A DNA stretch of 64,000 nucleotides from Candidatus Magasanikiibacteriota bacterium (GTDB lineage Bacteria > Patescibacteriota > Patescibacteriia > Magasanikbacterales > GWA2-37-8), in contig JBAYHH010000001.1 in NCBI GenBank assembly GCA_041666265.1, forward strand, positions 8,056 to 72,055. Reading direction: 5' to 3'. The position numbers were made by a program, and so were the translations under genes. Below are positions 1 through 64,000 of this stretch, in pieces. Positions within the stretch are counted from its first letter, which is position 1. Each line of letters begins with the position of its first letter. Under the pieces are notes generated by a model, which searched no databases, was not told the DNA's origin, and saw only the letters and a list, made by a program, of their open reading frames with translations.

Positions 1-88
1 GAACCAGCAATTGGAAAATTAGAAATTAGAAATTTTAATCACCGTTTACTTCGCACGGAGTAGACGAGTGGGAGGAATATATATATAT

Positions 89-529
89 ATGTCCATAATT
101 CGCTACAACCCCATGTGGGATCCATTCGCGGAAATGGAGGAGGCCATGAGCCGTTTTCCGTCTTTGCAAAATCAATCCATGAAGGCCTTTGCGCCGGCGA
201 TGGATGTGTATGAAACCGACAAGGCGGTGGTCGTGGAATCACCCTTGGCCGGTGTCAGCCCCGATGATGTCAAAATCACCGTGGAAAAAGGCGTGCTTAC
301 CGTGCAAGGCGAGCATCGCAAAGAGCACGAAGTAGACGACAAAAATTATTACCGCAAAGAAGTGCGTAGTGGCGCGTTTTTCCGCCAAGTGGCCTTGCCG
401 GCCGCAGTGGTGGAGGACAAAGTCAGCGCCGAGTTTGAGGATGGGATTTTGAAGATCACTTGTCCAAAAGCAAATGAGGTTGCAAGTAAACAGGTAAATA
501 TTAAGATTGTGAAGAAAGGGAAGAAGTAA
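89..529 (+). CDS. Hsp20/alpha-crystallin family small heat-shock protein
   Basis: ORF 68..529. Alpha-crystallin-like core (VKITVEKGVLTVQGEH, AEFEDGILKITCPK). Most likely start is ATG 89 (MSIIRYNP). Confidence 0.8.
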   Translation: MSIIRYNPMWDPFAEMEEAMSRFPSLQNQSMKAFAPAMDVYETDKAVVVESPLAGVSPDDVKITVEKGVLTVQGEHRKEHEVDDKNYYRKEVRSGAFFRQVALPAAVVEDKVSAEFEDGILKITCPKANEVASKQVNIKIVKKGKK

Positions 530-549
530 GTACATTACAATTTATCCAC

Positions 550-579
550 TTGACAAGCACTGGGTGGTGTGTTATACTA
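550..579 (+). promoter_or_regulatory. sigma-70-like promoter (TTGACA-N18-TATACT)
   Basis: TTGACA at 550-555 and TATACT at 574-579, upstream of the NYN gene. Confidence 0.5.
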
Positions 580-595
580 TTTTTAACTAAAACCA

Positions 596-640
596 CCCAC
601 CCTGCCCCCGAAAGGGGGCCCGGTGGGGTTTTTATTTTAT
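596..640 (+). terminator. GC-rich hairpin plus U-run between promoter and NYN gene (intrinsic terminator, attenuator or small-RNA 3' end)
   Basis: CCCACC-CTG-CCCCC-GAAA-GGGGG-CCC-GGTGGG followed by TTTTTATTTT. Could also terminate hsp20. Confidence 0.55.
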
Positions 641-648
641 AGAAACAT

Positions 649-1200
649 ATGGGTAATAACAGGCGGGCGGCGGTATTCATTGACGGAAGTAATTTTTACT
701 TCAAGATGAAATCGTTGGGGATAAAAAATTTACGAAAGTACGGTTATAATGCTTTGTGTAATGAATTGGCAGGCGAAAGAGAATTGGTGGCTATTGGATA
801 TTATGTCGGAGTGGTTAGAGCGGCGTTTAACGATGCCAAAGGACAGATGTTGCGTTTGGCGCAAAGGAATTTATTTAATCACCTGCGTGATCAGAAAGTA
901 ATTGTCCATAAAGGATATTTGATGAAAAACGACGGTGTTTATCACGAAAAAGGCGTGGATGTGAAAATTGCGACGGATTTACTCGTGGGCGCGTATGAAG
1001 ATTTGTATGATGACGCGATTGTGATTTCGTCGGACACGGATTTGTTGCCGGCGATGCAGAAAGTAAAAGAAAAAGGCAAAAATGTGGAGTATGTCGGTTT
1101 TGGACACCAACCCTCGCTGGCGCTTCAAACCGCCGCCACGCGTTCGCGGTTGCTGTTGATTGAGGAGTTGGAGAAGTTTGTGGATAAAAGTGAAAAATAA
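649..1200 (+). CDS. NYN-domain (LabA-like) protein
   Basis: N-terminal AVFIDGSNFY motif and the DTDLLPA acidic cluster are typical of NYN/LabA ribonuclease-like domains. Confidence 0.65.
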   Translation: MGNNRRAAVFIDGSNFYFKMKSLGIKNLRKYGYNALCNELAGERELVAIGYYVGVVRAAFNDAKGQMLRLAQRNLFNHLRDQKVIVHKGYLMKNDGVYHEKGVDVKIATDLLVGAYEDLYDDAIVISSDTDLLPAMQKVKEKGKNVEYVGFGHQPSLALQTAATRSRLLLIEELEKFVDKSEK

Positions 1201-1201
1201 T

Positions 1202-1612
1202 ATGAAAATCGAATCAGCAAAAGAATTTATCAATCGTAGAAGTAAACACTTTCAGGATGTTTTAGATAAATACAAAAAAACCAAAAAGGACAATTTATTA
1301 AAATGGCTTCCTGACATAAACAGAAAGGGTCGTTATGGTTTTATAAGAGAGGCGTGGACTTTAATGCCACAGTTTAATACAAAAGAAAAGATATTTATTA
1401 TAGAAAGGTTTCGGCGGGTTAAAATAAAGCGCCCAATTACTCATAAAAAATTGAAAATTGGCGAAATTGAATACCGATTTGGTTACTATATGGTCGGCAA
1501 AAATGGAAATAAAATTAACAAGTGGACATGGGGCGAGTCGTGCCCAATCATTCCTCGTGAAGATTTGGAAAAATTACTAAAAAAAGCTAAAAAAGAAAAA
1601 ACTATTTTGTAA
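1202..1612 (+). CDS. hypothetical lysine-rich protein
   Basis: ORF 1160..1612; ATG at 1202 avoids overlap with the previous gene. Very AT-rich and Lys-rich; no recognisable domain. Confidence 0.4.
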   Translation: MKIESAKEFINRRSKHFQDVLDKYKKTKKDNLLKWLPDINRKGRYGFIREAWTLMPQFNTKEKIFIIERFRRVKIKRPITHKKLKIGEIEYRFGYYMVGKNGNKINKWTWGESCPIIPREDLEKLLKKAKKEKTIL

Positions 1613-1816
1613 ATTAGTAAATTAAAATTTAATTTATTAAAATCTAAATTACTAACGAGCCAAGTGGAAGACAAAGATTCTTCGCTTCGTTCAGAATGAC
1701 ATAAAAACATATGAGTAAAGTATTAGGTACCCGCCTTCGCCCTTTGGGCTTCGGCAGGGCAAGTCGATCTCGGTTTTCAATTATTAATTAACATTTATCA
1801 TTAATCAAATAATACT

Positions 1817-3730
1817 ATGTCAAAAGTTTTGGGTATAGACTTGGGCACAACCAACAGTTGTATGGCCATCATCGAGGGCGGCCAGCCGAAAGTTCTCGAA
1901 AATAAAGAAGGCGCGCGTACCACACCGTCGGTGGTCGCTATTAGCAAATCCGGTGAACGCCTGGTGGGTCAGCTTGCCAAGCGTCAAGCCGTCACCAATC
2001 CGGAAAACACATTGTATTCCATCAAGCGTCTCATTGGTCGTCGGTTTACCGACTCCGAAGTTCAGCGCGATCTCAAACTGATGCCGTACAAAATCGTGCA
2101 AGCGGGTGAGGGCGTGAAAGTGGCGATGCAGGGAAAAGAATATTCACCGCAAGAAATCTCGGCGATGATTTTGGGCAAAATGAAAGCTGATGCCGAAGAA
2201 CGCATTGGTGAAAAAATTACCGACGCGATTATCACCGTGCCGGCGTATTTTGATGATTCGCAACGCCAGGCCACCAAAGACGCGGGTGTGATTGCCGGTC
2301 TTAATGTTTTGCGCATTATAAACGAACCGACCGCGGCCGCGCTCGCTTATGGTTTTGACAAAAAGACCGAACAAAAAATCGCGGTGTACGATCTCGGCGG
2401 CGGCACTTTTGATATTTCCATTCTTGAAGTCGCGCCGGATAATGTTCAGGTGCTTTCCACCAATGGCGACACCCATCTCGGTGGTGATGACTTTGACCAG
2501 GTTTTGATTCAATATATTTTGGATGAATTCAAAAAAGATCAAGGCATTGATCTGTCCAAAGACAATCTTGCGTTACAACGCATCAAGGAAGCGGCCGAAA
2601 AAGCCAAGATAGAACTGTCCACTTCACAAGAAACCGAAATCAACCAGCCGTTTATTACTTCTGACTCCAACGGTCCCAAACATTTGGTCATGAAACTTAC
2701 TCGCTCCAAATTGGAAGAACTGGTAGGGGATTTGGTGCAACGCTCGCTTGGTCCGGTGCAAAAGGCGCTCGACGATGCCAAACTCAAAGTCAGTGATTTG
2801 CATGAAGTGGTGATGGTCGGCGGTATGACCCGCATGCCACTGGTGATTCAAACAGTCGAGAAATTTTTTGGCAAAAAAGCGAATATCACGGTAAACCCGG
2901 ATGAAGTGGTGGCGATTGGCGCCGGTGTGCAGGGTGGTGTGCTCAAAGGCGATGTCAAAGATATTTTACTTTTGGATGTGACACCTTTGTCGCTTGGTTT
3001 GGAAACCATGGGTAGTGTGATGACCAAATTGATTGAACGCAACACCACTATTCCAACCAGCAAGACGCAAGTTTTTTCTACCGCGGCCGACAATCAGCCG
3101 GGCGTGGAGATCCATGTTTTGCAAGGCGAGCGCCCGATGGCTGGCGACAACAAATCGCTCGGTCGGTTTATGCTCGACGGTATCCCGCCGGCCCCGCGCG
3201 GTGTGCCGCAGGTGGAAGTAACTTTTGACATTGATGCCAACGGCATTTTGAATGTCAAAGCCAAAGACAAAGCCACCAACAAGGAACAAAGCATCAAGAT
3301 CACGGCGTCCACCGGTTTGTCCAAAGACGAAGTGGAACGCATGAAAAAAGAGGCTGAAACGCACGCCGATGAAGATAAGAAAAAACAAGAACTGATCGAA
3401 ACGCGCAATTTGGCGGACACGATGGTATACACCACCGAAAAAATGATGAAAGAAGTGGAAGAAAAAAAAGTCGCCATCACCGATGATGAAAAGAAAAATG
3501 TGGAAGAGGGGATCAAGTATGTGAAGGATTGCAAAGACAAAGATGATGTGGAAGCGATCAAAAAAGCCAGCGAAGCGCTATCCAAGGCGGCGCAGGTGGT
3601 GGGGGCGAAGATGTATAGTGCGAATAGTGCTTCAAATAGTGCGAATGGTAAGGCGAATGATGCGAATACGAACGACGGTGACGCGTCTAAGCAAGATCAG
3701 GGTCCGATTGAAGGCGAGGTGGTGAAATAA
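1817..3730 (+). CDS. dnaK: molecular chaperone DnaK (Hsp70)
   Basis: 637 aa with canonical Hsp70 motifs ([25 protein letters not shown]). Low-complexity S/N/A C-terminal tail. Confidence 0.97.
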
Positions 3731-3778
3731 AATCCTACTATCCAAGGATTTGCCTTGGGATAATTATCCATATTAATT

Positions 3779-4198
3779 ATGAGTGCTTATATTGAGCGTT
3801 TTAATGTTGAAACAGAATGGTTTAGAGGGCAGATGGGGAAATTAAAGGAAAAATTAGGGTCTGCCGATAAGACCTTGGCCAAAATTGATGTTGATACTTT
3901 GACTCATGATGCGTTAGAGTATTGGACGGATTTTTTAGCGATATTAAGATTTTCTGAAAGAGATGATTTTGGCCAACCGGAATGGATAAACGGGTTGAAC
4001 AGAAAAGAGAAAGTTCTGTTTGATAAAATCGTCAAAGACGATACGGGTACGCCGGATGCGCCTTTTATGAATTGGTTAAGAAATTTATTAGCTCCCATTT
4101 CTGGTTATTTAGATTTGATTAAGCATGCCCCAAATAAAGGATCGGAAGAAAAATTGTTGGCAACAATAAAAACATTGTCCGAGAGATTGGATGTGTAA
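3779..4198 (+). CDS. hypothetical protein
   Basis: 139-aa ORF between dnaK and dnaJ. Not GrpE-like. No recognisable motif. Confidence 0.45.
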   Translation: MSAYIERFNVETEWFRGQMGKLKEKLGSADKTLAKIDVDTLTHDALEYWTDFLAILRFSERDDFGQPEWINGLNRKEKVLFDKIVKDDTGTPDAPFMNWLRNLLAPISGYLDLIKHAPNKGSEEKLLATIKTLSERLDV

Positions 4199-4208
4199 TA
4201 AAAAAAGA

Positions 4209-4238
4209 CCCCGGGGCGCGCGAAGGCGCCAGCCGGGG
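4209..4238 (-). terminator. GC-rich hairpin terminator between convergent genes
   Basis: CCCCGG-GGCGC-GCGAAG-GCGCC-AG-CCGGGG. A-run at 4201-4206 gives a U-run for the minus-strand transcript. Confidence 0.55.
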
Positions 4239-4245
4239 CGGGTGG

Positions 4246-4464
4246 TTACCAGAGCTTGGAACACAGCACTTCGGTCGTGCTGGTGGTTGCGCTCCATTCA
4301 GCGGCGATTGGGGAGAGGATGCCCCCCAAAAATCCCACGAAGGCAACCACGAAGGCGATGTTCCCGCCCCATCCCTGGTGAATTTGGAAGGTGGCGCAGT
4401 AACCCCCACCACCGATCAGCATCCCCACGAAGAAAATCGTGAGTAACACCAATAAATTTTTCAT
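4246..4464 (-). CDS. small Gly-rich hydrophobic membrane protein
   Basis: 72-aa ORF with a GGAAGG-like RBS upstream. Two hydrophobic segments with GxxxG-like motifs. Lies in a locally GC-rich patch. Confidence 0.45.
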   Translation of the reverse strand: MKNLLVLLTIFFVGMLIGGGGYCATFQIHQGWGGNIAFVVAFVGFLGGILSPIAAEWSATTSTTEVLCSKLW

Positions 4465-4643
4465 TTTTTCTTCCCTTCCTTTGTGAATTTAGAACCGATT
4501 TTAACCTTAGCATAACTGCATAAAAAAGTCAATGATGGTGGTAGTATGGCAGTTGGACAAATAGTAAACAGTTTTATTATTTGATATTAAAAAATTGAAA
4601 ATTGTTTGAAAAGTAGAAATTGAAAATTAGAAATTTACTGGTT

Positions 4644-5765
4644 ATGTCCAAAGATTACTACAAAATACTCGGCGTCGAAAAAAACGCCACGGCCGACGAA
4701 ATAAAAAAGGCGTTTAAAAAACTCGCCATGCAACACCACCCGGACCGACCGGGTGGCGATGAAAAAAAGTTTAAAGAAATAAACGAGGCTTTTCAGGTAC
4801 TCGGCGACGCGGACAAGCGCGCCAAGTTTGACCAGTTTGGATCGGATTTTGAACAGCAGGGCGGTTGGGGTGGCGCCGGCGGTAGTTGGGAAGATATTAT
4901 GAATGCGTTTCGCCAACAGGGCGGGCAAGGTGGTTTTGGTGGTCAAGGGATGAATTTTGACTTCGGGGGTGGTTTTGGAGATATTTTTGGCGATCTGTTT
5001 GGCGGGTCCGCCTCCGCTCGGGCCGGTCGAGCTTCGGCGAGACGCGGTCGCGATATCCAAGTCGATGTAGAAATAGATTTTAAAGAAGCGGCGTTTGGCG
5101 TGGAGCGCGATTTGAATTTACGCAAACAATCCGCCTGTGATGTTTGCGGTGGCACCGGCGCCGAGCCCGGGAGTAAAATGGAAAAATGCGGCACTTGCCA
5201 CGGCCAGGGCCAAGTAGTGCAACAACAACGCACCTTTATGGGCGTGATGCAGACTGTGGCCGCTTGCCCTACCTGCCAAGGCCGAGGCGAACACCCGGGT
5301 AAAAAATGCAAGCACTGCGGTGGTGATGGCGTACTCGCCAAATCCCAAAATGTAAAAGTTAAGATTCCCGCCGGCATTGACGATGGTCAGTCCATTCGCT
5401 TGTCCGGCTATGGCGAAGTGGCTCCGCATGGCGCTGGGGCGGGGGATCTGTATGTGCAAGTGCATGTGCGCCACAACAAACTTTTTCACCGCGAAGGTTT
5501 TGATGTTTACACTGAAAGCGAAATCAATTTCGCGCAGGCGGTGCTGGGCGACAAATTGGAAGTTGAGACTATCGACGGTCCGCTCAAAGTCATGGTCCCC
5601 GAAGGCACCGAATCCGGTGCGCTCATCCGATTAAAAAATCATGGCATCCAACATATCAACAGTAGCGCGCGCGGTGATCATTATATCAAAATAAAAATCC
5701 GCGTGCCCAAAAAACTCTCGCGCGACGCGCGCAAAAAATTGGAAGAAATAAAAAACGACTTGTGA
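4644..5765 (+). CDS. dnaJ: molecular chaperone DnaJ
   Basis: J domain (YYKILGV, HPD), G/F-rich linker, and four CxxCxGxG zinc-finger repeats. ORF 4620..5765; likely start is ATG 4644. Confidence 0.95.
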   Translation: MSKDYYKILGVEKNATADEIKKAFKKLAMQHHPDRPGGDEKKFKEINEAFQVLGDADKRAKFDQFGSDFEQQGGWGGAGGSWEDIMNAFRQQGGQGGFGGQGMNFDFGGGFGDIFGDLFGGSASARAGRASARRGRDIQVDVEIDFKEAAFGVERDLNLRKQSACDVCGGTGAEPGSKMEKCGTCHGQGQVVQQQRTFMGVMQTVAACPTCQGRGEHPGKKCKHCGGDGVLAKSQNVKVKIPAGIDDGQSIRLSGYGEVAPHGAGAGDLYVQVHVRHNKLFHREGFDVYTESEINFAQAVLGDKLEVETIDGPLKVMVPEGTESGALIRLKNHGIQHINSSARGDHYIKIKIRVPKKLSRDARKKLEEIKNDL

Positions 5766-5785
5766 TCAGATCACCGGTCGTTTTT
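5756..5785 (+). terminator. intrinsic terminator after dnaJ
   Basis: CGAC-TT-GTGATC-AG-GATCAC-CG-GTCG followed by TTTTT. Confidence 0.5.
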
Positions 5786-5803
5786 AAAAGACACTTTTTA
5801 AAT

Positions 5804-5832
5804 TTGTCGACAAAAATCAATTGTGGTATAAT
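5804..5832 (+). promoter_or_regulatory. sigma-70-like promoter with extended -10 (TTGTCG-N17-TGgTATAAT)
   Basis: Upstream of the 5897 gene. A short hairpin and T-run follow at 5841-5862. Confidence 0.5.
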
Positions 5833-5896
5833 AAGTTTATCGCCACAGGTCGAGGCGAAAATTTTTATTATAAATATTATCGATAACAATTAAAAT

Positions 5897-6355
5897 ATGA
5901 AAAAATTATTAATTGCCATGGTGGTGTTAGGCTTGCTGGTTGTAATGGCCCCGGCTTTCGCTGATGATACGGACCAGACAAGTGAAACAACAACCGTTTG
6001 GGAACAACTCAAGGCTGATCGCGAAGCCGCTTTTGCCAATTTAAAGACCGCCCGCGAAGCGGTGCGCGCGCAATTGAAAAACGAGCGAGAAAAAGTCGGC
6101 GCCATTTGGGAGGCCAAAAGAGACGCGCTTAAAGCCCGTAATGATTTAAATAAAGCCGCCCAGACAGAATATCAGAAGGTGGTCAAAGCGGCGCGTGATA
6201 TTCGCAATGCCGCTGTCAAAAAAGCGGATGCGGATTTTAAATTGGCCCAAAAAGCCGCTCAAACTGCGTATAGCGCTGCTAAGGCCGCCAATGAAGCCGC
6301 GTATCGATCTGAAGTCACATCATCCACCGCCATCACTGTCCCGACCGCTGAGTAA
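5897..6355 (+). CDS. secreted alpha-helical protein (signal peptide), unknown function
   Basis: N-terminal signal peptide (MKKLLIAMVVLGLLVVMAPAFA). A/K/E-rich helical repeats. Strong promoter upstream. Confidence 0.55.
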   Translation: MKKLLIAMVVLGLLVVMAPAFADDTDQTSETTTVWEQLKADREAAFANLKTAREAVRAQLKNEREKVGAIWEAKRDALKARNDLNKAAQTEYQKVVKAARDIRNAAVKKADADFKLAQKAAQTAYSAAKAANEAAYRSEVTSSTAITVPTAE

Positions 6356-6364
6356 ACCTAATTG

Positions 6365-6479
6365 TACAAAAATACACCCCTAACTTAAATCTCTTCGCTT
6401 TCCTCGGCCGCGAGGCCTCAGGGATGCGCCTGCGGGCGCATAACCCGCTCAGAGAATTCAGTTAGGGGTGTATTTTGTA
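6365..6479 (+). repeat. conserved structured intergenic element, copy 1 (candidate ncRNA / 3'-UTR structure / terminator)
   Basis: Outer stem 6365..6384 / 6461..6479 (TACAAAAATACACCCCTAAC / GTTAGGGGTGTATTTTGTA). Conserved core 6392..6457 contains hairpins CCTCGGCCGCGAGG and ATGCGCC-TGCG-GGCGCAT. Fills the gap between convergent genes. Confidence 0.7.
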
Positions 6480-6480
6480 T

Positions 6481-6879
6481 TTAGCGTTTATCCAGCGCCT
6501 CATTCACGAGCTTATCCGCCTCTTTGTTTCCGGCGCGCATTATATGGGTAAATTTTACTTTTTTAAATTTTGTCGTCAGGTTATATGCCTGTAAATACAA
6601 TTTTTGTAATCCCGGTTCTTTCACGCGATATTCGCGTTTCATTTGTTTGGTAACAAGCTCGCTGTCGAGCACACATTCCACTTCGGTCGCGCCCAATTCC
6701 AACGCGCGCGTGAGTCCGAGTATCAGTCCCATGTATTCGGCGTAATTATTGGTTTGTTCTCCAAGATATTTTCCAAAAGCGGCCAGATTTTCACCGGCCA
6801 TATTTTTGATTACCACTCCGCTCGCGGCCGGCCCGGGATTACCGCGCGCTCCGCCGTCCGAGAATATTTTAACTTGCAT
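6481..6879 (-). CDS. rnhA: ribonuclease HI
   Basis: IFSDGGARGNPGPAASGVVI N-terminus and the acidic-residue pattern are typical of RNase H type 1. Confidence 0.85.
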   Translation of the reverse strand: MQVKIFSDGGARGNPGPAASGVVIKNMAGENLAAFGKYLGEQTNNYAEYMGLILGLTRALELGATEVECVLDSELVTKQMKREYRVKEPGLQKLYLQAYNLTTKFKKVKFTHIMRAGNKEADKLVNEALDKR

Positions 6880-6885
6880 AAAAAA

Positions 6886-8226
6886 TTAGTAATTTAATTT
6901 CCAGACGCCGTCGCTATCACCATATTTCCCACTGAAATATAAAATATGATTGACGCTATCGGCCTCAAAAGAACGCACCGCAGATTTAATGAGTTCGTCG
7001 GTTACCAAATAATACGGAAAAAGAGCGGTGGTATTTTTATTCCAAGATAATGCCAGAGTGTTGTATTTATCCAATGGGACAACTTGTTTTAGGCCTTCAC
7101 CCGAGCGATTTAAAAGCATCGGCTCGCCCCCTTCGCTGTAAGTGATCAATTCCCATGGCGTCCAAAATAGCCACCAGTTATTATATGGTGAAATTAAATA
7201 ATCATTGGCCGCGATTTTGTATGTTCCTTGCGGAGCGACCAGATACATGAGCGATTGACTGGCGTTTTTTAGTAAAATTTGTCCGCGCGCTCCCGTCACT
7301 ATGGAAAGATTGTTAAAATCGGCCGGCAACACTTCGGTATCAATGATGGAGAGGTCGGATGCAAATCCGGCGGTGTCTTTTACGATGCGCAAATTTTGTG
7401 TGTTCGAAGCGGTTTGCATCGTCCAGAGTGCTCCGCCCTCCATATACCAATCTACATACTTATTAGTTGCCACCCGCGCGCTATTACCGGTGATCGGATT
7501 GAGTGAACGAATTTCCTTTTCAGTGGAATAATATATTATACCGGAGTCATCATCAGACCATTGTATTTTGGTGATCGGCGCGCTCTCTGTCGTTAAATCG
7601 ATTTTTTTGGAAAAATTGTCAGCATCAATAATCATCGCCGTATCAAATGGCGCGACCTTGTCAGTGATCAATAGTCGATGACCTTTTTTTGACCACGCTA
7701 CTGCCAATGATTCGGTTTTTTTGTCGGAAAAAATTTTCGTCATCGAATTATTTTGAGTGTTAAAAATCATCACCTGGCGGCCATTCACTCCGGCAAGAAG
7801 CGCGCTGTCAGATGATAAATACAGATCATCGACAGTCGTCGTAGTAATAATTTGCGGATTATTTTTTTTCAAAAGTCCGATTTCTTTGATATAAACCGTT
7901 TGTTTATTTTGAACCTCGATGTCTTTGTTCCAATCATAATATCCGGACGCGGAAATTTTGAGATGATATTTGCGCGGAGTGATGTTGTTGAGGCGAATGG
8001 GCATGCCGGATTTGATTTCCACCCCGCCCAAATTGGCGTTAGCGTCGATCGGCTCGACATCGATGCTCACGGCTCCAATCTCGCGTCGGCGGCCATTTTG
8101 CCAATCATAGCGATAGCCTTGAGTATACATGACGATGAGCGGCGAAATGATAAAAAAAGAGGCGATGAATAGGCCTAAAATCGCTCGCCGAATCGGACGG
8201 GTTAATCTGGTATTGGGATATTCCAT
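6886..8226 (-). CDS. membrane-anchored protein with PEGA-like domain and beta-propeller-like repeats (TolB-like)
   Basis: ORF 6886..8361; the upstream extension overlaps the heptad array, so the start at MEYPNT (8224-8226) is preferred. TM segment, PEGA-like stretch (KYHLKISASGYYDW), repetitive beta-rich C-terminus. Confidence 0.5.
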   Translation of the reverse strand: MEYPNTRLTRPIRRAILGLFIASFFIISPLIVMYTQGYRYDWQNGRRREIGAVSIDVEPIDANANLGGVEIKSGMPIRLNNITPRKYHLKISASGYYDWNKDIEVQNKQTVYIKEIGLLKKNNPQIITTTTVDDLYLSSDSALLAGVNGRQVMIFNTQNNSMTKIFSDKKTESLAVAWSKKGHRLLITDKVAPFDTAMIIDADNFSKKIDLTTESAPITKIQWSDDDSGIIYYSTEKEIRSLNPITGNSARVATNKYVDWYMEGGALWTMQTASNTQNLRIVKDTAGFASDLSIIDTEVLPADFNNLSIVTGARGQILLKNASQSLMYLVAPQGTYKIAANDYLISPYNNWWLFWTPWELITYSEGGEPMLLNRSGEGLKQVVPLDKYNTLALSWNKNTTALFPYYLVTDELIKSAVRSFEADSVNHILYFSGKYGDSDGVWKLNY

Positions 8227-8230
8227 TTTG

Positions 8231-8384
8231 GGTATTAGGTGAGAGGTTAAAGGTGTTAGGCGCGAATGGTTGCCAATCACTGATTTATGTAGTATAATCA
8301 TACTATCTAAAAAAATGGTAATTGTCAAAGATGATTCCGCCATTTTTGGTATTTTTACCAATACCTTTCACCTAATACCTACAA
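8231..8384. repeat. inverted pair of AGGT heptad arrays (locus 1) in the divergent region upstream of murA
   Basis: Left array 8231..8260 GGTATTAGGTGAGAGGTTAAAGGTGTTAGG. Right array 8359..8384 is its approximate reverse complement (CCAATACCTTTCACCTAATACCTACA). Confidence 0.55.
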
Positions 8385-8392
8385 GCTAAGAT

Positions 8393-9703
8393 ATGTCCCA
8401 TCTCATCATCAACGGCGGAAAAAAATTACAAGGCGAAATCGTCAATCAATCGGCCAAAAATAGCGCTGTGGCGATTTTGTGCGCTTGTTGCGCTATTCGC
8501 GGCCGCACCAGCTTGGTAGCGGTGCCAGAGATTGAAGAAGTCAATCGGATTATTGAGCTCATCAGGAGTATCGGCGTGAAAGTCGAGATGACAGGCAAAG
8601 GAAATTTGACCGTGGATGCTTCGGGTGATTTGGATTTGTCGCATATTGATCGCAGCGCTTCCGAAAAAACTCGCTCATCACTCATGCTCATGGGCGCTCT
8701 TGCCAGTCGCGAAAAAAAATACAAAATTTTTAAATCAGGTGGGTGCAAGCTGGGACAACGCACGGTGAAGCCGCATATTTTTGCGTTGGAAAAATTTGGT
8801 GTCGAAGTCGAGTCCAAAGACGGATATTATGAAATAAAAAATAACTTGCTTCGCCCCGCGCACCTCGTGATGTATGAGTCGGGCGACACTGCCACCGAAA
8901 ACGCCATCATGGCGGCCGCGCAGACCGTCGGTGAAACTGTGATCAAGATGGCCTCGGCCAATTACATGGTGCAGGATTTGTGTCATTTTTTGGTGAGAGC
9001 CGGCGCTCGTATCGATGGTATCGGTACGACCACGCTCAAGATTCATGGAGTGGAAAAATTGACTCCGGTTGAGAATTATTCGATCATGCCCGACCCGATC
9101 GTGGCCATGACATATATCGCCGCCGCCATTGTCACGCGTTCACACCTCACTATCACCAATTGCCCACTTGAATTTTTAGAGCTCGAACTCGTCAAACTCG
9201 AAAAAATGGGGCAAAAATTTAAATTGAAAAATAATCGCCTGTCGGTCGGTGGAAACTTTGAGATCGTAGATATAGAAATTTTACCAAGCGACCTCGTTGC
9301 TCCTCCTGACAAGATCGATGGTCGGCCTTTTCCGGGATTAAATCTCGACAATTTGCCATTGTTTATTCCGATTCTGGCTATGGCCGAGGGGCGCACTCTC
9401 GTGCATGATTGGGCTTATGAAAATCGCGCGATGTATAGTTTTGATCTTTTGAAATTGGGCGCGCGCGTCACTGTGCTTGATCCGCACCGGGTGTTTGTTG
9501 AGGGGCCAAGCGAGCTCAAGGCGGCCGAAATTATCGCTCCGCCCGCGCTTCGTCCGGCGGTCAATGTTTTGATCTGCATGCTCGGAGCCAAAGGGCAGAG
9601 TATTTTGCGCAATACCTACGAGATTGACCGCGGTTATGAGAATCTTTATGAGACCTTAAATATCGCCGGAGCGGATATTAAGATAGTTGACGATAATATT
9701 TAA
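8393..9703 (+). CDS. murA: UDP-N-acetylglucosamine 1-carboxyvinyltransferase
   Basis: Collinear with MurA. Active-site Cys in KSGGCKLGQR. Two-domain EPT fold signature. Confidence 0.9.
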   Translation: MSHLIINGGKKLQGEIVNQSAKNSAVAILCACCAIRGRTSLVAVPEIEEVNRIIELIRSIGVKVEMTGKGNLTVDASGDLDLSHIDRSASEKTRSSLMLMGALASREKKYKIFKSGGCKLGQRTVKPHIFALEKFGVEVESKDGYYEIKNNLLRPAHLVMYESGDTATENAIMAAAQTVGETVIKMASANYMVQDLCHFLVRAGARIDGIGTTTLKIHGVEKLTPVENYSIMPDPIVAMTYIAAAIVTRSHLTITNCPLEFLELELVKLEKMGQKFKLKNNRLSVGGNFEIVDIEILPSDLVAPPDKIDGRPFPGLNLDNLPLFIPILAMAEGRTLVHDWAYENRAMYSFDLLKLGARVTVLDPHRVFVEGPSELKAAEIIAPPALRPAVNVLICMLGAKGQSILRNTYEIDRGYENLYETLNIAGADIKIVDDNI

Positions 9704-9800
9704 TTTTGAATTTCGAATTTTAAGTTATTTTTGGATATTTGTTATTTGAAATTTATTTGGAATTTGTAATTTTGAATTTGAGATTTAAATTAATGTTTTT

Positions 9801-11069
9801 ATGAACCTTTCTCCTTCCAAAATCCGCGCGCATAAATACGCCGGCATCTACATTGCCGTCATTTTGTTTATTATTTCATTTGGCCTTGGCGTTTTGGCCG
9901 GGCAGGCGTGGTATGTGCGCGGTCAAATCACCGGCGACAGCGGTAATGTGGAAATTTCCAAACTATTAAATTTCAAGCGCAACGCCAATCGATCCGACAG
10001 TGTTGACTTTAATGAATTTTGGAATGTTTGGGATAAAATCCGAGAAAAATATGTGAAGTCCGGCACAGTCAAAGATACGGATTTATTTTATGGCGCCGTC
10101 CAAGGGCTGGTGTATGCGCTCGGTGATCCATATTCTGTGTATTTGCCACCCAAATCAGCTGACGAATTTGCTAAAAGTTTATCCGGCGAATTTGAGGGTA
10201 TTGGCGCGGAGATCGGCTTGAAACTCGGCCAGCTCGTAGTGGTATCGCCACTACCTGATTCACCCGCTCAAAAAGCCGGTCTGCGCCCGGGAGATCAAAT
10301 CCTCGCTATCGACAAAGTAGATACGACCGGCATGGATTCGACCGCCGCGGTGATGAAGATTCGCGGCCAGGCCGGCACACCGGTGGTCCTCATGATTGCG
10401 CGCGCCGGATCAACCAAGACCATCGATATCACTATTATTCGCGCCAAGATCAATGTTCCGTCGGTGATGTTTGAGTGGAAAGGCGACCCCGCCAGTGACG
10501 GGGCAGGCAAAGTGGCGTATGTGCGCGTGATGCAATTTAATGAAAATACGACCGGTGATTTTGATCGCTATGTTCGTCAGCTTAAAAAAGACGGAGCCAA
10601 GGCGATGATTCTCGATCTGCGTAATAATCCGGGTGGCTACCTTGATTCCGCCGTGACGATGGCGAGCGAGTGGATCAAAGACGGCAAGATCGTGAGCGAG
10701 AGATTTTCTTCGACCACAATCAATACACACGAAACCGAAGGGGAGCATCGTTTGTTTGGTCTCAAGACCGCGGTGCTCATCAATGGTGGTTCGGCATCGG
10801 CCAGCGAGATAGTGGCGGGTGCGCTTCAAGATCACAAATCAGCGACGATTATCGGAGAGAAATCATTTGGCAAGGGAAGTGTGCAGGAGTTTGAGACTTT
10901 TGATGATGGTTCCGCTTTGAAATTGACCGTAGCCGAATGGCTCACTCCCAATGGCAAAAATATCAATGAATCCGGCATCACGCCCGACATCGAAGTAATA
11001 GAGGATTTCGAAAAAGAAAAAGTGGGCGAGGATGTGATGATTGATCGAGCGCTTCAGATATTGAATTAA
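9801..11069 (+). CDS. S41 family C-terminal processing peptidase (Ctp/Prc) with PDZ domain
   Basis: N-terminal TM. PDZ region (GLRPGDQILAIDKVD). S41 catalytic region (LINGGSASASEIVAGAL...GEKSFGKGSVQ). Confidence 0.9.
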   Translation: MNLSPSKIRAHKYAGIYIAVILFIISFGLGVLAGQAWYVRGQITGDSGNVEISKLLNFKRNANRSDSVDFNEFWNVWDKIREKYVKSGTVKDTDLFYGAVQGLVYALGDPYSVYLPPKSADEFAKSLSGEFEGIGAEIGLKLGQLVVVSPLPDSPAQKAGLRPGDQILAIDKVDTTGMDSTAAVMKIRGQAGTPVVLMIARAGSTKTIDITIIRAKINVPSVMFEWKGDPASDGAGKVAYVRVMQFNENTTGDFDRYVRQLKKDGAKAMILDLRNNPGGYLDSAVTMASEWIKDGKIVSERFSSTTINTHETEGEHRLFGLKTAVLINGGSASASEIVAGALQDHKSATIIGEKSFGKGSVQEFETFDDGSALKLTVAEWLTPNGKNINESGITPDIEVIEDFEKEKVGEDVMIDRALQILN

Positions 11070-11148
11070 TTGATTTGCCAAAAAAATAAAAGAGTGCTAC
11101 TATAATTATTGTAAAAGCATTATTTATTAAAAAATAAACAGCCATCAT

Positions 11149-12201
11149 ATGTCAACACCTGAAGCGGCGTATAATGAAATGATAGCCGAAAAAGCCAAAA
11201 TCGAAGAGGAAAAGAAAAAAAAGAGAGACGCCAAGTTGGCGCGAAGAGATGAAATCAATAAATTGTTGGGGACAAAAGAAAGTGAATTAAACAGGACCAA
11301 TGATTATGTGAACAAGGCCACTGATTTGTTGTCTGAAAAACCAGACGCAACAGATAAAATGAAGCAGAATGAGTCTGTGCTTCGAAGTTCGGTTGTACAA
11401 GGCGCCGAAGAGTGGACAAAGTTGAGAGAAGAATTAGCAACGATCGAATCTGATCCCGCGATAATTCAATATTTAGCCGAACAAAAACAACACTCTCAAG
11501 TAGTAGCCGAACACAAGGCTAAAATCGAAAAGGACTTGGCGGAAAAAGTGGCTGCCCAAGAAAAAGTGGTCGAAGACAAAGAGCGCGCGGCAATGGAGAC
11601 GGCCAAACAGCTCTGTGATGTGTGGCAAGAAGATGACGCGGCATTAATGCTGATGCCGGTAGAAGAAGAGAGATATAATTATCTTAGTCACCCTTATTGG
11701 GAGGGTGTGGAGGAGCGGTATATCGATATTCAAAATAAAATTAATGTACTAAACGCTGAAAAATCAAAGGCATCAGGATTCTTTAAAGGATCTAAATTGA
11801 AAAAGATCGACGCGCAATTGGATGAGCTCGATACGCAATGGAGCAACAATAAAAGTTTGTATGGTCAGAAATTTGCGATTGCCGATCAGCGCCAAAAAAG
11901 AAAGGGAGTTCTTTACGATAAATTAATGGGTGGTTTGTCTTCCCGCGATGAAAAAGCAGCTCCCGATGGATCACTGCGAGCTTATTTGGATGCGTTTACC
12001 GCACTTGAGGGTTTGAAAGGGCGCGATGTACGCAATATCACCGCTATCAAATTGTTGGCTGACTTAACAAAAAACCAAAATAAATTTCCCTTTTTGATAG
12101 TTTATGAAGGTCGCGTGGCTGTCAATTATAATAAACTATTTGAGCAGTTTGGCTATAATCGCCAAGATTCATTGGATAAATTAAAACAGAAACAAGGCTG
12201 A
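11149..12201 (+). CDS. hypothetical coiled-coil protein
   Basis: 350 aa, charged and helical, K/E-rich. No enzymatic motif. Confidence 0.5.
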   Translation: MSTPEAAYNEMIAEKAKIEEEKKKKRDAKLARRDEINKLLGTKESELNRTNDYVNKATDLLSEKPDATDKMKQNESVLRSSVVQGAEEWTKLREELATIESDPAIIQYLAEQKQHSQVVAEHKAKIEKDLAEKVAAQEKVVEDKERAAMETAKQLCDVWQEDDAALMLMPVEEERYNYLSHPYWEGVEERYIDIQNKINVLNAEKSKASGFFKGSKLKKIDAQLDELDTQWSNNKSLYGQKFAIADQRQKRKGVLYDKLMGGLSSRDEKAAPDGSLRAYLDAFTALEGLKGRDVRNITAIKLLADLTKNQNKFPFLIVYEGRVAVNYNKLFEQFGYNRQDSLDKLKQKQG

Positions 12202-12207
12202 AAATTT

Positions 12208-12388
12208 GTTAGGTAATAATTAAAGGTGTTAGGTAAAAGGTATTAGTTGTCAAGTATTAGGTGTTAGGGTAGATGTTAAAAATTCATGAATTTTAAATCA
12301 CCGTTTTAATACGGTGATTTGTTTATAGTTATATTAAAAATTGTCCGTTTCACACCTTCTACTTTCTACCTAATACCTATCACCTTTA
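12208..12388. repeat. inverted pair of AGGT heptad arrays (locus 2) flanking the terminator between convergent genes
   Basis: Left array TTAGGTA ATAATTA AAGGTGT TAGGTAA AAGGTAT TAGTTGT CAAGTAT TAGGTGT TAGGGTA (7-nt period). Right array 12351..12388 is in reverse-complement orientation (CACCTTCTACTTTCTACCTAATACCTATCACCTTTA). Confidence 0.55.
12295..12320. terminator. bidirectional hairpin terminator between convergent genes
   Basis: AAATCACCG-TTTTAATA-CGGTGATTT with T/A runs on both sides. Confidence 0.5.
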
Positions 12389-13243
12389 TTATATTTTCTC
12401 CGCCCAATGTTTATCGGTCTCGACCTCGAGTTTTAAGAATACTTTTTTACCAAGCGCGGCCTCAAATTCTTTGCGTGCCGCGATGCCGATTTCTTTGATC
12501 GCTCGTCCGCCCGCGCCGATGATCATTTTTTTATAACGACTGTCTGCCGTATAGACGGTAGCATAAATTTCAAAGATATCGGATTTTTCTTCGATGCTGT
12601 CCACTTCCACATTGGTGGTGTAAGGGACTTCTTTGCGTAAAGCCAAGAAGATTTTTTCGCGAATTATTTCCGCCACCCAAAATTTATGATCCAAATTGGT
12701 TAATTGCTCCGGCGGATAATTCGGCTCGCCTTCGGGTAGGATCTCAAACACTTTTTTGCGCAATGGTTCGACATGGCGATTTTTGAGCGCGGATAATTCA
12801 TACATCGCCACAAATTCGATTTCCTCGGTCAGCTGTTTGTAGTCATCCAAATACATTTTTTCTTTGGCCGGCAAATCGCACTTGTTGATCACCAAAATTT
12901 TTGGGATTTCGAGTTTGCGCAAGATCGACATCACGAAGCGCTCTTCGGCTCCGATCGGTTTTTCCGGATCCACCACATAGACGATACCGTCGATCTCTTG
13001 GATTGCCTCGCGCGCTTTTTCGGTGAGTTTGCCGGTGAGCGGTCCGGCTTTTTCCTTGAAAATGCCGGGAGTGTCGACAAATACCGCCTGCCCTTCGGCC
13101 GCGTTCAAGACGCCATGGATATTGTGGCGAGTAGTTTGGGGTTTGTCGGTGACGATCGCCAGTTTGGTGCCGACGAGCGTGTTGAGCAGGGTGGACTTGC
13201 CGACATTTGATCGGCCGACAAGGGTAATGAAGCCTGATTTCAT
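12389..13243 (-). CDS. era: GTPase Era
   Basis: G1 motif GRSNVGKSTL, G3 DTPG, G4 NKCD, C-terminal KH domain. Confidence 0.93.
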   Translation of the reverse strand: MKSGFITLVGRSNVGKSTLLNTLVGTKLAIVTDKPQTTRHNIHGVLNAAEGQAVFVDTPGIFKEKAGPLTGKLTEKAREAIQEIDGIVYVVDPEKPIGAEERFVMSILRKLEIPKILVINKCDLPAKEKMYLDDYKQLTEEIEFVAMYELSALKNRHVEPLRKKVFEILPEGEPNYPPEQLTNLDHKFWVAEIIREKIFLALRKEVPYTTNVEVDSIEEKSDIFEIYATVYTADSRYKKMIIGAGGRAIKEIGIAARKEFEAALGKKVFLKLEVETDKHWAEKI

Positions 13244-13372
13244 GAAAAGATATCAAAAATTAAAAATCAAAGATCAAAAATGTCGAATTCGGACACAGTC
13301 TTTAATATTTGATTTATTATTTTTGATATGTTACAATACTACCATAATTAAGCCAATATATCAAGGGTAGGT

Positions 13373-13810
13373 ATGAAAGTCATACTATTGCAAAATGTGG
13401 CCGGCTTGGGCAAGGCCGACGATATCAGAGAAGTGGCCGAGGGCTATGCTCGCAATTTTTTGTTTCCGCGTCATTTGGCGGTGCTTTCGAGCTCTCAAGG
13501 ACTCGCCGAAATCGAGGCGCAAAAGAAGAAAAAGTCCAAAGACGAGCTCCGCGACCTGCAACAACAACAATCGCTCGCGGCCAAGCTCGACGGAGTCGAG
13601 GTTAAACTAAAAGAAAAGGCAAGCGCCTCGGGCGTGCTATACGCGGCTATCGGCCCCAAGCAGATCAGCGATGCCCTCACCAAAATGGGATTCGCGGTCG
13701 ATAAAGAAAAAATTCGCATGGCGCCAATCAAAGAAGCCGGTGAATTCGAGGTCAAGATTAGATTAAGACATGGATTAGAAGCCAAGATATCAATAGTTGT
13801 TTCGGTGTAA
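13373..13810 (+). CDS. rplI: 50S ribosomal protein L9
   Basis: MKVILLQNVAGLGKADDIREVAEGYARNFLFP is a canonical L9 N-domain. Length is as expected. Confidence 0.93.
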   Translation: MKVILLQNVAGLGKADDIREVAEGYARNFLFPRHLAVLSSSQGLAEIEAQKKKKSKDELRDLQQQQSLAAKLDGVEVKLKEKASASGVLYAAIGPKQISDALTKMGFAVDKEKIRMAPIKEAGEFEVKIRLRHGLEAKISIVVSV

Positions 13811-13923
13811 TTTTGAATTTATAATTTTGAATTTTGAATAAAATTCGAATTTTTAATTTTTAAAATTCTATATTCAAGTTTTATTCAAAATTAGAAATTT
13901 AAAATTAAATATTTTGTAAATTT

Positions 13924-15546
13924 ATGCGAACCAAATATATATTTGTAATTGGCGGGGTGCTATCGGGCGTAGGCAAGGGTATCACTACCGCGTCCATCGG
14001 GCGGATTTTTAAAAATTACGGTTTTAATGTTTCAGCAATTAAGATCGATCCCTATATCAATGTCGATGCCGGCACGATGAATCCGGTCGAGCATGGCGAA
14101 GTTTTTGTCACCGAAGATGGCGACGAGACCGATCAGGACATGGGCAACTACGAACGCTTTTTGGATACCGATCTTTTTTCCACCAATTACATGACTACCG
14201 GTCGGGTATATCAAAGTGTCATCGAAAAAGAGCGCAGTATGTTTTACAAGGGTCATTGCGTGCAAGTCGTGCCCCACATTCCTTTTGAGGTGATCGAGCG
14301 CATCGAGACCGCGGCCAAAAAAACCAAAGCCGAAGTGATGGTGATCGAGATTGGCGGGACCGTGGGCGAGTATGAAAATATTTTGTATCTCGAGGCGGCC
14401 CGCATGATGAAGCTTGACCACCCCGATGATGTGGCGATCGTGCTCGTGGGATATATGCCGGTGCCGTCCCATCTCGGCGAGATGAAGACCAAGCCGACCC
14501 AGCACGCGGCCCGCACACTAAATAATTCCGGTTTGCAGGCCGACATCATCGTGGCGCGCGGGAAATACGCGCTCGATAAACCGCGCAAAGAAAAGCTGGC
14601 GCTATTTTGCTGGATGAAACCGGAAAATATTGTTTCAGCTCCGGATGTGGAGAGTATTTACGAGTTACCGGCCGTGCTCGAAAAACAAAATATTTCCAAG
14701 TTACTCGCGAAATTATTGAAGATTAAATTACCAGAAAAAAAATCTACCGAGTGGGATAAATTTGCCACCAAAGTGAGCGCGGTCCACAAGAAATTGAAAA
14801 TCGCGGTGGTGGGTAAATATTTCGCCACCGGTGATTTCACCTTGGCGGATTCATATATTTCCGTGATTCAAGCGGTCAAGCACGCGGCTATTTGGAATGG
14901 CGCCGATGCCGAGATGACCTGGATCGACAGCGAAGGATTTGAAAAAGATCCGGCCAGCGTCAAGGATTTGAAAAATTACGACGGTCTCATCGTGCCGGGC
15001 GGGTTTGGCACGCGCGGGATCGAGGGGATCATCAATGCGATTCGTTTCGCCCGCGAAAACAATGTGCCGTATTTGGGGCTGTGTTATGGCATGCAGCTCG
15101 CGTGTATCGAATTGGCGCGCAATGTGCTCGGGATCAAAGACGCGCACACGGTGGAGTGCGATCCGGGGACCAAAAATCCGATCATCCACATCAATCCGAT
15201 GCAGGCCAAAAATGTGGCGAGCAATCGTTATGGCGGGACCATGCGCCTCGGCGCCTATGATTGCGAGCTCAAAAAGGGGAGCAAGGTGCGCGCGCTTTAT
15301 GGCAGTGACCATATCAGCGAGCGTCATCGTCATCGTTATGAGTTTAACAATGACTTTCGCGAACAAATCGAAAATGCGGGGTTGGAATTTGTCGGCGTGA
15401 ACAAAGAAAAAAATCTAATGGAAGTGATCGAGCTCAAAAATCATCCGTATTTTGTCGGTTCTCAATTTCATCCGGAATTTAAATCTCGTCCGCTCCACCC
15501 GCATCCTCTATTTGTCGGGCTGATCAAGGCGGGGTTAAAAAAATAA
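13924..15546 (+). CDS. pyrG: CTP synthase
   Basis: N-terminal synthase domain (IFVIGGVLSGVGKGI) and C-terminal GATase with catalytic Cys in GLCYGMQ. 540 aa. Confidence 0.96.
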   Translation: MRTKYIFVIGGVLSGVGKGITTASIGRIFKNYGFNVSAIKIDPYINVDAGTMNPVEHGEVFVTEDGDETDQDMGNYERFLDTDLFSTNYMTTGRVYQSVIEKERSMFYKGHCVQVVPHIPFEVIERIETAAKKTKAEVMVIEIGGTVGEYENILYLEAARMMKLDHPDDVAIVLVGYMPVPSHLGEMKTKPTQHAARTLNNSGLQADIIVARGKYALDKPRKEKLALFCWMKPENIVSAPDVESIYELPAVLEKQNISKLLAKLLKIKLPEKKSTEWDKFATKVSAVHKKLKIAVVGKYFATGDFTLADSYISVIQAVKHAAIWNGADAEMTWIDSEGFEKDPASVKDLKNYDGLIVPGGFGTRGIEGIINAIRFARENNVPYLGLCYGMQLACIELARNVLGIKDAHTVECDPGTKNPIIHINPMQAKNVASNRYGGTMRLGAYDCELKKGSKVRALYGSDHISERHRHRYEFNNDFREQIENAGLEFVGVNKEKNLMEVIELKNHPYFVGSQFHPEFKSRPLHPHPLFVGLIKAGLKK

Positions 15547-15550
15547 AAAA

Positions 15551-15571
15551 AGCCTGCTGGGGGTGCAGGCT
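15551..15571. terminator. hairpin terminator between pyrG and convergent gene
   Basis: AGCCTGC-TGGGGGT-GCAGGCT, preceded by an A-run (U-run on minus strand). Confidence 0.5.
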
Positions 15572-15572
15572 A

Positions 15573-15986
15573 CTAAGTAAGGGTGGTTGTTATAATCCAA
15601 ACATCCGGACAGATCATGAAGTCTGAACCGTTTGTTTGGTAATAACGGCCGAACGACCGGCATTGACTGACTGGATTCATTGGGAAGCTCATCCCGTTTC
15701 TTCCAGTGAGTGTCATCATTTCGACATCTTCCGGAAGCGCGGGCTTTGGCTTGCGCACGCACACCGCGAGCTTCGCTTCGCTCTTATCGCCTTGGAGCAG
15801 GCGAGCGCGCGCGTTATCCGGATCACGCCAGATAGGAGAGTCGAGGGCGCTGTCCACGGTCAACATGACGAGGCCGTGATTTTTGAGAATTTGTTCGATT
15901 TGTTGAATCGACACAGGCTCGTCAAATTTCACGGCGAATAGCATCGCGCCCTTTGCTTGAAATTCTACCCTTTTTTCGATGTTCAT
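15573..15986 (-). CDS. hypothetical protein
   Basis: 137-aa ORF with a strong RBS (GGAGAGGAAA) 8 nt upstream of ATG. Preferred over the overlapping + strand ORF 15636..15941. Confidence 0.45.
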   Translation of the reverse strand: MNIEKRVEFQAKGAMLFAVKFDEPVSIQQIEQILKNHGLVMLTVDSALDSPIWRDPDNARARLLQGDKSEAKLAVCVRKPKPALPEDVEMMTLTGRNGMSFPMNPVSQCRSFGRYYQTNGSDFMICPDVWIITTTLT

Positions 15987-16090
15987 TTTCCTCTCCAGGA
16001 AAATTGTTTAGGAATGAGCGAATCCGCAATATTTAACCACATATTCCGCGCCGAGTCAATGGGTTTGGTTTGTGGATAAAATTCACAAAC

Positions 16091-16114
16091 AAAAAAACAC
16101 CAGGTTTTTGGTGT
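16091..16114 (-). terminator. intrinsic terminator downstream of the Nudix gene (minus strand)
   Basis: ACACCA-GGTTTT-TGGTGT with an A-run at 16091-16096 (U-run on minus strand). Confidence 0.5.
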
Positions 16115-16133
16115 GCGTAAAAATATACAAAGT

Positions 16134-16646
16134 TTAAAATTGTAAAGTTTTTTTGACTTCCTTCAATATAATCAAATCCCGTTTTTGAATAAAACTACCT
16201 TCGTAATTCGCTGGTTCATCTGACGCCAATATGCTTATAGCTTTATTTAAAGTCACCCAGATTATTTTAAATCCATCGCTTAATTCTTTTTTAGTAAAAT
16301 TAGGCTGACCTTTAGAAATAATATTTCCAGAATAACAGAACGATGTTTGTTTGAGGTTAAACTGCGATCGGTATTCAATGATTTTGCCTAATTCTTGCAG
16401 TGCATCAATTTTACAACCAACTTCTTCCATCGATTCTCTTTTTAGAGCATTAATTTTTGATTCATGTTTTTTAATACCCCCCCCTGGCAATTTGTGATAA
16501 TTATATCTTGAAACAAACAAAAGCGGTATCAAATTATTATCAAATAATACCGCTCTTGCGGCTTTGCGGACATTCATCTTTGGCATGTTCTTATTTCTAT
16601 CTTTGTCACTAATCTCGGATAATAATTTCATAAAATTTCGAATCAA
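16134..16646 (-). CDS. NUDIX hydrolase
   Basis: Nudix box GGGIKKHESKINALKRESMEEVGCKI. Confidence 0.75.
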   Translation of the reverse strand: MIRNFMKLLSEISDKDRNKNMPKMNVRKAARAVLFDNNLIPLLFVSRYNYHKLPGGGIKKHESKINALKRESMEEVGCKIDALQELGKIIEYRSQFNLKQTSFCYSGNIISKGQPNFTKKELSDGFKIIWVTLNKAISILASDEPANYEGSFIQKRDLIILKEVKKTLQF

Positions 16647-16715
16647 TATTTAATATTATAATTTCTAATATTTATTCAAAATTCAAAATTCGAAATTAAA
16701 TATTATCATTTACCG

Positions 16716-18092
16716 CTACCGCCCCCGCATCCCCAATACGATATTCACCGTGCGCATCACGATCGCGAAGTCGAGCCAAAAGCCACGATTTTTAATGTAA
16801 AACAAATCGTATTCCAGCTTGCGCAGATTTTCTTCCAAAGTGCCGTAATACGATTTTTGCACTTGCGCCCAGCCGGTGAGCCCGGGTTTGATGAGACAGC
16901 GCAAAGAATAAAATGGCATTTGGCGGGTGAGCTCATAGACAAATTCCGGCCGTTCGGGCCTGGGACCGATGAGCCCCATCTCATTGCGAAAGATATTAAT
17001 AAATTGCGGGATTTCATCGAGGCGAGTCTGGCGTAAAAATTTGCCGACGCGAGTGACGCGCGCGTCATCGACGCTCGCGAATTGCGCTCCGGCGGTCTCG
17101 GCGCTACCGTCGATCGCGAGCACTTTCATCGTGCGGTATTTATATATAAAAAATACTTGCCCCATGCGTCCGACTCGTTGTTGGCGAAAAAATATCGGGC
17201 CCGGTGAAGTCAGGCGAATCGCCCAATAAATAAACGGAAAAGAAATTACAAAAAATATCGCCATGAGCGAAGCAAAAAAATAATCGGTCACAATGCGCGT
17301 GCGGTCGTATATTTTTTTCTGTTGCTCGTTGAGATTATTTAGAAACCACCCCTCGGAAAAAGTAAACGGGGGAATGCGTCCGAGCACATCCTCATAAAAT
17401 CGCGCCAAAGCCATCACGGTCGTCTGCGCGAATAGTTGCTCGTATAATTCTTTGAGTAGCGAAGCGTTTTTGTAGAGCATCGGCGCGGTCACGATGATCT
17501 GGGGCGCTTGATTATTGTTTTTTTCTAAAAGTATTTTTAAGGTGGGCGCGCTCGCGTAGCGGGATAGCTCGGCCGGCAAATTATCCGCCATGATAAATCC
17601 CGCCACTCGATAACCGCGCTCCGGTTGTTTTTCGAGCAGTGCGATCAATTCGATGATTTCCGGAGTAACACCGGTAAACACCACGGTGGTTTTTAAAATT
17701 CCGGTGGATAAAAATCGATTGTAAATGTAGCGCCAAACAGTGAGCAAGCCAAAGCCGTTGAGGGCGGTCAGCGCCAAAATAGTTTTGGGAGAAATGGCGA
17801 GAGCGGGACGGAGATAAAAGTAGATCATGCCAACCATCACCCAGGCAAACGCCGTCATCAAAATTTTTTGGAAGAATTGGAGGTTGTTGCGGTTTTGACC
17901 GATATCATAAAGGCCGGAAATAAAAATAATCAGCAAAGCGCCGATGAATAGCTCTATCATCGGCCAAAGCAGGGCGATATCGGGCGCGCCGGGAGTGAAT
18001 ACATAGCGTTCCGACAGCGCCAAAAATAACCCAAACAACAAGGCGACAAAATCCCCGGCCATGAGAGTGAGTTGTTTGAGGCGGTAGAACAT
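16716..18092 (-). CDS. polyprenyl-phosphate sugar phosphotransferase (bacterial sugar transferase, WbaP/PglC-like, long form)
   Basis: Multiple N-terminal TM segments. C-terminal catalytic domain motifs (RVGRMGQVFFIYKYRTM, DEIPQFINIFRNEMGLIGPRPERPEF). ORF extends to 18140; start at 18092 or further in is uncertain. Confidence 0.85.
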   Translation of the reverse strand: MFYRLKQLTLMAGDFVALLFGLFLALSERYVFTPGAPDIALLWPMIELFIGALLIIFISGLYDIGQNRNNLQFFQKILMTAFAWVMVGMIYFYLRPALAISPKTILALTALNGFGLLTVWRYIYNRFLSTGILKTTVVFTGVTPEIIELIALLEKQPERGYRVAGFIMADNLPAELSRYASAPTLKILLEKNNNQAPQIIVTAPMLYKNASLLKELYEQLFAQTTVMALARFYEDVLGRIPPFTFSEGWFLNNLNEQQKKIYDRTRIVTDYFFASLMAIFFVISFPFIYWAIRLTSPGPIFFRQQRVGRMGQVFFIYKYRTMKVLAIDGSAETAGAQFASVDDARVTRVGKFLRQTRLDEIPQFINIFRNEMGLIGPRPERPEFVYELTRQMPFYSLRCLIKPGLTGWAQVQKSYYGTLEENLRKLEYDLFYIKNRGFWLDFAIVMRTVNIVLGMRGR

Positions 18093-18112
18093 GGTATAAT
18101 AATCGTAATCTA

Positions 18113-19717
18113 ATGTATCATATTTCCCGAATAAAATCAATAATTAGCGTTTTTTTGATGGCGGTGTTTTTGGCACCGGTTTTTGCGCACGCCAAAACAC
18201 CAAACGACCCGCAATACCTCGATCAGTCGGAATTTTACGCGCAAATCAGCGCGCCGGACGCTTGGGATTATGCCACCGGCTCGTCCAAAGTCGTGATCGC
18301 GATCATCGACACCGGTATTGACTCGTGGCACGACGATCTCGCGACCAATGTTTGGGTTAATCCGTATGAAATTTCGGATAATGGCATCGACGACGACGGT
18401 AATGGTTTTATTGACGATATGCACGGTTGGAATTTTGTCGAAAATAACAACAATATTCGGCCGTCGGTTTTTGAAAATATCAATGATCCGGAAGCAGTCA
18501 GACACGGCACGATCGCGGCCGGATTGATCGGGGCGGTGGGCGACAATGGCAAAAATGGCGCCGGTCTCAATTGGCAGGTAAAAATTATGGCTTTGCGCGC
18601 GGTGGACAGCTCAGGGTCGGGTTCATATGATAGTATTTCGCAGGCCGTGGTTTATGCGGTCAAAAATGGTGCGAGCGTGATCAGTATGAGCGTGGTGGGC
18701 GAGGGGTTTGATGAAAATCTGAAAAAAATGATGCGTTGGGCGTATGACCAAGGGGTGGTGCTGGTCGCGGCCGCGGGTAATAATCGCTATGATGGCCGAG
18801 GCGATCTCGACACAAATCCGGTTTATCCGGCGTGTTTTGATAGTGGTGACCAAGAAAATTGGATCATCGGCGTGACAGCGGTCAATAAAAACGATCAATT
18901 AAGCCGATTCGCGGACTATGGTCAGTGCGCGGATATCGCCGCGCCCGGAGAAAAAATATATAGCATCGAACGCTACGCTCCCGACTATGGTTACAAGAAA
19001 AATTTTGGCGGACCCTGGCAGGGGACATCGTTTGCGACTCCGCTCGTGGCCGGTGCCGCCGGGTTGATCAAGTCTCTACATCCCGAATGGTCGGCCGGAA
19101 AAATAATTGAAACGATTTTAAATTTTGGCGATAATATTTCCGCCATCAATCAGAGTCTTGGTATTACCATGCCACCTCGGCTCAATGTCGGCACGGTTGT
19201 GAAGCAAGCATATTATTCGCGTTTGCCGGTCGAAAATATTTCTTATGGACTCACTGGAAATAATATTTGGATGACCACCGGTACCAAAAAAATTGATCTA
19301 ATTACAGTTTTAGACGCGCGTCCGATAAGTTTTGCCACTGAATACTTCACCGACAGTTGGTCGCCAGAATTCGCGGTCTTGATTTCTCGTCCGCCATTTT
19401 TGTATGTACAGTTATACAAAAACAACGGCCGTTACTGGCGCGAATTTTCTTTGCAGAATTCCAAAAACGCGCTTGGACAAAAAATCCTCGTTGGGCGCGA
19501 CCTCGATGGCCGGTCAATTTTGACGATATCTAAATATATCAGAAAAACCAATCAAACCGTGTGGGAAGTGTATGGTATGACCGGTGATTTGCTCCAAAAC
19601 GCCCGCTACAAAGGCGTGGTGAGCGATTGGCAGATGGCCCCCAATTACGCGGGAATCGACGCGAAAATCAAGGTTAAAGGTAAATTGACGACCAAGCGGG
19701 TGGGGTGGTATAATTAG
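18113..19717 (+). CDS. S8 family (subtilisin-like) serine peptidase
   Basis: D/H/S triad motifs (IIDTGID, HGTIAAG, GTSFATPLVAG). Signal peptide. The start could be 18158, because only 20 bp separate it from the divergent gene. Confidence 0.88.
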   Translation: MYHISRIKSIISVFLMAVFLAPVFAHAKTPNDPQYLDQSEFYAQISAPDAWDYATGSSKVVIAIIDTGIDSWHDDLATNVWVNPYEISDNGIDDDGNGFIDDMHGWNFVENNNNIRPSVFENINDPEAVRHGTIAAGLIGAVGDNGKNGAGLNWQVKIMALRAVDSSGSGSYDSISQAVVYAVKNGASVISMSVVGEGFDENLKKMMRWAYDQGVVLVAAAGNNRYDGRGDLDTNPVYPACFDSGDQENWIIGVTAVNKNDQLSRFADYGQCADIAAPGEKIYSIERYAPDYGYKKNFGGPWQGTSFATPLVAGAAGLIKSLHPEWSAGKIIETILNFGDNISAINQSLGITMPPRLNVGTVVKQAYYSRLPVENISYGLTGNNIWMTTGTKKIDLITVLDARPISFATEYFTDSWSPEFAVLISRPPFLYVQLYKNNGRYWREFSLQNSKNALGQKILVGRDLDGRSILTISKYIRKTNQTVWEVYGMTGDLLQNARYKGVVSDWQMAPNYAGIDAKIKVKGKLTTKRVGWYN

Positions 19718-19819
19718 GTCGAAGGTAGAAGGTTGTAGGTATTAGGCAAATACCTGTCGGCTTTTATCTTAGTTTTCAATAATTACGGCTAACACCTTTT
19801 ACCTTTAACCTATCACCTA
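19715..19819. repeat. inverted pair of AGGT heptad arrays (locus 3)
   Basis: Left array TAGGTCG AAGGTAG AAGGTTG TAGGTAT TAGGC. Right array 19790..19819 is in reverse-complement orientation (TAACACCTTTTACCTTTAACCTATCACCTA). Confidence 0.5.
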
Positions 19820-19822
19820 TTT

Positions 19823-20845
19823 ATGGACAATCAAATTTTTGAAAAAAAGAATGTGCTCGTCACCGGCGGAGCGGGATTTATCGGTTCGCATTTGTGCGAG
19901 CGGTTGCTCAAAGAAGCCAAGGTCATTTGTATCGATGATTTTTCTAATTCTCTTCCGCAAAACATTAACCACTTACTGCAATATCCGGATTTTGAATTTA
20001 TAAATTTCGACATTAACAAACCGATTGATTTGGAAAAATTTGTCGAGCTCGACAAATTTAAATTAAAGTATCAAGGCATTCAAGAAATTTATCATCTCGC
20101 TTGTCCGACCAGTCCCAAAGATTTTGAAAAATCCAAAATGCAAGCGCTGTGGGCGAATTCTTCGTCCATGATCAATACTCTTGATTTGGCTGTCCAATAC
20201 AAAGCGCGTTATGTGTTTACTTCAAGCGCGGTGGTTTATGGTCCGTCCACTCCGGCCAAAGCGGTATTCAAAGAAACCGATCTCGGGACTTTCAATCATT
20301 TGTCCGAACGCGCGTGTTTTGACGAGGGTAAACGATTTGCCGAGACTTGCGTCGAGACCTACGCGCAGGTGTATGGTATTGACGCCAAGATAGCGCGCGT
20401 GTTTACGACCTATGGCACGCGCATGCGCTTGTTTGAAAAACAATTGATTCCGGATTTTATTATGAGCGCGCTCAATGGCGATGATTTGGTGATTTATGGA
20501 GAAAAAAATTTCGCGACTTCGCTTTGCTATGTCAGCGATGTGGTAGATGGACTGGTGCGTTTGATGTCGGCCGGACCGGAAGTGCGGTTGGTGAATTTGG
20601 GCGGCGATGAATCATTTAAATACAGCGAAGTGGCCGAGATGATTATCAAATTAACCAATTCCAAATCCAAATTAGTATTTGAAAAAGGGATACTGTTTTT
20701 GACGCCCAAAGGAATCCCAAATATTGCCGTGGCCAAAGATGCGCTTGGTTGGATGCCGATTGTGCGAATCAAGGATGGACTCCAACGCGCCATCGATTAT
20801 GTATCGGCCAATAAAGAAGCGCTCGTGATGGCCGCGAAAAAATAA
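19823..20845 (+). CDS. NAD-dependent epimerase/dehydratase (extended SDR; UDP-sugar epimerase or decarboxylase family)
   Basis: Rossmann motif VLVTGGAGFIGSHL. YxxxK downstream. About 340 aa. Confidence 0.85.
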   Translation: MDNQIFEKKNVLVTGGAGFIGSHLCERLLKEAKVICIDDFSNSLPQNINHLLQYPDFEFINFDINKPIDLEKFVELDKFKLKYQGIQEIYHLACPTSPKDFEKSKMQALWANSSSMINTLDLAVQYKARYVFTSSAVVYGPSTPAKAVFKETDLGTFNHLSERACFDEGKRFAETCVETYAQVYGIDAKIARVFTTYGTRMRLFEKQLIPDFIMSALNGDDLVIYGEKNFATSLCYVSDVVDGLVRLMSAGPEVRLVNLGGDESFKYSEVAEMIIKLTNSKSKLVFEKGILFLTPKGIPNIAVAKDALGWMPIVRIKDGLQRAIDYVSANKEALVMAAKK

Positions 20846-20846
20846 T

Positions 20847-21509
20847 ATGATTTTGGTCGTCGTGCCCGCCCACAATGAAGCCAAACAAATCGGTCGCGTG
20901 GTGCGCGGCCTTTTTGAACACGGTTGGAAAGATATCGTCGTGATTGACGACGGCTCGACCGATGATACCGCCGGCGAGGCCACGCGCGCGGGCGCGAAGG
21001 TATTGACGCATGTGATTAATCGCGGGCAGGGGGCGGCGCTACAAACCGGTGATGAATACGCGCGTGCTATCGGGGCCGAGATAGTGGTGCATTTTGACGG
21101 CGACGATCAGATGAATCCCGGTGATATCGGTCCGGCGATTGATGTTTTGAAAAACAACAGCGCTGATGTATTGGTTGGTTCGAGATTCTTGGATGTGCGT
21201 TCTCGTTTGCCGTGGTCAAAAAAATATTTACTTTTGCCGATTTCGCGTTTGATCAATTATTTGTTCACTGGAGTTTGGATGAGCGACGCGCACAATGGCT
21301 TTCGGATTCTAAATTCGCGCGCGCTCGCGGTGATCACGATTCGTCAAGATGGCATGGCGCACAACACCGAGATCATTTGTCAGGTCAAAAAACATCATTT
21401 GAAATTAATCGAGTTTCCGGTCGAGGTGCGCTACCATGAATACGGACAGGGGATCGGGGGCGGGGTGCGCATCATCACTGATTTGATTAAAGAACTAATG
21501 ATGCGGTGA
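20847..21509 (+). CDS. glycosyltransferase family 2 (polyprenyl-phosphate sugar synthase-like)
   Basis: VVVPAHNEAKQI...VIDDGSTDDT is a GT2 N-terminus. DxD region present. Confidence 0.85.
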   Translation: MILVVVPAHNEAKQIGRVVRGLFEHGWKDIVVIDDGSTDDTAGEATRAGAKVLTHVINRGQGAALQTGDEYARAIGAEIVVHFDGDDQMNPGDIGPAIDVLKNNSADVLVGSRFLDVRSRLPWSKKYLLLPISRLINYLFTGVWMSDAHNGFRILNSRALAVITIRQDGMAHNTEIICQVKKHHLKLIEFPVEVRYHEYGQGIGGGVRIITDLIKELMMR

Positions 21510-21615
21510 AAATTATAAATATTAAATTACAAATCCCAAATAAATATCAGATCTCAAATTTTAAAAACGAATCGATTTTGATATTTGTAATTTGAAATTT
21601 TGAATTTAATTTTCT

Positions 21616-21951
21616 ATGCTATTGATTCAAATTTTGTTAATTATATTCTTTTTTTTCGCGATTATCAAAGTATTTGCTCGTTATCGTAGCGGCGATGTGG
21701 CGATAGGCGCATTTATATTTTGGACCGCTTTGTGGGTAGGCGCCGGTGTTGTTGTTTGGAAACCCGATCTTACCATGCCAATGGCGCGTTGGTTTGGCAT
21801 CGGGCGCGGGACAGATCTCGTGGTTTACGCTTCGATCGCGCTATTATTTTACTTATTTTTTCGTCTGATGGTCAAGGTGGAAAAAATTAACAAAAATATT
21901 ACGAAAATCGCGCGAAAAATCGCGTTGGATGACGGTGATTTAAATAAATAA
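21616..21951 (+). CDS. small integral membrane protein (DUF2304-like, GT2-associated)
   Basis: 111 aa with 3-4 TM segments, directly downstream of the GT2 gene. Confidence 0.5.
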   Translation: MLLIQILLIIFFFFAIIKVFARYRSGDVAIGAFIFWTALWVGAGVVVWKPDLTMPMARWFGIGRGTDLVVYASIALLFYLFFRLMVKVEKINKNITKIARKIALDDGDLNK

Positions 21952-22027
21952 CTTATCCACTTGACTCAAGTGGGGGGTATGGTAAAATTAACCCATCAAA
22001 CAGAAATTTATTCCTAATTTTTTATTT

Positions 22028-22867
22028 ATGTCGGAAGAAAAGAAATCGTTTTTTGCTTCGCTTGAACCCAAAAGCGCTGTTATTGTTGGATTGGTGGCCG
22101 GAGTTTTAGTTATTTGTTCGGTCGGTTTTTTGGTAATGCTCGGCATGTATTTTTCGAAATCAGGTAATAGTATTATTGATAAAAGCGATGCTCCGGCAGA
22201 TGATGTAGCCGACAATCCGGCAGATGCCGCGCCGGTCGTGCAGGCGCCGAAGTCCGACAAACCGGTGGTTGAGTTATTTGTAATGTCTTATTGTCCGTAT
22301 GGCCTCCAAATGCAAAAGGCTTTTACTCCCGTGATGAAATTATTGGGTAGCAAGGCTGATATGAGCATCAAATTTGTATCATACGCCATGCACGGCCAAA
22401 AAGAAGTCGAAGAGAATACTCGTCAATATTGTATTGAAAGCGAACAGCCGGCAAAATTTATTGCCTATGTTGATTGTTTTTCCGTTAGTAGCGACTCGGT
22501 AGCATGTCAAAAAACTGTCGGTATCAACGAAAGTAAGATGAATGCCTGTGTGGACAAAACCAACAAGCAATTCAAGACCATGGAGTTATTCAACGATCAA
22601 AGCACTTGGCTTTCCGGTCAATATCCGCAATACCCGGTTCACGCCAGTTTAAATGAAAAATATGGTGTTCAAGGTTCTCCCACTCTCGTGATCAATGGCG
22701 CTCAAGTGGAATCAAATCGTTCTGCTGAAGCTATCAAGACGGTTGTGTGTGAGGCTTTTAATAATAAGCCGGCAGAGTGTTCGCAAACACTTAGCACCGC
22801 TTCCGCCTCGGCCGGATTTGGCGCCGGCACCGGCGCTGATACCGCCGGCGCAGAGTGTGGACCGTAA
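22028..22867 (+). CDS. membrane-anchored thioredoxin-fold protein (DsbA-like)
   Basis: N-terminal TM. VMSYCPYG active-site-like motif. Downstream region of thioredoxin-fold size. G/A-rich tail. Confidence 0.5.
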   Translation: MSEEKKSFFASLEPKSAVIVGLVAGVLVICSVGFLVMLGMYFSKSGNSIIDKSDAPADDVADNPADAAPVVQAPKSDKPVVELFVMSYCPYGLQMQKAFTPVMKLLGSKADMSIKFVSYAMHGQKEVEENTRQYCIESEQPAKFIAYVDCFSVSSDSVACQKTVGINESKMNACVDKTNKQFKTMELFNDQSTWLSGQYPQYPVHASLNEKYGVQGSPTLVINGAQVESNRSAEAIKTVVCEAFNNKPAECSQTLSTASASAGFGAGTGADTAGAECGP

Positions 22868-22889
22868 TTTAATTCAGTAATTAAATGGT

Positions 22890-23201
22890 ATGGGCAATTT
22901 CAAAAAAGGATTATTCCTTGGTGGATTACTCGGTGCCGGCATGATGTGGCTTAATGCCACTCCCAAAGGCCGTGAAATGCGCGCTAAATTAGTGGAGCAC
23001 CTCAATCCGCTTTATATCGAGCTCAAAGAAAGCATTAAACAACTTGAAGGCCCTACTCGTGAAATGTATGAGGCGCTCGTTGATCGCGCGGTCGAAGAAT
23101 ATTCCGCCAAAAAGGAAATGGCCGATGAAATGAAGGCGGTGCTTATCAAAAAACTCAAATGTAAATGGAAGGACTTGGAAAAAGAGTTGAAGAAAAAATA
23201 A
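22890..23201 (+). CDS. YtxH-like small protein
   Basis: N-terminal glycine-zipper (GLFLGGLLGAGMMWLNATPKGRE) followed by a charged helix, as in YtxH/DUF948 proteins. Confidence 0.55.
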   Translation: MGNFKKGLFLGGLLGAGMMWLNATPKGREMRAKLVEHLNPLYIELKESIKQLEGPTREMYEALVDRAVEEYSAKKEMADEMKAVLIKKLKCKWKDLEKELKKK

Positions 23202-23216
23202 CCGATCTCTTAAAAT

Positions 23217-23322
23217 AAAACCAGCATTACAGATAATCTTTTCGCTTTCCTCGACCGCGAGGTCTCGGGGATGGTCCTGTGGGACCATAACCCGCTCAAA
23301 GAATATCTGTCATGCTGGTTTT
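23217..23322 (+). repeat. conserved structured intergenic element, copy 2
   Basis: Outer stem AAAACCAGCATTACAGATA / TATCTGTCATGCTGGTTTT. Core has CCTCGACCGCGAGG and ATGGTCC-TGTG-GGACCAT. Followed by a U-run and a partial duplicate of the right arm (ATATCTGTC at 23332-23340). Confidence 0.7.
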
Positions 23323-23448
23323 TCATTTAAAATATCTGTCCGGCTGTTTTTAAATACACAAAAAATTGGCCTTTGATAATGTATTTTCAGCACTCTACGA
23401 GCGAAGCGAGCTTGGCTGAAAATATATTATCTAAGGCCAATTATTAAA

Positions 23449-25263
23449 TTAGATAGTTTTTTTAATGTCGGTTATTTTTAGTTCCAGTTCACGGTTGCCG
23501 TTCCATTCATTGACGCCGACCGTGAAAGCGAGATCGATTTTGTCACCCGGTTTGAGATTTTTCTTCCAATCAGAAGGATGGCGATTGCTATCTCCAAATC
23601 CAAAGGCGATAGTTTTACGCACGGTGTGAGAGTTGTGTTTTACCATCAGGCGAAGGTGTTTACCGTTTTGGCCGATGGGGTCGGCGGAAATCAAAGTGAG
23701 ATCGCGCGCGCCATATACCGGCTCCTCGTTATTCATCCCAAATGGTTCGAATTTTTGTAGTAAATCGTAAAGTTTCCAGTTGACATCCTCGAGGTTCACT
23801 TCGGCATCAATATTAATTTGTGGCACCAGTTCGACGCCTGTCAGCAAAGTTTCAGCACGGGCCATTATGGCAGATTTGAATTTTTCCAAAGTTTGTTCGT
23901 CTTTGATCGATAATCCCGCTGCTTGCGGATGTCCGCCAAATTTAAGAAAATATTCCGGCATGCTCTGCAAAGCCTCGATTAAATTAAATTCGGAGATACT
24001 ACGGCCACTGCCGACAATTTCTTTGTCGGCGTTGAGTCCGAGGGCGAGCGCCGGTTTGTAAAATTCATCCTTAAGTCGTCCCGACACCAATCCCAAAATT
24101 CCGGTTGGCCATGACGGGTCAAACGCAAATAGTACCGGATTATTTTTTTGGTCCGAATTAATGATTTGTTCACGCGCCGCGGTCAAAATTTGATCGGTTA
24201 ATTTTTGGCGGTCAGTGTTATTTTTATTTAGTTGTTCAGCCAATATTTTCGCCTCTTCGACACCTTCGCTCATCAAAAGCGCCAGGGCGGTATTGGCGTG
24301 ATCCATGCGTCCGGCGGCATTGAGACGGGGAACGATTTGAAATCCAACCGCGTGCGTGTCGATTGGTCCGCGTTTTTGTTTGCCATTTTCGTCCAGAATT
24401 CCGGCGTTAATCATGAGTTCGCGCAGTCCCAGATTTTTGGTTTTATTGAGGACGGTGAGCCCGTAGCGGGTGAGAGTGCGACTTTCACCAATGAGAGGCA
24501 CCATATCTCCGACAGTGGCGATCGCGACCAAATCGAGCATCCATTTTTCAAATCCTTCGCACGATTCACCAGTGGCGGTTTTGCCTTCAGTCGCCGGGCA
24601 GTGCTTTTGCAGTAGAGCTTGTGCCAGTTTAAAAGCCACGCCCGCTCCACATAATCCCTGGTCGGGATAAGTTTCACCCGGTAATTTGGGATGGATCACT
24701 GCGTCTGCCGGGGGCATCGCCGAGGGAATTGCATGGTGATCAGTGACGACCACCCGCATTCCGAGATCTTTGGCCAGTTTGATTTCTTCCAAATTACTGA
24801 CACCGCAATCACAGGTAATGATTAAATCGGTTTTGTGTTTTTCCTTCAGATGCTTGACCGTATTTTTATTCACTCCATAACCATCAATTTCGCGATGGGG
24901 AAGAAAAACGCGCGTGCCTTCCATATTTTCGGCAGTTACAAATGGCTTGGCGCCGAGCGCAAGCAAGGTATTTACCAAAATAGTGCTCGCGCAGACGCCA
25001 TCGGCATCATAGTCGCCATGTACAGTGATATTTTTTTGGTTTTGAATAGCTTCAAAAATAATCGCCACGGCTTTTTCCATGTCGCGAAATAAAAACGGAT
25101 CATGAATATCGCTCGTATAATCCGGATTTAAAAATTCGTCAATCAGTTCCGGCGTGCGAATATCGCGATTCCAAAGTAGGCGCGCCACAATCGGCGGCAG
25201 TTCGGGGTGAATAGATATAAAATCCGCCGGCGGGGCGGGTGGGATGATCCATTTTTTCGACAT
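23449..25263 (-). CDS. recJ: single-stranded-DNA-specific exonuclease RecJ
   Basis: DHH motifs (VHGDYDADG, VVTDHH), DHHA1 (GGH), C-terminal OB-like region. ORF extends to 25326; ATG at 25261-25263 (MSKKWIIPP) is preferred. Confidence 0.9.
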   Translation of the reverse strand: MSKKWIIPPAPPADFISIHPELPPIVARLLWNRDIRTPELIDEFLNPDYTSDIHDPFLFRDMEKAVAIIFEAIQNQKNITVHGDYDADGVCASTILVNTLLALGAKPFVTAENMEGTRVFLPHREIDGYGVNKNTVKHLKEKHKTDLIITCDCGVSNLEEIKLAKDLGMRVVVTDHHAIPSAMPPADAVIHPKLPGETYPDQGLCGAGVAFKLAQALLQKHCPATEGKTATGESCEGFEKWMLDLVAIATVGDMVPLIGESRTLTRYGLTVLNKTKNLGLRELMINAGILDENGKQKRGPIDTHAVGFQIVPRLNAAGRMDHANTALALLMSEGVEEAKILAEQLNKNNTDRQKLTDQILTAAREQIINSDQKNNPVLFAFDPSWPTGILGLVSGRLKDEFYKPALALGLNADKEIVGSGRSISEFNLIEALQSMPEYFLKFGGHPQAAGLSIKDEQTLEKFKSAIMARAETLLTGVELVPQINIDAEVNLEDVNWKLYDLLQKFEPFGMNNEEPVYGARDLTLISADPIGQNGKHLRLMVKHNSHTVRKTIAFGFGDSNRHPSDWKKNLKPGDKIDLAFTVGVNEWNGNRELELKITDIKKTI

Positions 25264-25280
25264 ACCAGAACAAATAGAAT

Positions 25281-25673
25281 TTATTTTTTTAAAAGTCCGT
25301 GCAGGCCAATGGCCCGAAAATCCCAATAACTATCGGCGAGAAAGATGGTAAAAGCTAAAAATAAAGCGTTGATCGACCAGTAGTCGGAAGCGGGGATGGG
25401 CGAGCTATATGACGCGAATACCATCACTCCGAGCGCGATCCAGTAAAATAACGATTTACCGGTAAGGGTGCGTCGATCCGACAGCACGACAGTGGCGCGC
25501 ACGCGCAAAAGTCCGGTAATATAAATAATCAAAATCGGTATCGCAATCAACCATTCATAACGATGCGGATCAACCCCGATAAATTTGAAGAAATAAAACA
25601 ACGCCCAAACTAAAAGCAAAAATGCGAAAAATAAAAAAACTATATCGAGCTGATACTTGCGTAATATTTGCAT
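25281..25673 (-). CDS. hypothetical integral membrane protein
   Basis: 130-aa ORF with 4 predicted TM segments. Confidence 0.45.
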   Translation of the reverse strand: MQILRKYQLDIVFLFFAFLLLVWALFYFFKFIGVDPHRYEWLIAIPILIIYITGLLRVRATVVLSDRRTLTGKSLFYWIALGVMVFASYSSPIPASDYWSINALFLAFTIFLADSYWDFRAIGLHGLLKK

Positions 25674-25807
25674 ATTATTGAAAAGCCGGCGCGATGGTAA
25701 ATAAAATCATGGCAAAAATGCCGATAATCGCCACCAATGCCCAGAGAGACTTAATAGTTTTGTGACGCATAATATTGCATGATAATTACAATGATAGTAG
25801 TGAGCGA

Positions 25808-25870
25808 GTGTTTAATTTGTCTATAAAGCGACACTGCGAAGCATAAGGAGCGTATAGACAAATTAAACAC
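25808..25870 (-). terminator. long perfect inverted repeat downstream of lepA (18-bp stem, 27-nt loop)
   Basis: GTGTTTAATTTGTCTATA (25808-25825) and TATAGACAAATTAAACAC (25853-25870). Confidence 0.45.
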
Positions 25871-25885
25871 GAGCGAAAACTACAT

Positions 25886-27697
25886 TTATCTCTTGAGTAC
25901 CGCCAGATAAGTCTCGGCCGGAATATCCACTTTGCCATGCGATTTCATGCGCGCTTTGCCTTTTTTCTGCTTCTGGAGCAATTTCATTTTACGCGTATAA
26001 TCGCCACCCGACATTTTAGCGAGAACATCTTTGCGCAAGGCCGATAGGTGTTCGGAAGCGATAATTTTTCCACCCACTGATGCTTGTAATTTTACCATAA
26101 ATTGCTGTTTTGGTAAACTCTCTTTGAGCGATTCGACGATTTTTTTGCCAGTCTTAAACGCTTCGTCTCGCCAAACCAAAGTCGACAATTCTTCCACCAA
26201 ATCCTCCGCCACATAAATATCTAATTTTACCACATCGGTGCTCGCGTAATTCATGTATTCGTAGTTCATCGACGCGTAGCCGCTGGTCACGGTTTTTAGT
26301 TTATCGTAAAAATCCGTCACGAGCGATGCCAATGGAATTTCGTAGTGTAAAAGCGCGCGTTGATCCGCGCCAGCTGACAAATATTCGGTATTCACATATC
26401 GTCCCTGGCGTTCACTGACAAGCGCCATCACATTGCCGACAAAATCCTTGGGGGTGATAATATCCAATGTCATCCAGGGTTCCTCGATGCTTTTGACGCG
26501 CACCGGATCGGGCATGTTTTGCGCGCTTTTAACGACTAATTGTTCATCGTTGGTCTTGGTAACTTTGTAGGCGACACTCGGCACGGTGATGATGATGTCG
26601 AGATCGTGTTCACGGCGAATGCGCTCTTGAAAAATATCCAAATGCAACATGCCAAGGAATCCGCATCGAAAACCAAACCCGAGAGCATGGGAATGCTCGG
26701 GCTCAAACGACAGCGCCGAGTCGCTTAATTTCAGTTTCTCGATCGCGTCGCGCAAATCCTCGTAGCCGTCTCCTTCTTTGGGAAAAATTCCGGCAAATAC
26801 CATTGATTTTACTTCTTTGTACCCCGGTAATTCGACGCCGGCTGTTCCGCGACTATGCTCTTTGTCGTAATTGGTAATCGTGTCGCCGACGCGGCAGTCG
26901 CGCACATCTTTGAGGCCGGTGACAACATAGCCGATTTCGCCATTATTTATTTGTTCGGTCGGATGAAATTTGGGCGCGTAATATCCCACTTCAAGAGCTT
27001 CGGCCGGGGAGTGGGTGCTCATTAAAAAAATCTTGTCATTTTTTTTGAGTATCCCGTCGGTCACGCGTACTGCCGCCACTACTCCGCGATACTCATCGTA
27101 TGAAGAGTCAAAAATTAAGGCGCGCAAGGGAGCGGAAACATTGTCTTGAGGAGGCGGTACGCGCTCTACGACCGCGCGCAAAATTTCATCCACGCCCGAG
27201 CCGGTCTTGCCCGACGCTAAAATGATTTCGTCTTCCTTGCATCCCAATAAATGAATAATTTCCGCTTTGGTTTTTTCCACATTGGCGATCGGCATGTCGA
27301 TCTTATTGATTACCGGAATGATGGTCAGATTTTGTTCGAGTGCCAGATACAAATTGCCGATTGTCTGAGCCTGCACGCCTTGGGTGGCGTCGACGAGTAA
27401 AATCGCGCCTTCCACAGCCGCGAGCGAGCGCGACACTTCATAGTTAAAATCCACATGGCCGGGAGTGTCGATTAAGTTTAGGGTATAGGTATGAGGTGTA
27501 AGGTTGTAGGTCATGCGAACCGGTGTGAGTTTAATGGTGATTCCGCGTTCGCGTTCGAGATCCATGCTGTCCAACAGTTGCGCCTTCATATCGCGTTTGG
27601 CCACCGTGCCGGTTAATTCCAAAAAACGATCCGCAAGGGTCGATTTGCCGTGGTCGATATGGGCGATAATGCAAAAATTTCTGATTAGAGAATTCAT
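25886..27697 (-). CDS. lepA: elongation factor 4 (LepA)
   Basis: GTP-binding motifs (AHIDHGKST, DTPGHVDF, NKID) and the LepA-specific C-terminal domain. 603 aa. Confidence 0.96.
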   Translation of the reverse strand: MNSLIRNFCIIAHIDHGKSTLADRFLELTGTVAKRDMKAQLLDSMDLERERGITIKLTPVRMTYNLTPHTYTLNLIDTPGHVDFNYEVSRSLAAVEGAILLVDATQGVQAQTIGNLYLALEQNLTIIPVINKIDMPIANVEKTKAEIIHLLGCKEDEIILASGKTGSGVDEILRAVVERVPPPQDNVSAPLRALIFDSSYDEYRGVVAAVRVTDGILKKNDKIFLMSTHSPAEALEVGYYAPKFHPTEQINNGEIGYVVTGLKDVRDCRVGDTITNYDKEHSRGTAGVELPGYKEVKSMVFAGIFPKEGDGYEDLRDAIEKLKLSDSALSFEPEHSHALGFGFRCGFLGMLHLDIFQERIRREHDLDIIITVPSVAYKVTKTNDEQLVVKSAQNMPDPVRVKSIEEPWMTLDIITPKDFVGNVMALVSERQGRYVNTEYLSAGADQRALLHYEIPLASLVTDFYDKLKTVTSGYASMNYEYMNYASTDVVKLDIYVAEDLVEELSTLVWRDEAFKTGKKIVESLKESLPKQQFMVKLQASVGGKIIASEHLSALRKDVLAKMSGGDYTRKMKLLQKQKKGKARMKSHGKVDIPAETYLAVLKR

Positions 27698-28003
27698 GTT
27701 GACAATTATGTTGATTTGCGCTATATTTTTAATCAGTTGTCTATCAGGAGGTGATAAATGGAAACGCTTTATCTTAATATTCAGTTAGCTATTCTATCGT
27801 TCGTTTTATTAGATCTTATTTTTGCTTTCGTGGTCGCAACGGCCATTGAAAGTGAAATTCAAGATCTCCGTCGCCCGCTCCAAAAGGAGGATGGTGGCGG
27901 TGATTGCTTCATGACCACTCATTTTGATGAGGGTGGTGATGAAGATAGGTGGGGTGATTAAGCCGCCTACTCATTATAACACCGGCGACTGTTCGCCGGT
28001 TTT

Positions 28004-29623
28004 TTATTTAATTTCACCATCGATTTCCGCCGGAATATTGGCGATCCTTAAAAATCGTCGTTGAAAAGCCGTCTTTATATCCATAAATTCCGGTAATTGT
28101 AAACCCCAGCATATCAAACAATATACCAAAAGTCCAGTAATGCCGGCAATGGCTCCTTGAGCAAAAATGCCCCAAAAATAATGCAAATCAAATAATTTAG
28201 CCAGGGGATATTTTAGTAGCTGTATAGTGATAGCCATTGGAGCGGCCGCTACTAAAATTTTTAATAGCGAACGAATTGTTTCGGTGATCTCAAGATTTTT
28301 GGTAATGCGAAAAAGAAAAATAGTTAATAAGATAAAGTTGATCACCGCGCCGATAGCCACACCGAGAGCGAGCCCGGCCACCCCCAAATGATTTTTAAAA
28401 AATATAGCGGACGCGATCGCCGCGATTTCGGCGGTCACACTGATGAAAAACGGCGTTTTGGTATTTTCGAGGGCAAAAAAAGCGCGCGTCATGAGGGGGT
28501 TAAGCGCTTGCGCGAACATGCCGATTGAAAAAAAAGCCAGTGTATCGGCGGTATTGATGGTCGCAGTCCAGTCAAATTCGCCCGATCCCAAAATTACGCG
28601 TACAATTTGGGCGCGCAACACCAAAAAAATAATTGACAAGGGAATAATCAAAAACAAAATTTGTCGAGCCGTGCCCGCGAGCGAGCCGACAAAGTCATTC
28701 ATGTTTTTTTTGCCGGCCGCAGCCGAAAGAGCGGGAAAAGCGGCCAAAGCAAAGGGAATACCGATTACGCCGATCGGCACCCACTGTAAATTGTCGGCAA
28801 ACGAATAAGTCGCCACACTGCCAACAGCGAGCGTGGAGGCGAGAATAGTGATGATCACCGAATTGACATTGGAAATAGCGAGACCCAATGTGCGTGGAAT
28901 CATCAACCGACCGATGATACGCGTATCAATATCGCGCCAGTTAAACTTCCATCCCCAGCGCCAACCGGCCGAGCGCGCGCCCAACATCTGGAGCGCGAGA
29001 TGAAGAAAAGCGCCGAGTATCACGCCAATCGGCAATCCGATCAATCCCAAAGCAGGCACCAAAACCAAAGCGCCAAAAATAATGCCGAGATTGTAAAAAA
29101 TAGGCGCGAGCGCATATAAAACAAATCGGCGCAAAGATTGTAAGATTCCGCCGATTACCATCGATAGTCCAAGCAGTACCGGCGACCAAAACATCAGACG
29201 AATAAAACGGGCGGTCAAAGCGGTGGCGGTGGTATCAAAACCGGGAGCGACCAAGTGCGCCACTTGCGGAGCGAAAATCATGCCGATAAGCGCGAAAAAA
29301 AGCAATAGGACGCCAAAAATATTTAAAATATTATTCGCCAAATCCCACGCGGATGATTTGTCCTCGCCTCGATGATAGAGTCGAGTAAATACCGGAATAA
29401 AACCGGCGGTCAAAGCGCCCACGACAATCAAGTTGTAAATTAAATCCGGAATTTTAAAAGCCGCGTAATACGCGTCCATAGTCGGGCCGGCGCCAAAATA
29501 ATGCGCCAAAATTCGATCGCGCGCGAGACCGATAAATTTGTTTAACAACGAAGTGCCAGCGATAATGATGGCGCCTCCGGTGATACTGCTTGAAGAATGG
29601 TTAAATATTTTTTTCCAAATCAT
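28004..29623 (-). CDS. murJ: lipid II flippase MurJ (MviN)
   Basis: 539 aa with about 14 TM segments. Collinear with MurJ/MOP superfamily. Confidence 0.85.
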   Translation of the reverse strand: MIWKKIFNHSSSSITGGAIIIAGTSLLNKFIGLARDRILAHYFGAGPTMDAYYAAFKIPDLIYNLIVVGALTAGFIPVFTRLYHRGEDKSSAWDLANNILNIFGVLLLFFALIGMIFAPQVAHLVAPGFDTTATALTARFIRLMFWSPVLLGLSMVIGGILQSLRRFVLYALAPIFYNLGIIFGALVLVPALGLIGLPIGVILGAFLHLALQMLGARSAGWRWGWKFNWRDIDTRIIGRLMIPRTLGLAISNVNSVIITILASTLAVGSVATYSFADNLQWVPIGVIGIPFALAAFPALSAAAGKKNMNDFVGSLAGTARQILFLIIPLSIIFLVLRAQIVRVILGSGEFDWTATINTADTLAFFSIGMFAQALNPLMTRAFFALENTKTPFFISVTAEIAAIASAIFFKNHLGVAGLALGVAIGAVINFILLTIFLFRITKNLEITETIRSLLKILVAAAPMAITIQLLKYPLAKLFDLHYFWGIFAQGAIAGITGLLVYCLICWGLQLPEFMDIKTAFQRRFLRIANIPAEIDGEIK

Positions 29624-29625
29624 AA

Positions 29626-30318
29626 TTACGGAGCGGTAGTGGTGGCAGCAATCGGCTGAAACGAGGCATTAACCGTGAGCATGGCATAGGTAGTGCGGGA
29701 TTTATCTCCCATGGTCCAACTCGCATAAAACGCCCCCGAAATTCCATCAGCGCGCGAAAAAGTGATTTGTTGAAATGATTTGCCGGTACTTTCGACATCA
29801 ATCGAAAAATTTTTCTTTTGCAATTCTTTTTTGTAATATGACATTAAAAAACCGGGCGAGGTGTCGAGATCGCGCCATTCGATCTGGATCGAGTCGGTTT
29901 GGTCGCTCACCGGCGTGGTGGCGACATTCCACATACTGCGCCATGACCCGCTTTGATTCGCGGAGCTGTCCGGGCTATTCGCGGGCGACAGGTGGGCGAT
30001 CAAAGGAGATAAAATGATTTTTGGGAAAAAAGCGGCTATCTCTACTCCACGATTTTTGTAGCGTCCGGAAACAAAGGTGATATTATCGATATTGTCGCGA
30101 TCATACACCATGATATCGGCGGGAAAATCGGCCGGTAAAGTCTTGATTGACTGTGGTCCGGGTCCAAGCGACAGGCGCAAAGCGATCACGCCTCCAATAA
30201 ACAGGATCACGATGAGCAAGCAACTGGTCAGACAAGTGCGAATGAACCCGCCGCGTTTTTTGGTCAGTTCTTCGATTGGCGGTTCGACGATTTCGATATT
30301 ATCAATGTCTTTGGGCAT
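29626..30318 (-). CDS. hypothetical membrane-anchored protein
   Basis: 230 aa with a single N-terminal TM. Stop/start adjacent to murJ. Confidence 0.5.
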   Translation of the reverse strand: MPKDIDNIEIVEPPIEELTKKRGGFIRTCLTSCLLIVILFIGGVIALRLSLGPGPQSIKTLPADFPADIMVYDRDNIDNITFVSGRYKNRGVEIAAFFPKIILSPLIAHLSPANSPDSSANQSGSWRSMWNVATTPVSDQTDSIQIEWRDLDTSPGFLMSYYKKELQKKNFSIDVESTGKSFQQITFSRADGISGAFYASWTMGDKSRTTYAMLTVNASFQPIAATTTAP

Positions 30319-30420
30319 AAAAATTTGATAAAATGCTTTTCATATAATACCATGTTTTCACCCATTTGTATAGAGGATAAAGTGTGTTATAATTAACGGT
30401 ATTATAATACCTGTATTATT

Positions 30421-31773
30421 ATGCAAATTACCTTTTTTGGGGCGGCGCGCGAAGTGACCGGCTCTTGCAGTTTGATCGAGACGGGGGATACAAAAATTCT
30501 CATTGATTGCGGGATGTTTCAAGGGAGTGATTTTAATGAAGGCAAAAATAGCGACCCGCTGGTTTTTGACCCCAAAATTTTGGATGCGGTGATCGTGACT
30601 CACGCTCATCTTGATCATACCGGGCGTTTACCTTTGCTTATCAAGGGTGGATATGACGGCCATTTTTATGCCACTCCGGCTACTATTGATTTGACCCGTC
30701 TCATCCTTGAAGACGCTCTCGAGGTGATGGGTTACAATAATCGCAAATTTGGTTCGCCGATTTTATATGACTCTACGGATATCGTCGGTGTGATACAGCA
30801 GTTTAAACCAATCGAATATTACGAAGAATTTGCGATCGCTGAAGCAAAAATAAGATTTCACGAAGCCGGACATATATTTGGCTCGGTTTTTGTGGAAATA
30901 AACGCTGACGATAAAAAAGTGGTATTTTCTGGCGATGTGGGCAATGTTGATGCGCCTATTCTGCGCGACACCGATGCTTTGCCGGGAGGAATTGACGCTT
31001 TGATTTGCGAAAGCACCTATGGCGATCGTATTCACGAAAATCAAAGCAAACGACGGGAGATTTTGGAGCGAGAAATTACCGAGGCGATGAAGCGCGGAGG
31101 AGTATTGATGTTACCGTCATTTTCACTTGAACGCACGCAGGAATTATTGTATGATCTAAATGACCTTATCGACCGCCAACACTCTTTGCCGCGCGTTCCT
31201 ATTTTTCTGGATAGCCCCTTGGCCATCAATGCCACTCAAGTTTATCGTAAATTCAAAGGATATTACGACCAAGAAGCGGATCGCTTGGTAAAAGCAGGTG
31301 ACGATTTGTTTCAGTTTCCCGGTCTCACGATGTGCGAGACGCGTAATGATTCAAAAAAAATAAATTCCATTCGCGGGCCGAAAATTATCATTGCCGGAGC
31401 CGGCATGATGAACGGCGGCCGCATTGTCCACCATGCTTTGAGGTATTTACCGGAGTCTGACAGCACCCTTTTAATTATTGGCTATCAAGCGCGCGGGACT
31501 CTGGGTCGGCAAATTTTAGACGGGGTATCGCCGGTAAAAATTATGGGTGAATCCGTGCCTGTGCGCGCCCATGTCAAAGCGGTGGGCGCCTTTTCAGCGC
31601 ATGCCGATCAAGAAAAATTGATGGACTGGATCGGGGGAGGAGAATCTTTGCCCAAAAAAGTTTATCTCAATCATGGCGAGCCGACCGCATCGGACGCGTT
31701 GGCCAAAAGACTCACCGAAGAATTGGGATTGAAAACTACGGTAGTGAACAGAGGCTTAACGGTAAAAATTTAA
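30421..31773 (+). CDS. MBL-fold beta-CASP ribonuclease (RNase J/CPSF-like)
   Basis: HAHLDHTG metallo-beta-lactamase motif. Beta-CASP motifs. C-terminal region. Confidence 0.8.
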   Translation: MQITFFGAAREVTGSCSLIETGDTKILIDCGMFQGSDFNEGKNSDPLVFDPKILDAVIVTHAHLDHTGRLPLLIKGGYDGHFYATPATIDLTRLILEDALEVMGYNNRKFGSPILYDSTDIVGVIQQFKPIEYYEEFAIAEAKIRFHEAGHIFGSVFVEINADDKKVVFSGDVGNVDAPILRDTDALPGGIDALICESTYGDRIHENQSKRREILEREITEAMKRGGVLMLPSFSLERTQELLYDLNDLIDRQHSLPRVPIFLDSPLAINATQVYRKFKGYYDQEADRLVKAGDDLFQFPGLTMCETRNDSKKINSIRGPKIIIAGAGMMNGGRIVHHALRYLPESDSTLLIIGYQARGTLGRQILDGVSPVKIMGESVPVRAHVKAVGAFSAHADQEKLMDWIGGGESLPKKVYLNHGEPTASDALAKRLTEELGLKTTVVNRGLTVKI

Positions 31774-31779
31774 TAAATT

Positions 31780-32628
31780 ATGAAAATATTAATTATCGGC
31801 AAGGGGTGGCTCGGAGGTAAATGCGCGAGCGCTTGGCCGGACGCGATTATTTCTGAAAAAATTATTGCCGACGAAAAAGATGTTTTGGCGCTGATTGACG
31901 AGCACCATCCCGACGCGATCCTAAATGCCGCCGGCGTGGTGGGCAAACCCAATGTTGATTGGTGTGAGACTCATCAACTCGAGACGATTGCCGGCAATAC
32001 GGTTTTACCGATTACAATCGCGAGCGCTTGTCAAAAAAGAGGCGTGTATTTATTACATATCGGGACCGGATGTATTTTTTATGGCGCTTCGCCTCATGGT
32101 GGACCTTGGACCGAAAACGACGCCGGCAATCCGGTGGCAGTTTATTCCAAATCAAAATACGCCGCTGATTTGGCGCTGTCCACCTTGCCCAATGTTGGCA
32201 TTGCTCGTATTCGCATGCCGATCGACGACCATCCGTTTGTCGGAAATTTGATTGACAAATTGGCTTCTTATCGGCAAGTGGTGGATGTGGAAAACAGCGT
32301 TACGGTAGTGCCGGATATGATTTTGGTTTTTCGGCAATTGCTTGAAAAAAAAGCGTCCGGAATTTTTCACTGTACCAACCCCGGGTCAATTACCCACAAA
32401 AAATTAGTCTCGCTCTATGAAAAATATGTCGATCCGACTCATAAAAATGAGTGGATTACCGAGGTTGAGCTCGTGTCCTGCGGCCTCGCGGCCAAAAAAC
32501 GGTCGAATAATATCATGACTTCGGTGAATTTACCGAAATTTGGCATTATGATGCGGTCAATCGATGAAGCCATCGAGGATGTATTTAAAAAATATTCCAC
32601 TAATTTTTATGAACACTATTTTAGATAA
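31780..32628 (+). CDS. SDR-family sugar nucleotide reductase/epimerase (RmlD-like)
   Basis: N-terminal Rossmann (MKILIIGKGWLGG). Architecture resembles dTDP-4-dehydrorhamnose reductase. Confidence 0.5.
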   Translation: MKILIIGKGWLGGKCASAWPDAIISEKIIADEKDVLALIDEHHPDAILNAAGVVGKPNVDWCETHQLETIAGNTVLPITIASACQKRGVYLLHIGTGCIFYGASPHGGPWTENDAGNPVAVYSKSKYAADLALSTLPNVGIARIRMPIDDHPFVGNLIDKLASYRQVVDVENSVTVVPDMILVFRQLLEKKASGIFHCTNPGSITHKKLVSLYEKYVDPTHKNEWITEVELVSCGLAAKKRSNNIMTSVNLPKFGIMMRSIDEAIEDVFKKYSTNFYEHYFR

Positions 32629-33682
32629 TATTGAAGCGATCAAAAAATTGGATTCCAAGAATATGCTCGGTAGCATACAGCTTTTGAGCGCGCAGGTGAA
32701 AGAAGTCTGGGCACTCGGAGAAAAGTTTAACTTGCCGGCCGGATACAAAAGTGTCAAAAAAATGGTCGTGCTCGGCATGGGCGGGTCGTCTTTGTGCGCG
32801 CATATTCTTTCCGAGTTATATAAGTCAGAAATTAAAATTCCGATTGAGCTTGTCAATGATTACCATGTGCCGGCGTATGTCGATAGCCAAACTTTGGTGA
32901 TCGTTTCGAGCTATTCGGGCGGTACCGAAGAGCCGATCAATGCTGTCCAAGAAGCAAAAAATAAACAAGCCAAGATTGTTGCGATTAGTTCCGGCGGAGA
33001 GCTCGCGAGTTGGGCCAAAACACATAAAGTGCCGGCGCTCGTTTTTAGCACCGCCCATAACCCTTGCGGTAGTCCGCGTATGGGGCTTGGTTACACTATT
33101 TTTGGTCATGCGTTCGTTTGGGCTAAGGCCGGAGTGATCAAGTTTGGCGTGAAAGAAATGCAAACAGCGGTATCAGCCATAGAAAAATTCGCCTTCGAAT
33201 TCGGTACTACGGTTTTGGGCGAGGCCAATCCCGCCAAAAAAATGGCGCAGGACATTTTTGGTCGCAGTGTTTGGTATTTCGGATCAGAGCATCTGTCCGG
33301 GAGCGCGCATGCCGCCGGCAATCAGATGAACGAAAATGCCAAGCGCTTCGGCGGATATTTCATCATACCCGAGTTGAACCATCATTTGCTCGAAGGCATG
33401 ATGCATCCCCAAAGCAACAAAAATAATTTGGTGTGCGTGCTTTTGGAATCAAAATTGTACGACGCGCGCGTGCAAAAAAGATATGGCGTCACCAAGGATG
33501 TTTTAAAGAAAAACGGTATAAAATTTTTGTCTTATCAATTTGGGTCGGACAATCGTTTGGCCCAGGTGTGCGAGGCATTAGCGCTTAGTTGTTTGGTCAG
33601 TTATTACTCGGCGCTTTTGCAAGGTATCGATCCGACCGCTATTCCGTTTGTGGATTATTTCAAAGAGCAATTAAAAAAATAA
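32609..33682 (+). CDS. bifunctional phosphoglucose/phosphomannose isomerase (SIS domain)
   Basis: SIS motifs (VVLGMGGSSL, VSSYSGGTEEP). ORF 32564..33682; ATG at 32609 is preferred. Confidence 0.75.
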   Translation: MNTILDNIEAIKKLDSKNMLGSIQLLSAQVKEVWALGEKFNLPAGYKSVKKMVVLGMGGSSLCAHILSELYKSEIKIPIELVNDYHVPAYVDSQTLVIVSSYSGGTEEPINAVQEAKNKQAKIVAISSGGELASWAKTHKVPALVFSTAHNPCGSPRMGLGYTIFGHAFVWAKAGVIKFGVKEMQTAVSAIEKFAFEFGTTVLGEANPAKKMAQDIFGRSVWYFGSEHLSGSAHAAGNQMNENAKRFGGYFIIPELNHHLLEGMMHPQSNKNNLVCVLLESKLYDARVQKRYGVTKDVLKKNGIKFLSYQFGSDNRLAQVCEALALSCLVSYYSALLQGIDPTAIPFVDYFKEQLKK

Positions 33683-33710
33683 AGGTCGAAAAAAGAAAGA
33701 ATAACTTTAT

Positions 33711-33983
33711 ATGTTTTTAGATTGGTTGTTTGGCAAAAAAAACAAAGAACTCGGCCAAGTGGTGCATTACTTCGACAAGCTCGGCGTGGCGGTGGTAATA
33801 CTCAAAGGCGCGCTTAAAGTCGGCGATCGCATCAAGATCATCAGGAATGGCCATGAGTTTATCGATACTGTGGCGTCGATGCAGATCGATCGGCAGGAAA
33901 TCAAAAGCGCCGCGAGCGGCCAAGAAGTGGCGATCAAAATCAGCGAGCCCGTCAAAGCCGGAGCCATAGTAATGAGAGCGTGA
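33711..33983 (+). CDS. hypothetical small beta-barrel protein
   Basis: 90-aa ORF immediately upstream of and overlapping the GT2 cluster. Confidence 0.4.
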   Translation: MFLDWLFGKKNKELGQVVHYFDKLGVAVVILKGALKVGDRIKIIRNGHEFIDTVASMQIDRQEIKSAASGQEVAIKISEPVKAGAIVMRA

Positions 33984-33985
33984 GT

Positions 33986-34765
33986 ATGGATCTCACCGTA
34001 ATCACAGTCACTTGGAATAGCGCCAAGTATATTGCCGACCAAATTGAATCGGTGGTTTTGGGTTGTGAGGGACTTGCGTGGGAGCAAATTATTGTTGATA
34101 ACGCTTCATCTGACGAAACGGCAAGTGTCATTCAAAATGACAAGGTGCGATTGATCAAGAATAATAAAAATTTAGGTTTTTCCGCCGGCTATAATTTGGC
34201 GATCAAAAATGCGACCGGACGATACTTTCTATATCTTAATCCGGACATGAAATTACGCGGTTCGATCCGGCCGTTAATCGATTATTTGGACGCGCACACG
34301 GAAGCGGGGATAGCGAGCGCTAAATTAGTGGATACAAATGGGCGAATAAATTTATCCGCCACTCCGCGTCGTTTTCCCAAAGCGATCGAGATTTGGGCGC
34401 AATTTTTAAAATTACCTCATTTATTTCCAAAAATTTTAGATCGTTATTTTTATCGCGATTTTGATTTTTCTCGCATGGCGGATCCGGTCGCGGTCGATAG
34501 CGTGCGCGGATCATTTATGCTCATTCGTTCGGAGATCGCGACTAAACTCGGTTTTGCTTTTGATCCTCGATATTTTTTGTGGTGGGAAGATGTCGATCTG
34601 TGTCGAGAAGTGAAAAAACTCGGATATAAAATTATTTGGCATCCAAAGGTGGAATGTGTAGACAGTGTGGGGCGGAGTTTTGGTAAGCGACGATTTTTTT
34701 GGAAGCAGATATTATTTTTTAAAAATGCTTTAAAATATTTTTTCAAATGGCGCAACCGCGATTGA
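33986..34765 (+). CDS. glycosyltransferase family 2
   Basis: VITVTWNSAKYIADQIESV...NASSDETA GT2 N-terminus. ORF begins at GTG 33980; ATG at 33986. Confidence 0.85.
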   Translation: MDLTVITVTWNSAKYIADQIESVVLGCEGLAWEQIIVDNASSDETASVIQNDKVRLIKNNKNLGFSAGYNLAIKNATGRYFLYLNPDMKLRGSIRPLIDYLDAHTEAGIASAKLVDTNGRINLSATPRRFPKAIEIWAQFLKLPHLFPKILDRYFYRDFDFSRMADPVAVDSVRGSFMLIRSEIATKLGFAFDPRYFLWWEDVDLCREVKKLGYKIIWHPKVECVDSVGRSFGKRRFFWKQILFFKNALKYFFKWRNRD

Positions 34766-35772
34766 CAATCGGACTATTGACTTGGAACGGGGCGAAACAT
34801 TTACCCGCTCTTTTCGAATCTCTAAAAAAACAATCGTTTCGCGATTTTGAATTGATTGTTTTAGACAATTGCTCAACCGATGGATCTCATTCTGTCATCC
34901 TGAGCAAAGCGAAGGATCTGCTCGTTAGTTTTCAATTAATTCAAAACGAACGCAATGTCGGTTTCGCCGCCGGTCAAAATCAAATATTTGCTCTATCAGA
35001 CAGCGAATATTATTTGGCGCTGAATCAAGACATTGTTTTGTCGTCGGATTGTTTGGAGAAGGTGATTAAATGTTTGGACGCCCATACCAATATTGCTTCC
35101 GCTACTCCAAAACTTTTTAAATGGGACAGCGAAAAGAAAATCCAGACGACCATCGTGGATTCTTTCGGGCTCAAAGTATCGCGCAGTCGGAGAGTGGTGG
35201 ATATAAAAAAATTTGACGATGAAAGATTTGCCAATCAAAATTATATTAAAATTTTTGGCGTTTCCGGCGCGTGCGCGTTTTATCGCCGGAGCGCGATTGA
35301 CACAGTCGGAGGATTATTTGACCCAATGTTTTTTGCCTATAAAGAAGATGTTGATTTGGCCTATCGATTAAATAGCGCCGGTTATGACAGTGTCTTGGTT
35401 TTAGGCGCGAGCGCGTATCATGTGCGCACCGGAGCTGATTCAGGAAGTGACAGTAATCATGCCCAAGCGTTCAATAAACAGCGTCAATCTGATTTGGTGA
35501 AATATTATAGCTATCGCAATCATTTGTTGGTTTTGTTAAAAAATGAGTATTGGGAAAATTTTATCATTGACTTTCCTTGGATTTTGTGGTATGAGTTACA
35601 GAAGTTCGCTTACTATTTAATCTTTGATTTTGCCGTGTTTAAAGGGTTATTTGACCTTTGGCGACAAAGGGAGGAAATAAAAGATAAAAGGTCAAGAATC
35701 AAACAGTTTAGAAAGATCGGCTGGCGAGAAATGAGAGAGGTGATATATGACAAATGCAAAATTCCAAATTGA
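34747..35772 (+). CDS. glycosyltransferase family 2
   Basis: GLLTWNGAKHLPALFESL...LDNCSTDGS. GT2 with DxD. Overlaps the previous gene by 19 nt. Confidence 0.85.
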   Translation: MAQPRLTIGLLTWNGAKHLPALFESLKKQSFRDFELIVLDNCSTDGSHSVILSKAKDLLVSFQLIQNERNVGFAAGQNQIFALSDSEYYLALNQDIVLSSDCLEKVIKCLDAHTNIASATPKLFKWDSEKKIQTTIVDSFGLKVSRSRRVVDIKKFDDERFANQNYIKIFGVSGACAFYRRSAIDTVGGLFDPMFFAYKEDVDLAYRLNSAGYDSVLVLGASAYHVRTGADSGSDSNHAQAFNKQRQSDLVKYYSYRNHLLVLLKNEYWENFIIDFPWILWYELQKFAYYLIFDFAVFKGLFDLWRQREEIKDKRSRIKQFRKIGWREMREVIYDKCKIPN

Positions 35773-35834
35773 CTTGGAAATTGATATTTGTGATTTATTT
35801 GGAATTTGTAATTTTGAATTTTTGATTTCGCAAT

Positions 35835-36680
35835 ATGCTCGATCTGAATATCGTCATCGTAAATTATTTATCCAAAGACGCCGTGGAAACCGGCGTGCGT
35901 TCGGTTTTGGCCGATCTTGGCGGCGCGCCGGTAAACTGGCAAATTACGGTGGTAGATAATTCGGGAAACAAGGATGGCATCAAAGATTTTTTACCGCAAT
36001 TACATCCAAACATTCGCTATGTTGATGCGGGTGGTAATGTGGGTTTTGGTAAAGGCAATAATTTTGGATTTAACGCGGTTTTGGCGCGCTATCATTTGGT
36101 GCTAAATCCCGATACCTTGATACCCTCCGGCAATCGCACGATTGAACGCCTTGTCAAATTTATGGACGATAATCCACATGTCGGCATCGCCGGTCCGAAA
36201 TTAGTTTATCCGGATGGTCAATTACAGAATTCATGTTATCGTTTTGATCGACCGTCGATCATGATCAAACCATTTAAACATATCAATTGGGACAAAAAAT
36301 ATCGTTTTATAAAAAAATATTCCGAGCGACTCGAGATGCGCGAATTTGAACACAATGAAACTCGGCCGGTGGATTGGCTTCTTGGCGCCGCTCTGATTTT
36401 GCGTCACGAGTGCGCGCGCGCCATCGGTTGGTTTGATGAACGATATTTCATGTATTTGGAGGATTGTGACTTGTGTCAAAAATTTTGGGAGCGGGGGACG
36501 GCGGTATATTATTTGCACGACATCGTGGTCACGCACGCGCACGAACGCGCGTCTGCTTCCGTACCCGGGGCGCTCACGGCGCTAATAAAAAATAAAATGG
36601 CGCGCGTGCATTTGCGCAGTTGGATGCAATATCTCTGGAAATGGCGCCGACATCATAAATTTTATGCCAAACTTTCCTAA
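35835..36680 (+). CDS. glycosyltransferase family 2
   Basis: IVIVNYLSKD...VVDNSGN GT2 signature. Confidence 0.85.
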   Translation: MLDLNIVIVNYLSKDAVETGVRSVLADLGGAPVNWQITVVDNSGNKDGIKDFLPQLHPNIRYVDAGGNVGFGKGNNFGFNAVLARYHLVLNPDTLIPSGNRTIERLVKFMDDNPHVGIAGPKLVYPDGQLQNSCYRFDRPSIMIKPFKHINWDKKYRFIKKYSERLEMREFEHNETRPVDWLLGAALILRHECARAIGWFDERYFMYLEDCDLCQKFWERGTAVYYLHDIVVTHAHERASASVPGALTALIKNKMARVHLRSWMQYLWKWRRHHKFYAKLS

Positions 36681-37752
36681 GGTGGCGATCGTATATTTAT
36701 CCTACCACTGCGAGCTCTATTTGGAGCGCGCTATTGAGGCGTGGAAAAAGTTGGATTATCCGAAAGAGCAGGTGGTGATCGTGGTAGTGGACAACCAGCA
36801 TAAAAACTACGGATCAAGCGCAAAATTTATTCAAGAGAAAGCACTGCCTTTATCGGGCAATGTTTTGCCAAAGGTGGTTTTTTTACCGCAAGAAACCAAT
36901 CTCGGTTTTGCCGGAGGAAACAATATCGGCATCAATTGGGCGGTGCAAAATGGTTATGATTATGTTTTTTTACACAATCAAGACGGGTTCATGGCGCCGG
37001 AATGTCTCGCGAAATTAGTCGAGGCGATGGAAAAAGACAAAACCGTTGGTGCGGCCCAGGCGTTGATTTGTCTTTTTCCGGAGATTGATCTGGTAAACAC
37101 ATCAGGCAACAAATATCATTATCTCGGGTTTGGTTTTTGCGGTGATTACCGTCTACCGGTAATCGGTGTGGAAAAAAATGCGCATGCGATCGGATACGCG
37201 AGCGGAGCGGCGCTTTTGATGCGCGTCGATCTGATTCGCGCGCACGGCATGCTGGACGCGGATTTTTTTGCCTATCACGAAGATTTTGAATACTCTTTTC
37301 GCTTGAAGGCCCAGGGTTATAAAATTATTTTAGCGCCCGAAGCGCATTTTTTTCACGAGTACGAATTTGATAAAAAAAATACAACCAAGTATTTTTTGAT
37401 GGAACGCAATCGGATCGGAATGTGGCTGATGTATTTGGATTGGAGCACTTTATTGCTCCTCGCGCCCATAGAAATTCTACTAAATTTTGGACTATTGTTT
37501 TTTTCGTTAAAATGTGGTTGGATAAAGGAGTGGGCGATGGTTCAGGTCTATTGGCTAAAATGGTCAAATTGGCGATTTTGGCTAAATAAACGCGTTTTGA
37601 CGCGAAAAAGTAGAAAATTGAGCGACCGTGATTTATTGCAAGACGCGGTCTCGGCTATCGAGTTTGAAGGAATGGGTGGAAGATTTGTGAGATTTGGAAA
37701 TTATGTTTTGACTCAATACGCGCGCTTATTAAAGGCGCTCGGGTTCAAATAA
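36664..37752 (+). CDS. glycosyltransferase family 2
   Basis: VAIVYLSYHCELYLERAIEAW...VVDNQ. Overlaps the previous gene by 17 nt. C-terminal TM segments. Confidence 0.85.
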   Translation: MPNFPKVAIVYLSYHCELYLERAIEAWKKLDYPKEQVVIVVVDNQHKNYGSSAKFIQEKALPLSGNVLPKVVFLPQETNLGFAGGNNIGINWAVQNGYDYVFLHNQDGFMAPECLAKLVEAMEKDKTVGAAQALICLFPEIDLVNTSGNKYHYLGFGFCGDYRLPVIGVEKNAHAIGYASGAALLMRVDLIRAHGMLDADFFAYHEDFEYSFRLKAQGYKIILAPEAHFFHEYEFDKKNTTKYFLMERNRIGMWLMYLDWSTLLLLAPIEILLNFGLLFFSLKCGWIKEWAMVQVYWLKWSNWRFWLNKRVLTRKSRKLSDRDLLQDAVSAIEFEGMGGRFVRFGNYVLTQYARLLKALGFK

Positions 37753-37786
37753 TTACCGGATTTCACGGTTCTTTCAGGAGGTTGCC

Positions 37787-38317
37787 ATGGATAAACCGCA
37801 AAGAGAAGTGGTTTTCCTGGCTCTGATTTGGAACCATCTTGGAAACATCCTGATGGTTCTAAAGAATGGTCTCTGGATGTTGCCCGGAGGCCATTGGGAT
37901 CCCAAAACCAACCTGTTCGGCACGGTGGAGCGAGAGATTTTTGAAGAACTTCGTTTCACTAATCGCAATCTGAATCCGGCCCGGTTGTCATTGTTGCACA
38001 TCCATACGATTAAATCGGAGACAAAGGAACGCGATTTCCATGTCTACCAGTTTAATTATTGTGGAAGGCAATACAATGTAAATTTGGGGCCACGCGCCAA
38101 CGAAGAAGAAATCAAGGCGGTGGCATGGATTCCGGCGGCGAGTTTGCTGAGCGGTGAGGCGGCGGTGGGCGAGGCCGTTCGGCTCGTTATGCCGATAGCG
38201 GTCGCGACGAAAAACGCTTCGTCGCAACCCATCGAACAACTGTCCGATGATGGTGGGTTACCCAAGAGCGAACAACTAAAATTGTTCGAAGGATTGGGTG
38301 TGACACCCGAAGAATAG
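37787..38317 (+). CDS. NUDIX hydrolase
   Basis: Nudix box GGHWDPKTNLFGTVEREIFEELRF. Confidence 0.7.
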   Translation: MDKPQREVVFLALIWNHLGNILMVLKNGLWMLPGGHWDPKTNLFGTVEREIFEELRFTNRNLNPARLSLLHIHTIKSETKERDFHVYQFNYCGRQYNVNLGPRANEEEIKAVAWIPAASLLSGEAAVGEAVRLVMPIAVATKNASSQPIEQLSDDGGLPKSEQLKLFEGLGVTPEE

Positions 38318-38414
38318 GAATCCCCAGGGCAAGTTACTTCATCGGCCTCGCAACAAGGCCACAATCCACCGCCATTGCCCTTGCCTTTGGCGGTTTTTTA
38401 TTGTAGCATTACTG

Positions 38415-39404
38415 ATGGATATGATCAAAAAAGCCATATTGACCGGCGGGGGGCGCGCCACGCGCTTGCGGCCGATCACCAATACAATCAATAAACACCT
38501 GATTCCGTTGGCTAATAAGCCGATGATTTTTCATGCTATCGAAAAAGTGGCTCGGGCCGGGGTTACTGAGATTTTTATCAATACCAATCCAGGTGAAACC
38601 GAATTACAAAAAATAATCGGTAATGGCGATCGCTTCGGGGTGAAAATATCATTTTTTGAGCAAGTGGGCGGACCGCAGGGGATCGCTCATGTCGTCAAGC
38701 TCGCGCAAAAATTCATCGGCGATGATCCGTTCATGTTTTATTTATCCGATAATATTATTTTGGCCGAGCTAAATAAGCTCGTGGACAAATTTACCACTGG
38801 TAATTTCGACTGTCTGCTCGCGCTGTCGCAAGTAAAAGACCCGGAACGGTTTGGTGTGCCGATTTTCAATGCCAAGGGCGAACTCATCGAGGTGCAAGAA
38901 AAACCGACTAACCCGCCCAATAATTTCGCCGTCACCGGTATATATTTGTATGGCCCGAAATTATTTTTTGAAGCTTTTGATCATATTGCGAAATCTGCGC
39001 GCGGCGAATACGAAATTTCCGATATCCATTCGTATTTTTTGAAGACCGGTCGTAAGGTGGGTCACGAAGAAATCACCGGCTGGTGGAAAGATACCGGCAA
39101 AGTCGAGGATCTGATTTTGGCCAATAAACTTTTGATGGATTTGTGTGGGATAAAATTCGAGATTGGACAAAATGTGAAGCGGATCGGCAGTGTGAAGATT
39201 GTCGAGCCGGTATGCGTGGGCGATGATTGCGTTTTAGAAAATTGCGCGATCGGTCCATATACGGCGATCGGAAAAAACAGCGTAATAAAAAATACGCGCT
39301 TATCGAACGCGATCGTATTTGAAGAATGCATCGTTGAATCCCCGGTGGAAATTGACCAAATAGTCATTAGTCGCGACTCGACGATGAGTGCGAAAATTGT
39401 CTAA
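38415..39404 (+). CDS. sugar-phosphate nucleotidyltransferase with C-terminal left-handed beta-helix
   Basis: AILTGGGRATRLRPITNTINKHLIPLANKPMIF N-terminus (G1P nucleotidyltransferase signature). Hexapeptide repeats C-terminally. Confidence 0.85.
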   Translation: MDMIKKAILTGGGRATRLRPITNTINKHLIPLANKPMIFHAIEKVARAGVTEIFINTNPGETELQKIIGNGDRFGVKISFFEQVGGPQGIAHVVKLAQKFIGDDPFMFYLSDNIILAELNKLVDKFTTGNFDCLLALSQVKDPERFGVPIFNAKGELIEVQEKPTNPPNNFAVTGIYLYGPKLFFEAFDHIAKSARGEYEISDIHSYFLKTGRKVGHEEITGWWKDTGKVEDLILANKLLMDLCGIKFEIGQNVKRIGSVKIVEPVCVGDDCVLENCAIGPYTAIGKNSVIKNTRLSNAIVFEECIVESPVEIDQIVISRDSTMSAKIV

Positions 39405-39414
39405 TATTATTGTT

Positions 39415-39520
39415 GAAGCCGCACAGTCCGATAATCTTTTCGCTTTCCTCGCGCGCGAGCGCTCAGGGATGGTCCTGCGGGACCATAACCCGCTCAAAGA
39501 ATATCAGACTGCGCGGCTTC
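39415..39520 (+). repeat. conserved structured intergenic element, copy 3
   Basis: Outer stem GAAGCCGCACAGTCCGATA / TATCAGACTGCGCGGCTTC. Core has CTCGCGCGCGAG and ATGGTCC-TGCG-GGACCAT. The right arm overlaps the stop codon of the convergent GT4 gene. Confidence 0.7.
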
Positions 39521-40613
39521 TTAGCTTGTATATTTCCTCTCGCACCTTGCGTGCGAATTCGGCTTCGGTAAATTTGCGCGCGGTGGCGTAGCAGTTTTGT
39601 TCCATGGCGAGCGCTTTGGCCGGTGTCAGCTCGTCTACAGCCTGAATCAAATCATTTTCGGTAGGATCGGCGGGCAACATCACCCCGTTTTTTTGATCCT
39701 CAATGATTTCCAGCAGTCCACCCTCGGCCACGCCGATCACCGGCTTGCCCGCGGTCATTGATTCGACCGGGCTCATGCCAAAATCTTCTCGCACCGGAAT
39801 ATATATAGTGGCCAAGCATTTCCCGAGATATTGTAATAGCTCGTCATCGCTAATCCAGCCGACGATTTTGATATTGTCGTGCCCCTCGGCCATTTTTTGA
39901 ATTTTTTGCAGCTCCGGTCCGCCCGATGCTATGATCAGTTTTTTGTCTGGCATTTGCGTGAACGCTTGCGCGATGAGATCGATGCGCTTGACCGAGTAGA
40001 GGCGCGCCCAAGAAAAAAAATAATCACCCTGACTTAGATTCTTGAAAGGCAAAGTATCACATGGTGGATAGACGACAATAGATTCGAGTCCTAAAAATTT
40101 TTTGATGCGCGCTTGGGTGTTTTTGGAGTTGGTAATGATTTTGTCGAAATGTTTGGATAGCGTTCGAAAGCGCCAGCGATTAAAGCCGGCAAACGGCACA
40201 AACAATATTTTCTTCCACCAGCTATATGAGCGTAATTTTTCGGAGTAACAGTCAAACAAATGACGGGGCGGGGTGTGCATGTAGGCGATATTTTTGGCGT
40301 GGCGCGCGCGTAGCAGGGCGGTGAGGCAATCGCCACTATAGATGACGGTGTCGTAATTTTTGAGAAAACCGGTTTTAAGTAAAAATGATAATTGGACTTG
40401 AAGATAACGAAAGCCCGGGACGCGCGACCAAGATTTTTCGCGATATAGTTCAATCACTCGGCCGGAAATTTGACCGCGCGGGTCAAAAGCGTCTTTGGCG
40501 ATAAAAGCCGTAGCAATATCCGCGTTTAAAATTTTGGCCATACTAATGACCAGGCGTTCGCCTCCGCCTTTGTACAAAAAATAGTCGTGCAGGATAATAA
40601 TCTTATTTGGCAT
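39504..40613 (-). CDS. glycosyltransferase family 4 (GT-B fold)
   Basis: EDFGMSPVESMTAGKPVIGVAEGG is the conserved GT4 C-terminal motif. Confidence 0.85.
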   Translation of the reverse strand: MPNKIIILHDYFLYKGGGERLVISMAKILNADIATAFIAKDAFDPRGQISGRVIELYREKSWSRVPGFRYLQVQLSFLLKTGFLKNYDTVIYSGDCLTALLRARHAKNIAYMHTPPRHLFDCYSEKLRSYSWWKKILFVPFAGFNRWRFRTLSKHFDKIITNSKNTQARIKKFLGLESIVVYPPCDTLPFKNLSQGDYFFSWARLYSVKRIDLIAQAFTQMPDKKLIIASGGPELQKIQKMAEGHDNIKIVGWISDDELLQYLGKCLATIYIPVREDFGMSPVESMTAGKPVIGVAEGGLLEIIEDQKNGVMLPADPTENDLIQAVDELTPAKALAMEQNCYATARKFTEAEFARKVREEIYKLRSRAV

Positions 40614-40646
40614 AATTTAATTATTTGTGTGATAATCGTATTATAT

Positions 40647-40686
40647 ACAAAACAACGCTATGTTACAAGCGTTGTTTTGTTGGTCG
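40647..40686 (+). repeat. direct repeat A (attL/attR-like; partial tRNA-Pro 3' end plus downstream hairpin)
   Basis: ACAAAACAACGCTATGTTACAAGCGTTGTTTTGTTGGTCG, identical to 46115..46154. Confidence 0.9.
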
Positions 40687-40741
40687 AACATCCTAAACGA
40701 TGTTAGAACTTTTTTTGAAAAAAATTATTAAGGGCTATTGT

Positions 40742-40830
40742 GTAGGGACTTCGCCCCTACAACCCCTGCCTACCGGTAGGCAGGCCACGAAAATGGGGCG
40801 GGCAAAAAGGCGCCGCCGTTCTCATTTTTA
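40742..40830 (+). promoter_or_regulatory. cluster of three GC-rich hairpins at the island left end (possible attP remnant, structured leader or terminator cluster)
   Basis: GTAGGG-ACTTCGC-CCCTAC (40742-40760). Perfect 20-bp palindrome CCTGCCTACCGGTAGGCAGG (40765-40784). GGCGG-GCAAAAAGGCG-CCGCC followed by a T-run. Confidence 0.4.
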
Positions 40831-40892
40831 CTCTTGTGGATAACTTTTGATATTTTTCTAAATTTATCTTATATTAGCCAAATTATCACTAC

Positions 40893-40921
40893 TTGACATA
40901 GACCAAATAGTCATATAATAT
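40893..40921 (+). promoter_or_regulatory. candidate promoter of the lexA-like / R-M operon
   Basis: TTGACA at 40893-40898 with TATAAT/TAATAT at 40913-40921, 8-16 nt upstream of ATG 40929. Confidence 0.45.
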
Positions 40922-40928
40922 AGAATAT

Positions 40929-41576
40929 ATGGCTAAAACTATCACCAAAAGACAACTTGATGCACTAAATTTGATATATCAGAATACCAAGAGCTCTGGT
41001 TTTCCGCCTAGTATGGCAGAAATGCGCGACGCACTTAGTGTAGCATCAAATCAATCAATAATCAACCTATTGAAGGCTTTGGAGGAAAAAGGTTGTATAA
41101 AACGCGAAGAAGGGCTTGCGCGTGGATTAAAAATTTTACCAAAAGGATTCAGTGTCCTCGGCGTTGACCCGATAGTTCCGGTCGTAGGGCAGAGTTCGTG
41201 CGGTCCGTTTATTGAGGCCACGCAAGAAATTGGCAACTGGACTGTGTTGCCGGGCATAACCAACGAAGTACAAGAATCGCAGGACAAAATTTTTGCCATT
41301 CAGGTGTGTGGCGATAGTATGATTAACGCCGGCATTTATGATGGGGATATGTTATTGGTAAAACAGACACGCGAATTTAAAAATGGTGATATTGTAGTCG
41401 CTCGTAGCGATGACGGCACCACCGTTAAAAGATTCGTTGCAGAAAATAAACGCGCTTATCTAAAGCCGGAAAATCCGGCCTACAAAAATATTCCAATTTT
41501 TGAAGAAACATATTTTGATGGCAAAGTAATTGCCAATTTAAGTACTTTAAAAAGAATGTATGAACCAAAAAATTAA
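40929..41576 (+). CDS. lexA: LexA-type repressor (winged-HTH + S24 peptidase)
   Basis: N-terminus collinear with the LexA DNA-binding domain (LTKRQLDALNLIYQNTKSSGFPPSMAEMRDALSV...LLKALEEKGCIKR). S24 catalytic Ser (VCGDSMINAGIYDGDMLLV) and Lys (TTVKRF). The putative cleavage site is Cys-Gly (VGQSSCGPF), as in UmuD. Confidence 0.85.
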   Translation: MAKTITKRQLDALNLIYQNTKSSGFPPSMAEMRDALSVASNQSIINLLKALEEKGCIKREEGLARGLKILPKGFSVLGVDPIVPVVGQSSCGPFIEATQEIGNWTVLPGITNEVQESQDKIFAIQVCGDSMINAGIYDGDMLLVKQTREFKNGDIVVARSDDGTTVKRFVAENKRAYLKPENPAYKNIPIFEETYFDGKVIANLSTLKRMYEPKN

Positions 41577-43488
41577 CAGCGCGGTGCTAAATAAAATTTT
41601 TCACGATTCCGGCGCGCAATACGGCCTTAAAGAATTTGAAAATGTCAAACCGGTGGAGGTTTTGGATATTTTTGAGAAAGAAAAAGGCAAATTTTATATT
41701 AAATGTCTCAAGCGCGACAAAGATATTTTATTGTTTAGCAACGAAAAGAATTTATCCAAGCCCGAGGAAGTTATTCGTCAATTATGGTTATTTAAATTGA
41801 CCAAATATTATAATTACCCGCTTGACCGGATTGATTTGGAAAAAGATATTCGTTTTGGACATGAGATTCACGCTAAAGCGGCGGATATCATTATTTATCG
41901 TGAAGATAAAGAAACTCCGCTTATAATCATTGAAACCAAAAATCCGGCGGTAGAAAAGGGTTTAGATCAATTAAAAACCTATATCAATTCCGAAGGCGCG
42001 CCTATCGGCGTGTGGAGCAATGGCGTGGAAAAAGTCGTTTTGTACCGCCCTTATCCGCGCGAATTCCAAACTTTACGCGATTTACCACGCGTAGATCAAA
42101 CAATTGACGATGTCTTGGAGGAAAAATTAACCCTTGACGATTTACACAAAGATTATGATTTGGTAAAAATTCTCAAAATTTTAGAGGAACTTGTTTTGGC
42201 CAGCGCGGGTGTAGATTCGTTTAATGAAATTTTTAAACTCATTTACGCCAAGTTATTTGACGAAAAAGAGGCGCGCAAACGAAAAGATAATGAATTGTAT
42301 TTCCGACAGTCCAAAGATCCAAAAATTACTCTTGATGTTATTAATAAACTTTTTCAGAGCGCCTGCCAAGAGTGGCCAGGGATATTTAGTAGTTATGAAA
42401 AAATAGAACTTACGCCCAATCACCTCGCTGTTTGTGTGGATGAATTTTCAAAAATAAGATTATTGGACGCTAATTTGGAAGTAATTGATGCCGCCTTTGA
42501 ATATTTATTACCTGATGTCGCCAAGGGCAAACGCGGGCAATATTTCACTCCGCGCCATGTGATAGATATGGCGGTAAAAATGCTCAATCCCAAGGACGGT
42601 GAATATATTATTGATCCGGCATGTGGGAGCGGTGGATTTCTTATTCACGCCATGCGTTATGTTTGGAACAACAACTTAAAACACGCTGACAAACAAGCCA
42701 AAACAGATTATGCCCGCAAATATATCTATGGAATTGATTTTGATGATAAACCGGTAAAAATCGCCCGCGCCATGATGCTTATTGCTGGTGACGGTAAATC
42801 ACACATCTTGAAATTGAATTCGCTTAACACCAAAGAGTGGCAGGGTGATGAAAGCGAAAAAGAACGCGCGCGCGCCGAATTGCGCGATCGATTACACAAA
42901 TTTGATGATTACGACAAAGACAAAAATAATAAAGATAACTTTAAATATTTTGACTTTGATATTTTATTATCAAACCCACCCTTTGCTGGCGAGATTCACG
43001 AAACCCCACTACTCAAAGAATACGAACTGGCAAAAAACGACAAAGGCAAGTTGCGTAATAAAATGGAGCGACACATTTTGTTTATTGAACGCTCGCTTGA
43101 TTTGGTAAAACCAGGTGGGCGTATGGCGATTGTTTTACCGCAGGGCGTGTTTAATAATAGCAACATGGAATATGTGCGCGATTACTTATTGGACAAAGCA
43201 CGTATTTTGGCAGTCGTTGGATTAGAAGTAAACACATTCAAACCGCACACCGGCACCAAGACCAGTGTAATATTTTTACAAAAATGGGGCGCAAAAGAAA
43301 ACAAACCAAAGGATTATCCTATTTTTATGGCCGTTTCCAAAAAATCAGGCAAGGATAATTCCGGCGATTATGTTTATCGCAAGGACAAAGAAGGCAGTTT
43401 GATGTTTGATGAGCAGGGGAAAAAAATATTGGAGCATGATTTGGATGAAATTGCGGAGGAGTATTTGAAATTTACAGAAAAAATATGA
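41560..43488 (+). CDS. BcgI-A-like bifunctional restriction endonuclease / N6-adenine DNA methyltransferase
   Basis: N-terminal HSDR_N-type PD-(D/E)xK motif (AADIIIY...PLIIIETK...LDQLKTY). Gamma-class N6-MTase motifs (DPACGSGGFL, NPPF). 642 aa, comparable to BcgI A subunit. Start overlaps the lexA-like gene by 17 nt. Confidence 0.8.
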   Translation: MNQKINSAVLNKIFHDSGAQYGLKEFENVKPVEVLDIFEKEKGKFYIKCLKRDKDILLFSNEKNLSKPEEVIRQLWLFKLTKYYNYPLDRIDLEKDIRFGHEIHAKAADIIIYREDKETPLIIIETKNPAVEKGLDQLKTYINSEGAPIGVWSNGVEKVVLYRPYPREFQTLRDLPRVDQTIDDVLEEKLTLDDLHKDYDLVKILKILEELVLASAGVDSFNEIFKLIYAKLFDEKEARKRKDNELYFRQSKDPKITLDVINKLFQSACQEWPGIFSSYEKIELTPNHLAVCVDEFSKIRLLDANLEVIDAAFEYLLPDVAKGKRGQYFTPRHVIDMAVKMLNPKDGEYIIDPACGSGGFLIHAMRYVWNNNLKHADKQAKTDYARKYIYGIDFDDKPVKIARAMMLIAGDGKSHILKLNSLNTKEWQGDESEKERARAELRDRLHKFDDYDKDKNNKDNFKYFDFDILLSNPPFAGEIHETPLLKEYELAKNDKGKLRNKMERHILFIERSLDLVKPGGRMAIVLPQGVFNNSNMEYVRDYLLDKARILAVVGLEVNTFKPHTGTKTSVIFLQKWGAKENKPKDYPIFMAVSKKSGKDNSGDYVYRKDKEGSLMFDEQGKKILEHDLDEIAEEYLKFTEKI

Positions 43489-44342
43489 CATTAGCAGATT
43501 TATTAACCGAAAGGATTAATGAGACCGGATTTCCTTTCCAGGAGGAATGCTACCAATTTATTAAAGATACAAAAAATTTTGTTACAAAAGAATATCCATA
43601 TTCGTTTATCGGAGTTGATGGTTCGGTAGATATTTTGACTTTAAAGATTCCGCCCCTTGATGATTTTGGCGATTCTTTTTGGCCAATCATGTCTATTGAA
43701 TGTAAAAAAAGTAAACCCGGTATTAAAAATTGGTGCTTTATTAAGACGGATAGAGGTGGTTATGGAACAAAACCATTATTTGTGGTTTCAATAGTAAGCG
43801 CGGAAAGTGAAGCAAAATTATCATTTTCATCTGAATTATACTCATTTGATAGATTGAAATTTTTTAACGACAAAATGGTAACAATTGATGAAGTTGTAAA
43901 TTTTGGGTTTGAAAGCAACATACTTGCGGAATCTCTTAATAGAAATCAGGAAGAAAAAATTTATAAGTCGCTACTTCAAAGCGTAAGCGGTATTACTTAT
44001 GTTGAGAAAAAAAAGTTTCCCAATATACCGGAGCTGCGGCTGAATGAAGACAAAATTAATGGATTAAGTCGTAGGACACTTCCGCCGTCATACCCGACAA
44101 TTATTTTTATACCAATAGTGTTGACCACATCGGACTTATATGTGGCTAATTTTAATCCTAATAATGTTAAAGACGGTGAAATTGATAATGGAAGTGTCAC
44201 CTGGGTTCAGAAGAATTGGGTTTTTTATGATTTTGGTTTGCCTGATTATCTGCAACAAGATGAACTGGTTTACAGAGGCGTATTTATTGTCAACAATAAA
44301 CATTTTCCGGTATTTTATAATACATTGATGCCATCATTTTAA
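43485..44342 (+). CDS. hypothetical protein, possible PD-(D/E)xK nuclease-fold accessory protein
   Basis: 285 aa, ATGA-overlapped with the MTase gene. Candidate motif GVDGSVDILTL...IMSIECKKSK. No other homology recognisable by eye. Confidence 0.45.
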   Translation: MTLADLLTERINETGFPFQEECYQFIKDTKNFVTKEYPYSFIGVDGSVDILTLKIPPLDDFGDSFWPIMSIECKKSKPGIKNWCFIKTDRGGYGTKPLFVVSIVSAESEAKLSFSSELYSFDRLKFFNDKMVTIDEVVNFGFESNILAESLNRNQEEKIYKSLLQSVSGITYVEKKKFPNIPELRLNEDKINGLSRRTLPPSYPTIIFIPIVLTTSDLYVANFNPNNVKDGEIDNGSVTWVQKNWVFYDFGLPDYLQQDELVYRGVFIVNNKHFPVFYNTLMPSF

Positions 44343-44345
44343 TTT

Positions 44346-45722
44346 ATGGTTTTTTCAATAATACAAAAGTCCCAACTTGAGGGCGCACAACGATTAGATG
44401 CTGAATATTATCAGCCAGAGTATTTAAAATTGGAGAGTAATTTGGGAAAAAATAATTTATCCCTAAAATTTTTTAGTGATATTTTAGAAAAGGAGAATTC
44501 TTTGACCGGAGGTGCCACTCCATTGGGCGCAGACTACCCAAGTAGTGGAGTTAGATTTTTGCGTGTACAAAATATTATGCAAGGATTTTTAGATTTTGAT
44601 GATGTTGTATTTATCTCTCAGCAAACAAATGATAATCAGTTAAAACGATCTCAATTAGTGGACAGTGATGTGTTATTAACCATCACTGGTGTTTCTTATG
44701 GCAAATCGGCGGTGTATAAAAAATCTTGTGGCCCATGTAATATTAATCAACATTCTGTTAGAATGCGTTTTATTGAAAAAATTTTACCTGAATATGTTGC
44801 TACTTTTTTAAATTCAAAATATGGTAGATTTCAATCGGATAGAAAAATTACAGGTGACACCCGACCAGCGCTAGCATACGAAGAAATTAAAAATTATTTA
44901 ATTCCAATATTTGACATTGAGCAACAAAAAAATATTCAAAAAATTTATACTAAAGCGAATAATTTATTGGATGAATCAGAGAATATATATAAAAACGCTT
45001 TAGATATTTTTTTAAGCGAAACAAATGTAAATTGGTTTAGTGAGAATAAAATTTATTATTCCGTTGTTAATTTATTCGAAGTACAAACCGTCAATCGTTT
45101 TGACGCAGAATATTTTAATTCCCCGTGCAATAAAATTCTAACGCAGATTATTAAAGGCAAAACCGCCAAATTAGGCGACCTGGCGGACATGACAAAAGGT
45201 GTTGAGCCTGGGGCCGACGCGTATCAAGATGAAGGAAAATTATTTATCCGCGTTAGTAGTATTTCCAAAGATGGCATAATAGATAAAGACCAAAAATATT
45301 TGAGTGATGATTTGTATAATGAATATAAAAAAGATTACCAACCACAGGTTGGTGATGTACTTTTGACAAAAGATGCTTCGATAGGCGTTGCTTGTGTGGT
45401 ACGAGAGTCGGTTGAAGGAATTGTGGCTGGTGGAGTTTTACGATTAAAATTAAAGGAAAAGATGAATCCGGAATATTTGGCTTTAGTGTTAAATTCTATC
45501 GTTGGTCAAATGCAGGCCAAACGAGACGCCGGTGGCTCTATTATCGCTCACTGGAAACCAGAACAAATAAAAAATTTAGTAGTTCCAATTTTGCCTGCCG
45601 CAACTCAAGAAAAAATCGCGGGCTTGATCGTTAAATCGCACGAAGCCCGTAAAAAAGCGAAGAGGTTACTTGAAGAGGCAAAATTAAAGGTCGAGGAAAT
45701 GATAGAAAAAGGAGGTAGATAA
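44346..45722 (+). CDS. restriction-modification specificity subunit (HsdS/BcgI-B-like) with two target-recognition domains
   Basis: Duplicated TRD framing motifs (RLDAEYYQPEY and RFDAEYFNSP). Conserved central and C-terminal helices. Confidence 0.85.
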   Translation: MVFSIIQKSQLEGAQRLDAEYYQPEYLKLESNLGKNNLSLKFFSDILEKENSLTGGATPLGADYPSSGVRFLRVQNIMQGFLDFDDVVFISQQTNDNQLKRSQLVDSDVLLTITGVSYGKSAVYKKSCGPCNINQHSVRMRFIEKILPEYVATFLNSKYGRFQSDRKITGDTRPALAYEEIKNYLIPIFDIEQQKNIQKIYTKANNLLDESENIYKNALDIFLSETNVNWFSENKIYYSVVNLFEVQTVNRFDAEYFNSPCNKILTQIIKGKTAKLGDLADMTKGVEPGADAYQDEGKLFIRVSSISKDGIIDKDQKYLSDDLYNEYKKDYQPQVGDVLLTKDASIGVACVVRESVEGIVAGGVLRLKLKEKMNPEYLALVLNSIVGQMQAKRDAGGSIIAHWKPEQIKNLVVPILPAATQEKIAGLIVKSHEARKKAKRLLEEAKLKVEEMIEKGGR

Positions 45723-46114
45723 TAATAATAATTTTATGTCGTGGATAAAAGTAAAGGATCCAAATTTTTTCCCAAGGTTACCGAGCTTACCGCGATTACC
45801 TCGGTTGCCAAGTTTGCCGAAAATACCAAAAATCCCATCAATCAGACCGATAAAGCCAATAGCACCATTGGGTTATAAGTATGTTTGGCGTGAACCCAAA
45901 TAATTTGAAGTAGGTAGAGCGAGCGGGATGGAGGAGTGCCAAGATCCGAGGAGGTTGGTAATTACGAAAGCCCAACCCAACCGCGACCGAAATAATTGTT
46001 TCCAAAACCTCGCTAAAAAGTGGGGTTTTGTTTTCTAAAATTGGGAGCACCATTTGCCCGCCCGATTAATAATTTTTTTAAAAAAGGTTCGAGCTTCGTT
46101 CAGTAATTACGACA

Positions 46115-46154
46115 ACAAAACAACGCTATGTTACAAGCGTTGTTTTGTTGGTCG
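46115..46154 (+). repeat. direct repeat B (overlaps the 3' terminus of tRNA-Pro)
   Basis: Identical 40-mer. 46149..46154 are the tRNA 3' end (CGACCA on the minus strand). Confidence 0.9.
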
Positions 46155-46225
46155 GGGTGCCGGGACTTGAACCCGGAATCTCGTGAACCCGAATCACGCG
46201 CCTTAGCCAATTGGGCCACACCCCG
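46149..46225 (-). tRNA. tRNA-Pro (anticodon CGG), CCA encoded
   Basis: Manual cloverleaf. Acceptor CGGGGTG/CACCCCG. U8. D-arm GCCC/GGC with loop containing GG. Anticodon stem CGTGA/TCACG with loop TTCGGGT. T-arm CCGGG-TTCAAGT-CCCGG. Discriminator A then CCA. Confidence 0.85.
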
Positions 46226-46261
46226 TAGTGAGATGGATTGTATCACCCTATCGCGAAAAAA

Positions 46262-46885
46262 TCAAGGGCGCAGGGTGTGTATGGCGCGATCAAGCGCCAG
46301 GTGCATCTGTATTTCAATAGCGCGATTGGTTTTTTGAGCCAGTGGCAGATAATAGCGATTGGCTTCGCCAAACCAATGCGTAATTTTATTGTATTTGGGA
46401 AAAAGTAAAAATAAATCGCACCAACAGCGCATATTATCGAGCATGTCAGCGCATTTTACTATTCGCGTCTTTTTGTCAGCGCGCATAATAAAATTATATC
46501 TGCGCCCCTTGCTGATTTTTTTGGATAGCTCGCATTCATTGTCATGGCGCGGGCGAGTCAGATTTTTTACCAACCGAGCGATTTCTCGGTCAAATTCTTT
46601 TTCAATTGTTGGTAATTTTATATCGGTATCTTCGACTACATCATGCAAAAGAGCGGCGGCGATCATGGCGCAATTCTTACTTTTGAATTCGTAAATCAAT
46701 GAATTGGCCACGCGTAGAGGATGGATAAAATATTGGTCGCCTTCGTAGCGTCGCTGGTTTATATGAGCTGTTTGCGCCATCAAAAACGCGCGCGTCAAGA
46801 TGTCGCGCCCGCGGGCCGATTGTTTTTTTACATATCGATGAAACAGTTTCTCGTGATATTTTATGTTTCTGAAGCGTGATTTCAT
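46262..46885 (-). CDS. HD-domain (p)ppGpp hydrolase-like protein (RelA/SpoT HD family)
   Basis: QYFIHPLRVANSL...AALLHDVVEDTD conserved HD motif of SpoT-type hydrolases. About 207 aa; start uncertain. Confidence 0.7.
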   Translation of the reverse strand: MKSRFRNIKYHEKLFHRYVKKQSARGRDILTRAFLMAQTAHINQRRYEGDQYFIHPLRVANSLIYEFKSKNCAMIAAALLHDVVEDTDIKLPTIEKEFDREIARLVKNLTRPRHDNECELSKKISKGRRYNFIMRADKKTRIVKCADMLDNMRCWCDLFLLFPKYNKITHWFGEANRYYLPLAQKTNRAIEIQMHLALDRAIHTLRP

Positions 46886-47017
46886 ATTTAGATAACAAAG
46901 CTCATTTTAGCACCATTATGTGATTTGAGCAAATGCTGGTATGGGGTGTTCTGGATATATTTTTGTGATTATGATATTATACGCACAGTAGTTAATTTTT
47001 AGCTGTTATTATATTTT

Positions 47018-48052
47018 ATGCTAAATATATCGTCTTTCTTTAAAGAAGCCATCAAACGATCTGCCTCGGATTTGCACCTGGTGGGCGGGGAGTTGCCCAT
47101 GATCCGCATTGAGGGCGAGTTGACAAATTTGGGGGATAAGCCGATTGATAACAGCGATTTAAGCGACGCGCTTATGGCGCTTGTCAGCAAAGCCCAGCGC
47201 GCCCAATACGAAGAATTTTTGGAATTGGATTTTGGCTATGAAATTGACGGTGTGCGCTTTCGGGTAAATTTGCATCAACAAGCGGAAAAAATCGGCATGG
47301 CGGCGCGCTTGGTCCCGGCCGAGATTCCCAGTCCCAAGGATTTGCATTTTGAAGAAGTTTTGGCGAGCGTCCCCAATTTACTTGATGGTTTGGTACTTGT
47401 CACCGGACCGACGGGCTGTGGTAAATCGACCACGATCGCCTCGATCATCGAGCAGATCAATCAGTCGCGCAAGGCGCATATCATGACAGTCGAGGATCCG
47501 ATCGAGTTTGTTTATAAGGATAAATTAAGTTTGATTGAGCAGCGCGAAGTCGGTATTGACACCAAGTCATTTGAATCGGCTCTTAAATATGTTTTGCGTC
47601 AAGATCCCAATGTGATATTTGTCGGTGAAATGCGCGATGCCGAGACTATTAGCACCGTTCTCACCGCTGCCGAGACCGGTCATCTGGTGTTGTCTACTTT
47701 ACATACTCCGAGCGCCGCCGAAGCGATCGAGCGCATCGTCGATGTATTTGATGGATCGAAGCAAAAGCAAATTTTGATTCAGTTGTCGTCAGTATTGCGC
47801 GTGGTCATCGCCCAACAATTACTTCCGGCCAAAGACGGTGGTCGGGTGCCGGCGCGTGAAATTTTGGTAAACACGGCGGCCGCGGCCAATTTGATCAAAG
47901 AAAATAAAATCGATCAATTGAAATCGGTGATCCAAACCGGCGCCAAGGACGGCATGGTGACGATGGAAAATTCGATCGCAGAGTTACTCAAGGAGAAATG
48001 GATCAGTGACGATACCGCCGGCAAACGAGTGGGCAGACAAAAGAAAGTGTAA
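47018..48052 (+). CDS. pilT: type IV pilus retraction ATPase PilT
   Basis: Walker A (GPTGCGKST). PilT-specific N-terminus (ASDLHL) and AIRNLIRE-like region (AAANLIKENK). Confidence 0.9.
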   Translation: MLNISSFFKEAIKRSASDLHLVGGELPMIRIEGELTNLGDKPIDNSDLSDALMALVSKAQRAQYEEFLELDFGYEIDGVRFRVNLHQQAEKIGMAARLVPAEIPSPKDLHFEEVLASVPNLLDGLVLVTGPTGCGKSTTIASIIEQINQSRKAHIMTVEDPIEFVYKDKLSLIEQREVGIDTKSFESALKYVLRQDPNVIFVGEMRDAETISTVLTAAETGHLVLSTLHTPSAAEAIERIVDVFDGSKQKQILIQLSSVLRVVIAQQLLPAKDGGRVPAREILVNTAAAANLIKENKIDQLKSVIQTGAKDGMVTMENSIAELLKEKWISDDTAGKRVGRQKKV

Positions 48053-48058
48053 CGCGAT

Positions 48059-50554
48059 ATGAGGGAAATCAATTTTGAAAAAATCATCTCTACTCGCGCC
48101 ACCTATTTGGGTTTGACATCAGTCGAAGCTGGTTGGGCATTGGAAAAATTCGGTTTTAACGAACGCGCTCGCTCCAAGTCCGCCACTTGGCTGAAAAGAT
48201 TGTGGGGTATCGTATCTGAGCCGATGATCGCCTTGATTTTTGTCACCGCGATTTTGTATTTTTTTCTGGGCGAAAAAATCGACGCTGTGATTTTGATGAG
48301 TTCGATTATCCCGATATTATTTTTGGAATATTTGCAAGAACAGCGCACTGATAACGCTATTTCCGCGTTGGATAAATTGATGGTCGGTCATTGCCGAGTA
48401 TATCGCGATGGTGTTTTAAAAGAGTTTGAGACCAAATATATTGTTCCCGGTGATTTGGTGTATTTGACCGCCGGAGACAAAGTTTCCGCCGACGGGTATT
48501 TGCTCAATTCGCCCGGACTTCAGGCCGACGAAAGCATGCTGACCGGCGAGTCGGTATCGGTGGTGAAATCGGAAATAACCAACCATGAACACACCGGCGA
48601 AGAGCATCGTTTGTATCAGGGGACGCTGATCACCTCCGGCGAAGGGTATTTGCTCGTGGATAAGACTGGTGTCGCGACTGCCTACGGGCATTTGGGCAGC
48701 TTGCTTCAAAATATCGAATCAAAACAGACTCCGCTTCAACAAAAAATCAATCGCTTGGTGCGCGGTATTGCCATTGGAGCGATCGCGTCCGCTTTATTGG
48801 TGGCCGGAGTTCTGACTGTTTTTCACGGTTGGCAAGAAGGGGTTTTGGGCGGGCTCGCGATCGCCATGTCGCTAATTCCCGAAGAATTTCCGGTGGTGTT
48901 TTCGGTGTTTCTCATCGTGGGCGTGTGGCGGATGAGCCGGAAAAACGCTTTGGTGCGCGAGATGGAGATGGTAGAGACGCTGGGCTCAGCTACTGTGATT
49001 TGCACCGACAAGACCGGTACTTTGACCGAAGGACGCATGTCATTGGAAAAATTATATTTCCACGGTGAGATGATTGATGTGAAAAATCAAAAAGCTCAAT
49101 CTGATTTAGCGCCGATTATCACCGCCTCGCTGTTGGCGCTCGAAAAAGTGCCCATCGATCCGATCGAGATCGAGATGCATAAATTTGCCGAGTCGCAAGG
49201 AGTGGATTTGAATAAATTTTTTAATTCCCGCAGTTTGGTGGCGGATTTTTCTTTTAGCGCCGAAACAAAAATGGTCCACCATGTGTGGCAAGATGAAAAC
49301 GATGGCAGTTTTCAATACACCGCGGGCGCGCCCGAATCGGTAATCGCGAGTTGCGCTTTGAGTGATGGAGATCGAAAAAAATTGATCGCTGTGAACGAGC
49401 AAGTGTCAAATGAAGGTATGCGGGTGATCGCTGTCGCTTGCAAAAAATGTTTGCCGCAAAAACGATTGGAATTAACCGGCTTGGATTTTGTCGGATTTTT
49501 GGTGATGAGCGATCCGGCGCGCGCGGGTGTGAAAGAGGCCATCGAGATCTGTCAAAATGCCGGCATTCGGATCATCATGATCACGGGCGACAACAAATTA
49601 ACCGCGCACAGCATCGCCGAACATATCGGGCTCAAGCATAACGAAGAAATTATCGGTGGTGATGAAATTGAGAAAATGGACGAAAGTTCTTTGCGCGCGA
49701 TAGTCAAAGATCATAATATTTTCGCGCGCGTTCGTCCGGAACACAAATTTCGCATTGTTGAGGCTTTGCAAAAAAATGGTGAAGTGGTGGCGATGACCGG
49801 TGATGGCGTCAATGACGCGCCGGCGCTAAAAAAAGCCGATATCGGCGTGGCTATGGGTCTGCGCGGCACCGAGGTGGCCCGATCAGCATCCGGGATTGTG
49901 TTGCTCGATGACAATTTCACTACGATCGTGAGCGCAGTGCACGAGGGCCGTCGTATTTATGACAATTTGCGCCACGCCTTTATGTTTTTATTTTCGTTTC
50001 ACCTGCCGATTATCGGGCTCGCGGTAGTCCCGTTATTTTTGGGACAGCCCTTGATTTTTTTGCCTATTCATATTATTTTTTTGGAGCTGATTTGCGATCC
50101 GGTGTCGGTTCTCGGATTTGAAAAAGAAAAAGCGCGCCGAGGACTAATGACCGAGTCGCCTCGACCGGTGTCGGAGCCGATTGTCAATCCGCGTTTGTGG
50201 CGACAGATTTTGTGGCAGGGCATGGGAATCTTGGCGGTTTGTCTCGGATTCTATTATTATTTCGGTTGGCGCATGGGCGACCTCGATCTCGGTCGCACTA
50301 TGACATTCGCGGTGTTGGTTTGGTCGCAAATTTTACTGACATTTTTCAGTCGTGAATGGTCGCAAGTCAAGAGTAATCGATTGATGTTATACATTGTCGG
50401 CGTCTTGGCCGCGATGCTCGCGGTGGCGCTCCTGTTCGCGCCGATGCGCGCGGTGTTTCATTTCGCGACTATTCCGGCATATTTGTATTCCTACATGATT
50501 ATCATTCCGGTGTTCGTGATGGCGAGTGTGAGTTTTGTGGTTTCCAAGAAATAA
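48059..50554 (+). CDS. cation-transporting P-type ATPase (P2-like)
   Basis: DKTGTLT phosphorylation motif. TGDGVNDAPAL. TGES. 10 TM topology. Confidence 0.9.
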   Translation: MREINFEKIISTRATYLGLTSVEAGWALEKFGFNERARSKSATWLKRLWGIVSEPMIALIFVTAILYFFLGEKIDAVILMSSIIPILFLEYLQEQRTDNAISALDKLMVGHCRVYRDGVLKEFETKYIVPGDLVYLTAGDKVSADGYLLNSPGLQADESMLTGESVSVVKSEITNHEHTGEEHRLYQGTLITSGEGYLLVDKTGVATAYGHLGSLLQNIESKQTPLQQKINRLVRGIAIGAIASALLVAGVLTVFHGWQEGVLGGLAIAMSLIPEEFPVVFSVFLIVGVWRMSRKNALVREMEMVETLGSATVICTDKTGTLTEGRMSLEKLYFHGEMIDVKNQKAQSDLAPIITASLLALEKVPIDPIEIEMHKFAESQGVDLNKFFNSRSLVADFSFSAETKMVHHVWQDENDGSFQYTAGAPESVIASCALSDGDRKKLIAVNEQVSNEGMRVIAVACKKCLPQKRLELTGLDFVGFLVMSDPARAGVKEAIEICQNAGIRIIMITGDNKLTAHSIAEHIGLKHNEEIIGGDEIEKMDESSLRAIVKDHNIFARVRPEHKFRIVEALQKNGEVVAMTGDGVNDAPALKKADIGVAMGLRGTEVARSASGIVLLDDNFTTIVSAVHEGRRIYDNLRHAFMFLFSFHLPIIGLAVVPLFLGQPLIFLPIHIIFLELICDPVSVLGFEKEKARRGLMTESPRPVSEPIVNPRLWRQILWQGMGILAVCLGFYYYFGWRMGDLDLGRTMTFAVLVWSQILLTFFSREWSQVKSNRLMLYIVGVLAAMLAVALLFAPMRAVFHFATIPAYLYSYMIIIPVFVMASVSFVVSKK

Positions 50555-50579
50555 TTTTTGGCAAGACCAAAATACATAT

Positions 50580-51734
50580 ATGTCATTAATCGACAAACTA
50601 AAAAATGAACCGAAATTCCGTCAGGATCAAATTTACCGCGCCTGGTTTTCCACCGGCATGGTTTCGTATACCGCGATCACCACTCTTCCCAAAAATTTGC
50701 GCATAGCGCTCCAAGACGAACCATGGACAACGGTGAAGCTGCAAATCATGCAACGCAGTGAGCTCGACGGCACGCAAAAAGCCCTGCTTACGCTGGCCGA
50801 CGGCGCGGGTATCGAGACAGTGCTGATGGGTCGGAAAAATAAACGAGCGACACGCGAGAGCGATCAACGCTATACTATTTGCATTTCATCGCAGGTCGGC
50901 TGTCCGATGGGGTGTGTGTTTTGCGCCACCGGCAAAATGGGATTTAAGCGCAATTTGACGGCGCGCGAAATCGTCGATCAGGTGCGGTTTTGGATTGATT
51001 ATTTGAAGCGCGAAGAGCCGGCCACGACCAGTGGTGGGCAGGGGATACAAAATAAATTTTTGGGCCAAGCTATCTCTAACATCGTCCTCATGGGCCAGGG
51101 CGAACCGTTGTTGAATTATGACAATGTCAAGCTGGCGCTCAATATCATTCTGAAATACGCCGAGATGGGTCCGCGTCAGATCACCGTTTCGACGGTGGGG
51201 GTGCCGGCAGTGATGGAAAAAATGGTCGTTGATCCGGAATGGCCCCCGGTGCGATTCGCGCTTTCGCTTCATAATCCGATTGAAGAAGAACGAAAGAAAT
51301 TGATTCCCTCGCACCAAAAAGATTTTCTAAAATTTTTGGTTGAATGGAGCAAAACATATCACGCGCGTTTCAATTCGCGGACGCAGTTTATCGGACTGGA
51401 ATACACGATCGTGCCGGGTGAAAACGACAGCGAACGCCATCTGAAAGCGATGATTAAGTTCGCGAGTAAACTCGGCAAGGTGCGTATCAATTTGATACCG
51501 CTCAACACCACTACTGCCATCAGCCCGCGCGTCAGTTTGGCACCGACAACCACTAAGCTCAGATCAAATTCGAATATTCGTTTCGCGCCCATCAACGATC
51601 CGCTCGATACCCCGATCGAACACTGGCACCATCGTTTGATGGACTGTGGTTTTACCACTACTATTCGGCGTTCACAGGGGCAAGATATCGCTGCCGCTTG
51701 TGGACAATTGGCGTTGGGTCAGGCAAAGGGGTGA
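50580..51734 (+). CDS. rlmN: 23S rRNA (adenine2503-C2)-methyltransferase RlmN (radical SAM)
   Basis: CPMGCVFCATG radical-SAM cluster motif and a second conserved Cys region. ORF 50535; ATG at 50580 is preferred. Confidence 0.85.
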   Translation: MSLIDKLKNEPKFRQDQIYRAWFSTGMVSYTAITTLPKNLRIALQDEPWTTVKLQIMQRSELDGTQKALLTLADGAGIETVLMGRKNKRATRESDQRYTICISSQVGCPMGCVFCATGKMGFKRNLTAREIVDQVRFWIDYLKREEPATTSGGQGIQNKFLGQAISNIVLMGQGEPLLNYDNVKLALNIILKYAEMGPRQITVSTVGVPAVMEKMVVDPEWPPVRFALSLHNPIEEERKKLIPSHQKDFLKFLVEWSKTYHARFNSRTQFIGLEYTIVPGENDSERHLKAMIKFASKLGKVRINLIPLNTTTAISPRVSLAPTTTKLRSNSNIRFAPINDPLDTPIEHWHHRLMDCGFTTTIRRSQGQDIAAACGQLALGQAKG

Positions 51735-51804
51735 ATTTTGCTATTTTCTATAAATTATGCTAAAATAAAAGCGCTTCAATTGGCGTTTTTTGTGTTTTAA
51801 AATC

Positions 51805-53274
51805 ATGAAAGTAGAAAAATTATTTAAAGAAATCGCCACTCTGGCCAAACAAGAAAAAACCCCGGTTTATGCCGTGGGTGGTTTTGTGCGTGATCTGCTT
51901 TTGGATTGTGATCAGAAAAAAGATATTGATTTTGTGGTGGAGGGAAGTGGGCTGGCTTTTGCCCGGGCGTTGGATAAGAAATTGAAAGAAGAGGGGAGTT
52001 TGGTGGAGTTTTCGGATTTTGATACTGCTCGTTATGTGATAAGGAGTAAGGAAAAAGGAGTAAGGAGTAACGACAACGACGGCGAAATTGTATTGGAATT
52101 TGCGGGCGCGCGCGCGGAAAGTTACCACGACAAATCACGCAAACCCAAAGTCGTCGCTACCACCCTCAAGGACGATTTATCTCGCCGTGATTTTACCGTC
52201 AATGCGATGGCTTTGCCAGTCGATGCGATTGGCAAAAAAACCTGGAAAAAATTGATAATTGACGAATTTAATGGTCAAGAGGATTTAAAAAATAAAATTT
52301 TGCGCACCCCGCTGGACCCGGATATTACTTTTTCCGATGATCCGTTGCGGATGTTGAGGGCGATTCGGTTTGCGGCGCAACTCAATTTTTCGATTGAACC
52401 CAAAACTTTGGAAGCGATATATCGCAATCGTGAACGAATCAAGATTGTATCGGCGGAACGCGTGCAAGAAGAACTGATGAAATTGATGACGACGAACGCC
52501 CCCGGCAACGGGCTGGTGTTGATGTTTCAAACCCATCTCATGGATTTGGTTTTGCCGGAGGTGTCGGCGCTCGACGGGGTGGAAGAAATCTGGGGACATA
52601 TTCACAAAAATAATTTAATCCACTCCTTTAAAGTAGTTGACAATATCGCTTTGCGTTCGGACAAGCCGCTTTTGCGTTTAGCCGGACTGTTGCACGATAT
52701 TGGCAAAGCCGGCACCAAGAAATTTCTGCCGAAAATCGGTTGGACATTTCACGCGCACGAGCATCTGGGCAAAAAATTAGCGAGCGATTTGATGCGCCGA
52801 TTGCGGTTTCCAATCAGCGATATAAAATATGTCGCCAAACTCGTGCGCTATCATCAGCAACCGATCGCTCTTATGGACGACGGCATCACTGATAGCGCGG
52901 TCAGGAGGCTAATAGTGAACTTGGGCGATCAATTGGAAGATCTGCTGATTCTGGGGGTGTCGGATATTACCACCGGCAATCCGACCAAATTCGCGCGCCG
53001 GCAAAAGAATTACGATTATTTGCGCGCGCGCATCGACGAAGTGATCGAAAAAGATAAATTACGCGCGTTTCAGTCGCCTTTGCGCGGAGACGAGATTATG
53101 ACCCTGGCCGGTCTCAAACCCGGACCGACTGTTGGCAAAATAAAAGAAGCGATTGAAGAGGCGATCCTTGAGGGCGAAATCCCCAATGACTACGAGGCCA
53201 GTAAAAATTATTTTGAAAAAATAAAGGATGAATATTCAAAACAAGCCTTTGATTGGGAAAAATTAACTAAGTAA
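51805..53274 (+). CDS. CCA-adding tRNA nucleotidyltransferase / poly(A) polymerase family protein with HD domain
   Basis: PolyA_pol head (VYAVGGFVRDLLL...DIDFVV). C-terminal HD domain (LLHDIGK). TTG at 51790 is an alternative start. Confidence 0.85.
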   Translation: MKVEKLFKEIATLAKQEKTPVYAVGGFVRDLLLDCDQKKDIDFVVEGSGLAFARALDKKLKEEGSLVEFSDFDTARYVIRSKEKGVRSNDNDGEIVLEFAGARAESYHDKSRKPKVVATTLKDDLSRRDFTVNAMALPVDAIGKKTWKKLIIDEFNGQEDLKNKILRTPLDPDITFSDDPLRMLRAIRFAAQLNFSIEPKTLEAIYRNRERIKIVSAERVQEELMKLMTTNAPGNGLVLMFQTHLMDLVLPEVSALDGVEEIWGHIHKNNLIHSFKVVDNIALRSDKPLLRLAGLLHDIGKAGTKKFLPKIGWTFHAHEHLGKKLASDLMRRLRFPISDIKYVAKLVRYHQQPIALMDDGITDSAVRRLIVNLGDQLEDLLILGVSDITTGNPTKFARRQKNYDYLRARIDEVIEKDKLRAFQSPLRGDEIMTLAGLKPGPTVGKIKEAIEEAILEGEIPNDYEASKNYFEKIKDEYSKQAFDWEKLTK

Positions 53275-53283
53275 TAAAATTAT

Positions 53284-55014
53284 ATGAATTTATCCATGCT
53301 CAAGACAAAAAAATTTTGGATCATCACCGCAGTGGTTTTGGTAGTCGCTTGGATCGGTTACGGCCAGTACAAAAAATCTACCGCTCTGCCTGATTATGAT
53401 ACGGTCACGGTGGCGCGCGGGGACATCGCTCAAACCGTGGAGGCGACCGGCAAGATTCAATCCGCTAACGACTTGCAGATGCGTTTTGAAACCGCTGGTA
53501 CTTTGGGTGAAATCAAAGTTCAAGAAGGCGATGTGGTCAAGACGGGTCAAATGCTCGCTTCTTTGCGCGCGAGCGAATTATCCGCCGCCGTTGCTCAAGC
53601 CCAAGCTAATCTAAATCAAAAAATCGCCGGCGCCAATGATCAAGAACGCGCGTATTACAAAGCGCTCGCCGATCAAGCGCTCGCCGATCTCAATAAAACT
53701 CGCTCGGACACCGCCAATTCCATTTCTTCTTATGAAGCCGGAGTGGAAACCGCGAAAAACAACATGAAGCTGGCCGAAGGCGGAGAGGATAGTCGGATTG
53801 TCAATCAAGAATACGATGACGCGGTGGCGGTTTTGCAGGCGACCCTATCCAAGCTTGATGACGGAATGACTCAAGCCGACAATATCTTGGGTATTGACAA
53901 TACACTCGCTAACGACACCTTTGAAGCCAATTTATCTCTCTTAAATTCCAGTAAATTGAATGTGGCCAATTCTGCGTATTACTCCGCTCGCACCGCGCGC
54001 GATAGCGCTCGCGCTGCTATCATCGCGTTGAACACCATTAGTGTTCATTCTGCCGTTGACAGCGCCGTTTTATGGGCTGAGGACGCGCTGTCCAAAACCA
54101 GTATATTGCTTTCCGGCGTGGCCGATGTGCTCGCATCCACTCCGCCGTTGGGTGGTTTGACGCAAACAGAATTGGATGCCAAAAAAACGATTATTGCCGC
54201 GATGCGCACGACGATTTCGACCCAATATACGACTATGATCAGTGAGTCGCAAGCGCTTGCCGACGCGAAAAATAGCTATAATACTTATTTGGTGGCGTAC
54301 AATAAGGCGGTCAATGATTTGAATAACGCCAAGAGTACCGCGACGAGTGTGGTGGCGATCAAGGAGGCGATGTATAATCAAGCGCTCGCGAATTATGAAA
54401 ATAAAATTTTACCTTCACGCGAAGTCGACCTCGCACCGCTACGCGCCGCTCTCTCACAAGCGCAAGCCAATTACGGCAAGGCGGTTTTACGCGCGCCGAT
54501 TGACGGCGTGATTTCAAAAGTAAACAAAAAGGTGGGTGAGCTGGTATCGGCGGCCGATATCGCGATCGAAATGATCACTCCGCATTTTGAAGTGGAAGTG
54601 GATATTCCCGAAACCGATGTGTCCAAATTAAAATTGGGCGACGCGGTGGTGATTACTTTGGATGCGTTTGGCGATGACACCAAATTTAGCGGCCAAGTGA
54701 TCAGTATTGATCCGGCCAGCACCAACATCCAAGATGTAGTGTATTACAAAGTTAAAGTTTCACTCGACGACACTGATAAGCCGATCAAAACCGGCATGAC
54801 TGCCAATGTGACGGTGGCGACGGAAAAACGCGCGGGAGTTTTGTATGTCCCCAGTCGCGCCGTCCGTACCAATGGTGAAAAATATGTCAAAATTTTGACC
54901 GGCAAAACGGTCACTGATGTGCCGGTAACTCTTGGACTCAAAGCCGACGATGGTAAGGTGGAGATTGTGAGCGGAGTGAATGAGGGTGACATCGTGATTG
55001 TTGGGACGAAGTAA
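53284..55014 (+). CDS. efflux pump periplasmic adaptor (HlyD/MacA-like membrane fusion protein)
   Basis: N-terminal TM. Long coiled-coil A/Q/N-rich hairpin. C-terminal beta-barrel/MPD region. Confidence 0.8.
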   Translation: MNLSMLKTKKFWIITAVVLVVAWIGYGQYKKSTALPDYDTVTVARGDIAQTVEATGKIQSANDLQMRFETAGTLGEIKVQEGDVVKTGQMLASLRASELSAAVAQAQANLNQKIAGANDQERAYYKALADQALADLNKTRSDTANSISSYEAGVETAKNNMKLAEGGEDSRIVNQEYDDAVAVLQATLSKLDDGMTQADNILGIDNTLANDTFEANLSLLNSSKLNVANSAYYSARTARDSARAAIIALNTISVHSAVDSAVLWAEDALSKTSILLSGVADVLASTPPLGGLTQTELDAKKTIIAAMRTTISTQYTTMISESQALADAKNSYNTYLVAYNKAVNDLNNAKSTATSVVAIKEAMYNQALANYENKILPSREVDLAPLRAALSQAQANYGKAVLRAPIDGVISKVNKKVGELVSAADIAIEMITPHFEVEVDIPETDVSKLKLGDAVVITLDAFGDDTKFSGQVISIDPASTNIQDVVYYKVKVSLDDTDKPIKTGMTANVTVATEKRAGVLYVPSRAVRTNGEKYVKILTGKTVTDVPVTLGLKADDGKVEIVSGVNEGDIVIVGTK

Positions 55015-55019
55015 TCCTT

Positions 55020-55406
55020 TAAATTGTCATCCCCGCGCAGGCGGGGATCCAGAGTATTATTTTATGTTAGGGAGGAATTATAATGTTTACATTTTAGCTA
55101 GTAAAAGAAACGGTACATTATATATTGGTGTCACAAATAATTTGATTCGCAGAATCTATGAGCACAAAAATAATTTGGTTGATGGATTTACTAAAAATTA
55201 CAGCATTCACAATTTAGTGTATTATGAAAGTTACAATGAGGTCGAGAATGCTATTACGAGAGAAAAGCAACTAAAAAAATGGGATAGAAAATGGAAAATA
55301 AGAATTATTGAAGAAATGAATCCACACTGGCGTGATTTGTATGAGGAATTAAATCCAATTTATTGATTGGCGACTGGATCCCCGCCTGCGCGGGGATGAC
55401 AATTTA
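55020..55406 (+). mobile_element. miniature TIR-flanked cassette carrying a GIY-YIG nuclease gene, inserted between macA-like and macB-like genes
   Basis: Perfect 31-bp terminal inverted repeats: 55020..55050 (TAAATTGTCATCCCCGCGCAGGCGGGGATCC) and 55376..55406 (exact reverse complement). Each TIR is internally palindromic (ATCCCCGC..GCGGGGAT). Confidence 0.75.
55064..55366 (+). CDS. GIY-YIG nuclease family protein (small, YhbQ/Uri-like)
   Basis: VYILASKRNGTLYIGVTNNLIRRIYEHK plus conserved E/N downstream is the GIY-YIG motif. The longer ORF from 54998 reads through the left inverted repeat and is considered an artefact. Confidence 0.8.
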   Translation: MLGRNYNVYILASKRNGTLYIGVTNNLIRRIYEHKNNLVDGFTKNYSIHNLVYYESYNEVENAITREKQLKKWDRKWKIRIIEEMNPHWRDLYEELNPIY

Positions 55407-55412
55407 TACAAT

Positions 55413-56132
55413 ATGCTCATCGAAGTCAAAAATCTTTGTAAAACCTACTTGAGCGGCGATGTGGAAACGCCGGTGCTTCATGATCTGAATTTTACGATGG
55501 ATAAAGGTGAATTTGTGGCGATCATGGGACCGTCGGGGTCGGGCAAATCCACCCTCATGCATGTGCTTAGTTTTATGGACAAGCCCAGTTGCGGCGAGTA
55601 TATTTTTGATGGCAAAAAAGTGAACGAGCTGACCGATGACGAACTGGCGGAGATGCGCAGTAGCGCCGTTGGTTTTATTTTTCAAGCGTTCAATCTTTTG
55701 CCGCGCACGACCGTGATGGAAAATGTCGCATTGCCCCTCGTGTACACCAAAATGTCGGAAAAGGAACGCCGTGAAAAGGCCAAGGCCGCCCTGATATCGG
55801 TGGGGCTTGGTCATCGCTTGGAATATTTTACCAATCAATTATCCGGCGGCGAGAAACAACGCGTGGCAATCGCGCGTGCTCTCGTCAATAATCCGGCAGT
55901 ACTGTTTGCCGATGAGCCGACCGGAAATTTAGATAGTAAATCTGGTTTGCAGGTAATGAAAATTTTGCAGGACTTAAACGAACAAGGCCATACGATTATT
56001 CTCGTTACTCACGAAAAATACACCGCCGAACATGCCAAACGCATTTTGCGTATTCGCGATGGGGTGGTGGAGAGCGATGAAAAGGTGGCGAATCGGCAGA
56101 TCGCGAAGGGGGCGAGTGAGTTGGTGAAGTAA
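55413..56132 (+). CDS. ABC transporter ATP-binding protein (MacB/LolD family)
   Basis: Walker A GPSGSGKST, signature LSGGEKQRVAIARAL, Walker B LFADEPTGNLD. Confidence 0.92.
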   Translation: MLIEVKNLCKTYLSGDVETPVLHDLNFTMDKGEFVAIMGPSGSGKSTLMHVLSFMDKPSCGEYIFDGKKVNELTDDELAEMRSSAVGFIFQAFNLLPRTTVMENVALPLVYTKMSEKERREKAKAALISVGLGHRLEYFTNQLSGGEKQRVAIARALVNNPAVLFADEPTGNLDSKSGLQVMKILQDLNEQGHTIILVTHEKYTAEHAKRILRIRDGVVESDEKVANRQIAKGASELVK

Positions 56133-56232
56133 AAGCCCGAAAGGCCGGAAAGGCTTGAAATGCTCAAAAGGTCACGTCAACAACGTCAAGCTTTTCTAGC
56201 CTTTCCGGCATTTTAAGCCTTTCAAGCCTTCT

Positions 56233-57477
56233 ATGAACATCCTCGAAAACATCCACAGCGTCTGGCGCGTACTGGGTCGCAACAAAATCCGGTCGTTTTT
56301 GACGATGCTCGGGATTATTATCGGGGTGATGGCGGTGATCGTGGTGATGTCGGTGGGGGCGGGAGCACAGAGTCTGATTTTGAATCAAGTAAAAAGTTTG
56401 GGTTCGGATTTGATTGGAGTGTTGCCCGGTGCAAGTGACGAAAAAGGTCCGCCGGCATCGGCGATGGGGATTGTGATTACCACTCTCAAATCCGAAGATG
56501 TTGAAAAAGTGGTCAAAAACGGCGGAGATTTTCCGCATATTACCGCCGGCACCGGCTATGTGAAGGGGTCGAACACTATTACTTGGGACGGCAACGAAGT
56601 TGACAGCTCGTTTACCGGCGTGAACGCGTCTTTGATTGAGGTGGAGGACGCGAAAGTGGGGCAAGGCCGGTTTTTTACCGACGAAGAGGACAAAACCATG
56701 GCGCGCGTGGTAGTGCTCGGCTATCAGGTGGCGAGCGATTTGTTTGGTGATGACGATCCGATAGGTAAAAATATTAAAATAAAAAAAACTACTTTTAATA
56801 TCATCGGCGTGATGGAAAAACGGGGGAGCAGTGGTTTTCAAAATCAGGATACGCAGGTTTTTGTGCCGATGAAAACCGCGCAAAAACTTTTGCTCGGCAT
56901 TGATTATATCAGTTTCGCGCGGCTCAAAGTGGACAAACCGGAAAATGTGGATGAGGCGATGGATTACACGCGTCAAGTTTTGCGGGAACGACATGATATT
57001 GACAATCCAACCGACGATGATTTCAATGTCCGCAGTATGGCGCAGGGCGTGGAAGCGATTACTCAAATTACCGACGCGCTCAAATTTTTTCTCGTGGCGG
57101 TGGCGGCGATCGCTCTCATCGTCGGCGGAATCGGGATCATGAATATCATGCTCGCGGCCGTGCAAGAGCGCACGCGTGAGATCGGACTGCGCAAGGCCGT
57201 GGGCGCGAAAAATCGCCATATTGTGGAGCAGTTTTTGGTCGAAACGGTGATGATTACTTTTGTCGGTGGCGCCATCGGTATCGCGCTCGGTATTTTGATT
57301 TCGTTTATCGTCGCCAAAGTCGCCCAAGGGATGGGCTATGATTGGGATTTTGTTATCAGTTTTGGCGCGATTTTGCTGGGTTGCGGCGTGTCCATTGGCG
57401 TGGGCTTATTGTTTGGGATTTCACCCGCGCGTCAGGCGGCGGCGCTCGATCCGATCGAGGCGTTGAGGTACGAGTAA
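56233..57477 (+). CDS. ABC transporter permease (FtsX-like, MacB periplasmic domain)
   Basis: N-terminal TM, large periplasmic domain, C-terminal FtsX 3-TM module (GIGIMNIM...REIGLRKAVGA). Confidence 0.88.
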   Translation: MNILENIHSVWRVLGRNKIRSFLTMLGIIIGVMAVIVVMSVGAGAQSLILNQVKSLGSDLIGVLPGASDEKGPPASAMGIVITTLKSEDVEKVVKNGGDFPHITAGTGYVKGSNTITWDGNEVDSSFTGVNASLIEVEDAKVGQGRFFTDEEDKTMARVVVLGYQVASDLFGDDDPIGKNIKIKKTTFNIIGVMEKRGSSGFQNQDTQVFVPMKTAQKLLLGIDYISFARLKVDKPENVDEAMDYTRQVLRERHDIDNPTDDDFNVRSMAQGVEAITQITDALKFFLVAVAAIALIVGGIGIMNIMLAAVQERTREIGLRKAVGAKNRHIVEQFLVETVMITFVGGAIGIALGILISFIVAKVAQGMGYDWDFVISFGAILLGCGVSIGVGLLFGISPARQAAALDPIEALRYE

Positions 57478-57530
57478 AATTTTTAATTTGTAATTTTTAA
57501 TTTTCAAACAATAACCAAATAATTCAATTT

Positions 57531-57878
57531 ATGAATTATGATTTGGAGGAGCGTACATTAAAATTTGCCAAAGCAGTTTTGAATATTTTAAAAACAATGC
57601 CGATTAGCTTAATCAATAGTAATATAATCAATCAACTAATTCGTTCCGTCACTAGTGTCGGGGCAAATTATCGGGAAGCTAATGCTGGTAGCTCCAAAAA
57701 AGATTTTAGAAATAAAATATTTATTTGTAGAAAAGAAATTCAAGAGACCAAATATTGGATTGAGTTGCTTGCCGATATTTCTGACGAATGTAGGAGGAAT
57801 CAAATGCGAGTGTTGTGGAAAGAAGCACACGAATTAACTTTGATATTTAATAAAATTTCTTCAAGTCTGAAAGATTAG
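57531..57878 (+). CDS. four-helix-bundle protein (23S rRNA intervening-sequence protein family)
   Basis: LKFAKAV...SVGANYREANAGSSKKDFRNKIFICRKEIQETKYWIELL is the characteristic TIGR02436-type four-helix-bundle signature. Confidence 0.8.
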   Translation: MNYDLEERTLKFAKAVLNILKTMPISLINSNIINQLIRSVTSVGANYREANAGSSKKDFRNKIFICRKEIQETKYWIELLADISDECRRNQMRVLWKEAHELTLIFNKISSSLKD

Positions 57879-57954
57879 AAATTATTGCATTGAAAATTGT
57901 TTAAAAAACTGGCTGCGAACCAGCAATTGTAGAAATTGAAAATTTTAAATTCCC

Positions 57955-59199
57955 ATGAATTTCACCCCCATCCTCCTCGCCTACAAATCTCTCTTCGCGC
58001 AAAAAACGCGCGCGGTTTTGACGATCCTCGGGGTGAGTATTGGGATCGCGGTCGTGATCGCGATCATGGCGGCGGGGCGCGGGTTGGATCACATGGTGAT
58101 GGGGCAGTTGGAAATATATTCTCCCAATACCATCAGTGTGGAAGTGAAAATCCCATCCACCAAACAAGCATCCAACGAAAACGCCATGGGTCAAAGCATG
58201 GGGATCACCATTACCACTTTAGATGAAAAAGATTTGGACGATGTTTCTCGTCATCCCAATATTGTGGCGGCTTATGGCTGGCAAGTAGGGCAGGCGGCGG
58301 TAAAATATGGCGACACCACCAAAATCACCATGCTCATGGGTGAGGGATACAATTTGCAAGAGGTGGAAAAATTTGAGCTTACTGCCGGTCGAATGTATAC
58401 CAAAGAAGAAGAGGACGCGCAGGCGCAAGTGGGGATTTTGGGTTCGGCGACCAAAAAAACTTTATTTGGCGACGATGACGCGGTGGGTAAAACTATTTAT
58501 CTGAAAGGCAAAGCGTTTCGGGTGATCGGCGTGGCCAAAGAACGCGGCGCCACTTTTGGTATGGATATGGACAGCATTGTGCTCATGCCGACCAAGACAT
58601 TACAGAAAAAAATTCTCGGCATTGATTATTATCACAACATCATCGCCAAAGCCAAAGATCGCGCGCTGATTGACTCCACCGTAGAGGATATTAAAGAAAT
58701 CATTCGCGATAATCATGATATTACCAATCCCGATAAGGATGATTTTGCGGTCAATACGATGCAAGAGGCGGCCGATATGCTATCGAGCGTGGTCAATGGA
58801 CTGACACTCTTGCTCGTAGCGCTGGTTTGTGTGTCGCTCGCGGTGGGTGGGGTGGGGATCATGAATATTATGTATGTGTCGGTCACCGAACGAACTTTTG
58901 AAATCGGTTTGCGCAAAGCCGTGGGCGCCAAATCCAAAGACATTTTGTGGCAATTTTTGAGCGAGGCGGTATTGCTCACTTTGAGCGGGGGATTGGTTGG
59001 GATTATTTTGGGCGTACTGCTGGCGTTGTTGATCTATTTTATCGCTACTTATTTTAAATTTTCGTGGGTGTTTTCTGTACCCATTTCTTCCATTGTTTTG
59101 GCGGTCGGATTTTCCGGCGTGGTGGGCTTGATTTTTGGTCTATATCCCGCCAAAAAAGCGGCGAGTTTGGATCCGATTGAGGCGCTCAGACGCGAATAA
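57955..59199 (+). CDS. ABC transporter permease (FtsX-like), second copy
   Basis: Paralogous to 56233..57477 (same motifs: GVGIMNIMYVSVTERTFEIGLRKAVGA). Confidence 0.88.
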   Translation: MNFTPILLAYKSLFAQKTRAVLTILGVSIGIAVVIAIMAAGRGLDHMVMGQLEIYSPNTISVEVKIPSTKQASNENAMGQSMGITITTLDEKDLDDVSRHPNIVAAYGWQVGQAAVKYGDTTKITMLMGEGYNLQEVEKFELTAGRMYTKEEEDAQAQVGILGSATKKTLFGDDDAVGKTIYLKGKAFRVIGVAKERGATFGMDMDSIVLMPTKTLQKKILGIDYYHNIIAKAKDRALIDSTVEDIKEIIRDNHDITNPDKDDFAVNTMQEAADMLSSVVNGLTLLLVALVCVSLAVGGVGIMNIMYVSVTERTFEIGLRKAVGAKSKDILWQFLSEAVLLTLSGGLVGIILGVLLALLIYFIATYFKFSWVFSVPISSIVLAVGFSGVVGLIFGLYPAKKAASLDPIEALRRE

Positions 59200-59303
59200 G
59201 GCCAATTTTAGCCAAAACTGTATTTTGATATACACAAAATCGCGCTCTTGTCAAGGGTATGGTTATGTTGTAATATACCTACATAATTCAACAATAAATT
59301 TGT

Positions 59304-60392
59304 ATGCGCAATCAACTAACCGTATATATTTTAGCGTTAGGCGTTTTAGCATTTTTGGGCGCCGGATGCGCCAGTCAGGGAGTTTCGCTTTATGTTGACG
59401 ATACCAAGCAAAACGATGCCGGTGGTGTTGTCACCGTTTCGACCAATTCCGGTTGGAGTCACTATGAAAATAAAAAATACGGAATTAGTTTTGATTATCC
59501 ATCCAATTGGACCAGGCAAGATAGCACTTCCGATGATTTTTTGAGTGTTCGTCTCGGCAATGCCGATTGCGCGAGCGCGCAGTGTCCGCCGGATTTTGTC
59601 GGGGTGGAGATTCGCGCCGGGGTGATAAAAAATAAATTTACCGATTTATCCGCCTGGGTCGATAGTCAGATAGCGCTCAATAATAAAACCGGAATTTTGC
59701 CCGGTGGAAAAATCGAGTCGGTCAGTATCGGCGGTCGTGGCGCCATCAAGGTGGCCAAATCCGATTGGCGGGGAGCGCTGCCCGGAGCCGCGTATTATTT
59801 GGATCAAGACCAGTATCACTATACCTACATTGCTACCGGAAAAAACGACACCACCGCCGGCGCTCTGACCACAGTCGAAAAAGTGATTGCTTCGGTGCGG
59901 ATTTTTGCCAATCAATTGCCGGCCATCATCGTGGATGAGGGCGATGAATCCACGAGCACGGTTCCGCCCGAAATTCGCAACGGCAAATTGTATTCCAACG
60001 AACGATATGCGTTTACATTTCGCTATCCTGAAGAATGTGTATTTGTAAATAATTCCGATCAGGTTTATCCGCCGGTGCAAGTCGAACTATTTGCCTGTGG
60101 TAAAGACGAAAAAGACAAGACGATTAGCTTGCGCGTTGTCAGTAGCACTGTCGAGGCCGAAGTTAAAAAAGCGTTTGGCGGTCGCAAATTAAAATATTAT
60201 CAAAATATTGTTTTGGTATCAGACCGCAAAGGAATCATCGTGAGTTTCGCCAAGGGCGCGCGCAACAAAGCCGAACGCTATGTGATCGTGGGCCGAGGTA
60301 ATTATGTGTATGTTTTGTCGGTCAAGGATGATACCAAAACTTACGCCACGAATTTTGACAAACTCCTCTCCGGTTTAAGCATCGCTGATTAG
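59304..60392 (+). CDS. hypothetical lipoprotein
   Basis: Signal peptide with lipobox (LAFLGAGCAS). Beta-rich; no known motif. Confidence 0.55.
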   Translation: MRNQLTVYILALGVLAFLGAGCASQGVSLYVDDTKQNDAGGVVTVSTNSGWSHYENKKYGISFDYPSNWTRQDSTSDDFLSVRLGNADCASAQCPPDFVGVEIRAGVIKNKFTDLSAWVDSQIALNNKTGILPGGKIESVSIGGRGAIKVAKSDWRGALPGAAYYLDQDQYHYTYIATGKNDTTAGALTTVEKVIASVRIFANQLPAIIVDEGDESTSTVPPEIRNGKLYSNERYAFTFRYPEECVFVNNSDQVYPPVQVELFACGKDEKDKTISLRVVSSTVEAEVKKAFGGRKLKYYQNIVLVSDRKGIIVSFAKGARNKAERYVIVGRGNYVYVLSVKDDTKTYATNFDKLLSGLSIAD

Positions 60393-60419
60393 TGATATTA
60401 TTTAACCCACCGCGCCCTC

Positions 60420-62219
60420 ATGTCCGACACACAGACAATCAAAGATAGGCTGGATATCGCGCAGGTTATCGGCGAATACATTCAACTCAAAAAAGCCGGA
60501 GCCAATTATAAGGCGCGCTGTCCCTTCCATAACGAAAAGTCACCGTCATTCATGGTGCATCCCGAAAAACAAATTTGGCATTGTTTTGGTTGTGGTAAAG
60601 GCGGAGATATATTTTCGTTTGTTCAAGAGATCGAGGGGTTGGATTTTCCCGAGGCCTTGCGTCATCTGGCCGAGCGTGCCGGCGTCAAACTCGATACCTA
60701 CCGCAGTGAAATTGATAAAAGTCAAAAAAATCGGATCGTGGAGGTCAATCAGGCGGCCGCGGTTTTTTTTCATCGCTTTTTGACCGAAATTCCATCGGCA
60801 TCCGGAGCGCGCGCGTATTTGACCAATCGACAAATCTCGTCAGCCACTATTGTGGAGTGGCAAGTCGGTTTTATTCCCGATCAATGGGAGCTGCTCACGC
60901 AATATTTAGTTAAGAAAGGTTTTGCCATCGATGATTTGGTCGCGTCCGGGTTGACAATCAAAAAAGAAGGCGCGCCTGCGGGCAAAGGTTTTTACGATCG
61001 TTTTCGCGGTCGCATTATGTTTCCGATTCGCGACGCGCACGGCAGTGTGGTTGGTTTTACCGGGCGCGTGCTTGTCGAGACTGATCGTTCGGGTGGAAAG
61101 TATGTCAATACGCCCCAGACTTTGGTGTATGACAAGTCGCGCGTGCTTTATGGTCTCGATAAAGCCAAGATGGAGATCAAGCATCGTGATTTGGCCGTGA
61201 TAGTCGAGGGACAAATGGATGTGATCGCTTGCCATCAAGCCGGAATGAAAAATGTCGTTGCTTCTTCGGGCACAGCTCTGACCGGGGAACAGGTGAAACT
61301 GTTGAAAAGGTATTCCGGAAATATCGCGATGGCTTTTGATGCCGATAACGCCGGACAAGAGGCGATGAAGCGCGGTATTGACGCGGCTTTGTCCGAAGGA
61401 ATGAGTGTAAAAGTGATCAGTATTCCGGCGGGCGCGGGCAAGGATGCGGATGAGTGCATCAAAAAAGATAAAAATACTTGGTTCCAAGCGGTCGAAAACG
61501 CGCAGGAAATCATGTCTTGGTATTTCACCAATGTTTTATCCAAATACCAGTTATCCGTTCCTCATGAAAAACAATTGGCTTCGACAATACTGATTGGCGA
61601 AATCGCGAAGCTTACTTACGCGGTCGAACGCGATGATTGGTTGCGGCGATTGTCCGAGCAGTTAAATATCGATTCGACGGTTTTACGCGAAGAATTAAAA
61701 AAGGCGATCAAAAATAAAGGGGCCATGCCGGCGCGAGTCGCGGCCGGCTTGGAAAAATCCGCAGCAGTAGCGGTTAATGTCGTTAAAAAAGCACCCCATT
61801 CCCGGATTCAAGTATTGGCCGAGGGGCTGTGGTCGCTTTTGATGAAATGGCCGGAATTATATCCGGATACGCGCGTCCGTCTTCAAAAAGAGTATTTTGT
61901 CGCCACGGATTTTGTCGGCCTTTACGAAATCAGCGAAAAGCAGTATAATGAAACCAAGAAAATTTCATTAGACGACCTGCGTGTTTTGAGTGTCGGCGCG
62001 TCTTATGATATAGATATCCTTTCGCTCCGGGCCGAAAAGGATTTTTCGGAGTTAAGTATAGTCGAAGCGCGTAAAGAAGCGCAAGGCTTGGCGCGCAGTT
62101 TAGCTGATGAGTGGAAGAAAAATTATCGGCAGGATATTCAGATGGCCATCGCCAATGCGGAAAAATCAGGCGAAAAATCAACAGTAATGGAATTAATACA
62201 AAAATTACAATCCATCTAA
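60420..62219 (+). CDS. dnaG: DNA primase DnaG
   Basis: Zinc-binding CPFHNEKSPSFMV...HCFGCG. Toprim (EGQMD, DADNAG). Confidence 0.93.
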   Translation: MSDTQTIKDRLDIAQVIGEYIQLKKAGANYKARCPFHNEKSPSFMVHPEKQIWHCFGCGKGGDIFSFVQEIEGLDFPEALRHLAERAGVKLDTYRSEIDKSQKNRIVEVNQAAAVFFHRFLTEIPSASGARAYLTNRQISSATIVEWQVGFIPDQWELLTQYLVKKGFAIDDLVASGLTIKKEGAPAGKGFYDRFRGRIMFPIRDAHGSVVGFTGRVLVETDRSGGKYVNTPQTLVYDKSRVLYGLDKAKMEIKHRDLAVIVEGQMDVIACHQAGMKNVVASSGTALTGEQVKLLKRYSGNIAMAFDADNAGQEAMKRGIDAALSEGMSVKVISIPAGAGKDADECIKKDKNTWFQAVENAQEIMSWYFTNVLSKYQLSVPHEKQLASTILIGEIAKLTYAVERDDWLRRLSEQLNIDSTVLREELKKAIKNKGAMPARVAAGLEKSAAVAVNVVKKAPHSRIQVLAEGLWSLLMKWPELYPDTRVRLQKEYFVATDFVGLYEISEKQYNETKKISLDDLRVLSVGASYDIDILSLRAEKDFSELSIVEARKEAQGLARSLADEWKKNYRQDIQMAIANAEKSGEKSTVMELIQKLQSI

Positions 62220-62228
62220 TTAAAATTT

Positions 62229-63551
62229 ATGTCTCAAAAGCGGGGGAAAGCCGAAAAAATTAAAAAAGGAGTAAAAAAATCCGGGGCCGCAAGCCGCGGA
62301 AAACAAAAGACTAAATTTTTTAGGTCCAAGTCGGCCAAAAAAACTTTCAAATCAGTCAAAGAGAGACGGTCTAAATTCAAAGCCGGTAAAAAAACTACGG
62401 TATTTTTTGATAAGAAAAATTTAAAAAGCAAACAGTCATTGATCAATGAGGAGGTGAGCGAGCCGACCTTGGATGAGATCTGGTCGCTCGTGCGCAAGGG
62501 GCGCAATCGCGGATTTATCACCGAGATTGAGTTAAATGGTCTTTTTTCGAGACCGGAATATCACCTGGATTTGTTTGAAGGATTTTTGGATTTGGCCGAC
62601 CGCAACGGTATGCCGATTGTCGAGACTCAAAGCAATCTGTTGGGCGTGAAGGAAGGCCATAAATCAATGCTCAAAGAGTTTCAAGGCGAACAGCCGGATA
62701 TGGATATCCCGTTTGATTTAGGTGAGATTTCGAGCGACTCAATTCAGATGTATTTGCGTGAGATCGGCAAGATTCCTTTGCTTTCGGGCGAAGAAGAAGT
62801 GTCGCTCGCCAAACGCAAAGAGCGCGGAGATAAGGTGGCCGAGCGCAAGCTGATTGAAGCTAATTTGCGTTTGGTGGTTTCGATCGCCAAAAAATTTGTC
62901 GGAAAAAATTTGTCTCTTTTGGATTTGATTCAAGAGGGTAATATCGGTTTGTTTCGCGCGGTGAAAAAGTTTGACCACCGCCGCGGTTACAAATTTTCGA
63001 CATACGCTACCTGGTGGATCCGCCAGGCGATCACGCGCGCGCTCGCTGACCAAAGCCGCACCATTCGTATTCCGGTGCACATGGTCGAGACCATCAATCG
63101 TTTTCAACAGATTCATCGCCGTTTGACCCAAGATTTGGGCCGCGATCCGGCCCCGGAAGAATTGGCCGCTGAAATGGGCGAAGATGTCGAAAAAATCAAG
63201 CACATCATGAAGATATCGCAAGACACGGTATCTTTGGAGGTTTCGGTAGGTGATGATGACGATGATACTTCACTGCAGGATTTTATCGAAGATGTAAAAA
63301 ATGTTTCACCGGACCGTAGCGCCGCTTTGCAGATTTTACGCGATTATGTCAAGGATGCGGTCAAAAATCTCACTCCGCGCGAACAAAAAATACTGGAAAT
63401 GCGTTTTGGGCTGGCTGATGGCGTTACCCATACTCTCGAAGAAGTGGGTCAGGAATTTGGCGTCACGCGTGAACGCATTCGTCAGATTGAAGCCAAAGCT
63501 TTGGAAAGAATTTCTGAATCCGACATCATGACGAAACTAAGAGATTATTAG
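62229..63551 (+). CDS. rpoD: RNA polymerase sigma factor RpoD (sigma-70) with basic N-terminal extension
   Basis: Regions 2-4 canonical ([51 protein letters not shown]). About 70-aa Lys-rich N-terminus. Confidence 0.93.
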
Positions 63552-63552
63552 T

Positions 63553-64000
63553 ATGTCGTCATTAAAGATAGTTTTATCCGGCGGGGGCACTCTCGGACCC
63601 GTCACCCCGCTTCTCGCCGTGCGTGAGGCGGTTTTGTCGCGTTTTCCCGATGCCGATTTTGTCTGGGTCGGCACGGCCGATGGTCCGGAAAAAGCTTTGG
63701 TGGAAGAGTTGAATATTCCATATTATATCATGGGCGCCGGCAAGTGGCGTCGGTATTTTTCTTTTTTAAATTTGATTGATTTGCTCAAAATTTTCTACGC
63801 CTTTATTCAGTCTTTGATTTTTTTGTGGCAAGAAAAACCGCAGGCTTTGATATCGGCCGGCGGTTTTGTGAGTGTGCCATTGCATGGCGCCGGTTGGATT
63901 TTGGGGATCCCGTCTTGGGTTCACCAGCAAGATGTCGTACCCGGTCTCGCCAATAAATTGATGGCGCCACTTGCGAAACAGGTGACCGTGGCGCTCGAAC
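63553..64000 (+). CDS. murG: MurG (UDP-GlcNAc:lipid I GlcNAc transferase), 3'-truncated by window end
   Basis: N-terminal GGGTLGPVTPLLAV and the GG(F/Y)VS motif are typical of MurG. Continues past 64000. Confidence 0.75.
   Translation, partial: MSSLKIVLSGGGTLGPVTPLLAVREAVLSRFPDADFVWVGTADGPEKALVEELNIPYYIMGAGKWRRYFSFLNLIDLLKIFYAFIQSLIFLWQEKPQALISAGGFVSVPLHGAGWILGIPSWVHQQDVVPGLANKLMAPLAKQVTVALE

Follow-up and report, generated by a model that had tools for sequence, protein, structure and literature searches.

What are the long hairpins that recur at the 3' ends of genes in this stretch of a Candidatus Magasanikiibacteriota genome, and what is their common apex for? The window, i.e. the whole stretch of 64,000 nucleotides that was analysed, carries ordinary chromosomal genes (dnaK, dnaJ, recJ, lepA, murJ, dnaG, sigma-70 and others). 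A sequence-only reading had picked out three look-alike elements on its + strand as a candidate novel non-coding RNA or complex terminator. The three copies were confirmed at those places and on that strand (Table 1). A 31-nt degenerate pattern of their core matched the window at these three copies only, with 0.00 matches expected from 100 shuffles, and three independent assemblies of the species carry copy 1 with the same sequence and orientation. One public contig terminates inside copy 1.

Table 1 Positions of the hairpin copies in the window and of the parts of copy 1.
Feature	Position	Strand	Sequence, context or basis	Score (bits)
Copy 1, whole hairpin	6364..6480	+	Fills the gap between a 152-aa ORF (5897-6355, +) and RNase HI (6481-6879, -)	95.8
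Copy 1 core, 52 nt	6397..6448	+	Sequence, fold, model alignment, pair counts
Copy 1 P1			TCTCT..GC with GC..AGAGA, around a TC/TC mismatch
Copy 1 P1 inner pairs	6397-6398 with 6447-6448
Copy 1 J1/2	6399-6405		TTTCCTC
Copy 1 P2	6406-6417		G-GCC-GCGA-GGC-C; family form G-NNN-GCGA-NNN-C
Copy 1 J2/3	6418-6420		TCA; family form TCR
Copy 1 P3	6421-6446		GGG-ATGCGCC-TGCG-GGCGCAT-AA-CCC (GGG, 7 bp, tetraloop, 7 bp, AA bulge, CCC)
Copy 1 outer stem	6364-6391 with 6453-6480
Copy 2, whole hairpin	23217..23322 (core 23244-23295)	+	Between a YtxH-like gene (22890-23201, +) and RecJ (23449-25326, -)	94.5
Copy 3, whole hairpin	39415..39520 (core 39442-39493)	+	Between an NTP-transferase (38415-39404, +) and GT1 (39504-40613, -)	94.0
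Weak fourth copy	32444..32510	-	Covariance model, rough E about 1e-4 to 1e-3	22.5

In RNA folding each copy formed one long hairpin with a three-way junction at its apex. The minimum free energies of copies 1, 2 and 3 were -61.2, -51.4 and -56.7 kcal/mol (z = -8.7, -8.1 and -7.2), no shuffled sequence being as stable, and folds with DNA parameters took a similar shape (z = -8.6, -10.1 and -5.8 against shuffles). The 52-nt core common to the three copies comprises P1 and two hairpins, P2 with its GNRA loop and P3, which bears an AA bulge. The double change in P3 that had been noticed between the copies, from ATGCGCC/GGCGCAT in copy 1 to ATGGTCC/GGACCAT in copies 2 and 3, is real. P1 covaries too, with TCTCT/AGAGA in copy 1 and TCTTT/AAAGA in copies 2 and 3 (C-G against T-A), and P2 shows double changes among the three copies (GGCC/GGCC, GACC/GGTC and GCGC/GCGC). 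A second hairpin that had been drawn as CCTCG-NCCG-CGAGG had to be replaced: the CCTCG/CGAGG pairing was rejected, and the pairing that covaries is a 4-bp stem with a GCGA (GNRA) loop. The description of an outer stem that is different in every copy, around conserved junction nucleotides, is supported. The weak fourth copy retains P2 (GGCC-GCGA-GGCC), its junction motifs are degraded and its outer stem is absent; from its sequence it is probably a decayed copy of the family, its membership being uncertain.

A species-representative genome collection was scanned with the pattern GCTTTCCTC-N(8-20)-CTCRGGG-N(12-30)-AACCCGC, which returned 106 stretches. Fourteen of these, in unrelated bacteria (Bordetella, Variovorax, Thermaceae and others), were chance matches in which hairpins are absent, and they were set aside; a scan of a viral collection gave one match (L001), inside a long ORF and with no hairpin, that was also judged to be due to chance. 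The remaining matches lie in metagenome-assembled genomes (MAGs) of Magasanikbacteria, Giovannonibacteria and Parcubacteria and in some labelled Saccharibacteria or 'Gammaproteobacteria', the last of these labels being wrong as judged by gene content and by similarity to the window. The strict pattern alone found 10-14 pattern-perfect copies in single MAGs. A covariance model built from 19 gap-free copies, with which the window copies score 94-96 bits, then gave 106 copies in 746 kb of CPR loci, several of them missed by the pattern and all together from about 25 CPR genomes.

In the alignment of these 106 copies 94.8% of the cells are paired, against 76.3% in shuffles, double-sided changes occur in 16 of the 20 pairs, and there are 357 compensatory cells against 102 in shuffles. 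None of 500 shuffles reached the observed pairing or covariation, and the signal collapsed when the partners were slid by 1-3 columns. The alignment was fitted to the model and so favours the structure; an independent MAFFT/RNAalifold run gave the same pairs. The three-way-junction structure is real, and the view of the elements as genuine, covarying structures, first based on three copies, holds on 106. The invariance of the junctions is partly a matter of ascertainment since the search pattern fixed the junction motifs, and the matches found by the model only revealed a class of variants whose P2 is lengthened by pairing of J1/2 with J2/3. Decayed copies also exist, at 32444-32510 in the window and as a second copy in locus L023. 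Around every family copy there is an outer inverted repeat whose sequence is unrelated from copy to copy and whose arms, counting P1, have a median length of 26 nt. When the arms were considered as guides, no further match to any arm was found in 1 Mb with up to 3 mismatches.

The proposed novelty was borne out by Rfam 15, in which the family had no match at the gathering or the E<=10 threshold. The only match on the whole window was a tRNA, and the E<=10 scan of 6300-6550 gave only noise (mir-1789, 13.7 bits; WT1-AS_2, 12.2 bits). A search of the literature, sequence strings included, found no paper that describes the hairpin repeat. The elements are thus undescribed interspersed palindromic repeats of about 100-120 bp in Magasanikbacteria, Giovannonibacteria and related Patescibacteria (CPR).

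The copies are intergenic and are enriched between convergent genes. Convergent placement had been recognized for two of the window copies; the setting is right and the count was too low, all three copies being located in convergent gaps, which make up 6 of the 58 gaps of the window (chance roughly 0.001, by our own arithmetic). The apparent rule that the elements are on the + strand immediately after a + strand gene is an artefact that arose because the three window copies are all at convergent sites. Over 103 copies, with genes called by a crude longest-ORF method, 27 cores are sense, 28 antisense, 24 between convergent and 14 between divergent genes (24, 26, 24 and 13 in a first count). Core orientation relative to the local GC skew was 59:47 (p = 0.29). 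Since the orientation is random with respect to genes and is flipped between orthologous loci, the element is not, as had been supposed, a sense 3'-UTR element of the upstream gene.

The proposal of a complex terminator is plausible, a role that we infer from hairpin position and tails. The convergent gaps that hold copies 1 and 3 have no other hairpin. The stem bases of copies 1 and 2 contain GC and lead into T-rich tails on either strand, and copy 2, with its A-run and T-run flanks, resembles a bidirectional terminator; copy 3 is without a U-tract. A- and T-tracts accompany 14 and 13 of the 24 convergent copies, and T or A tracts were found in 3 and 1 of the 14 copies in divergent gaps. The consensus terminator scan takes loops of 3-8 nt only, so that large-loop hairpins are beyond its calls. 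The outer hairpin probably acts as a terminator or 3'-end hairpin, often in both directions.

Comparison with relatives indicates how such hairpins may arrive. In the closest relatives found for the copy 3 site, L141 (79% aa) and L145 (72% aa), the genes for the NTP-transferase and GT1 converge 11 and 0 nt apart, with no hairpin. Relative to these loci the window has about 112 extra nucleotides, and its GT1 is extended by 8 codons (YKLRSRAV) to a TGA inside the 3' arm of copy 3, which contains the end of the ORF. Set against these relatives, the whole hairpin of copy 3 is inserted DNA. No target-site duplication is visible against L141 or L145, and a CGCT duplication at the core ends, considered as a candidate, is contradicted by the Giovannonibacteria-type copies (TTTTTGC...GCAAAAA). 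In most recJ relatives the place of copy 2 is taken by a plain bidirectional terminator of the form AAAAA-stem-TAA-stem-TTTTT, the loop of which holds the stop codon, e.g. AAAAAATCCGC-TTAA-GCGGATTTTTT, and 210 kb of recJ-relative loci include only one family copy. Ordinary terminators in the relatives have 6-10-bp stems and 4-6-nt loops. The copy 1 site is not comparable, the relatives being without the 152-aa gene. The distal stems of copies 1 and 2 resemble simple terminators. Insertion into the loop of an existing terminator was rejected as a general rule, because the relatives at the copy 3 site have no hairpin and because paralogues of the same genome share arm homology.

This homology is seen where paralogues of one genome have identical 52-nt cores in different hairpins: moving out from the core, identity is lost within 5-16 nt, symmetrically on the two sides, and in L070, L081 and L078 the arms are alignable beyond that point, with A-T to G-C double changes. 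The pattern suggests that the whole hairpin is duplicated and that the arms then diverge. Core identity is 0.85 within genomes and 0.78 between them, diverged orthologues having 0.74-0.81 and same-genome paralogues 0.82-0.90, values that indicate concerted evolution of the cores, by gene conversion or turnover. Copies are also retained, with their junction nucleotides intact, at orthologous sites in genomes that share only about 70% identity in the flanks. A search of 1.05 Mb of loci gave no split-end 'parent' element, and none of the 59 ORFs in the 64-kb window encodes a transposase, a RAYT or another candidate enzyme.

Comparison of the flanks of all copies identified about 17 orthologous pairs, about 5 of which have an inverted core, including 2 of the 5 most closely related pairs (80-89% flank identity). 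Copy 2 itself has its core the other way round from the copy that L021 carries at the 3' end of recJ. The clearest footprint comes from L092 and L100, in which the flanks and the right arm are identical and P1 with the core is reverse-complemented; L100 has a left arm that complements the right arm perfectly, and that of L092 matches it only partly. The change is exactly F1-A-L-B-F2 to F1-rc(B)-rc(L)-B-F2. In template switching the nascent strand leaves its template for the opposite arm of a quasi-palindrome, is extended through the apex and then returns. A single switch inside the palindrome would both invert the apex and rewrite one arm as the perfect complement of the other, and the L092/L100 flip, whose footprint is exactly the one expected, may have arisen in this way. 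Rewriting of the arms by this route would yield 'covariation' without selection at the RNA level. Quasi-palindrome mutation accounts for 'compensation' by Watson-Crick pairs only, as for stem upkeep and flips; however, it is a mutational process and not an element family, and it does not explain the conservation of the apex.

For the apex, we have to ask whether RNA or DNA is selected. One explanation takes the element for a structured non-coding RNA, acting in trans or processed from read-through and possibly catalytic, with the long stem as a platform for processing or termination (e.g. an RNase III substrate) and the wrong-way copies as silent by-products of flipping. Its best evidence lies in the loops. 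A GCGA loop was found in 16 of the 45 distinct P2 hairpins. Of the 49 four-nt P3 loops, 28 belong to the UNCG or CUYG class and are mostly closed by a C-G pair; read on the other strand, 0 of the 49 belong to either class. UNCG, CUYG and GNRA loop classes are typical of RNA, and the hyper-stable tetraloops in question (GCGA; UUCG, UACG and UGCG; CUCG and CUUG) are present on the core strand only. At 8-9 bp below the junction about two thirds of the copies have a mismatch, purine·A or A·C, in which the purine is always on the 5' arm. Junction sequences, helix mismatch and loops are all strand-specific and flip with the core; therefore, one single strand of the apex is under selection. An RNA would also agree with the conserved junction nucleotides and mismatch, with the strong covariation, and with the retention of copies at orthologous loci across deep divergence, and at convergent sites, which are transcribed on both strands, the core strand would be made (3 of 3 window copies; 24 of 103 overall).

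The pairing chemistry and the gene contexts speak against an RNA. Under selection as RNA, a hairpin would normally allow G·U pairs on the strand that is transcribed. Core pairs were found to be Watson-Crick in 1883 cases, G·T in 18 and A·C in 32, and those of the outer stems in 2421, 32 and 106, the distal stems by themselves having 26 G·T against 50 A·C. G·U is thus rarer than A·C on the core strand, which is unusual for a selected RNA, and in tandem contexts 19 G·U pairs are on the gene-sense strand and 23 on the antisense strand, i.e. there is no sense excess. Such near-pure Watson-Crick stems are what DNA-level palindrome maintenance gives. The tandem copies are without sense bias (27 vs 28), 14 copies lie between divergent genes, and flips occur between near-identical loci. 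A conserved promoter is absent: a sigma-70 promoter of the element's own, from the -10-like RRTAAT box in the 5' arm, was rejected because the A at position 2 of the hexamer is not conserved and a promoter-like match is present in only one of the three window copies. No Rfam ribozyme core matched, as hammerhead, twister, pistol, hatchet and HDV-like models gave no cmscan match to copy 1 at E<=10, and the junction sequences differ from theirs; the compact conserved junction is the one feature that speaks for a ribozyme. On this evidence we consider a non-coding RNA unlikely, if the strongest of the alternatives.

The same chemistry would suit a host signal at the DNA level, acting as an ssDNA hairpin or cruciform (in priming, in recombination or as a nucleoid-protein site) and kept by chromosomal selection, not by mobility. 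The pairing is Watson-Crick only and symmetric on both strands, the ssDNA fold is very stable, and the orientation is indifferent to transcription; persistence at orthologous sites would be expected, and GCGA-type loops are also stable in DNA, as in d(GCGAAGC)-type mini-hairpins. UNCG and CUYG loops, however, are not to our knowledge specially stable in DNA, and a replication ssDNA signal should be fork-oriented, against which stands the GC-skew ratio. The patchy presence in close relatives, with the single copy in the recJ-relative loci, and the clear insertion of copy 3 fit an essential site poorly. We regard such a signal as improbable. Finally, the hairpins might be ordinary intrinsic terminators of shared ancestry whose apex is a neutral passenger, conserved through recent spread and gene conversion, as their positions at gene 3' ends (often with A- and T-tracts), the concerted evolution of cores within a genome and the decayed copies would allow, but this is very improbable given that junction, mismatch position and loop classes are kept in about 25 species of several CPR classes while every stem is rewritten, that ordinary terminators in the relatives are much smaller, and that very few of the 14 divergent-gap copies have tracts.

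Among known repeats, the REP, BIME and REPIN sequences of proteobacteria, which are mobilised by RAYT, a Y1 HUH transposase, have much in common with the family. They too occur outside genes in many copies, most of them at the 3' ends of genes, and point either way; a conserved asymmetry of the palindrome defines the strand. They form genome-specific populations, persist at orthologous sites and double as mRNA-end hairpins or terminators. Their arms, however, are conserved and their apex is variable, whereas here the three-way junction at the apex is conserved and the arms differ, even between hairpins of one genome with identical cores. There is also no GTAG motif and, in the window, no RAYT, and the host is a CPR bacterium and not a proteobacterium. 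MITEs such as Correia of Neisseria, ERIC, RUP and BOX are likewise non-coding long hairpins of about 100-150 bp that are intergenic, face either way, and may lengthen ORFs or provide terminators (Correia RNA hairpins are RNase III substrates). Unlike the present family they have conserved terminal inverted repeats and target-site duplications; here neither was found, the identity of same-genome copies stops 5-16 nt outside the core, and no related autonomous IS was found.

Bidirectional intrinsic terminators, with a hairpin between convergent genes, an A-tract before it and a T-tract after it, are matched in shape by copies 1 and 2, but the stem here is 20-30 bp and not 6-10, a 52-nt structured apex replaces the 3-8-nt loop, many copies have no U-tracts, and some copies are found between divergent genes. 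Three-way-junction self-cleaving ribozymes (hammerhead; twister-sister) are similar in being small, with three helices, conserved unpaired junction nucleotides and many copies per genome. The junctions of the family are UUUCCUC, UCR and none, not CUGAUGA, GAAA and UH, and the variant class that pairs J1/2 with J2/3 argues against a fixed catalytic core. The IS200/IS605-derived PATE are strand-specific, have subterminal hairpins and follow the replication fork in their orientation. The family has two hairpins within it and strand-specific features, but its skew orientation of 59:47 and the absence of TnpA from the window set it apart from them. Integron attC sites, with R''/R' boxes RYYYAAC ... 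GTTRRRY conserved at the base of the stem, a variable centre and an orientation that is fixed to the cassette ORF, have the opposite layout to the conserved centre and variable base found here, where the orientation is random. The family is therefore unlike every described repeat family known to us: its apex (three-way junction, strand-specific loops and fixed helix defect) is conserved and its arms are free.

One lead to a partner came from the weak model matches, the most consistent of which, apart from the fourth copy, were to a 26-nt hairpin, GGATYCTTCGCTTTGCTCAGRATGAC. This hairpin and the P1 of the family share the inner helix TTCGCTTT...GCTCA. In L149 and L150 two inverted copies of it flank a gene for a GIY-YIG protein of about 100 aa just upstream of dnaK; the window has a solo copy at the same dnaK-upstream place (1674-1700), and in L146 one extra hairpin is inserted between TTCGCTT and GCTCA. 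The window also includes a GIY-YIG gene (55064-55366), with a perfect hairpin repeat of 25 nt on each side of it (55026-55050 and 55376-55400). The cassette ends ('motif C') consist of an outer stem, GTCATYC ... GRATSC, around a small hairpin, with inverted copies flanking the GIY-YIG gene of about 100 aa. The GTCATYC/GRATSC stem is absent from the family, only the inner helix being common, and no family copy adjoins or flanks a GIY-YIG gene. GIY-YIG domains include structure-specific nucleases, e.g. Slx1 and UvrC. The GIY-YIG protein is thus a candidate enzyme, and the likeness of the inner helix may be a lead to relatedness, not to membership.

We favour a reading of the family as a REP/MITE-like structured palindromic repeat at terminator positions, with the apex as a recognition module for a trans-acting factor, and give it about an even chance of being right. 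The reading is based on copies that are non-coding, multi-copy and intergenic, located at gene ends in either orientation, lineage-restricted and patchy, and that insert as a unit and evolve in concert. Hairpins at terminator positions would do the work of a terminator, so that insertions there would survive in compact genomes. The apex would be read as one single strand, ssDNA or RNA, by a trans-acting factor that copies or maintains the element, and would thus serve the element and not the adjacent gene, and the stems would be kept paired by template switching together with the need for a hairpin in both transcripts. A structure-specific nuclease, e.g. one of the small GIY-YIG proteins, is a candidate partner only. 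Several points tell against this reading, among them the lack of a candidate enzyme in the window, of a split-end parent element and of a target-site duplication at copy 3. Persistence at orthologous sites with intact junctions looks like host-level purifying selection and not like the behaviour of an element that is purely selfish; loops of the UNCG, CUYG and GNRA classes are a signature of RNA stability, not of DNA stability; and the arms are not conserved as classic terminal inverted repeats would be.

More tentatively, the apex could be a new, CPR-specific functional single-stranded module. It would be either a small RNA or ribozyme, or the handle of a hairpin-borne mobile element that is copied by a structure-specific nuclease (e.g. 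GIY-YIG) and whose apex is flipped by template switching. We regard this as possible and rather doubtful.

Genomes of CPR/Patescibacteria are about 1 Mb in size and dense, and they are believed to contain few repeats and little mobile DNA, so that at least 10 copies per genome across several classes are unexpected. Sites of the hairpin repeat break short-read assemblies. The family also calls for caution in RNA discovery, as its textbook compensatory covariation probably stems largely from a DNA process that rewrites an arm and flips the apex, and on covariation alone the hairpin repeat would be taken for a 3'-UTR RNA. Should the apex turn out to be a recognition handle or a new RNA, it would raise a tractable question, namely how small genomes tolerate or use self-copying terminator hairpins.

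At two sites the window holds something else where compared loci carry the studied element. The 3' site of lepA is occupied by the element in L038 and L007 (loci from other genomes or assemblies), in opposite orientations, and by a perfect 18-bp hairpin in the window. Direct repeats TCGCTC flank this hairpin, and the combination of inverted repeats and duplication makes it look MITE-like. The second site lies between two MacB-type permease paralogues, which in the window enclose a gene for a '23S rRNA intervening sequence protein' (PF05635); the copy in L103, a relative, sits at exactly the position of this gene. The gap downstream of the gene contains a small P2-like hairpin, CTGGCTGCGAACCAG, and nothing more.

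Coordinates of the hairpins, genes and pattern matches discussed here
Feature	Location	Strand	Remarks
Perfect 18-bp hairpin	window 25808-25870		27-nt loop; downstream of lepA
PF05635 gene	window 57531-57878		115 aa
Motif C	window 1674-1700	+	
Motif C	window 34894-34920	-	
Motif C	L146 17899-17946		hrcA-grpE gap; additional hairpin within loop
Motif C pair	L149 5932-5958 and 6279-6305		inverted copies, one each side of GIY-YIG gene
Left 25-nt repeat GTCATCCCCGCGCAGGCGGGGATCC	window 55026-55050	+	
GIY-YIG gene	window about 55064-55366		~100 aa; between the 25-nt inverted repeats
Right 25-nt repeat GTCATCCCCGCGCAGGCGGGGATCC	window 55376-55400	-	
Second long hairpin	window 23361-23445		adjoins copy 2; immediately after recJ
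Long imperfect palindrome	window 13247-13332		intergenic gap
Long imperfect palindrome	window 13808-13913		intergenic gap
Long imperfect palindrome	window 21510-21613		intergenic gap
Long imperfect palindrome	window 56131-56230		intergenic gap
tRNA-Pro(CGG)	window 46149-46225		within low-G+C stretch
Pattern match	L058 1988-2047		without family hairpins
Pattern match	L060 198-257		without family hairpins

Motif C, a recurrent 26-nt hairpin with the sequence GGATYCTTCGCTTTGCTCAGRATGAC, has TTCGCTTT...GCTCA in common with P1 of the studied element and was found once within a GT2 ORF. In the compared loci L149 and L150, a GIY-YIG gene upstream of dnaK sits between inverted copies of motif C, and the matching site of the window has a single copy. 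The window's own GIY-YIG gene is bounded by perfectly matching inverted repeats, each of which folds as its own hairpin; the inverted repeat reaches 32 nt in all. The region as a whole, with an HlyD-like gene on one side and an ABC gene on the other, resembles an inserted mobile cassette of small size with hairpins as its borders.

Complementarity between the 31-nt arms of the hairpin beside copy 2 is 90%. The apex of this hairpin, AGCCAAGCTCGCTTCGCTCG on the minus strand, is unlike that of the studied element and was seen again at the same gene end in another locus (L109, 3693-3710). Apparently this is a further apex family carried on the same hairpin type.

A stretch that may be an acquired island (window 40001-48000) has a G+C of 0.39-0.41 versus about 0.46 and encodes LexA, a type I restriction-modification methylase and specificity subunit, and an HD-domain protein.

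The search pattern also matched one Thermaceae MAG and one unclassified MAG (L058 and L060). These two matches, in which the hairpins of the studied family are not present, resemble each other (GCTTTCCTCGCCCC...GGGGGGTAAGTAAGTCCAACCCGC) and may represent a different conserved sequence. The 3' end of L148, a public short-read contig (Logan SRR6484324), falls within copy 1; hairpins of the studied element therefore break assemblies. Four further palindromes have arms of 31-52 nt and are AT-rich or GC-containing, and long intergenic hairpins are common in the window's genome.

What the first reader, a model, noticed from the sequence alone, without database searches (positions are those of the whole stretch)
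12208..12388. Inverted arrays of a 7-bp periodic AGGT heptamer in three intergenic regions (iteron-like or MITE-like)
At 8231-8384, 12208-12388 and 19715-19819 there are paired arrays, one per strand orientation, built from 4-9 tandem heptamers (T/A)(T/A)AGGT(A/G)(T/A). An example is TTAGGTA-ATAATTA-AAGGTGT-TAGGTAA-AAGGTAT. The 14-mer TTAAAGGTGTTAGG is shared exactly between loci 1 and 2. The arrays face each other across 40-120 bp, like TIRs of a miniature element or like iterons bracketing a regulatory region. At locus 2 they bracket the bidirectional terminator, and at loci 1 and 3 they bracket promoter regions.
Basis: seen in the sequence. Interest (0 to 1): 0.55.

Follow-up and report, generated by a model that had tools for sequence, protein, structure and literature searches.

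The report
Inverted heptamer repeats bracketing gene spacers
Three gene spacers in this Candidatus Magasanikbacteria genome are bracketed by mirror-image runs of a 7-base repeat (AGGT plus three free bases), a new variant of the unexplained heptamer repeats known from Xanthomonas and Nostoc, and relatives show its four-base core is under selection.

Summary
AGGT recurs every 7 bases in paired, opposed arrays at 8230-8387, 12208-12388 and 19715-19819 (10 triple-heptad hits against 0 in shuffles). The iteron and MITE readings fail. The window is chromosomal DNA of a Candidatus Magasanikbacteria MAG. At locus 1 the DNA between the arms is the ancestral divergent-promoter region found in array-free relatives. 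The arrays are a new variant of the G-rich heptanucleotide intergenic repeats described in Xanthomonas and Nostoc. They share the intergenic bias, the rule that the G strand's 5' end abuts the nearest gene (17 convergent pairs, 0 divergent, across phyla), and the convergent pairing. They cannot form G-quadruplexes. Other spacers here and in relatives show the same design with other 7- or 9-base units. At the orthologous S8|epimerase spacer, three lineages with near-saturated synonymous sites each keep 5+5 units. Cores are about 95% conserved, free positions about 50%. One lineage carries AGCT in both arms. This points to selection on core-to-core complementarity. My best guess is a bulged hairpin, which at locus 3 lies inside a 5' UTR. 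A mirrored binding motif is not excluded, and function is untested.

The parts
8230..8264 (+). Locus 1 left arm: GGGTATT AGGTGAG AGGTTAA AGGTGTT AGGCGCG. It starts 4 nt from the start codon (8224-8226, - strand) of the beta-propeller gene, whose mRNA therefore carries ACCU repeats just before its AUG.
8356..8387 (-). Locus 1 right arm. ACCT sits at 8363, 8370 and 8377 on the + strand, with a degenerate AGCT at 8384. It ends 5 nt before the murA ATG (8393).
8270..8328 (.). Locus 1 centre: divergent overlapping promoters, TTGCCA-17-TATAAT on + and TTGACA-17-TAGTAT on -. The region is ancestral and present in relatives that lack the arms.
12208..12272 (+). Locus 2 left arm: one out-of-phase unit at 12209, then 7 in-phase units at 12224-12272. 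It starts 7 nt after the stop of the 350-aa ORF.
12294..12321 (+). Locus 2 centre: terminator-like hairpin AAATCACCG...CGGTGATTT followed by a T-rich tail.
12347..12388 (-). Locus 2 right arm, with ACCT at 12354, 12368, 12375 and 12382 on the + strand. It abuts the era stop codon (12389-12391), so the era mRNA carries AGGU repeats just after its stop.
19685..19714 (+). Promoter TTGACG-18-TGgTATAAT inside the 3' end of the S8 peptidase gene, conserved in relatives. It places both locus 3 arms in the 5' UTR of the epimerase operon (inferred; no transcript data).
19715..19749 (+). Locus 3 left arm, 5 units: TAGGTCG AAGGTAG AAGGTTG TAGGTAT TAGGCAA. The first TAG is the S8 stop codon.
19787..19819 (-). 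Locus 3 right arm, 5 units, with ACCT at 19794, 19801, 19808 and 19815 on the + strand. It ends 3 nt before the epimerase ATG (19823).
27480..27514 (+). Unpaired AGGT array inside lepA (gene on the - strand, so the sense strand reads ACCT). It encodes TYNLTPHTYTLN in a hypervariable loop. It may not be part of the same phenomenon.

Best explanation
WHAT IT IS (well supported). These are convergent arrays of a degenerate heptanucleotide repeat: an AGGT core plus three nearly free positions. They are the Magasanikbacteria variant of the G-rich heptameric intergenic repeats known from Xanthomonas (GGGAATC) and Nostoc (GGGGAYT). Each array sits at the very edge of a spacer, with the 5' end of its G strand against the neighbouring gene. 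Two arrays in one spacer are therefore mirror images, and sense RNA reads AGGU just after stop codons and ACCU just before start codons. HOW IT WORKS (inferred). The selected property is that the cores of the two arms match, AGGT against ACCT, unit for unit. The spacer can then fold into a long bulged hairpin of 4-5-bp mini-helices separated by unpaired free positions. At locus 3 both arms probably lie in one 5' UTR. They would make a 5'-terminal stem-loop that leaves about 11 nt before the AUG free. Its most likely role is an mRNA-stability or processing element. At locus 2 the arms enclose the terminator and would pair only in read-through RNA. At locus 1 each mRNA carries only an ACCU arm, so any pairing there would have to be in single-stranded DNA, or each arm acts alone as a G-poor leader in an organism that barely uses Shine-Dalgarno sites. 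The arrays probably arose by slippage-type tandem duplication but are now stable.
For: Class: unit anatomy. Arrays lie in intergenic DNA and abut start or stop codons. All three pairs are convergent. In 120 loci from other phyla there are 14 more convergent pairs and no divergent ones. Arrays lie a median 29 nt from the gene on the 5' side of the G strand against 172 nt on the other side. Stop followed by AGGT-sense occurs 44 times against 15 for ACCT-sense; ACCT-sense followed by a start occurs 14 times against 3. The published description gives 28 against 160 nt, independence from ORF orientation, and 70-75 convergent pairs (PMC4692102). Selection: at the orthologous S8|epimerase spacer, the window, L166 and L162 (epimerase 86% aa identity; four-fold sites 37-49% identical) each have 5+5 units. 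Left-arm cores between window and L166 match at 19/20 positions, against 8/15 for free positions. Matching arms: L162 has AGCT in both arms except the innermost AGGT/ACCT unit. With unit-by-unit pairing, 76% of cells pair against 30-53% when the register is slid, and 8 pairs change on both sides against 0-3. L167 has AAGGAAW/WTTCCTT arms around the terminator at the era 3' end, and L125 has AGGT there. Every spacer uses the same unit in both arms although several units coexist in one genome. Folding z-scores run from -3.0 to -6.8. Only 6 of 59 genes have any 4-nt SD-like word upstream.
Against: Matching arms are equally what a mirrored sequence motif would give, so the AGGT-to-AGCT switch does not prove base pairing. 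Free positions of paired units do not covary: about 19 of 44 match, near chance (hand count). Arms of one locus are no more alike than arms of different loci. Sense and antisense folds are equally stable, so nothing favours RNA over DNA. At locus 1 the arms lie in different transcripts. Spacers of 50-124 nt make DNA cruciforms unlikely (general knowledge). Most relatives lack arrays at these spacers, and L167 lacks them at locus 1, so they are dispensable. The shuffle control is only marginal (26-42 of 500), with three sequences and an alignment I built by register. No transcript data exist.
Confidence: 0.5

Rival explanations
1. These are neutral or selfish simple-sequence repeats. Heptamers are the unit most prone to polymerase slippage. 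The arrays are tolerated expansions, and only their orientation is filtered by selection, for example against SD-like G-rich leaders.
For: Heptanucleotides are the most abundant long SSR class in prokaryotes, and slippage has been proposed as the cause (Mrazek 2007, as summarised in PMC4679880, and PMC4692102). Arrays are absent from most relatives with the same gene order. Many different units occur. No function was found in Xanthomonas or Nostoc.
Against: Unit number (5+5) and cores (19/20) are conserved between lineages whose four-fold sites are only 37-49% identical, while free positions drift at the neutral rate. Units within an array differ at free positions but not in the core, which is not the pattern left by recent slippage. 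Arrays are identical in a second sample.
Confidence: 0.2
2. The arrays are binding sites for a protein that reads heptads. On DNA this could work like the omega repressor of pSM19035, which binds runs of 7-bp heptads in direct and inverted order (my own knowledge). On single-stranded RNA it could be a factor with a footprint of about 7 nt, such as a cold-shock domain or S1, acting on ACCU leaders.
For: A conserved 4-base core at strict 7-base phasing with free spacer positions is typical of a binding register. Orientation is fixed relative to genes. ACCU arrays end 3-5 nt before three start codons of genes with no SD. Csp, S1 and CsrA were proposed for TAACTGA repeats. Nostoc reporter data hint at a regulatory effect of heptamer repeats.
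Against: At least five different units are used in the same design in one small genome and its relatives. The orthologous spacer in L162 carries AGCT instead. At locus 1 the arrays flank the promoters rather than overlap them. No candidate protein was identified.
Confidence: 0.15
3. The loci are miniature inverted-repeat or foldback transposable elements whose terminal inverted repeats are heptamer arrays.
For: The arms look like terminal inverted repeats. Relatives differ in presence or absence. AAGAT is duplicated on both sides of the locus 1 right-arm insertion, at 8328-8332 and 8388-8392.
Against: The interior of locus 1 is the ancestral promoter region, so the two arms were added separately at its edges. 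The interiors of the three loci are of different kinds (promoters, terminator, short spacer). There are no near-identical copies. The arrays are orthologous and have diverged unit by unit in three lineages. No transposase family appears among the precomputed Pfam hits of the called genes.
Confidence: 0.04
4. The arrays are G-quadruplex-forming regulatory repeats, as proposed for the Xanthomonas and Nostoc heptamers.
For: They share the position and polarity of the G4-forming repeats.
Against: The core has only GG, and almost no GGG runs occur in the arrays. Canonical three-tetrad G4 is therefore impossible. The shared polarity in a unit that cannot form G4 argues instead that G4 is not what sets the polarity.
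Confidence: 0.03

Closest known systems
G-rich heptameric intergenic repeats of Xanthomonas (GGGAATC / GGGANTN) and Nostoc (GGGGAYT), Rehm et al. 2015, PMC4692102
   Same: Both are tandem heptamers with a conserved core and free positions. Both are about 90% intergenic. In both, the array is close (28 nt there, 29 nt here) to the ORF on the 5' side of the G strand, whatever that ORF's orientation. Both overlap stop codons, form frequent convergent pairs able to make stem-loops, often have four or so units, and have no known function.
   Different: The core here is AGGT and cannot form G4. The organism is a Patescibacteria member with a very small genome. Unit number is conserved between diverged lineages here, whereas length varies widely between Xcc and Xac. 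Several unrelated units share the same design.
TAACTGA direct repeats of marine Beggiatoaceae, Cyanobacteria and Bacteroidetes (MacGregor 2015, PMC4679880)
   Same: Both are heptamer arrays ending a few nt upstream of start codons of genes that lack Shine-Dalgarno sites. Both occur in organisms with low SD use. A post-transcriptional role has been proposed.
   Different: TAACTGA repeats are near-perfect copies, almost always direct (169 direct sets, 1 inverted), and lie on the leader side only. The arrays here are degenerate, paired, and also follow stop codons.
Cyanobacterial short tandemly repeated repetitive (STRR) heptamers (Calothrix/Anabaena; cited in PMC4692102; details from my own knowledge)
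   Same: Both are intergenic tandem heptamers of several sequence types within one genome.
   Different: STRR arrays are usually long and near-perfect. Paired convergent arrangement and core-only conservation have not been described for them, as far as I know.
REP/BIME and REPIN elements of proteobacteria (REPIN paper PMC3116915 seen; properties from my own knowledge)
   Same: Both are intergenic inverted pairs that fold into long hairpins in mRNA and are thought to act on mRNA stability or termination.
   Different: Each REP unit is itself an imperfect palindrome with a GTAG head, dispersed as near-identical copies and mobilised by a RAYT transposase. Here the arms are tandem heptamers, are not self-palindromic, and are not near-identical copies.
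Omega-repressor heptad operators of plasmid pSM19035 (my own knowledge)
   Same: Both have contiguous 7-bp units in direct and inverted orientation, with a conserved core in each unit.
   Different: Omega heptads use one word (WATCACW), overlap promoters and have a cognate ribbon-helix-helix protein. Here there are several words, the arrays flank promoters or terminators, and no protein is known.

Membership tests
G-rich heptameric intergenic SSRs (Xanthomonas/Nostoc type) | Tandem 7-nt units with conserved core positions, heterogeneous at the others | tested here: met
   A32 G30 G30 T27 of 36 units, then R-W-W. TRF reports period 7.
G-rich heptameric intergenic SSRs (Xanthomonas/Nostoc type) | Strong intergenic bias | tested here: met
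   6 of 7 arrays in the window are intergenic. 99 of 112 arrays in loci from other genomes are intergenic.
G-rich heptameric intergenic SSRs (Xanthomonas/Nostoc type) | Array lies next to the ORF on the 5' side of the G strand, irrespective of ORF orientation | tested here: met
   All 6 arms in the window follow the rule. Median distances are 29 against 172 nt, with 72 arrays nearer the 5'-side gene against 22. Counts at stops are 44 against 15, and at starts 14 against 3.
G-rich heptameric intergenic SSRs (Xanthomonas/Nostoc type) | Frequent convergent inverted pairs | tested here: met
   3 of 3 loci in the window. 17 convergent and 0 divergent pairs overall.
G-rich heptameric intergenic SSRs (Xanthomonas/Nostoc type) | G-tracts of 3 or more able to form G-quadruplexes | tested here: not met
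   The core is AGGT with GG only.
G-rich heptameric intergenic SSRs (Xanthomonas/Nostoc type) | Extensive length variation between related genomes | tested here: not met
   5+5 units at locus 3 in three lineages. Arrays are identical in a second sample. Presence or absence does vary among more distant relatives.
Iterons | 17-22-bp direct repeats at a replication origin next to a rep gene | tested here: not met
   Units are 7 bp and inverted, at three separate spacers among murA, era, L9, pyrG and lepA. No Rep family appears among the precomputed Pfam hits of the called genes.
MITE / foldback element | Copies share a homologous interior and insert as one unit | tested here: not met
   The locus 1 interior is the ancestral promoter region of array-free relatives. 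The three interiors differ in kind.
MITE / foldback element | Target-site duplication | tested here: inconclusive
   AAGAT flanks only the right-arm insertion of locus 1. Nothing comparable was seen elsewhere.
REP/BIME/REPIN | Each unit is an imperfect palindrome with a GTAG head; near-identical dispersed copies; RAYT transposase | tested here: not met
   Arms are tandem heptamers and not self-palindromic. Copies are not near-identical. The rest of the genome was not searched for a RAYT.
Omega-type heptad operators | One heptad word bound by a cognate ribbon-helix-helix protein, overlapping promoters | tested here: not met
   Several words are in use. The arrays flank the promoters rather than overlap them. 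The protein part was not tested.
TAACTGA-type leader repeats | Heptamer array ending a few nt before start codons of SD-less genes | tested here: met
   ACCT arms end 3-5 nt before the starts of murA, the epimerase gene and the beta-propeller gene. None of these has an SD-like word upstream.
Known RNA families (Rfam 15) | Match to a curated covariance model | tested here: not met
   Only one tRNA reaches gathering score in the window. Only chance-level hits appear at locus 1.

The most novel reading that the evidence does not exclude
Heptad arrays could be a general gene-boundary punctuation system in bacteria that make little use of Shine-Dalgarno sites. Any RNA entering a gene, sense or antisense, would carry a C-rich, G-poor heptad array, and any RNA leaving a gene would carry its G-rich complement. 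The 7-nt register would match the footprint of an abundant single-strand binder such as a cold-shock domain or S1. The two arms would pair only in RNAs that cross a whole spacer, marking read-through transcripts for processing. The unit sequence would be free to change provided both arms change together.
Probability: 0.1. Interest if true: 0.8.

Novelty: new variant of a known kind. Interest (0 to 1): 0.5.

Why it matters
Heptanucleotide repeats are the commonest long simple repeats in bacterial genomes. Their strict orientation relative to genes was described in 2015, yet their function is still unknown, and the leading idea (G-quadruplexes) rests on the G-rich examples. This locus gives a non-G4 unit that obeys the same rules, which argues that G4 formation is not what sets the polarity. 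It also supplies a comparative series: the same spacer in three diverged lineages, with AGGT in two and AGCT in one. That series turns 'is it the word or the pairing?' into a direct mutational test. It also shows that a genome-reduced, nearly SD-less Patescibacteria lineage spends 100-190 bp per spacer on such arrays.

Tried and rejected
1. Iteron and MITE readings: rejected, as set out above.
2. Shared 14-mer as evidence of copying: given the consensus, I expect about 2 shared heptamer pairs by chance. Matches of 19/21 between arms of different loci are also about what chance predicts (my estimate: about 2.3 expected, 3 seen).
3. Locus-specific covariation of arms within the window: none found.
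4. G.U bias or strand asymmetry of folding, to separate RNA from DNA: none found.
5. General G/C asymmetry of gene flanks as the cause of the polarity: none; G equals C both upstream of starts and downstream of stops.
6. Pairing of the 5' and 3' ends of one mRNA: only the murA operon has arrays of this unit at both ends, so this is not general.
7. Stop codons in all frames as the reason for the polarity: this fails for GGGAATC, which contains no stop in any frame (my own check of that sequence).
8. Rho loading on C-rich arrays: attractive, but cyanobacteria, which show the same polarity, lack Rho as far as I know.
9. Strain polymorphism: L002, L003 and L161 from other samples carry identical arrays.
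10. More arrays in the same contig: none in a further 15.8 kb.
11. The lepA array as an insertion: no; the segment is a hypervariable loop of normal length.
12. Rfam: no family matches.
13. Pfam on the lineage-specific 350-aa ORF and two other unknown ORFs: no hits.
15. A DnaK look-up failed and one MurA relative had no DNA available.

Full report
OBSERVATION. In register, 36 units give A32 G30 G30 T27, followed by R, W, W. AGGTN3AGGTN3AGGT occurs 10 times on both strands against 0.00 in 100 dinucleotide-preserving shuffles. A looser four-heptad score gives 20 windows against a shuffle mean of 0.01. Tandem Repeats Finder calls period 7 at 19716-19741 and 19794-19823. The shared 14-mer is exact at 8247 and 12220. 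The arms are 22-34 nt, 76-86% complementary and 50-124 nt apart. A fourth, unpaired array lies inside lepA at 27480-27514.

ANATOMY. In all three loci the left arm reads AGGT and the right arm ACCT on the + strand, although the flanking genes are divergent (locus 1), convergent (locus 2) and tandem (locus 3). The arms abut coding sequence.
- The S8 peptidase stop codon TAG is the first three bases of the locus 3 left arm.
- The locus 2 right arm touches the era stop codon.
- The ACCT arms end 3-5 nt before the start codons of murA, the epimerase gene and the beta-propeller gene.
Sense RNA therefore reads AGGU just after stops and ACCU just before starts.

Locus 1 encloses two overlapping divergent promoters, TTGCCA-17-TATAAT and TTGACA-17-TAGTAT. 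Locus 2 encloses a terminator-like hairpin at 12294-12321. At locus 3 the promoter TTGACG-18-TGgTATAAT (19685-19714) lies upstream of the left arm, inside the S8 gene. Both arms are therefore predicted to lie in the epimerase 5' UTR. Each spacer folds into one long bulged hairpin, with z-scores of -6.8, -6.2 and -4.1 against shuffles. No Rfam family matches.

NOT A SINGLE MOTIF. Many other spacers in the window have strong lag-7 periodicity: 56-65% identity at lag 7 at 9704-9800, 13811-13923, 16647-16715, 21510-21615, 35773-35834 and 57478-57530. These use an AT-rich unit (AATTTGA / TCAAATT), often as opposed arrays. The spacer at 56133-56232 uses a 9-mer (GAAAGGCYK) in the same design, with fold z = -6.3. 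AGGT is thus one of several units used in one architecture.

WIDER DISTRIBUTION AND POLARITY. The hits came from Cyanobacteria, Bacteroidota, Desulfobacterota, Chloroflexota, Elusimicrobiota, Patescibacteria and other groups. Because the scan was truncated, no distribution can be inferred.
- Within those loci, every AGGT/ACCT pair less than 250 bp apart is convergent: 14 pairs plus the 3 in the window, and none divergent.
- Oriented as AGGT, 99 of 112 arrays are intergenic. They lie a median 29 nt from the gene on their 5' side and 172 nt from the gene on their 3' side, with 72 nearer the 5'-side gene against 22.
- Using unambiguous stop codons, a stop followed within 40 nt by an AGGT-sense array occurs 44 times against 15 for ACCT-sense (p = 2e-4). 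ACCT-sense before a start occurs 14 times against 3.
- Other heptamers in the same loci show a weaker form of the rule for their G-rich strand, 65 against 37.

This rule is already published for GGGAATC in Xanthomonas and GGGGAYT in Nostoc. Those repeats are 89-93% intergenic in Xanthomonas. [quoted passage not shown] They overlap stop codons, form 70-75 convergent pairs per Xanthomonas genome, and have no known function (PMC4692102). Heptanucleotides are the most abundant long simple repeats in prokaryotes, as stated in PMC4679880 citing Mrazek 2007. TAACTGA repeats sit just upstream of SD-less genes in Beggiatoaceae.

RELATIVES. The LepA of the window is 100% identical to an NCBI protein from a Candidatus Magasanikbacteria MAG. 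The window is positions 42510-106509 of contig k141_1549520. Thirty-five metagenomic relatives (Era 57-82% identical) keep the gene order GT2-epimerase-S8-transferase-pyrG-L9-era-ctpA-murA-propeller. Almost all lack AGGT arrays. Their murA|propeller spacers are 70-120 bp and carry the same two promoters, so the centre of locus 1 is ancestral and the arms were added at its two edges. Their S8|epimerase spacers can be as short as 39-40 bp. The 350-aa ORF beside locus 2 is absent from all of them.

Four closer lineages are informative.
- L166 (epimerase 86% identical) has AGGT arrays at the orthologous S8|epimerase spacer.
- L125 (Era 82%) has an AGGT array directly after the era stop.
- L162 and L167, both from sample ERZ27247350 and so probably one genome, have (AGCTTWT)4-AGGTTTA ... 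ACCTATA-(AGCTAAW)4 at the S8|epimerase spacer. They have AAGGAAW/WTTCCTT arms around the terminator at the ctpA|era spacer, and no arrays at murA|propeller.
All three S8|epimerase leaders fold into a long hairpin that leaves about 11 nt before the AUG free, with z = -5.6, -3.0 and -4.2.

SELECTION. Four-fold degenerate sites of the adjacent epimerase gene are only 49% (window against L166) and 37% (window against L162) identical. Yet each lineage has five units in each arm. Between window and L166, left-arm cores match at 19/20 positions and free positions at 8/15. By my hand count the right arms behave similarly, at about 18/20 for cores. The cores are therefore under constraint, the free positions drift at about the neutral rate, and unit number is stable. 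This is unlike an ordinary mutable microsatellite.

In L162 the third core base is C in the outer four units of the left arm and three of the four outer units of the right arm. In hairpin terms, G-C pairs have become C-G pairs. When unit i of the left arm is paired with unit i of the right arm, 76% of cells pair, against 30-53% when the register is slid. Eight pairs change on both sides, against 0-3 in the slid controls. The shuffle control is only marginal (26-42 of 500), there are only three sequences, and I built the alignment by register.

WHAT THIS DOES AND DOES NOT SHOW. Shown:
- The arrays belong to the known class of G-rich heptameric intergenic repeats.
- They are not iterons, MITEs, G4 motifs or known RNAs.
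- Their cores and unit number are conserved.
- The two arms of a spacer always carry the same unit, although several units coexist in one genome.

Inferred: the selected property is core-to-core complementarity, that is, a bulged hairpin. The main support is that so many different units are used, which would otherwise need as many different sequence-specific readers in a genome of roughly 1 Mb.

Not resolved: matching arms are also what a mirrored binding motif would give.
- Free positions of paired units do not covary (about 19/44, my count).
- Arms of one locus are no more alike than arms of different loci.
- Sense and antisense folds are equally stable.
- At locus 1 the two arms are in different transcripts.

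My best reading by locus is as follows. At locus 3 the hairpin is a 5'-terminal stem-loop of the epimerase mRNA. This is the kind of structure known to protect mRNAs from 5'-end-dependent decay in E. coli and B. subtilis (general knowledge). At locus 2 it is an outer stem that forms only in terminator read-through RNA. At locus 1 the arms are G-poor ACCU leaders, in an organism where only 6 of 59 genes have any 4-nt SD-like word upstream.

WHY THE POLARITY. This remains unexplained. It is not a general G/C asymmetry of gene flanks, and it is not due to stop codons, because GGGAATC contains none. It holds for SD-like units: AGGT here, and TAAGGAG in L125, where CUCCUUA repeats precede the pyrG start. 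It does not hold for the AT-rich unit. That pattern fits selection against SD-like, G-rich leaders. It does not explain the equally strong preference for G-rich sequence right after stop codons.

NOVELTY AND INTEREST. This is a new variant of a known but unexplained kind. I found no paper linking heptamer repeats with Patescibacteria in the searchable library. Two points go beyond the literature. The polarity holds for a unit that cannot form G4. And orthologous arrays keep core, unit number and arm matching across near-saturating divergence, with one concerted core switch. That makes 'word or pairing?' directly testable.

LIMITS. There are no transcript data. Only three lineages are available at the key spacer. 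Gene boundaries in the multi-genome analysis come from a simple ORF caller. The genome scan was truncated.

Noticed in passing
window 27480-27514 (inside lepA, 25886-27697, - strand): Five in-phase AGGT units on the + strand, so the sense strand reads ACCT. They encode TYNLTPHTYTLN in a hypervariable loop of LepA. The amino-acid pattern lies within family variation (for example TYSLPPTTYTLNL), and the DNA of four relatives shows no such periodicity there. The choice between chance, 21-nt slippage and conversion from the arrays is undecided.
   Followed up: partly
window 52040-52070 (inside the CCA-adding enzyme gene, about 51805-53274): TAAGGAG repeated 4.4 times, in frame, encoding IRSKEKGVRSN in a loop. 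The same unit forms an inverted intergenic pair in relative L125.
   Followed up: partly
window 9704-9800, 13244-13300, 13811-13923, 16647-16715, 21510-21615, 35773-35834, 57478-57530: AT-rich heptamer arrays (AATTTGA / TCAAATT types), often as opposed pairs filling spacers inside operons. Lag-7 identity is 43-65%. The GT2|DUF2304 spacer keeps the same design in L166. The related unit TTTTGAA is reported upstream of genes in Nostoc (bioRxiv 10.1101/2022.06.06.494920).
   Followed up: partly
window 56133-56232: Opposed arrays of a 9-base unit (GAAAGGCYK / complement) forming a strong hairpin (-40 kcal/mol, z = -6.3) between two + strand genes.
   Followed up: partly
window 6365-6479, 23217-23323, 39415-39520; also L128 at about 4450-4600: A conserved module of about 62 nt (...TCTTTTCGCTTTCCTCG..CGCGAG..CTCRGGGATG...CTGYGGG...CATAACCCGCTCARAGAAT) sits in the loop of long stems whose sequence differs in each copy. 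All copies are on the + strand between convergent genes. It looks like a three-way junction. No Rfam family matches at E <= 1.
   Followed up: partly
window 11149-12201: A 350-aa, lysine/glutamate-rich ORF between ctpA and era is absent from all 35 syntenic relatives and from L167. It has no Pfam match. Its 3' flank is the left arm of locus 2.
   Followed up: partly
whole window (59 gene starts): The organism hardly uses Shine-Dalgarno sites. Only 6 of 59 genes have any 4-nt SD-like word between -22 and -4. The 30 nt upstream of starts are 75% A+T.
   Followed up: partly
window 8328-8332 and 8388-8392: AAGAT is duplicated on both sides of the 55-nt block that carries the locus 1 right arm. Relatives read gtcaaagatATG at this point. 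This is either a target-site-like duplication or a slippage junction.
   Followed up: partly
window 40651-40674 and 46119-46142 (next to the tRNA at 46152-46225): An identical 24-nt hairpin-forming sequence, AACAACGCTATGTTACAAGCGTTG, occurs twice about 5.5 kb apart, flanking a lower-GC stretch (36-40% GC at 40-46 kb).
   Followed up: no
L162 11828-11877, 19597-19656; L148 316-373, 1125-1199, 1703-1761, 3576-3644; L140 2313-2443: Relatives carry further heptamer units (CTCCTTA, AAAGTTN, AAGTCTA, CCAAATC, TTGAAAA) in spacers. In L162 the CTCCTTA array follows the lepA stop in the C-rich sense, an exception to the polarity rule.
   Followed up: no

What the first reader, a model, noticed from the sequence alone, without database searches (positions are those of the whole stretch)
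40647..46154. tRNA-Pro-associated island carrying a LexA-type repressor coupled to a helicase-less BcgI-like R-M module
A perfect 40-mer (ACAAAACAACGCTATGTTACAAGCGTTGTTTTGTTGGTCG) occurs twice in direct orientation, 5.4 kb apart. The right copy comprises the last 6 nt of tRNA-Pro(CGG) and its downstream hairpin. That is the classic footprint of site-specific integration at a tRNA 3' end. The enclosed segment is AT-rich relative to its flanks and encodes a LexA-type repressor gene and a 642-aa protein that fuses an HSDR_N-type PD-(D/E)xK nuclease domain to an N6-adenine MTase (BcgI-A-like). It also encodes an unknown 285-aa protein and a two-TRD specificity subunit. The four genes are translationally coupled (17-nt, 4-nt and 3-nt junctions). 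There is no HsdR helicase/translocase and no integrase in the island. Together this suggests an immobilised defence island whose R-M activity may be wired to the SOS response via an island-encoded LexA. In a reduced genome this could be the only LexA.
Basis: partly seen in the sequence, partly recalled or inferred. Interest (0 to 1): 0.85.

Follow-up and report, generated by a model that had tools for sequence, protein, structure and literature searches.

The report
Mobile lexA-led restriction-modification operon at tRNA-Pro
A 5.4-kb cassette whose first gene is the DNA-damage repressor LexA, followed by a restriction-modification (R-M) enzyme set, was inserted beside a proline tRNA gene of a Candidatus Magasanikbacteria genome, and lexA turned out to head R-M operons of several unrelated kinds across this phylum, an arrangement I found no paper describing.

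Summary
A perfect 40-mer occurs twice, at 40647-40686 and 46115-46154. The right copy is the terminator hairpin plus the last 6 nt of tRNA-Pro(CGG). A collinear sister genome (L093) has the empty site: GT4, one hairpin, tRNA-Pro. So 40687-46154 is a real insertion with a 40-bp target duplication.

The cassette has the lowest GC of the window. Its synonymous divergence from relatives is 3-5 times lower than that of the host backbone, so it was exchanged horizontally, lexA included.

It is one operon:
- a canonical LexA, behind a promoter carrying a GAC-N6-GTC palindrome;
- a Type IIB-like (BsaXI/BcgI-like) nuclease-methyltransferase with an intact E/D/ExK motif;
- a previously unassigned PD-(D/E)xK nuclease (the "unknown" 285-aa protein);
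- a two-TRD specificity subunit.

No helicase or integrase is present.

The main new result is that 15 of 20 Patescibacterial lexA loci examined have an R-M system directly downstream. These belong to at least four unrelated kinds, and one locus has LexA fused to a methyltransferase. None of 49 non-Patescibacterial loci showed this.

SOS-coupled control of restriction is therefore well supported by comparison but not by experiment. How the cassette moves is unresolved.

The parts
40647..40686 (+). Left copy of the 40-bp target duplication: 13-8-13 hairpin plus TGGTCG.
   Evidence: Its left flank (gtattatat) matches the empty site in L093.
40681..40735 (+). Left 'arm': outer end of a dispersed repeat family (TGTCGAAnATCCTGAACGAnGTnnGAAC followed by a T/A run). 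It is inverted relative to the right arm.
   Evidence: I4; 44 of 62 aligned columns identical to the reverse complement of the right arm. The same arms occur in L008, L011, L099 and L101-L115.
40722..40810 (+). GC-rich 89-nt inner part of the repeat unit, containing the GGGCGGGCAAA motif.
   Evidence: 90% identical to L008 6260-6348, which lies next to that element's left arm.
40835..40843 (-). Perfect DnaA box (TTATCCACA) upstream of the lexA promoter.
   Evidence: A DnaA box or near-box is present upstream of lexA in most Patescibacterial loci examined.
40893..40921 (+). lexA operon promoter TTGACA-17-TAATAT. A palindromic operator, AGACCAAATAGTCA (GAC-N6-GTC, 40898-40915), lies between the -35 and -10 elements.
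   Evidence: position-weight-matrix score 16.4. The same architecture is seen in L004, L006, L008, L011, L013, L016, L017, L019, L020, L021 and L097.
40929..41576 (+). lexA (215 aa): LexA-type winged-helix DNA-binding domain plus S24 peptidase. Predicted cleavage site is Cys91-Gly92, with Ser130 and Lys167 as the catalytic pair.
   Evidence: Pfam; NCBIfam TIGR00498 scores 153.6 against a cut-off of 110.95; alignment to solved LexA structures.
41560..43488 (+). RM subunit (642 aa): N-terminal PD-(D/E)xK nuclease (E70, D109, E125-x-K127) fused to an N6-adenine methyltransferase (DPACGSGGF and NPPF motifs).
   Evidence: PADLOC PDLC03034, 613 bits; residues invariant in 8 relatives; best PDB hit RM.BsaXI, E=2.8e-27.
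43485..44342 (+). X (285 aa): stand-alone PD-(D/E)xK nuclease with no Pfam family, occupying the variable slot between RM and S.
44346..45722 (+). Specificity subunit S (458 aa) with two target-recognition domains.
   Evidence: The target-recognition domains diverge (52-60% identity) while RM stays at 95-98%.
45736..45903 (+). Small proline-rich ORF (55 aa). Coding status is uncertain.
   Evidence: The ORF is preserved in L008 but replaced by other small ORFs in L011, L013 and L099.
45905..46042 (+). Conserved non-coding tail ending in the operon terminator (46003-46030).
   Evidence: Conserved in L008, L011 and L099. No covariation and no Rfam match.
46061..46114 (-). Right arm, the inverted copy of the left arm, abutting the hairpin.
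   Evidence: The homologous arm abuts the tRNA-Pro(TGG) hairpin in L008 and a tRNA-Pro(CGG) hairpin in L106.
46115..46154 (+). Right copy of the 40-bp duplication: the tRNA-Pro terminator hairpin plus the last 6 nt of the tRNA.
46149..46225 (-). tRNA-Pro(CGG), the insertion target.
   Evidence: It is retained at the empty site in L093.
39351..39368 (+). Second LexA-operator-like site (ATTGACCAAATAGTCATT). It lies outside the cassette, inside the 3' end of the NTP-transferase gene.
   Evidence: This is the best matrix score in the window (18.4), and 14 of 14 bases match the promoter operator. Function is unknown.

Best explanation
The repeat-bounded segment (40687-46154) is a horizontally exchanged cassette. 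It was inserted at the terminator hairpin of tRNA-Pro(CGG), duplicating 40 bp of target.

It carries one operon, lexA-RM-X-S:
- The first gene is the phylum's canonical LexA. It is predicted to repress its own sigma-70 promoter through a GAC-N6-GTC palindrome lying between the -35 and -10 elements.
- RM plus S form a helicase-free, Type IIB-like (BsaXI/BcgI-like) enzyme. The S subunit reads a bipartite site. The RM subunit either methylates adenine or cuts with its N-terminal PD-(D/E)xK domain.
- X is an extra PD-(D/E)xK nuclease in a slot that holds unrelated accessory genes in relatives.

All four genes overlap or abut, and the only convincing terminator follows S. Restriction-modification expression is therefore tied to LexA. 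It should be low and self-limiting at rest. It should be derepressed when RecA-stimulated LexA self-cleavage occurs, for example on DNA damage or on incoming or replicating foreign DNA.

Shown: the anatomy, domains and catalytic motifs, the empty site, the excess similarity of the cassette, and the phylum-wide lexA-R-M linkage. Inferred: operator binding, co-transcription, SOS induction, the cleavage pattern, and how the cassette moved.
For: Insertion.
- Sister genome L093 is collinear on both sides. It has GT4, one hairpin and tRNA-Pro(CGG) within 176 nt, with the same outer flanks.
- The lexA-RM cassette of what is probably that same genome sits at tRNA-Pro(TGG) instead. It comes from the same two samples, and the NCBI accessions lie within about 900 of each other.
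- L013 has tRNA-Pro(GGG) just after S.

Horizontal exchange.
- Synonymous divergence (dS) of the cassette is 0.46 (lexA) and 0.60 (RM). The backbone is at 1.5 to saturated.
- LexA is 92% and RM 98% identical to the relative, against 44-82% for flanking proteins.
- The cassette has the lowest GC of the window.

Operon.
- Gene coordinates show the overlaps.
- The promoter and the single strong terminator are placed as expected for one transcript.
- The operator is conserved in at least 11 loci.

Proteins.
- LexA scores above the equivalog cut-off and has the Ser/Lys pair and a Cys-Gly site.
- RM has an invariant E/D/ExK motif and its best PDB hit is BsaXI. The equivalent four residues are essential in BsaXI (PMC11997821).
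- RM+S modules without HsdR occur on a Klebsiella plasmid, and a single-chain RMS fusion occurs in Picosynechococcus.
- X has a nuclease fold and motif.

Linkage.
- lexA is followed by HSDR_N_2-N6_Mtase plus S in 11 distinct loci.
- It is followed by other R-M kinds in L014, L017 and L019, and is fused to a methyltransferase in L021.
- No such family appeared among the 25 of 34 listed families for 84 downstream ORFs from 49 non-Patescibacterial loci.
Against: - No experiment supports any of this. LexA binding, self-cleavage, co-transcription and restriction activity are all inferred.
- No recombinase or transposase lies in the cassette, and none was found in other arm-bounded elements, so the insertion mechanism is unknown.
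- L011 carries the operon at the same tRNA without the repeat, and L008 has no flanking direct repeat. The 40-bp duplication is therefore not a constant feature of the family.
- The high similarity of the cassette could be partly due to strong constraint, although dS argues against that.
- Weak internal promoter-like matches exist.
- Whether the genome has another lexA, and whether this LexA controls a wider SOS regulon, could not be checked. Only two strong operator matches exist in the 64 kb.
- Five Patescibacterial lexA loci, mostly Saccharibacteria, lack R-M downstream.
Confidence: 0.7

Rival explanations
1. The segment is a classic integrase-mediated genomic island, integrated at the 3' end of tRNA-Pro. 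Its integrase gene was later lost, or acts in trans. The 13-8-13 hairpin would serve as a lox/FRT-like core site shared by attP and attB.
For: - Direct repeats overlap the tRNA 3' end, and the empty site holds one copy.
- The hairpin has a 13-8-13 layout.
- Cassettes lie next to three different tRNA-Pro genes.
- Inverted arms lie directly inside both repeats.
Against: - No integrase lies in this cassette, in L008, or in any other arm-bounded element sampled.
- Only 6 nt of the tRNA are included.
- L008 and L011 have no flanking repeat.
- The hairpin sequence differs between target sites, which is hard to reconcile with a sequence-specific core.
- The case meets the criteria for integrase-free R-M insertion with long target duplication.
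Confidence: 0.2
2. The LexA-like protein is a cassette-specific controller, a functional analogue of R-M C proteins or of prophage CI/SetR repressors. On this reading it is not the cell's SOS repressor, and the genome has another lexA.
For: - It travels with the cassette and shares its low dS.
- It always sits first in the operon.
- It is fused to a methyltransferase in L021.
- A LexA-DBD+HTH_3 regulator heads another R-M unit in L007.
- Only two strong operator matches exist in 64 kb.
Against: - It scores above the LexA equivalog cut-off.
- Hundreds of 57-92% identical orthologues are annotated as LexA across the phylum.
- No second lexA lies in the 64-kb window.
- The one complete genome in the survey (L016, CP011210) appears once in the list.
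- The two roles are not mutually exclusive.
Confidence: 0.3
3. The unit is an incomplete Type I system (HsdM+HsdS) that works only as a methylase, or with an HsdR encoded elsewhere. The N-terminal HSDR_N_2 domain would be a non-catalytic remnant, and X would be the real or only nuclease.
For: - PADLOC labels the best-matching model a 'Type I methyltransferase'.
- S is of Type I length with two TRDs.
- X is a stand-alone nuclease that also occurs in a different R-M unit (L007).
Against: - E70, D109, E125 and K127 are invariant down to 57% identity and match the essential BsaXI tetrad.
- No HsdR lies in any of 11 loci or beside the Klebsiella homologue.
- L011 and L013 lack any slot gene yet keep RM+S.
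- The best PDB hit is a Type IIB enzyme.
Confidence: 0.12
4. Nothing is mobile here. The operon was inherited vertically at this tRNA, the 40-mer arose by local duplication of a terminator, and the sister genome lost or moved the operon by deletion between the repeats.
For: - L011 has the operon at the same tRNA and in the same neighbourhood without the repeat.
- Deletion between direct repeats would leave exactly one copy.
Against: - Cassette dS is 3-5 times lower than backbone dS.
- The GC content is distinct.
- The cassette sits at another tRNA-Pro, bounded by 136-nt inverted repeats, in what is probably the sister genome.
- Flanks differ in every other locus.
Confidence: 0.08

Closest known systems
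Type IIB restriction-modification enzymes with separate RM and S subunits (BcgI, BsaXI)
   Same: - A bifunctional polypeptide with an N-terminal PD-(D/E)xK nuclease and an N6-adenine methyltransferase.
- A separate Type I-like S subunit with two TRDs.
- No ATPase or translocase.
- The catalytic E...D...ExK tetrad is conserved.
- The best solved relative by sequence is RM.BsaXI.
   Different: - RM is shorter (642 aa against 916 aa) and so probably lacks the BsaXI C-terminal extension that carries the paddle (inferred from length only).
- S is 458 aa, against 341 aa for BcgI B.
- An extra stand-alone nuclease lies between RM and S.
- The operon is headed by lexA.
- Cleavage on both sides of the site is untested.
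LexA / SOS autoregulation
   Same: - Domain pair, Ser/Lys dyad and cleavage site.
- Score above the equivalog cut-off.
- A palindromic operator inside its own promoter.
   Different: - The operator is GAC-N6-GTC. From my own knowledge it is neither the E. coli CTGT-N8-ACAG box nor the Gram-positive GAAC-N4-GTTC box.
- The cleavage site is Cys-Gly, as in UmuD.
- The gene is co-operonic with R-M genes and moves with them.
- The regulon is unknown.
C-protein (controller) regulated R-M systems
   Same: A small DNA-binding regulator is encoded first in the R-M operon. It acts on its own promoter and sets the level and timing of R and M expression. This is a functional analogy.
   Different: C proteins are Xre-type HTH proteins of roughly 80-100 aa with no peptidase domain and no link to RecA (my own knowledge). 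Here the regulator is a full LexA, which could sense DNA damage.
Insertion of R-M units with long target duplication (Nobusato 2000; Furuta, Abe & Kobayashi 2010, PMC2853133)
   Same: - The insert holds R and M functions and is under 20 kb.
- The target duplication exceeds 30 bp.
- One copy of the target is present at the empty site of a related genome.
- No mobility genes are present.
   Different: - The target is a tRNA terminator hairpin.
- The unit is additionally bounded by inverted copies of a dispersed repeat.
- It carries lexA.
S24-repressor-controlled mobile elements (lambda CI, SXT SetR)
   Same: A self-cleaving S24 repressor is carried on a horizontally moving element, which ties the element's genes to the host's RecA signal. 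This is my own knowledge and an analogy only.
   Different: Here the repressor is an equivalog-level LexA, and the cargo is an R-M system rather than phage or conjugation functions. No excision or transfer genes are present.
MADS (methylation-associated defence system) Mad2/Mad5
   Same: RM and S give partial matches to the Mad2 and Mad5 models.
   Different: Scores are far below the cut-offs (323 against 720, and 149 against 400). None of the other mad genes is in the cassette.

Membership tests
LexA (NCBIfam TIGR00498 equivalog) | N-terminal LexA winged-helix domain plus C-terminal S24 peptidase, scoring above the curated cut-off. | tested here: met
   PF01726 E=7.5e-16 and PF00717 E=4.1e-26. 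TIGR00498 scores 153.6 bits against a cut-off of 110.95.
LexA (NCBIfam TIGR00498 equivalog) | Ser/Lys catalytic dyad and an Ala/Cys-Gly self-cleavage site. | tested here: met
   Alignment to E. coli LexA places Cys91-Gly92 at A84-G85, Ser130 at S119 and Lys167 at K156. Ser130 and Lys167 are invariant in 17 relatives.
LexA (NCBIfam TIGR00498 equivalog) | Palindromic operator in its own promoter (autoregulation). | tested here: met
   A GAC-N6-GTC palindrome lies between -35 and -10 and is conserved in at least 11 loci. Binding itself was not tested.
LexA (NCBIfam TIGR00498 equivalog) | RecA-dependent cleavage and control of a DNA-damage regulon. | not testable with these tools
   Only two strong operator matches exist in the 64 kb.
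Type IIB R-M (BcgI/BsaXI type, RM + S) | One polypeptide with an N-terminal PD-(D/E)xK nuclease and an N6-adenine methyltransferase. | tested here: met
   HSDR_N_2 E=1e-20 and N6_Mtase E=7.7e-41. E70, D109, E125 and K127 are invariant. The best PDB hit is RM.BsaXI.
Type IIB R-M (BcgI/BsaXI type, RM + S) | Separate S subunit with two TRDs. | tested here: met
   Methylase_S matches in two stretches. PADLOC Specificity_I matches full length.
Type IIB R-M (BcgI/BsaXI type, RM + S) | No ATP-dependent translocase. | tested here: met
   No helicase or ATPase domain lies in the cassette, and no HsdR lies in 11 related loci.
Type IIB R-M (BcgI/BsaXI type, RM + S) | Cuts both strands on both sides of a bipartite site. 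| not testable with these tools
   Requires enzyme assays.
Type I R-M | HsdR subunit with a helicase/translocase motor. | tested here: not met
   Absent from the cassette, from all related loci, and from the Klebsiella plasmid homologue.
MADS defence system | Mad2 and Mad5 above the equivalog cut-offs, together with the other mad genes. | tested here: not met
   Scores are 323 against 720 and 149 against 400 bits. The slot protein X has no PADLOC hit.
Integrase-mediated tRNA-targeting island | Tyrosine or serine recombinase gene in the element. | tested here: not met
   No such domain was found in any ORF between the repeats.
Integrase-mediated tRNA-targeting island | Direct repeats that include the tRNA 3' end, with one copy at an empty site. 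| tested here: met
   However, only 6 nt belong to the tRNA.
R-M insertion with long target duplication (Furuta 2010 criteria) | R and M in the insert, insert under 20 kb, duplication over 30 bp, single target copy in a related genome, and no mobility genes. | tested here: met
   The insert is 5.4 kb and the duplication 40 bp. The empty site is in L093. The criteria were read.
C-protein controlled R-M | Small Xre-type HTH controller protein. | tested here: not met
   The regulator is a 215-aa LexA with an S24 domain.

The most novel reading that the evidence does not exclude
In much of the Patescibacteria, LexA may have become the standard, damage-sensing controller of restriction-modification. 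On this reading restriction is an SOS-inducible function, and lexA plus its R-M cargo behave as one selfish, horizontally moving unit that targets tRNA-Pro terminators. A RecA signal raised by incoming or replicating foreign DNA, or by self-restriction, would cleave LexA and raise nuclease and methylase output. R-M systems of unrelated types have repeatedly been recruited behind lexA, and in one case fused to it.
Probability: 0.35. Interest if true: 0.85.

Novelty: new variant of a known kind. Interest (0 to 1): 0.72.

Why it matters
R-M systems are thought to need tight control of the nuclease-to-methylase balance. The known solutions are C proteins, promoter methylation and antisense RNA. 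A full LexA as the first gene of R-M operons would be a different solution, because it links restriction to the cell's DNA-damage signal.

The arrangement recurs with at least four unrelated R-M kinds, includes one LexA-methyltransferase fusion, and is absent from 49 control loci in other phyla. This suggests a rule for a very large, mostly uncultured and CRISPR-poor lineage that is believed to rely heavily on R-M (my own knowledge).

It also shows a core regulator, lexA, being exchanged horizontally together with a defence cassette. That matters for using lexA as a marker and for ideas about how selfish R-M units secure their retention.

Finally, the extra PD-(D/E)xK nuclease next to a Type IIB enzyme bears on the open question raised in the BsaXI study (PMC11997821): how one nuclease domain can cut both strands.

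Tried and rejected
Searches that found nothing.
- The 40-mer and the 34-nt hairpin were searched in viral contigs and JGI metagenome contigs. No match was found, so it is neither a dispersed repeat nor phage-borne in those collections.
- Rfam at gathering and at permissive thresholds found only the tRNA. The conserved 3' tail shows no covariation.
- X has no hit in Pfam, NCBIfam, PADLOC or PHROGs.
- Six paper searches for a described lexA-R-M link, of which one was a MADS look-up, found nothing relevant.

Ideas tested and dropped.
- MADS membership is rejected because the scores are far below the cut-offs.
- Flanking direct repeats were sought around the cassettes in L004, L006, L008 and L011. 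None was found.
- Short target-site duplications next to the long inverted repeats of L008 and L099 were sought by eye. None was seen, so a standard cut-and-paste transposon is not supported.
- The slot proteins of L008 and of the Klebsiella plasmid were compared with the X profile. There is no similarity, so the slot genes are unrelated.
- A transposase or integrase was sought inside other arm-bounded segments. Only defence-type cargo turned up.

Lead corrected. I first classed L014, L017, L019 and L021 as lexA loci without R-M, because they lack the RM homologue. Pfam then showed other R-M types there.

Lead left open. The GAAC-N7-GAAC motif in the arms resembles the alphaproteobacterial SOS box (my own knowledge). 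I did not pursue it for lack of a test.

Full report
**1.

The 40-mer ACAAAACAACGCTATGTTACAAGCGTTGTTTTGTTGGTCG occurs exactly twice in the window, in direct orientation, at 40647-40686 and 46115-46154. Shuffled sequence gives no match, and no further copy appears even with three mismatches.

tRNA-Pro(CGG) lies at 46149-46225 on the minus strand. The right copy therefore holds the last 6 nt of the tRNA (CGACCA, with CCA encoded) plus a 34-nt hairpin made of two perfect 13-nt arms and an 8-nt loop.

The domains are also as stated: LexA_DNA_bind + Peptidase_S24; HSDR_N_2 + N6_Mtase; Methylase_S in two stretches; nothing for the 285-aa protein. GC is 0.371 inside against 0.459 outside, and this is the lowest 5.4-kb stretch of the window. 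The organism is a Candidatus Magasanikbacteria MAG, a member of the Patescibacteria/CPR.

**2. It is a real insertion**

The nearest relative of the flanking GT4 gene (81% identity) lies on contig L093. That contig is collinear with the window on both sides for more than 25 kb.

There the HD gene and GT4 are only 176 nt apart. Between them lie tRNA-Pro(CGG) and a single hairpin, ACAAAACAACGCT-GATTAACA-AGCGTTGTTTTAGT, followed by the GT4 start. The outer flank of the window's left repeat matches the GT4 side of this site. The outer flank of the right repeat is the tRNA.

The same two samples that hold L093 also hold L008. L008 carries lexA (92% identical), RM (98%), a 255-aa protein and S, and it sits next to tRNA-Pro(TGG)/tRNA-Leu. 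The NCBI accessions of the two proteins are about 900 apart, so they probably come from one MAG. The cassette thus occupies different tRNA-Pro genes in sister genomes.

A third relative, L013, has tRNA-Pro(GGG) about 250 nt after S. L011 is syntenic with the window and has the operon at tRNA-Pro(CGG) too, but without the repeat, GT4 or HD.

**3. The cassette, lexA included, is younger than the genomes it sits in**

| Comparison | Gene | dS (Nei-Gojobori) |
|---|---|---|
| window vs L008 (cassette) | lexA | 0.46 |
| window vs L008 (cassette) | RM | 0.60 |
| window vs L093 (backbone) | GT4 | 1.53 |
| window vs L093 (backbone) | poly(A) polymerase-type gene | 1.73 |
| window vs L093 (backbone) | P-type ATPase | 2.28 |
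| window vs L093 (backbone) | beta-CASP gene | 4.1 |
| window vs L093 (backbone) | T2SSE ATPase | saturated |

Protein identities tell the same story: 92-98% in the cassette against 44-82% in the flanks. Horizontal exchange of the unit after the hosts diverged is the simplest reading.

**4. How it moved is open**

No integrase or transposase is present. The event meets every criterion that Furuta et al. set for 'insertion of R-M with long target duplication': R and M in the insert, under 20 kb, a duplication over 30 bp, one target copy in the relative, and no mobility genes (PMC2853133).

Directly inside both repeats lie inverted 'arms' at 40681-40735 and 46061-46114, with 44 of 62 aligned columns identical. 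These arms are the outer ends of a dispersed repeat of about 130-200 nt. The repeat consists of TGTCGAAAATCCTGAACGAyGTnnGAAC, then a T/A run, then a GC-rich part containing GGGCGGGCAAA. It is found in related genomes, usually right after a terminator hairpin.

Near-perfect inverted pairs bound two other elements:
- A 9.15-kb element in L008 (136 nt, 97% identical). It is the same cassette plus two extra genes.
- A 3.4-kb diversity-generating retroelement in L099 (173 nt, 98% identical).

Just inside other arms lie an EcoRI-type methylase with an AAA_15 ATPase, Fic with HsdM, an N4/N6 methylase, and radical-SAM/NYN genes. So the arms mark a family of non-autonomous, defence-carrying segments.

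I saw no short target duplications at the L008 and L099 ends. A trans-acting recombinase using the 13-8-13 hairpin, or a break-and-repair route, both remain possible.

**5. The operon**

A TTGACA-17-TAATAT promoter lies at 40893-40921. It encloses the palindrome AGACCAAATAGTCA. The same layout, TTGAC, then GAC-N6-GTC, then TATAAT, precedes lexA in L004, L006, L008, L011, L013, L016, L017, L019, L020, L021 and L097.

The only strong same-strand terminator is at 46003-46030, after S and a small ORF.

LexA scores above the NCBIfam equivalog cut-off. Aligned to solved LexA structures, it has Ser130 and Lys167 and a Cys91-Gly92 site, as in UmuD.

**6. The enzyme**

The N-terminal domain of RM keeps E70, D109 and E125-x-K127 in all eight relatives, down to 57% identity. 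Its best solved relative is RM.BsaXI, a Type IIB enzyme. In BsaXI the equivalent tetrad (E73, D90, E105, K107) is essential and conserved across Type IIB enzymes (PMC11997821).

Homologues on a Klebsiella plasmid come as RM + S + a small protein without HsdR. A Picosynechococcus homologue is a single-chain RMS fusion. No HsdR occurs in any of the 11 related loci. MADS membership fails on score.

The BcgI-like reading is therefore supported as far as sequence can take it.

**7. The 'unknown' protein X**

X occupies a slot between RM and S whose content varies between loci:

| Locus | Slot content |
|---|---|
| window, L006 | X |
| L004 | 437-aa protein plus X |
| L008 | 255-aa protein, hydrophobic C-terminal region |
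| L099 | 225-aa protein, hydrophobic C-terminal region |
| L097 | 159-aa and 102-aa proteins |
| L020 | 196-aa protein |
| L016 | OLD-family ATPase-TOPRIM nuclease |
| L011, L013 | nothing |

The slot proteins are unrelated to X. X also occurs in a different R-M unit, headed by a LexA-DBD+HTH_3 regulator (L007).

X is thus an accessory nuclease and is not required for the core RM+S.

**8. The wider rule**

Of 20 distinct Patescibacterial lexA loci examined, 15 have R-M genes directly downstream.
- Eleven have the HSDR_N_2-N6_Mtase RM: the window, L004, L006, L008, L011, L013, L015, L016, L020, L097 and L099. An S gene follows in ten of these; L015's contig is too short to tell.
- L014 has a different N6_Mtase followed by a 320-aa S.
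- L017 has an unknown 252-aa protein followed by an N4/N6 methylase.
- L019 has an Eco57I-type methylase followed by a Tsp45I restriction enzyme.
- L021 has LexA, the S24 domain and an N4/N6 methylase in one 478-aa ORF, followed by an HNH nuclease.

The five loci without R-M are L018 and L022-L025. They are mostly Saccharibacteria, with a GAAC-type operator or none.

As a control, I took 84 same-strand ORFs within 2.6 kb downstream of lexA in 49 loci from other phyla. No methylase, S or restriction family appeared among the 25 of 34 matched families that were listed.

RM identity tracks LexA identity across loci: 98/92, 95/92, 86/75, 81/59, 78/63, 61/44 and 57/45 per cent. This fits co-inheritance of the pair.

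None of the literature searches retrieved a paper describing a lexA-R-M operon.

**9. Judgement**

The refinements are these:
- The insertion is of the integrase-free, long-target-duplication kind.
- It is bounded by a dispersed inverted repeat.
- The unknown gene is a nuclease.
- LexA is the phylum's canonical repressor and heads R-M operons as a rule.

SOS-coupled restriction is the best-supported mechanism but remains inferred.

The parts are known kinds. The conserved coupling and co-mobility of lexA with R-M is a new variant, and I score interest at 0.72.

Noticed in passing
window 39351-39368: A second LexA-operator-like site (ATTGACCAAATAGTCATT) gives the best matrix score in the window, and 14 of 14 bases match the promoter operator. 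It lies inside the 3' end of the NTP-transferase gene, 1.5 kb from lexA and outside the cassette. It could be a functional site or a remnant of an earlier arrangement.
   Followed up: partly
window 40835-40843; upstream of lexA in L004, L006, L008, L011, L013, L014, L019, L021, L024, L025, L099: A perfect or near-perfect DnaA box (TTATCCACA) lies 50-90 nt upstream of the lexA -35 element in most Patescibacterial loci, in either orientation. The window has only three perfect boxes in total. This suggests DnaA input into the lexA/R-M operon.
   Followed up: partly
L008 6137-6272 / 15150-15285; L099 13173-13345 / 16455-16627; L101-L115: A dispersed repeat of about 130-200 nt occurs as near-perfect inverted pairs that bound cargo. 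It consists of TGTCGAAAATCCTGAACGA..GAAC, a T/A run and a GC-rich part with GGGCGGGCAAA. One pair bounds the lexA-R-M cassette plus two genes, another bounds a diversity-generating retroelement, and single arms flank other methylase/defence genes. The arms usually follow a terminator hairpin. No transposase was seen.
   Followed up: partly
L021 10001-11437: One 478-aa ORF in a Paceibacterota MAG fuses LexA_DNA_bind, Peptidase_S24 and an N4/N6 DNA methyltransferase. An HNH nuclease gene follows. It is seen in one assembly only.
   Followed up: partly
L016 12587-14332; L008 12567-13334; L099 10595-11272; L020 12597-13187; L097 10582-11542: The slot between RM and S holds unrelated genes in different genomes. 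L016 has an OLD-family AAA_15+TOPRIM nuclease. L008, L099 and L020 have small proteins with hydrophobic C-terminal regions. L011 and L013 have nothing. The slot looks like a hotspot for accessory defence genes.
   Followed up: partly
window 45736-46042; L013 14183-14332; L099 12653-12808: The region after S is as conserved as the genes (88% identity to L008). It holds a proline-rich 55-aa ORF here. L013 and L099 instead have a small ORF of about 50 aa with Cys-x-x-Cys pairs, a possible zinc ribbon. All end in a shared non-coding tail of about 130 nt with a terminator. There is no Rfam match and no covariation.
   Followed up: partly
window 40640-40668 (minus strand): The best promoter-like match for the GT4 gene has its -35 hexamer (TTGTAA) inside the loop of the left hairpin copy. 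The duplicated target may therefore also serve as the GT4 promoter.
   Followed up: no
L004 6607-7975 and 8877-8930: L004 has an extra 437-aa gene before X. A 54-nt stretch at 7922-7975 is 78% identical to the start of the S gene, which suggests past rearrangement or shuffling of specificity genes.
   Followed up: no
L007 1468-5131: A homologue of X lies in a different R-M-like unit. The order is a 134-aa LexA-DBD+HTH_3 regulator, an N4/N6 methylase, a 388-aa protein with a weak HSDR_N_2 match, and then X. This may point to X working alongside a second PD-(D/E)xK protein.
   Followed up: no
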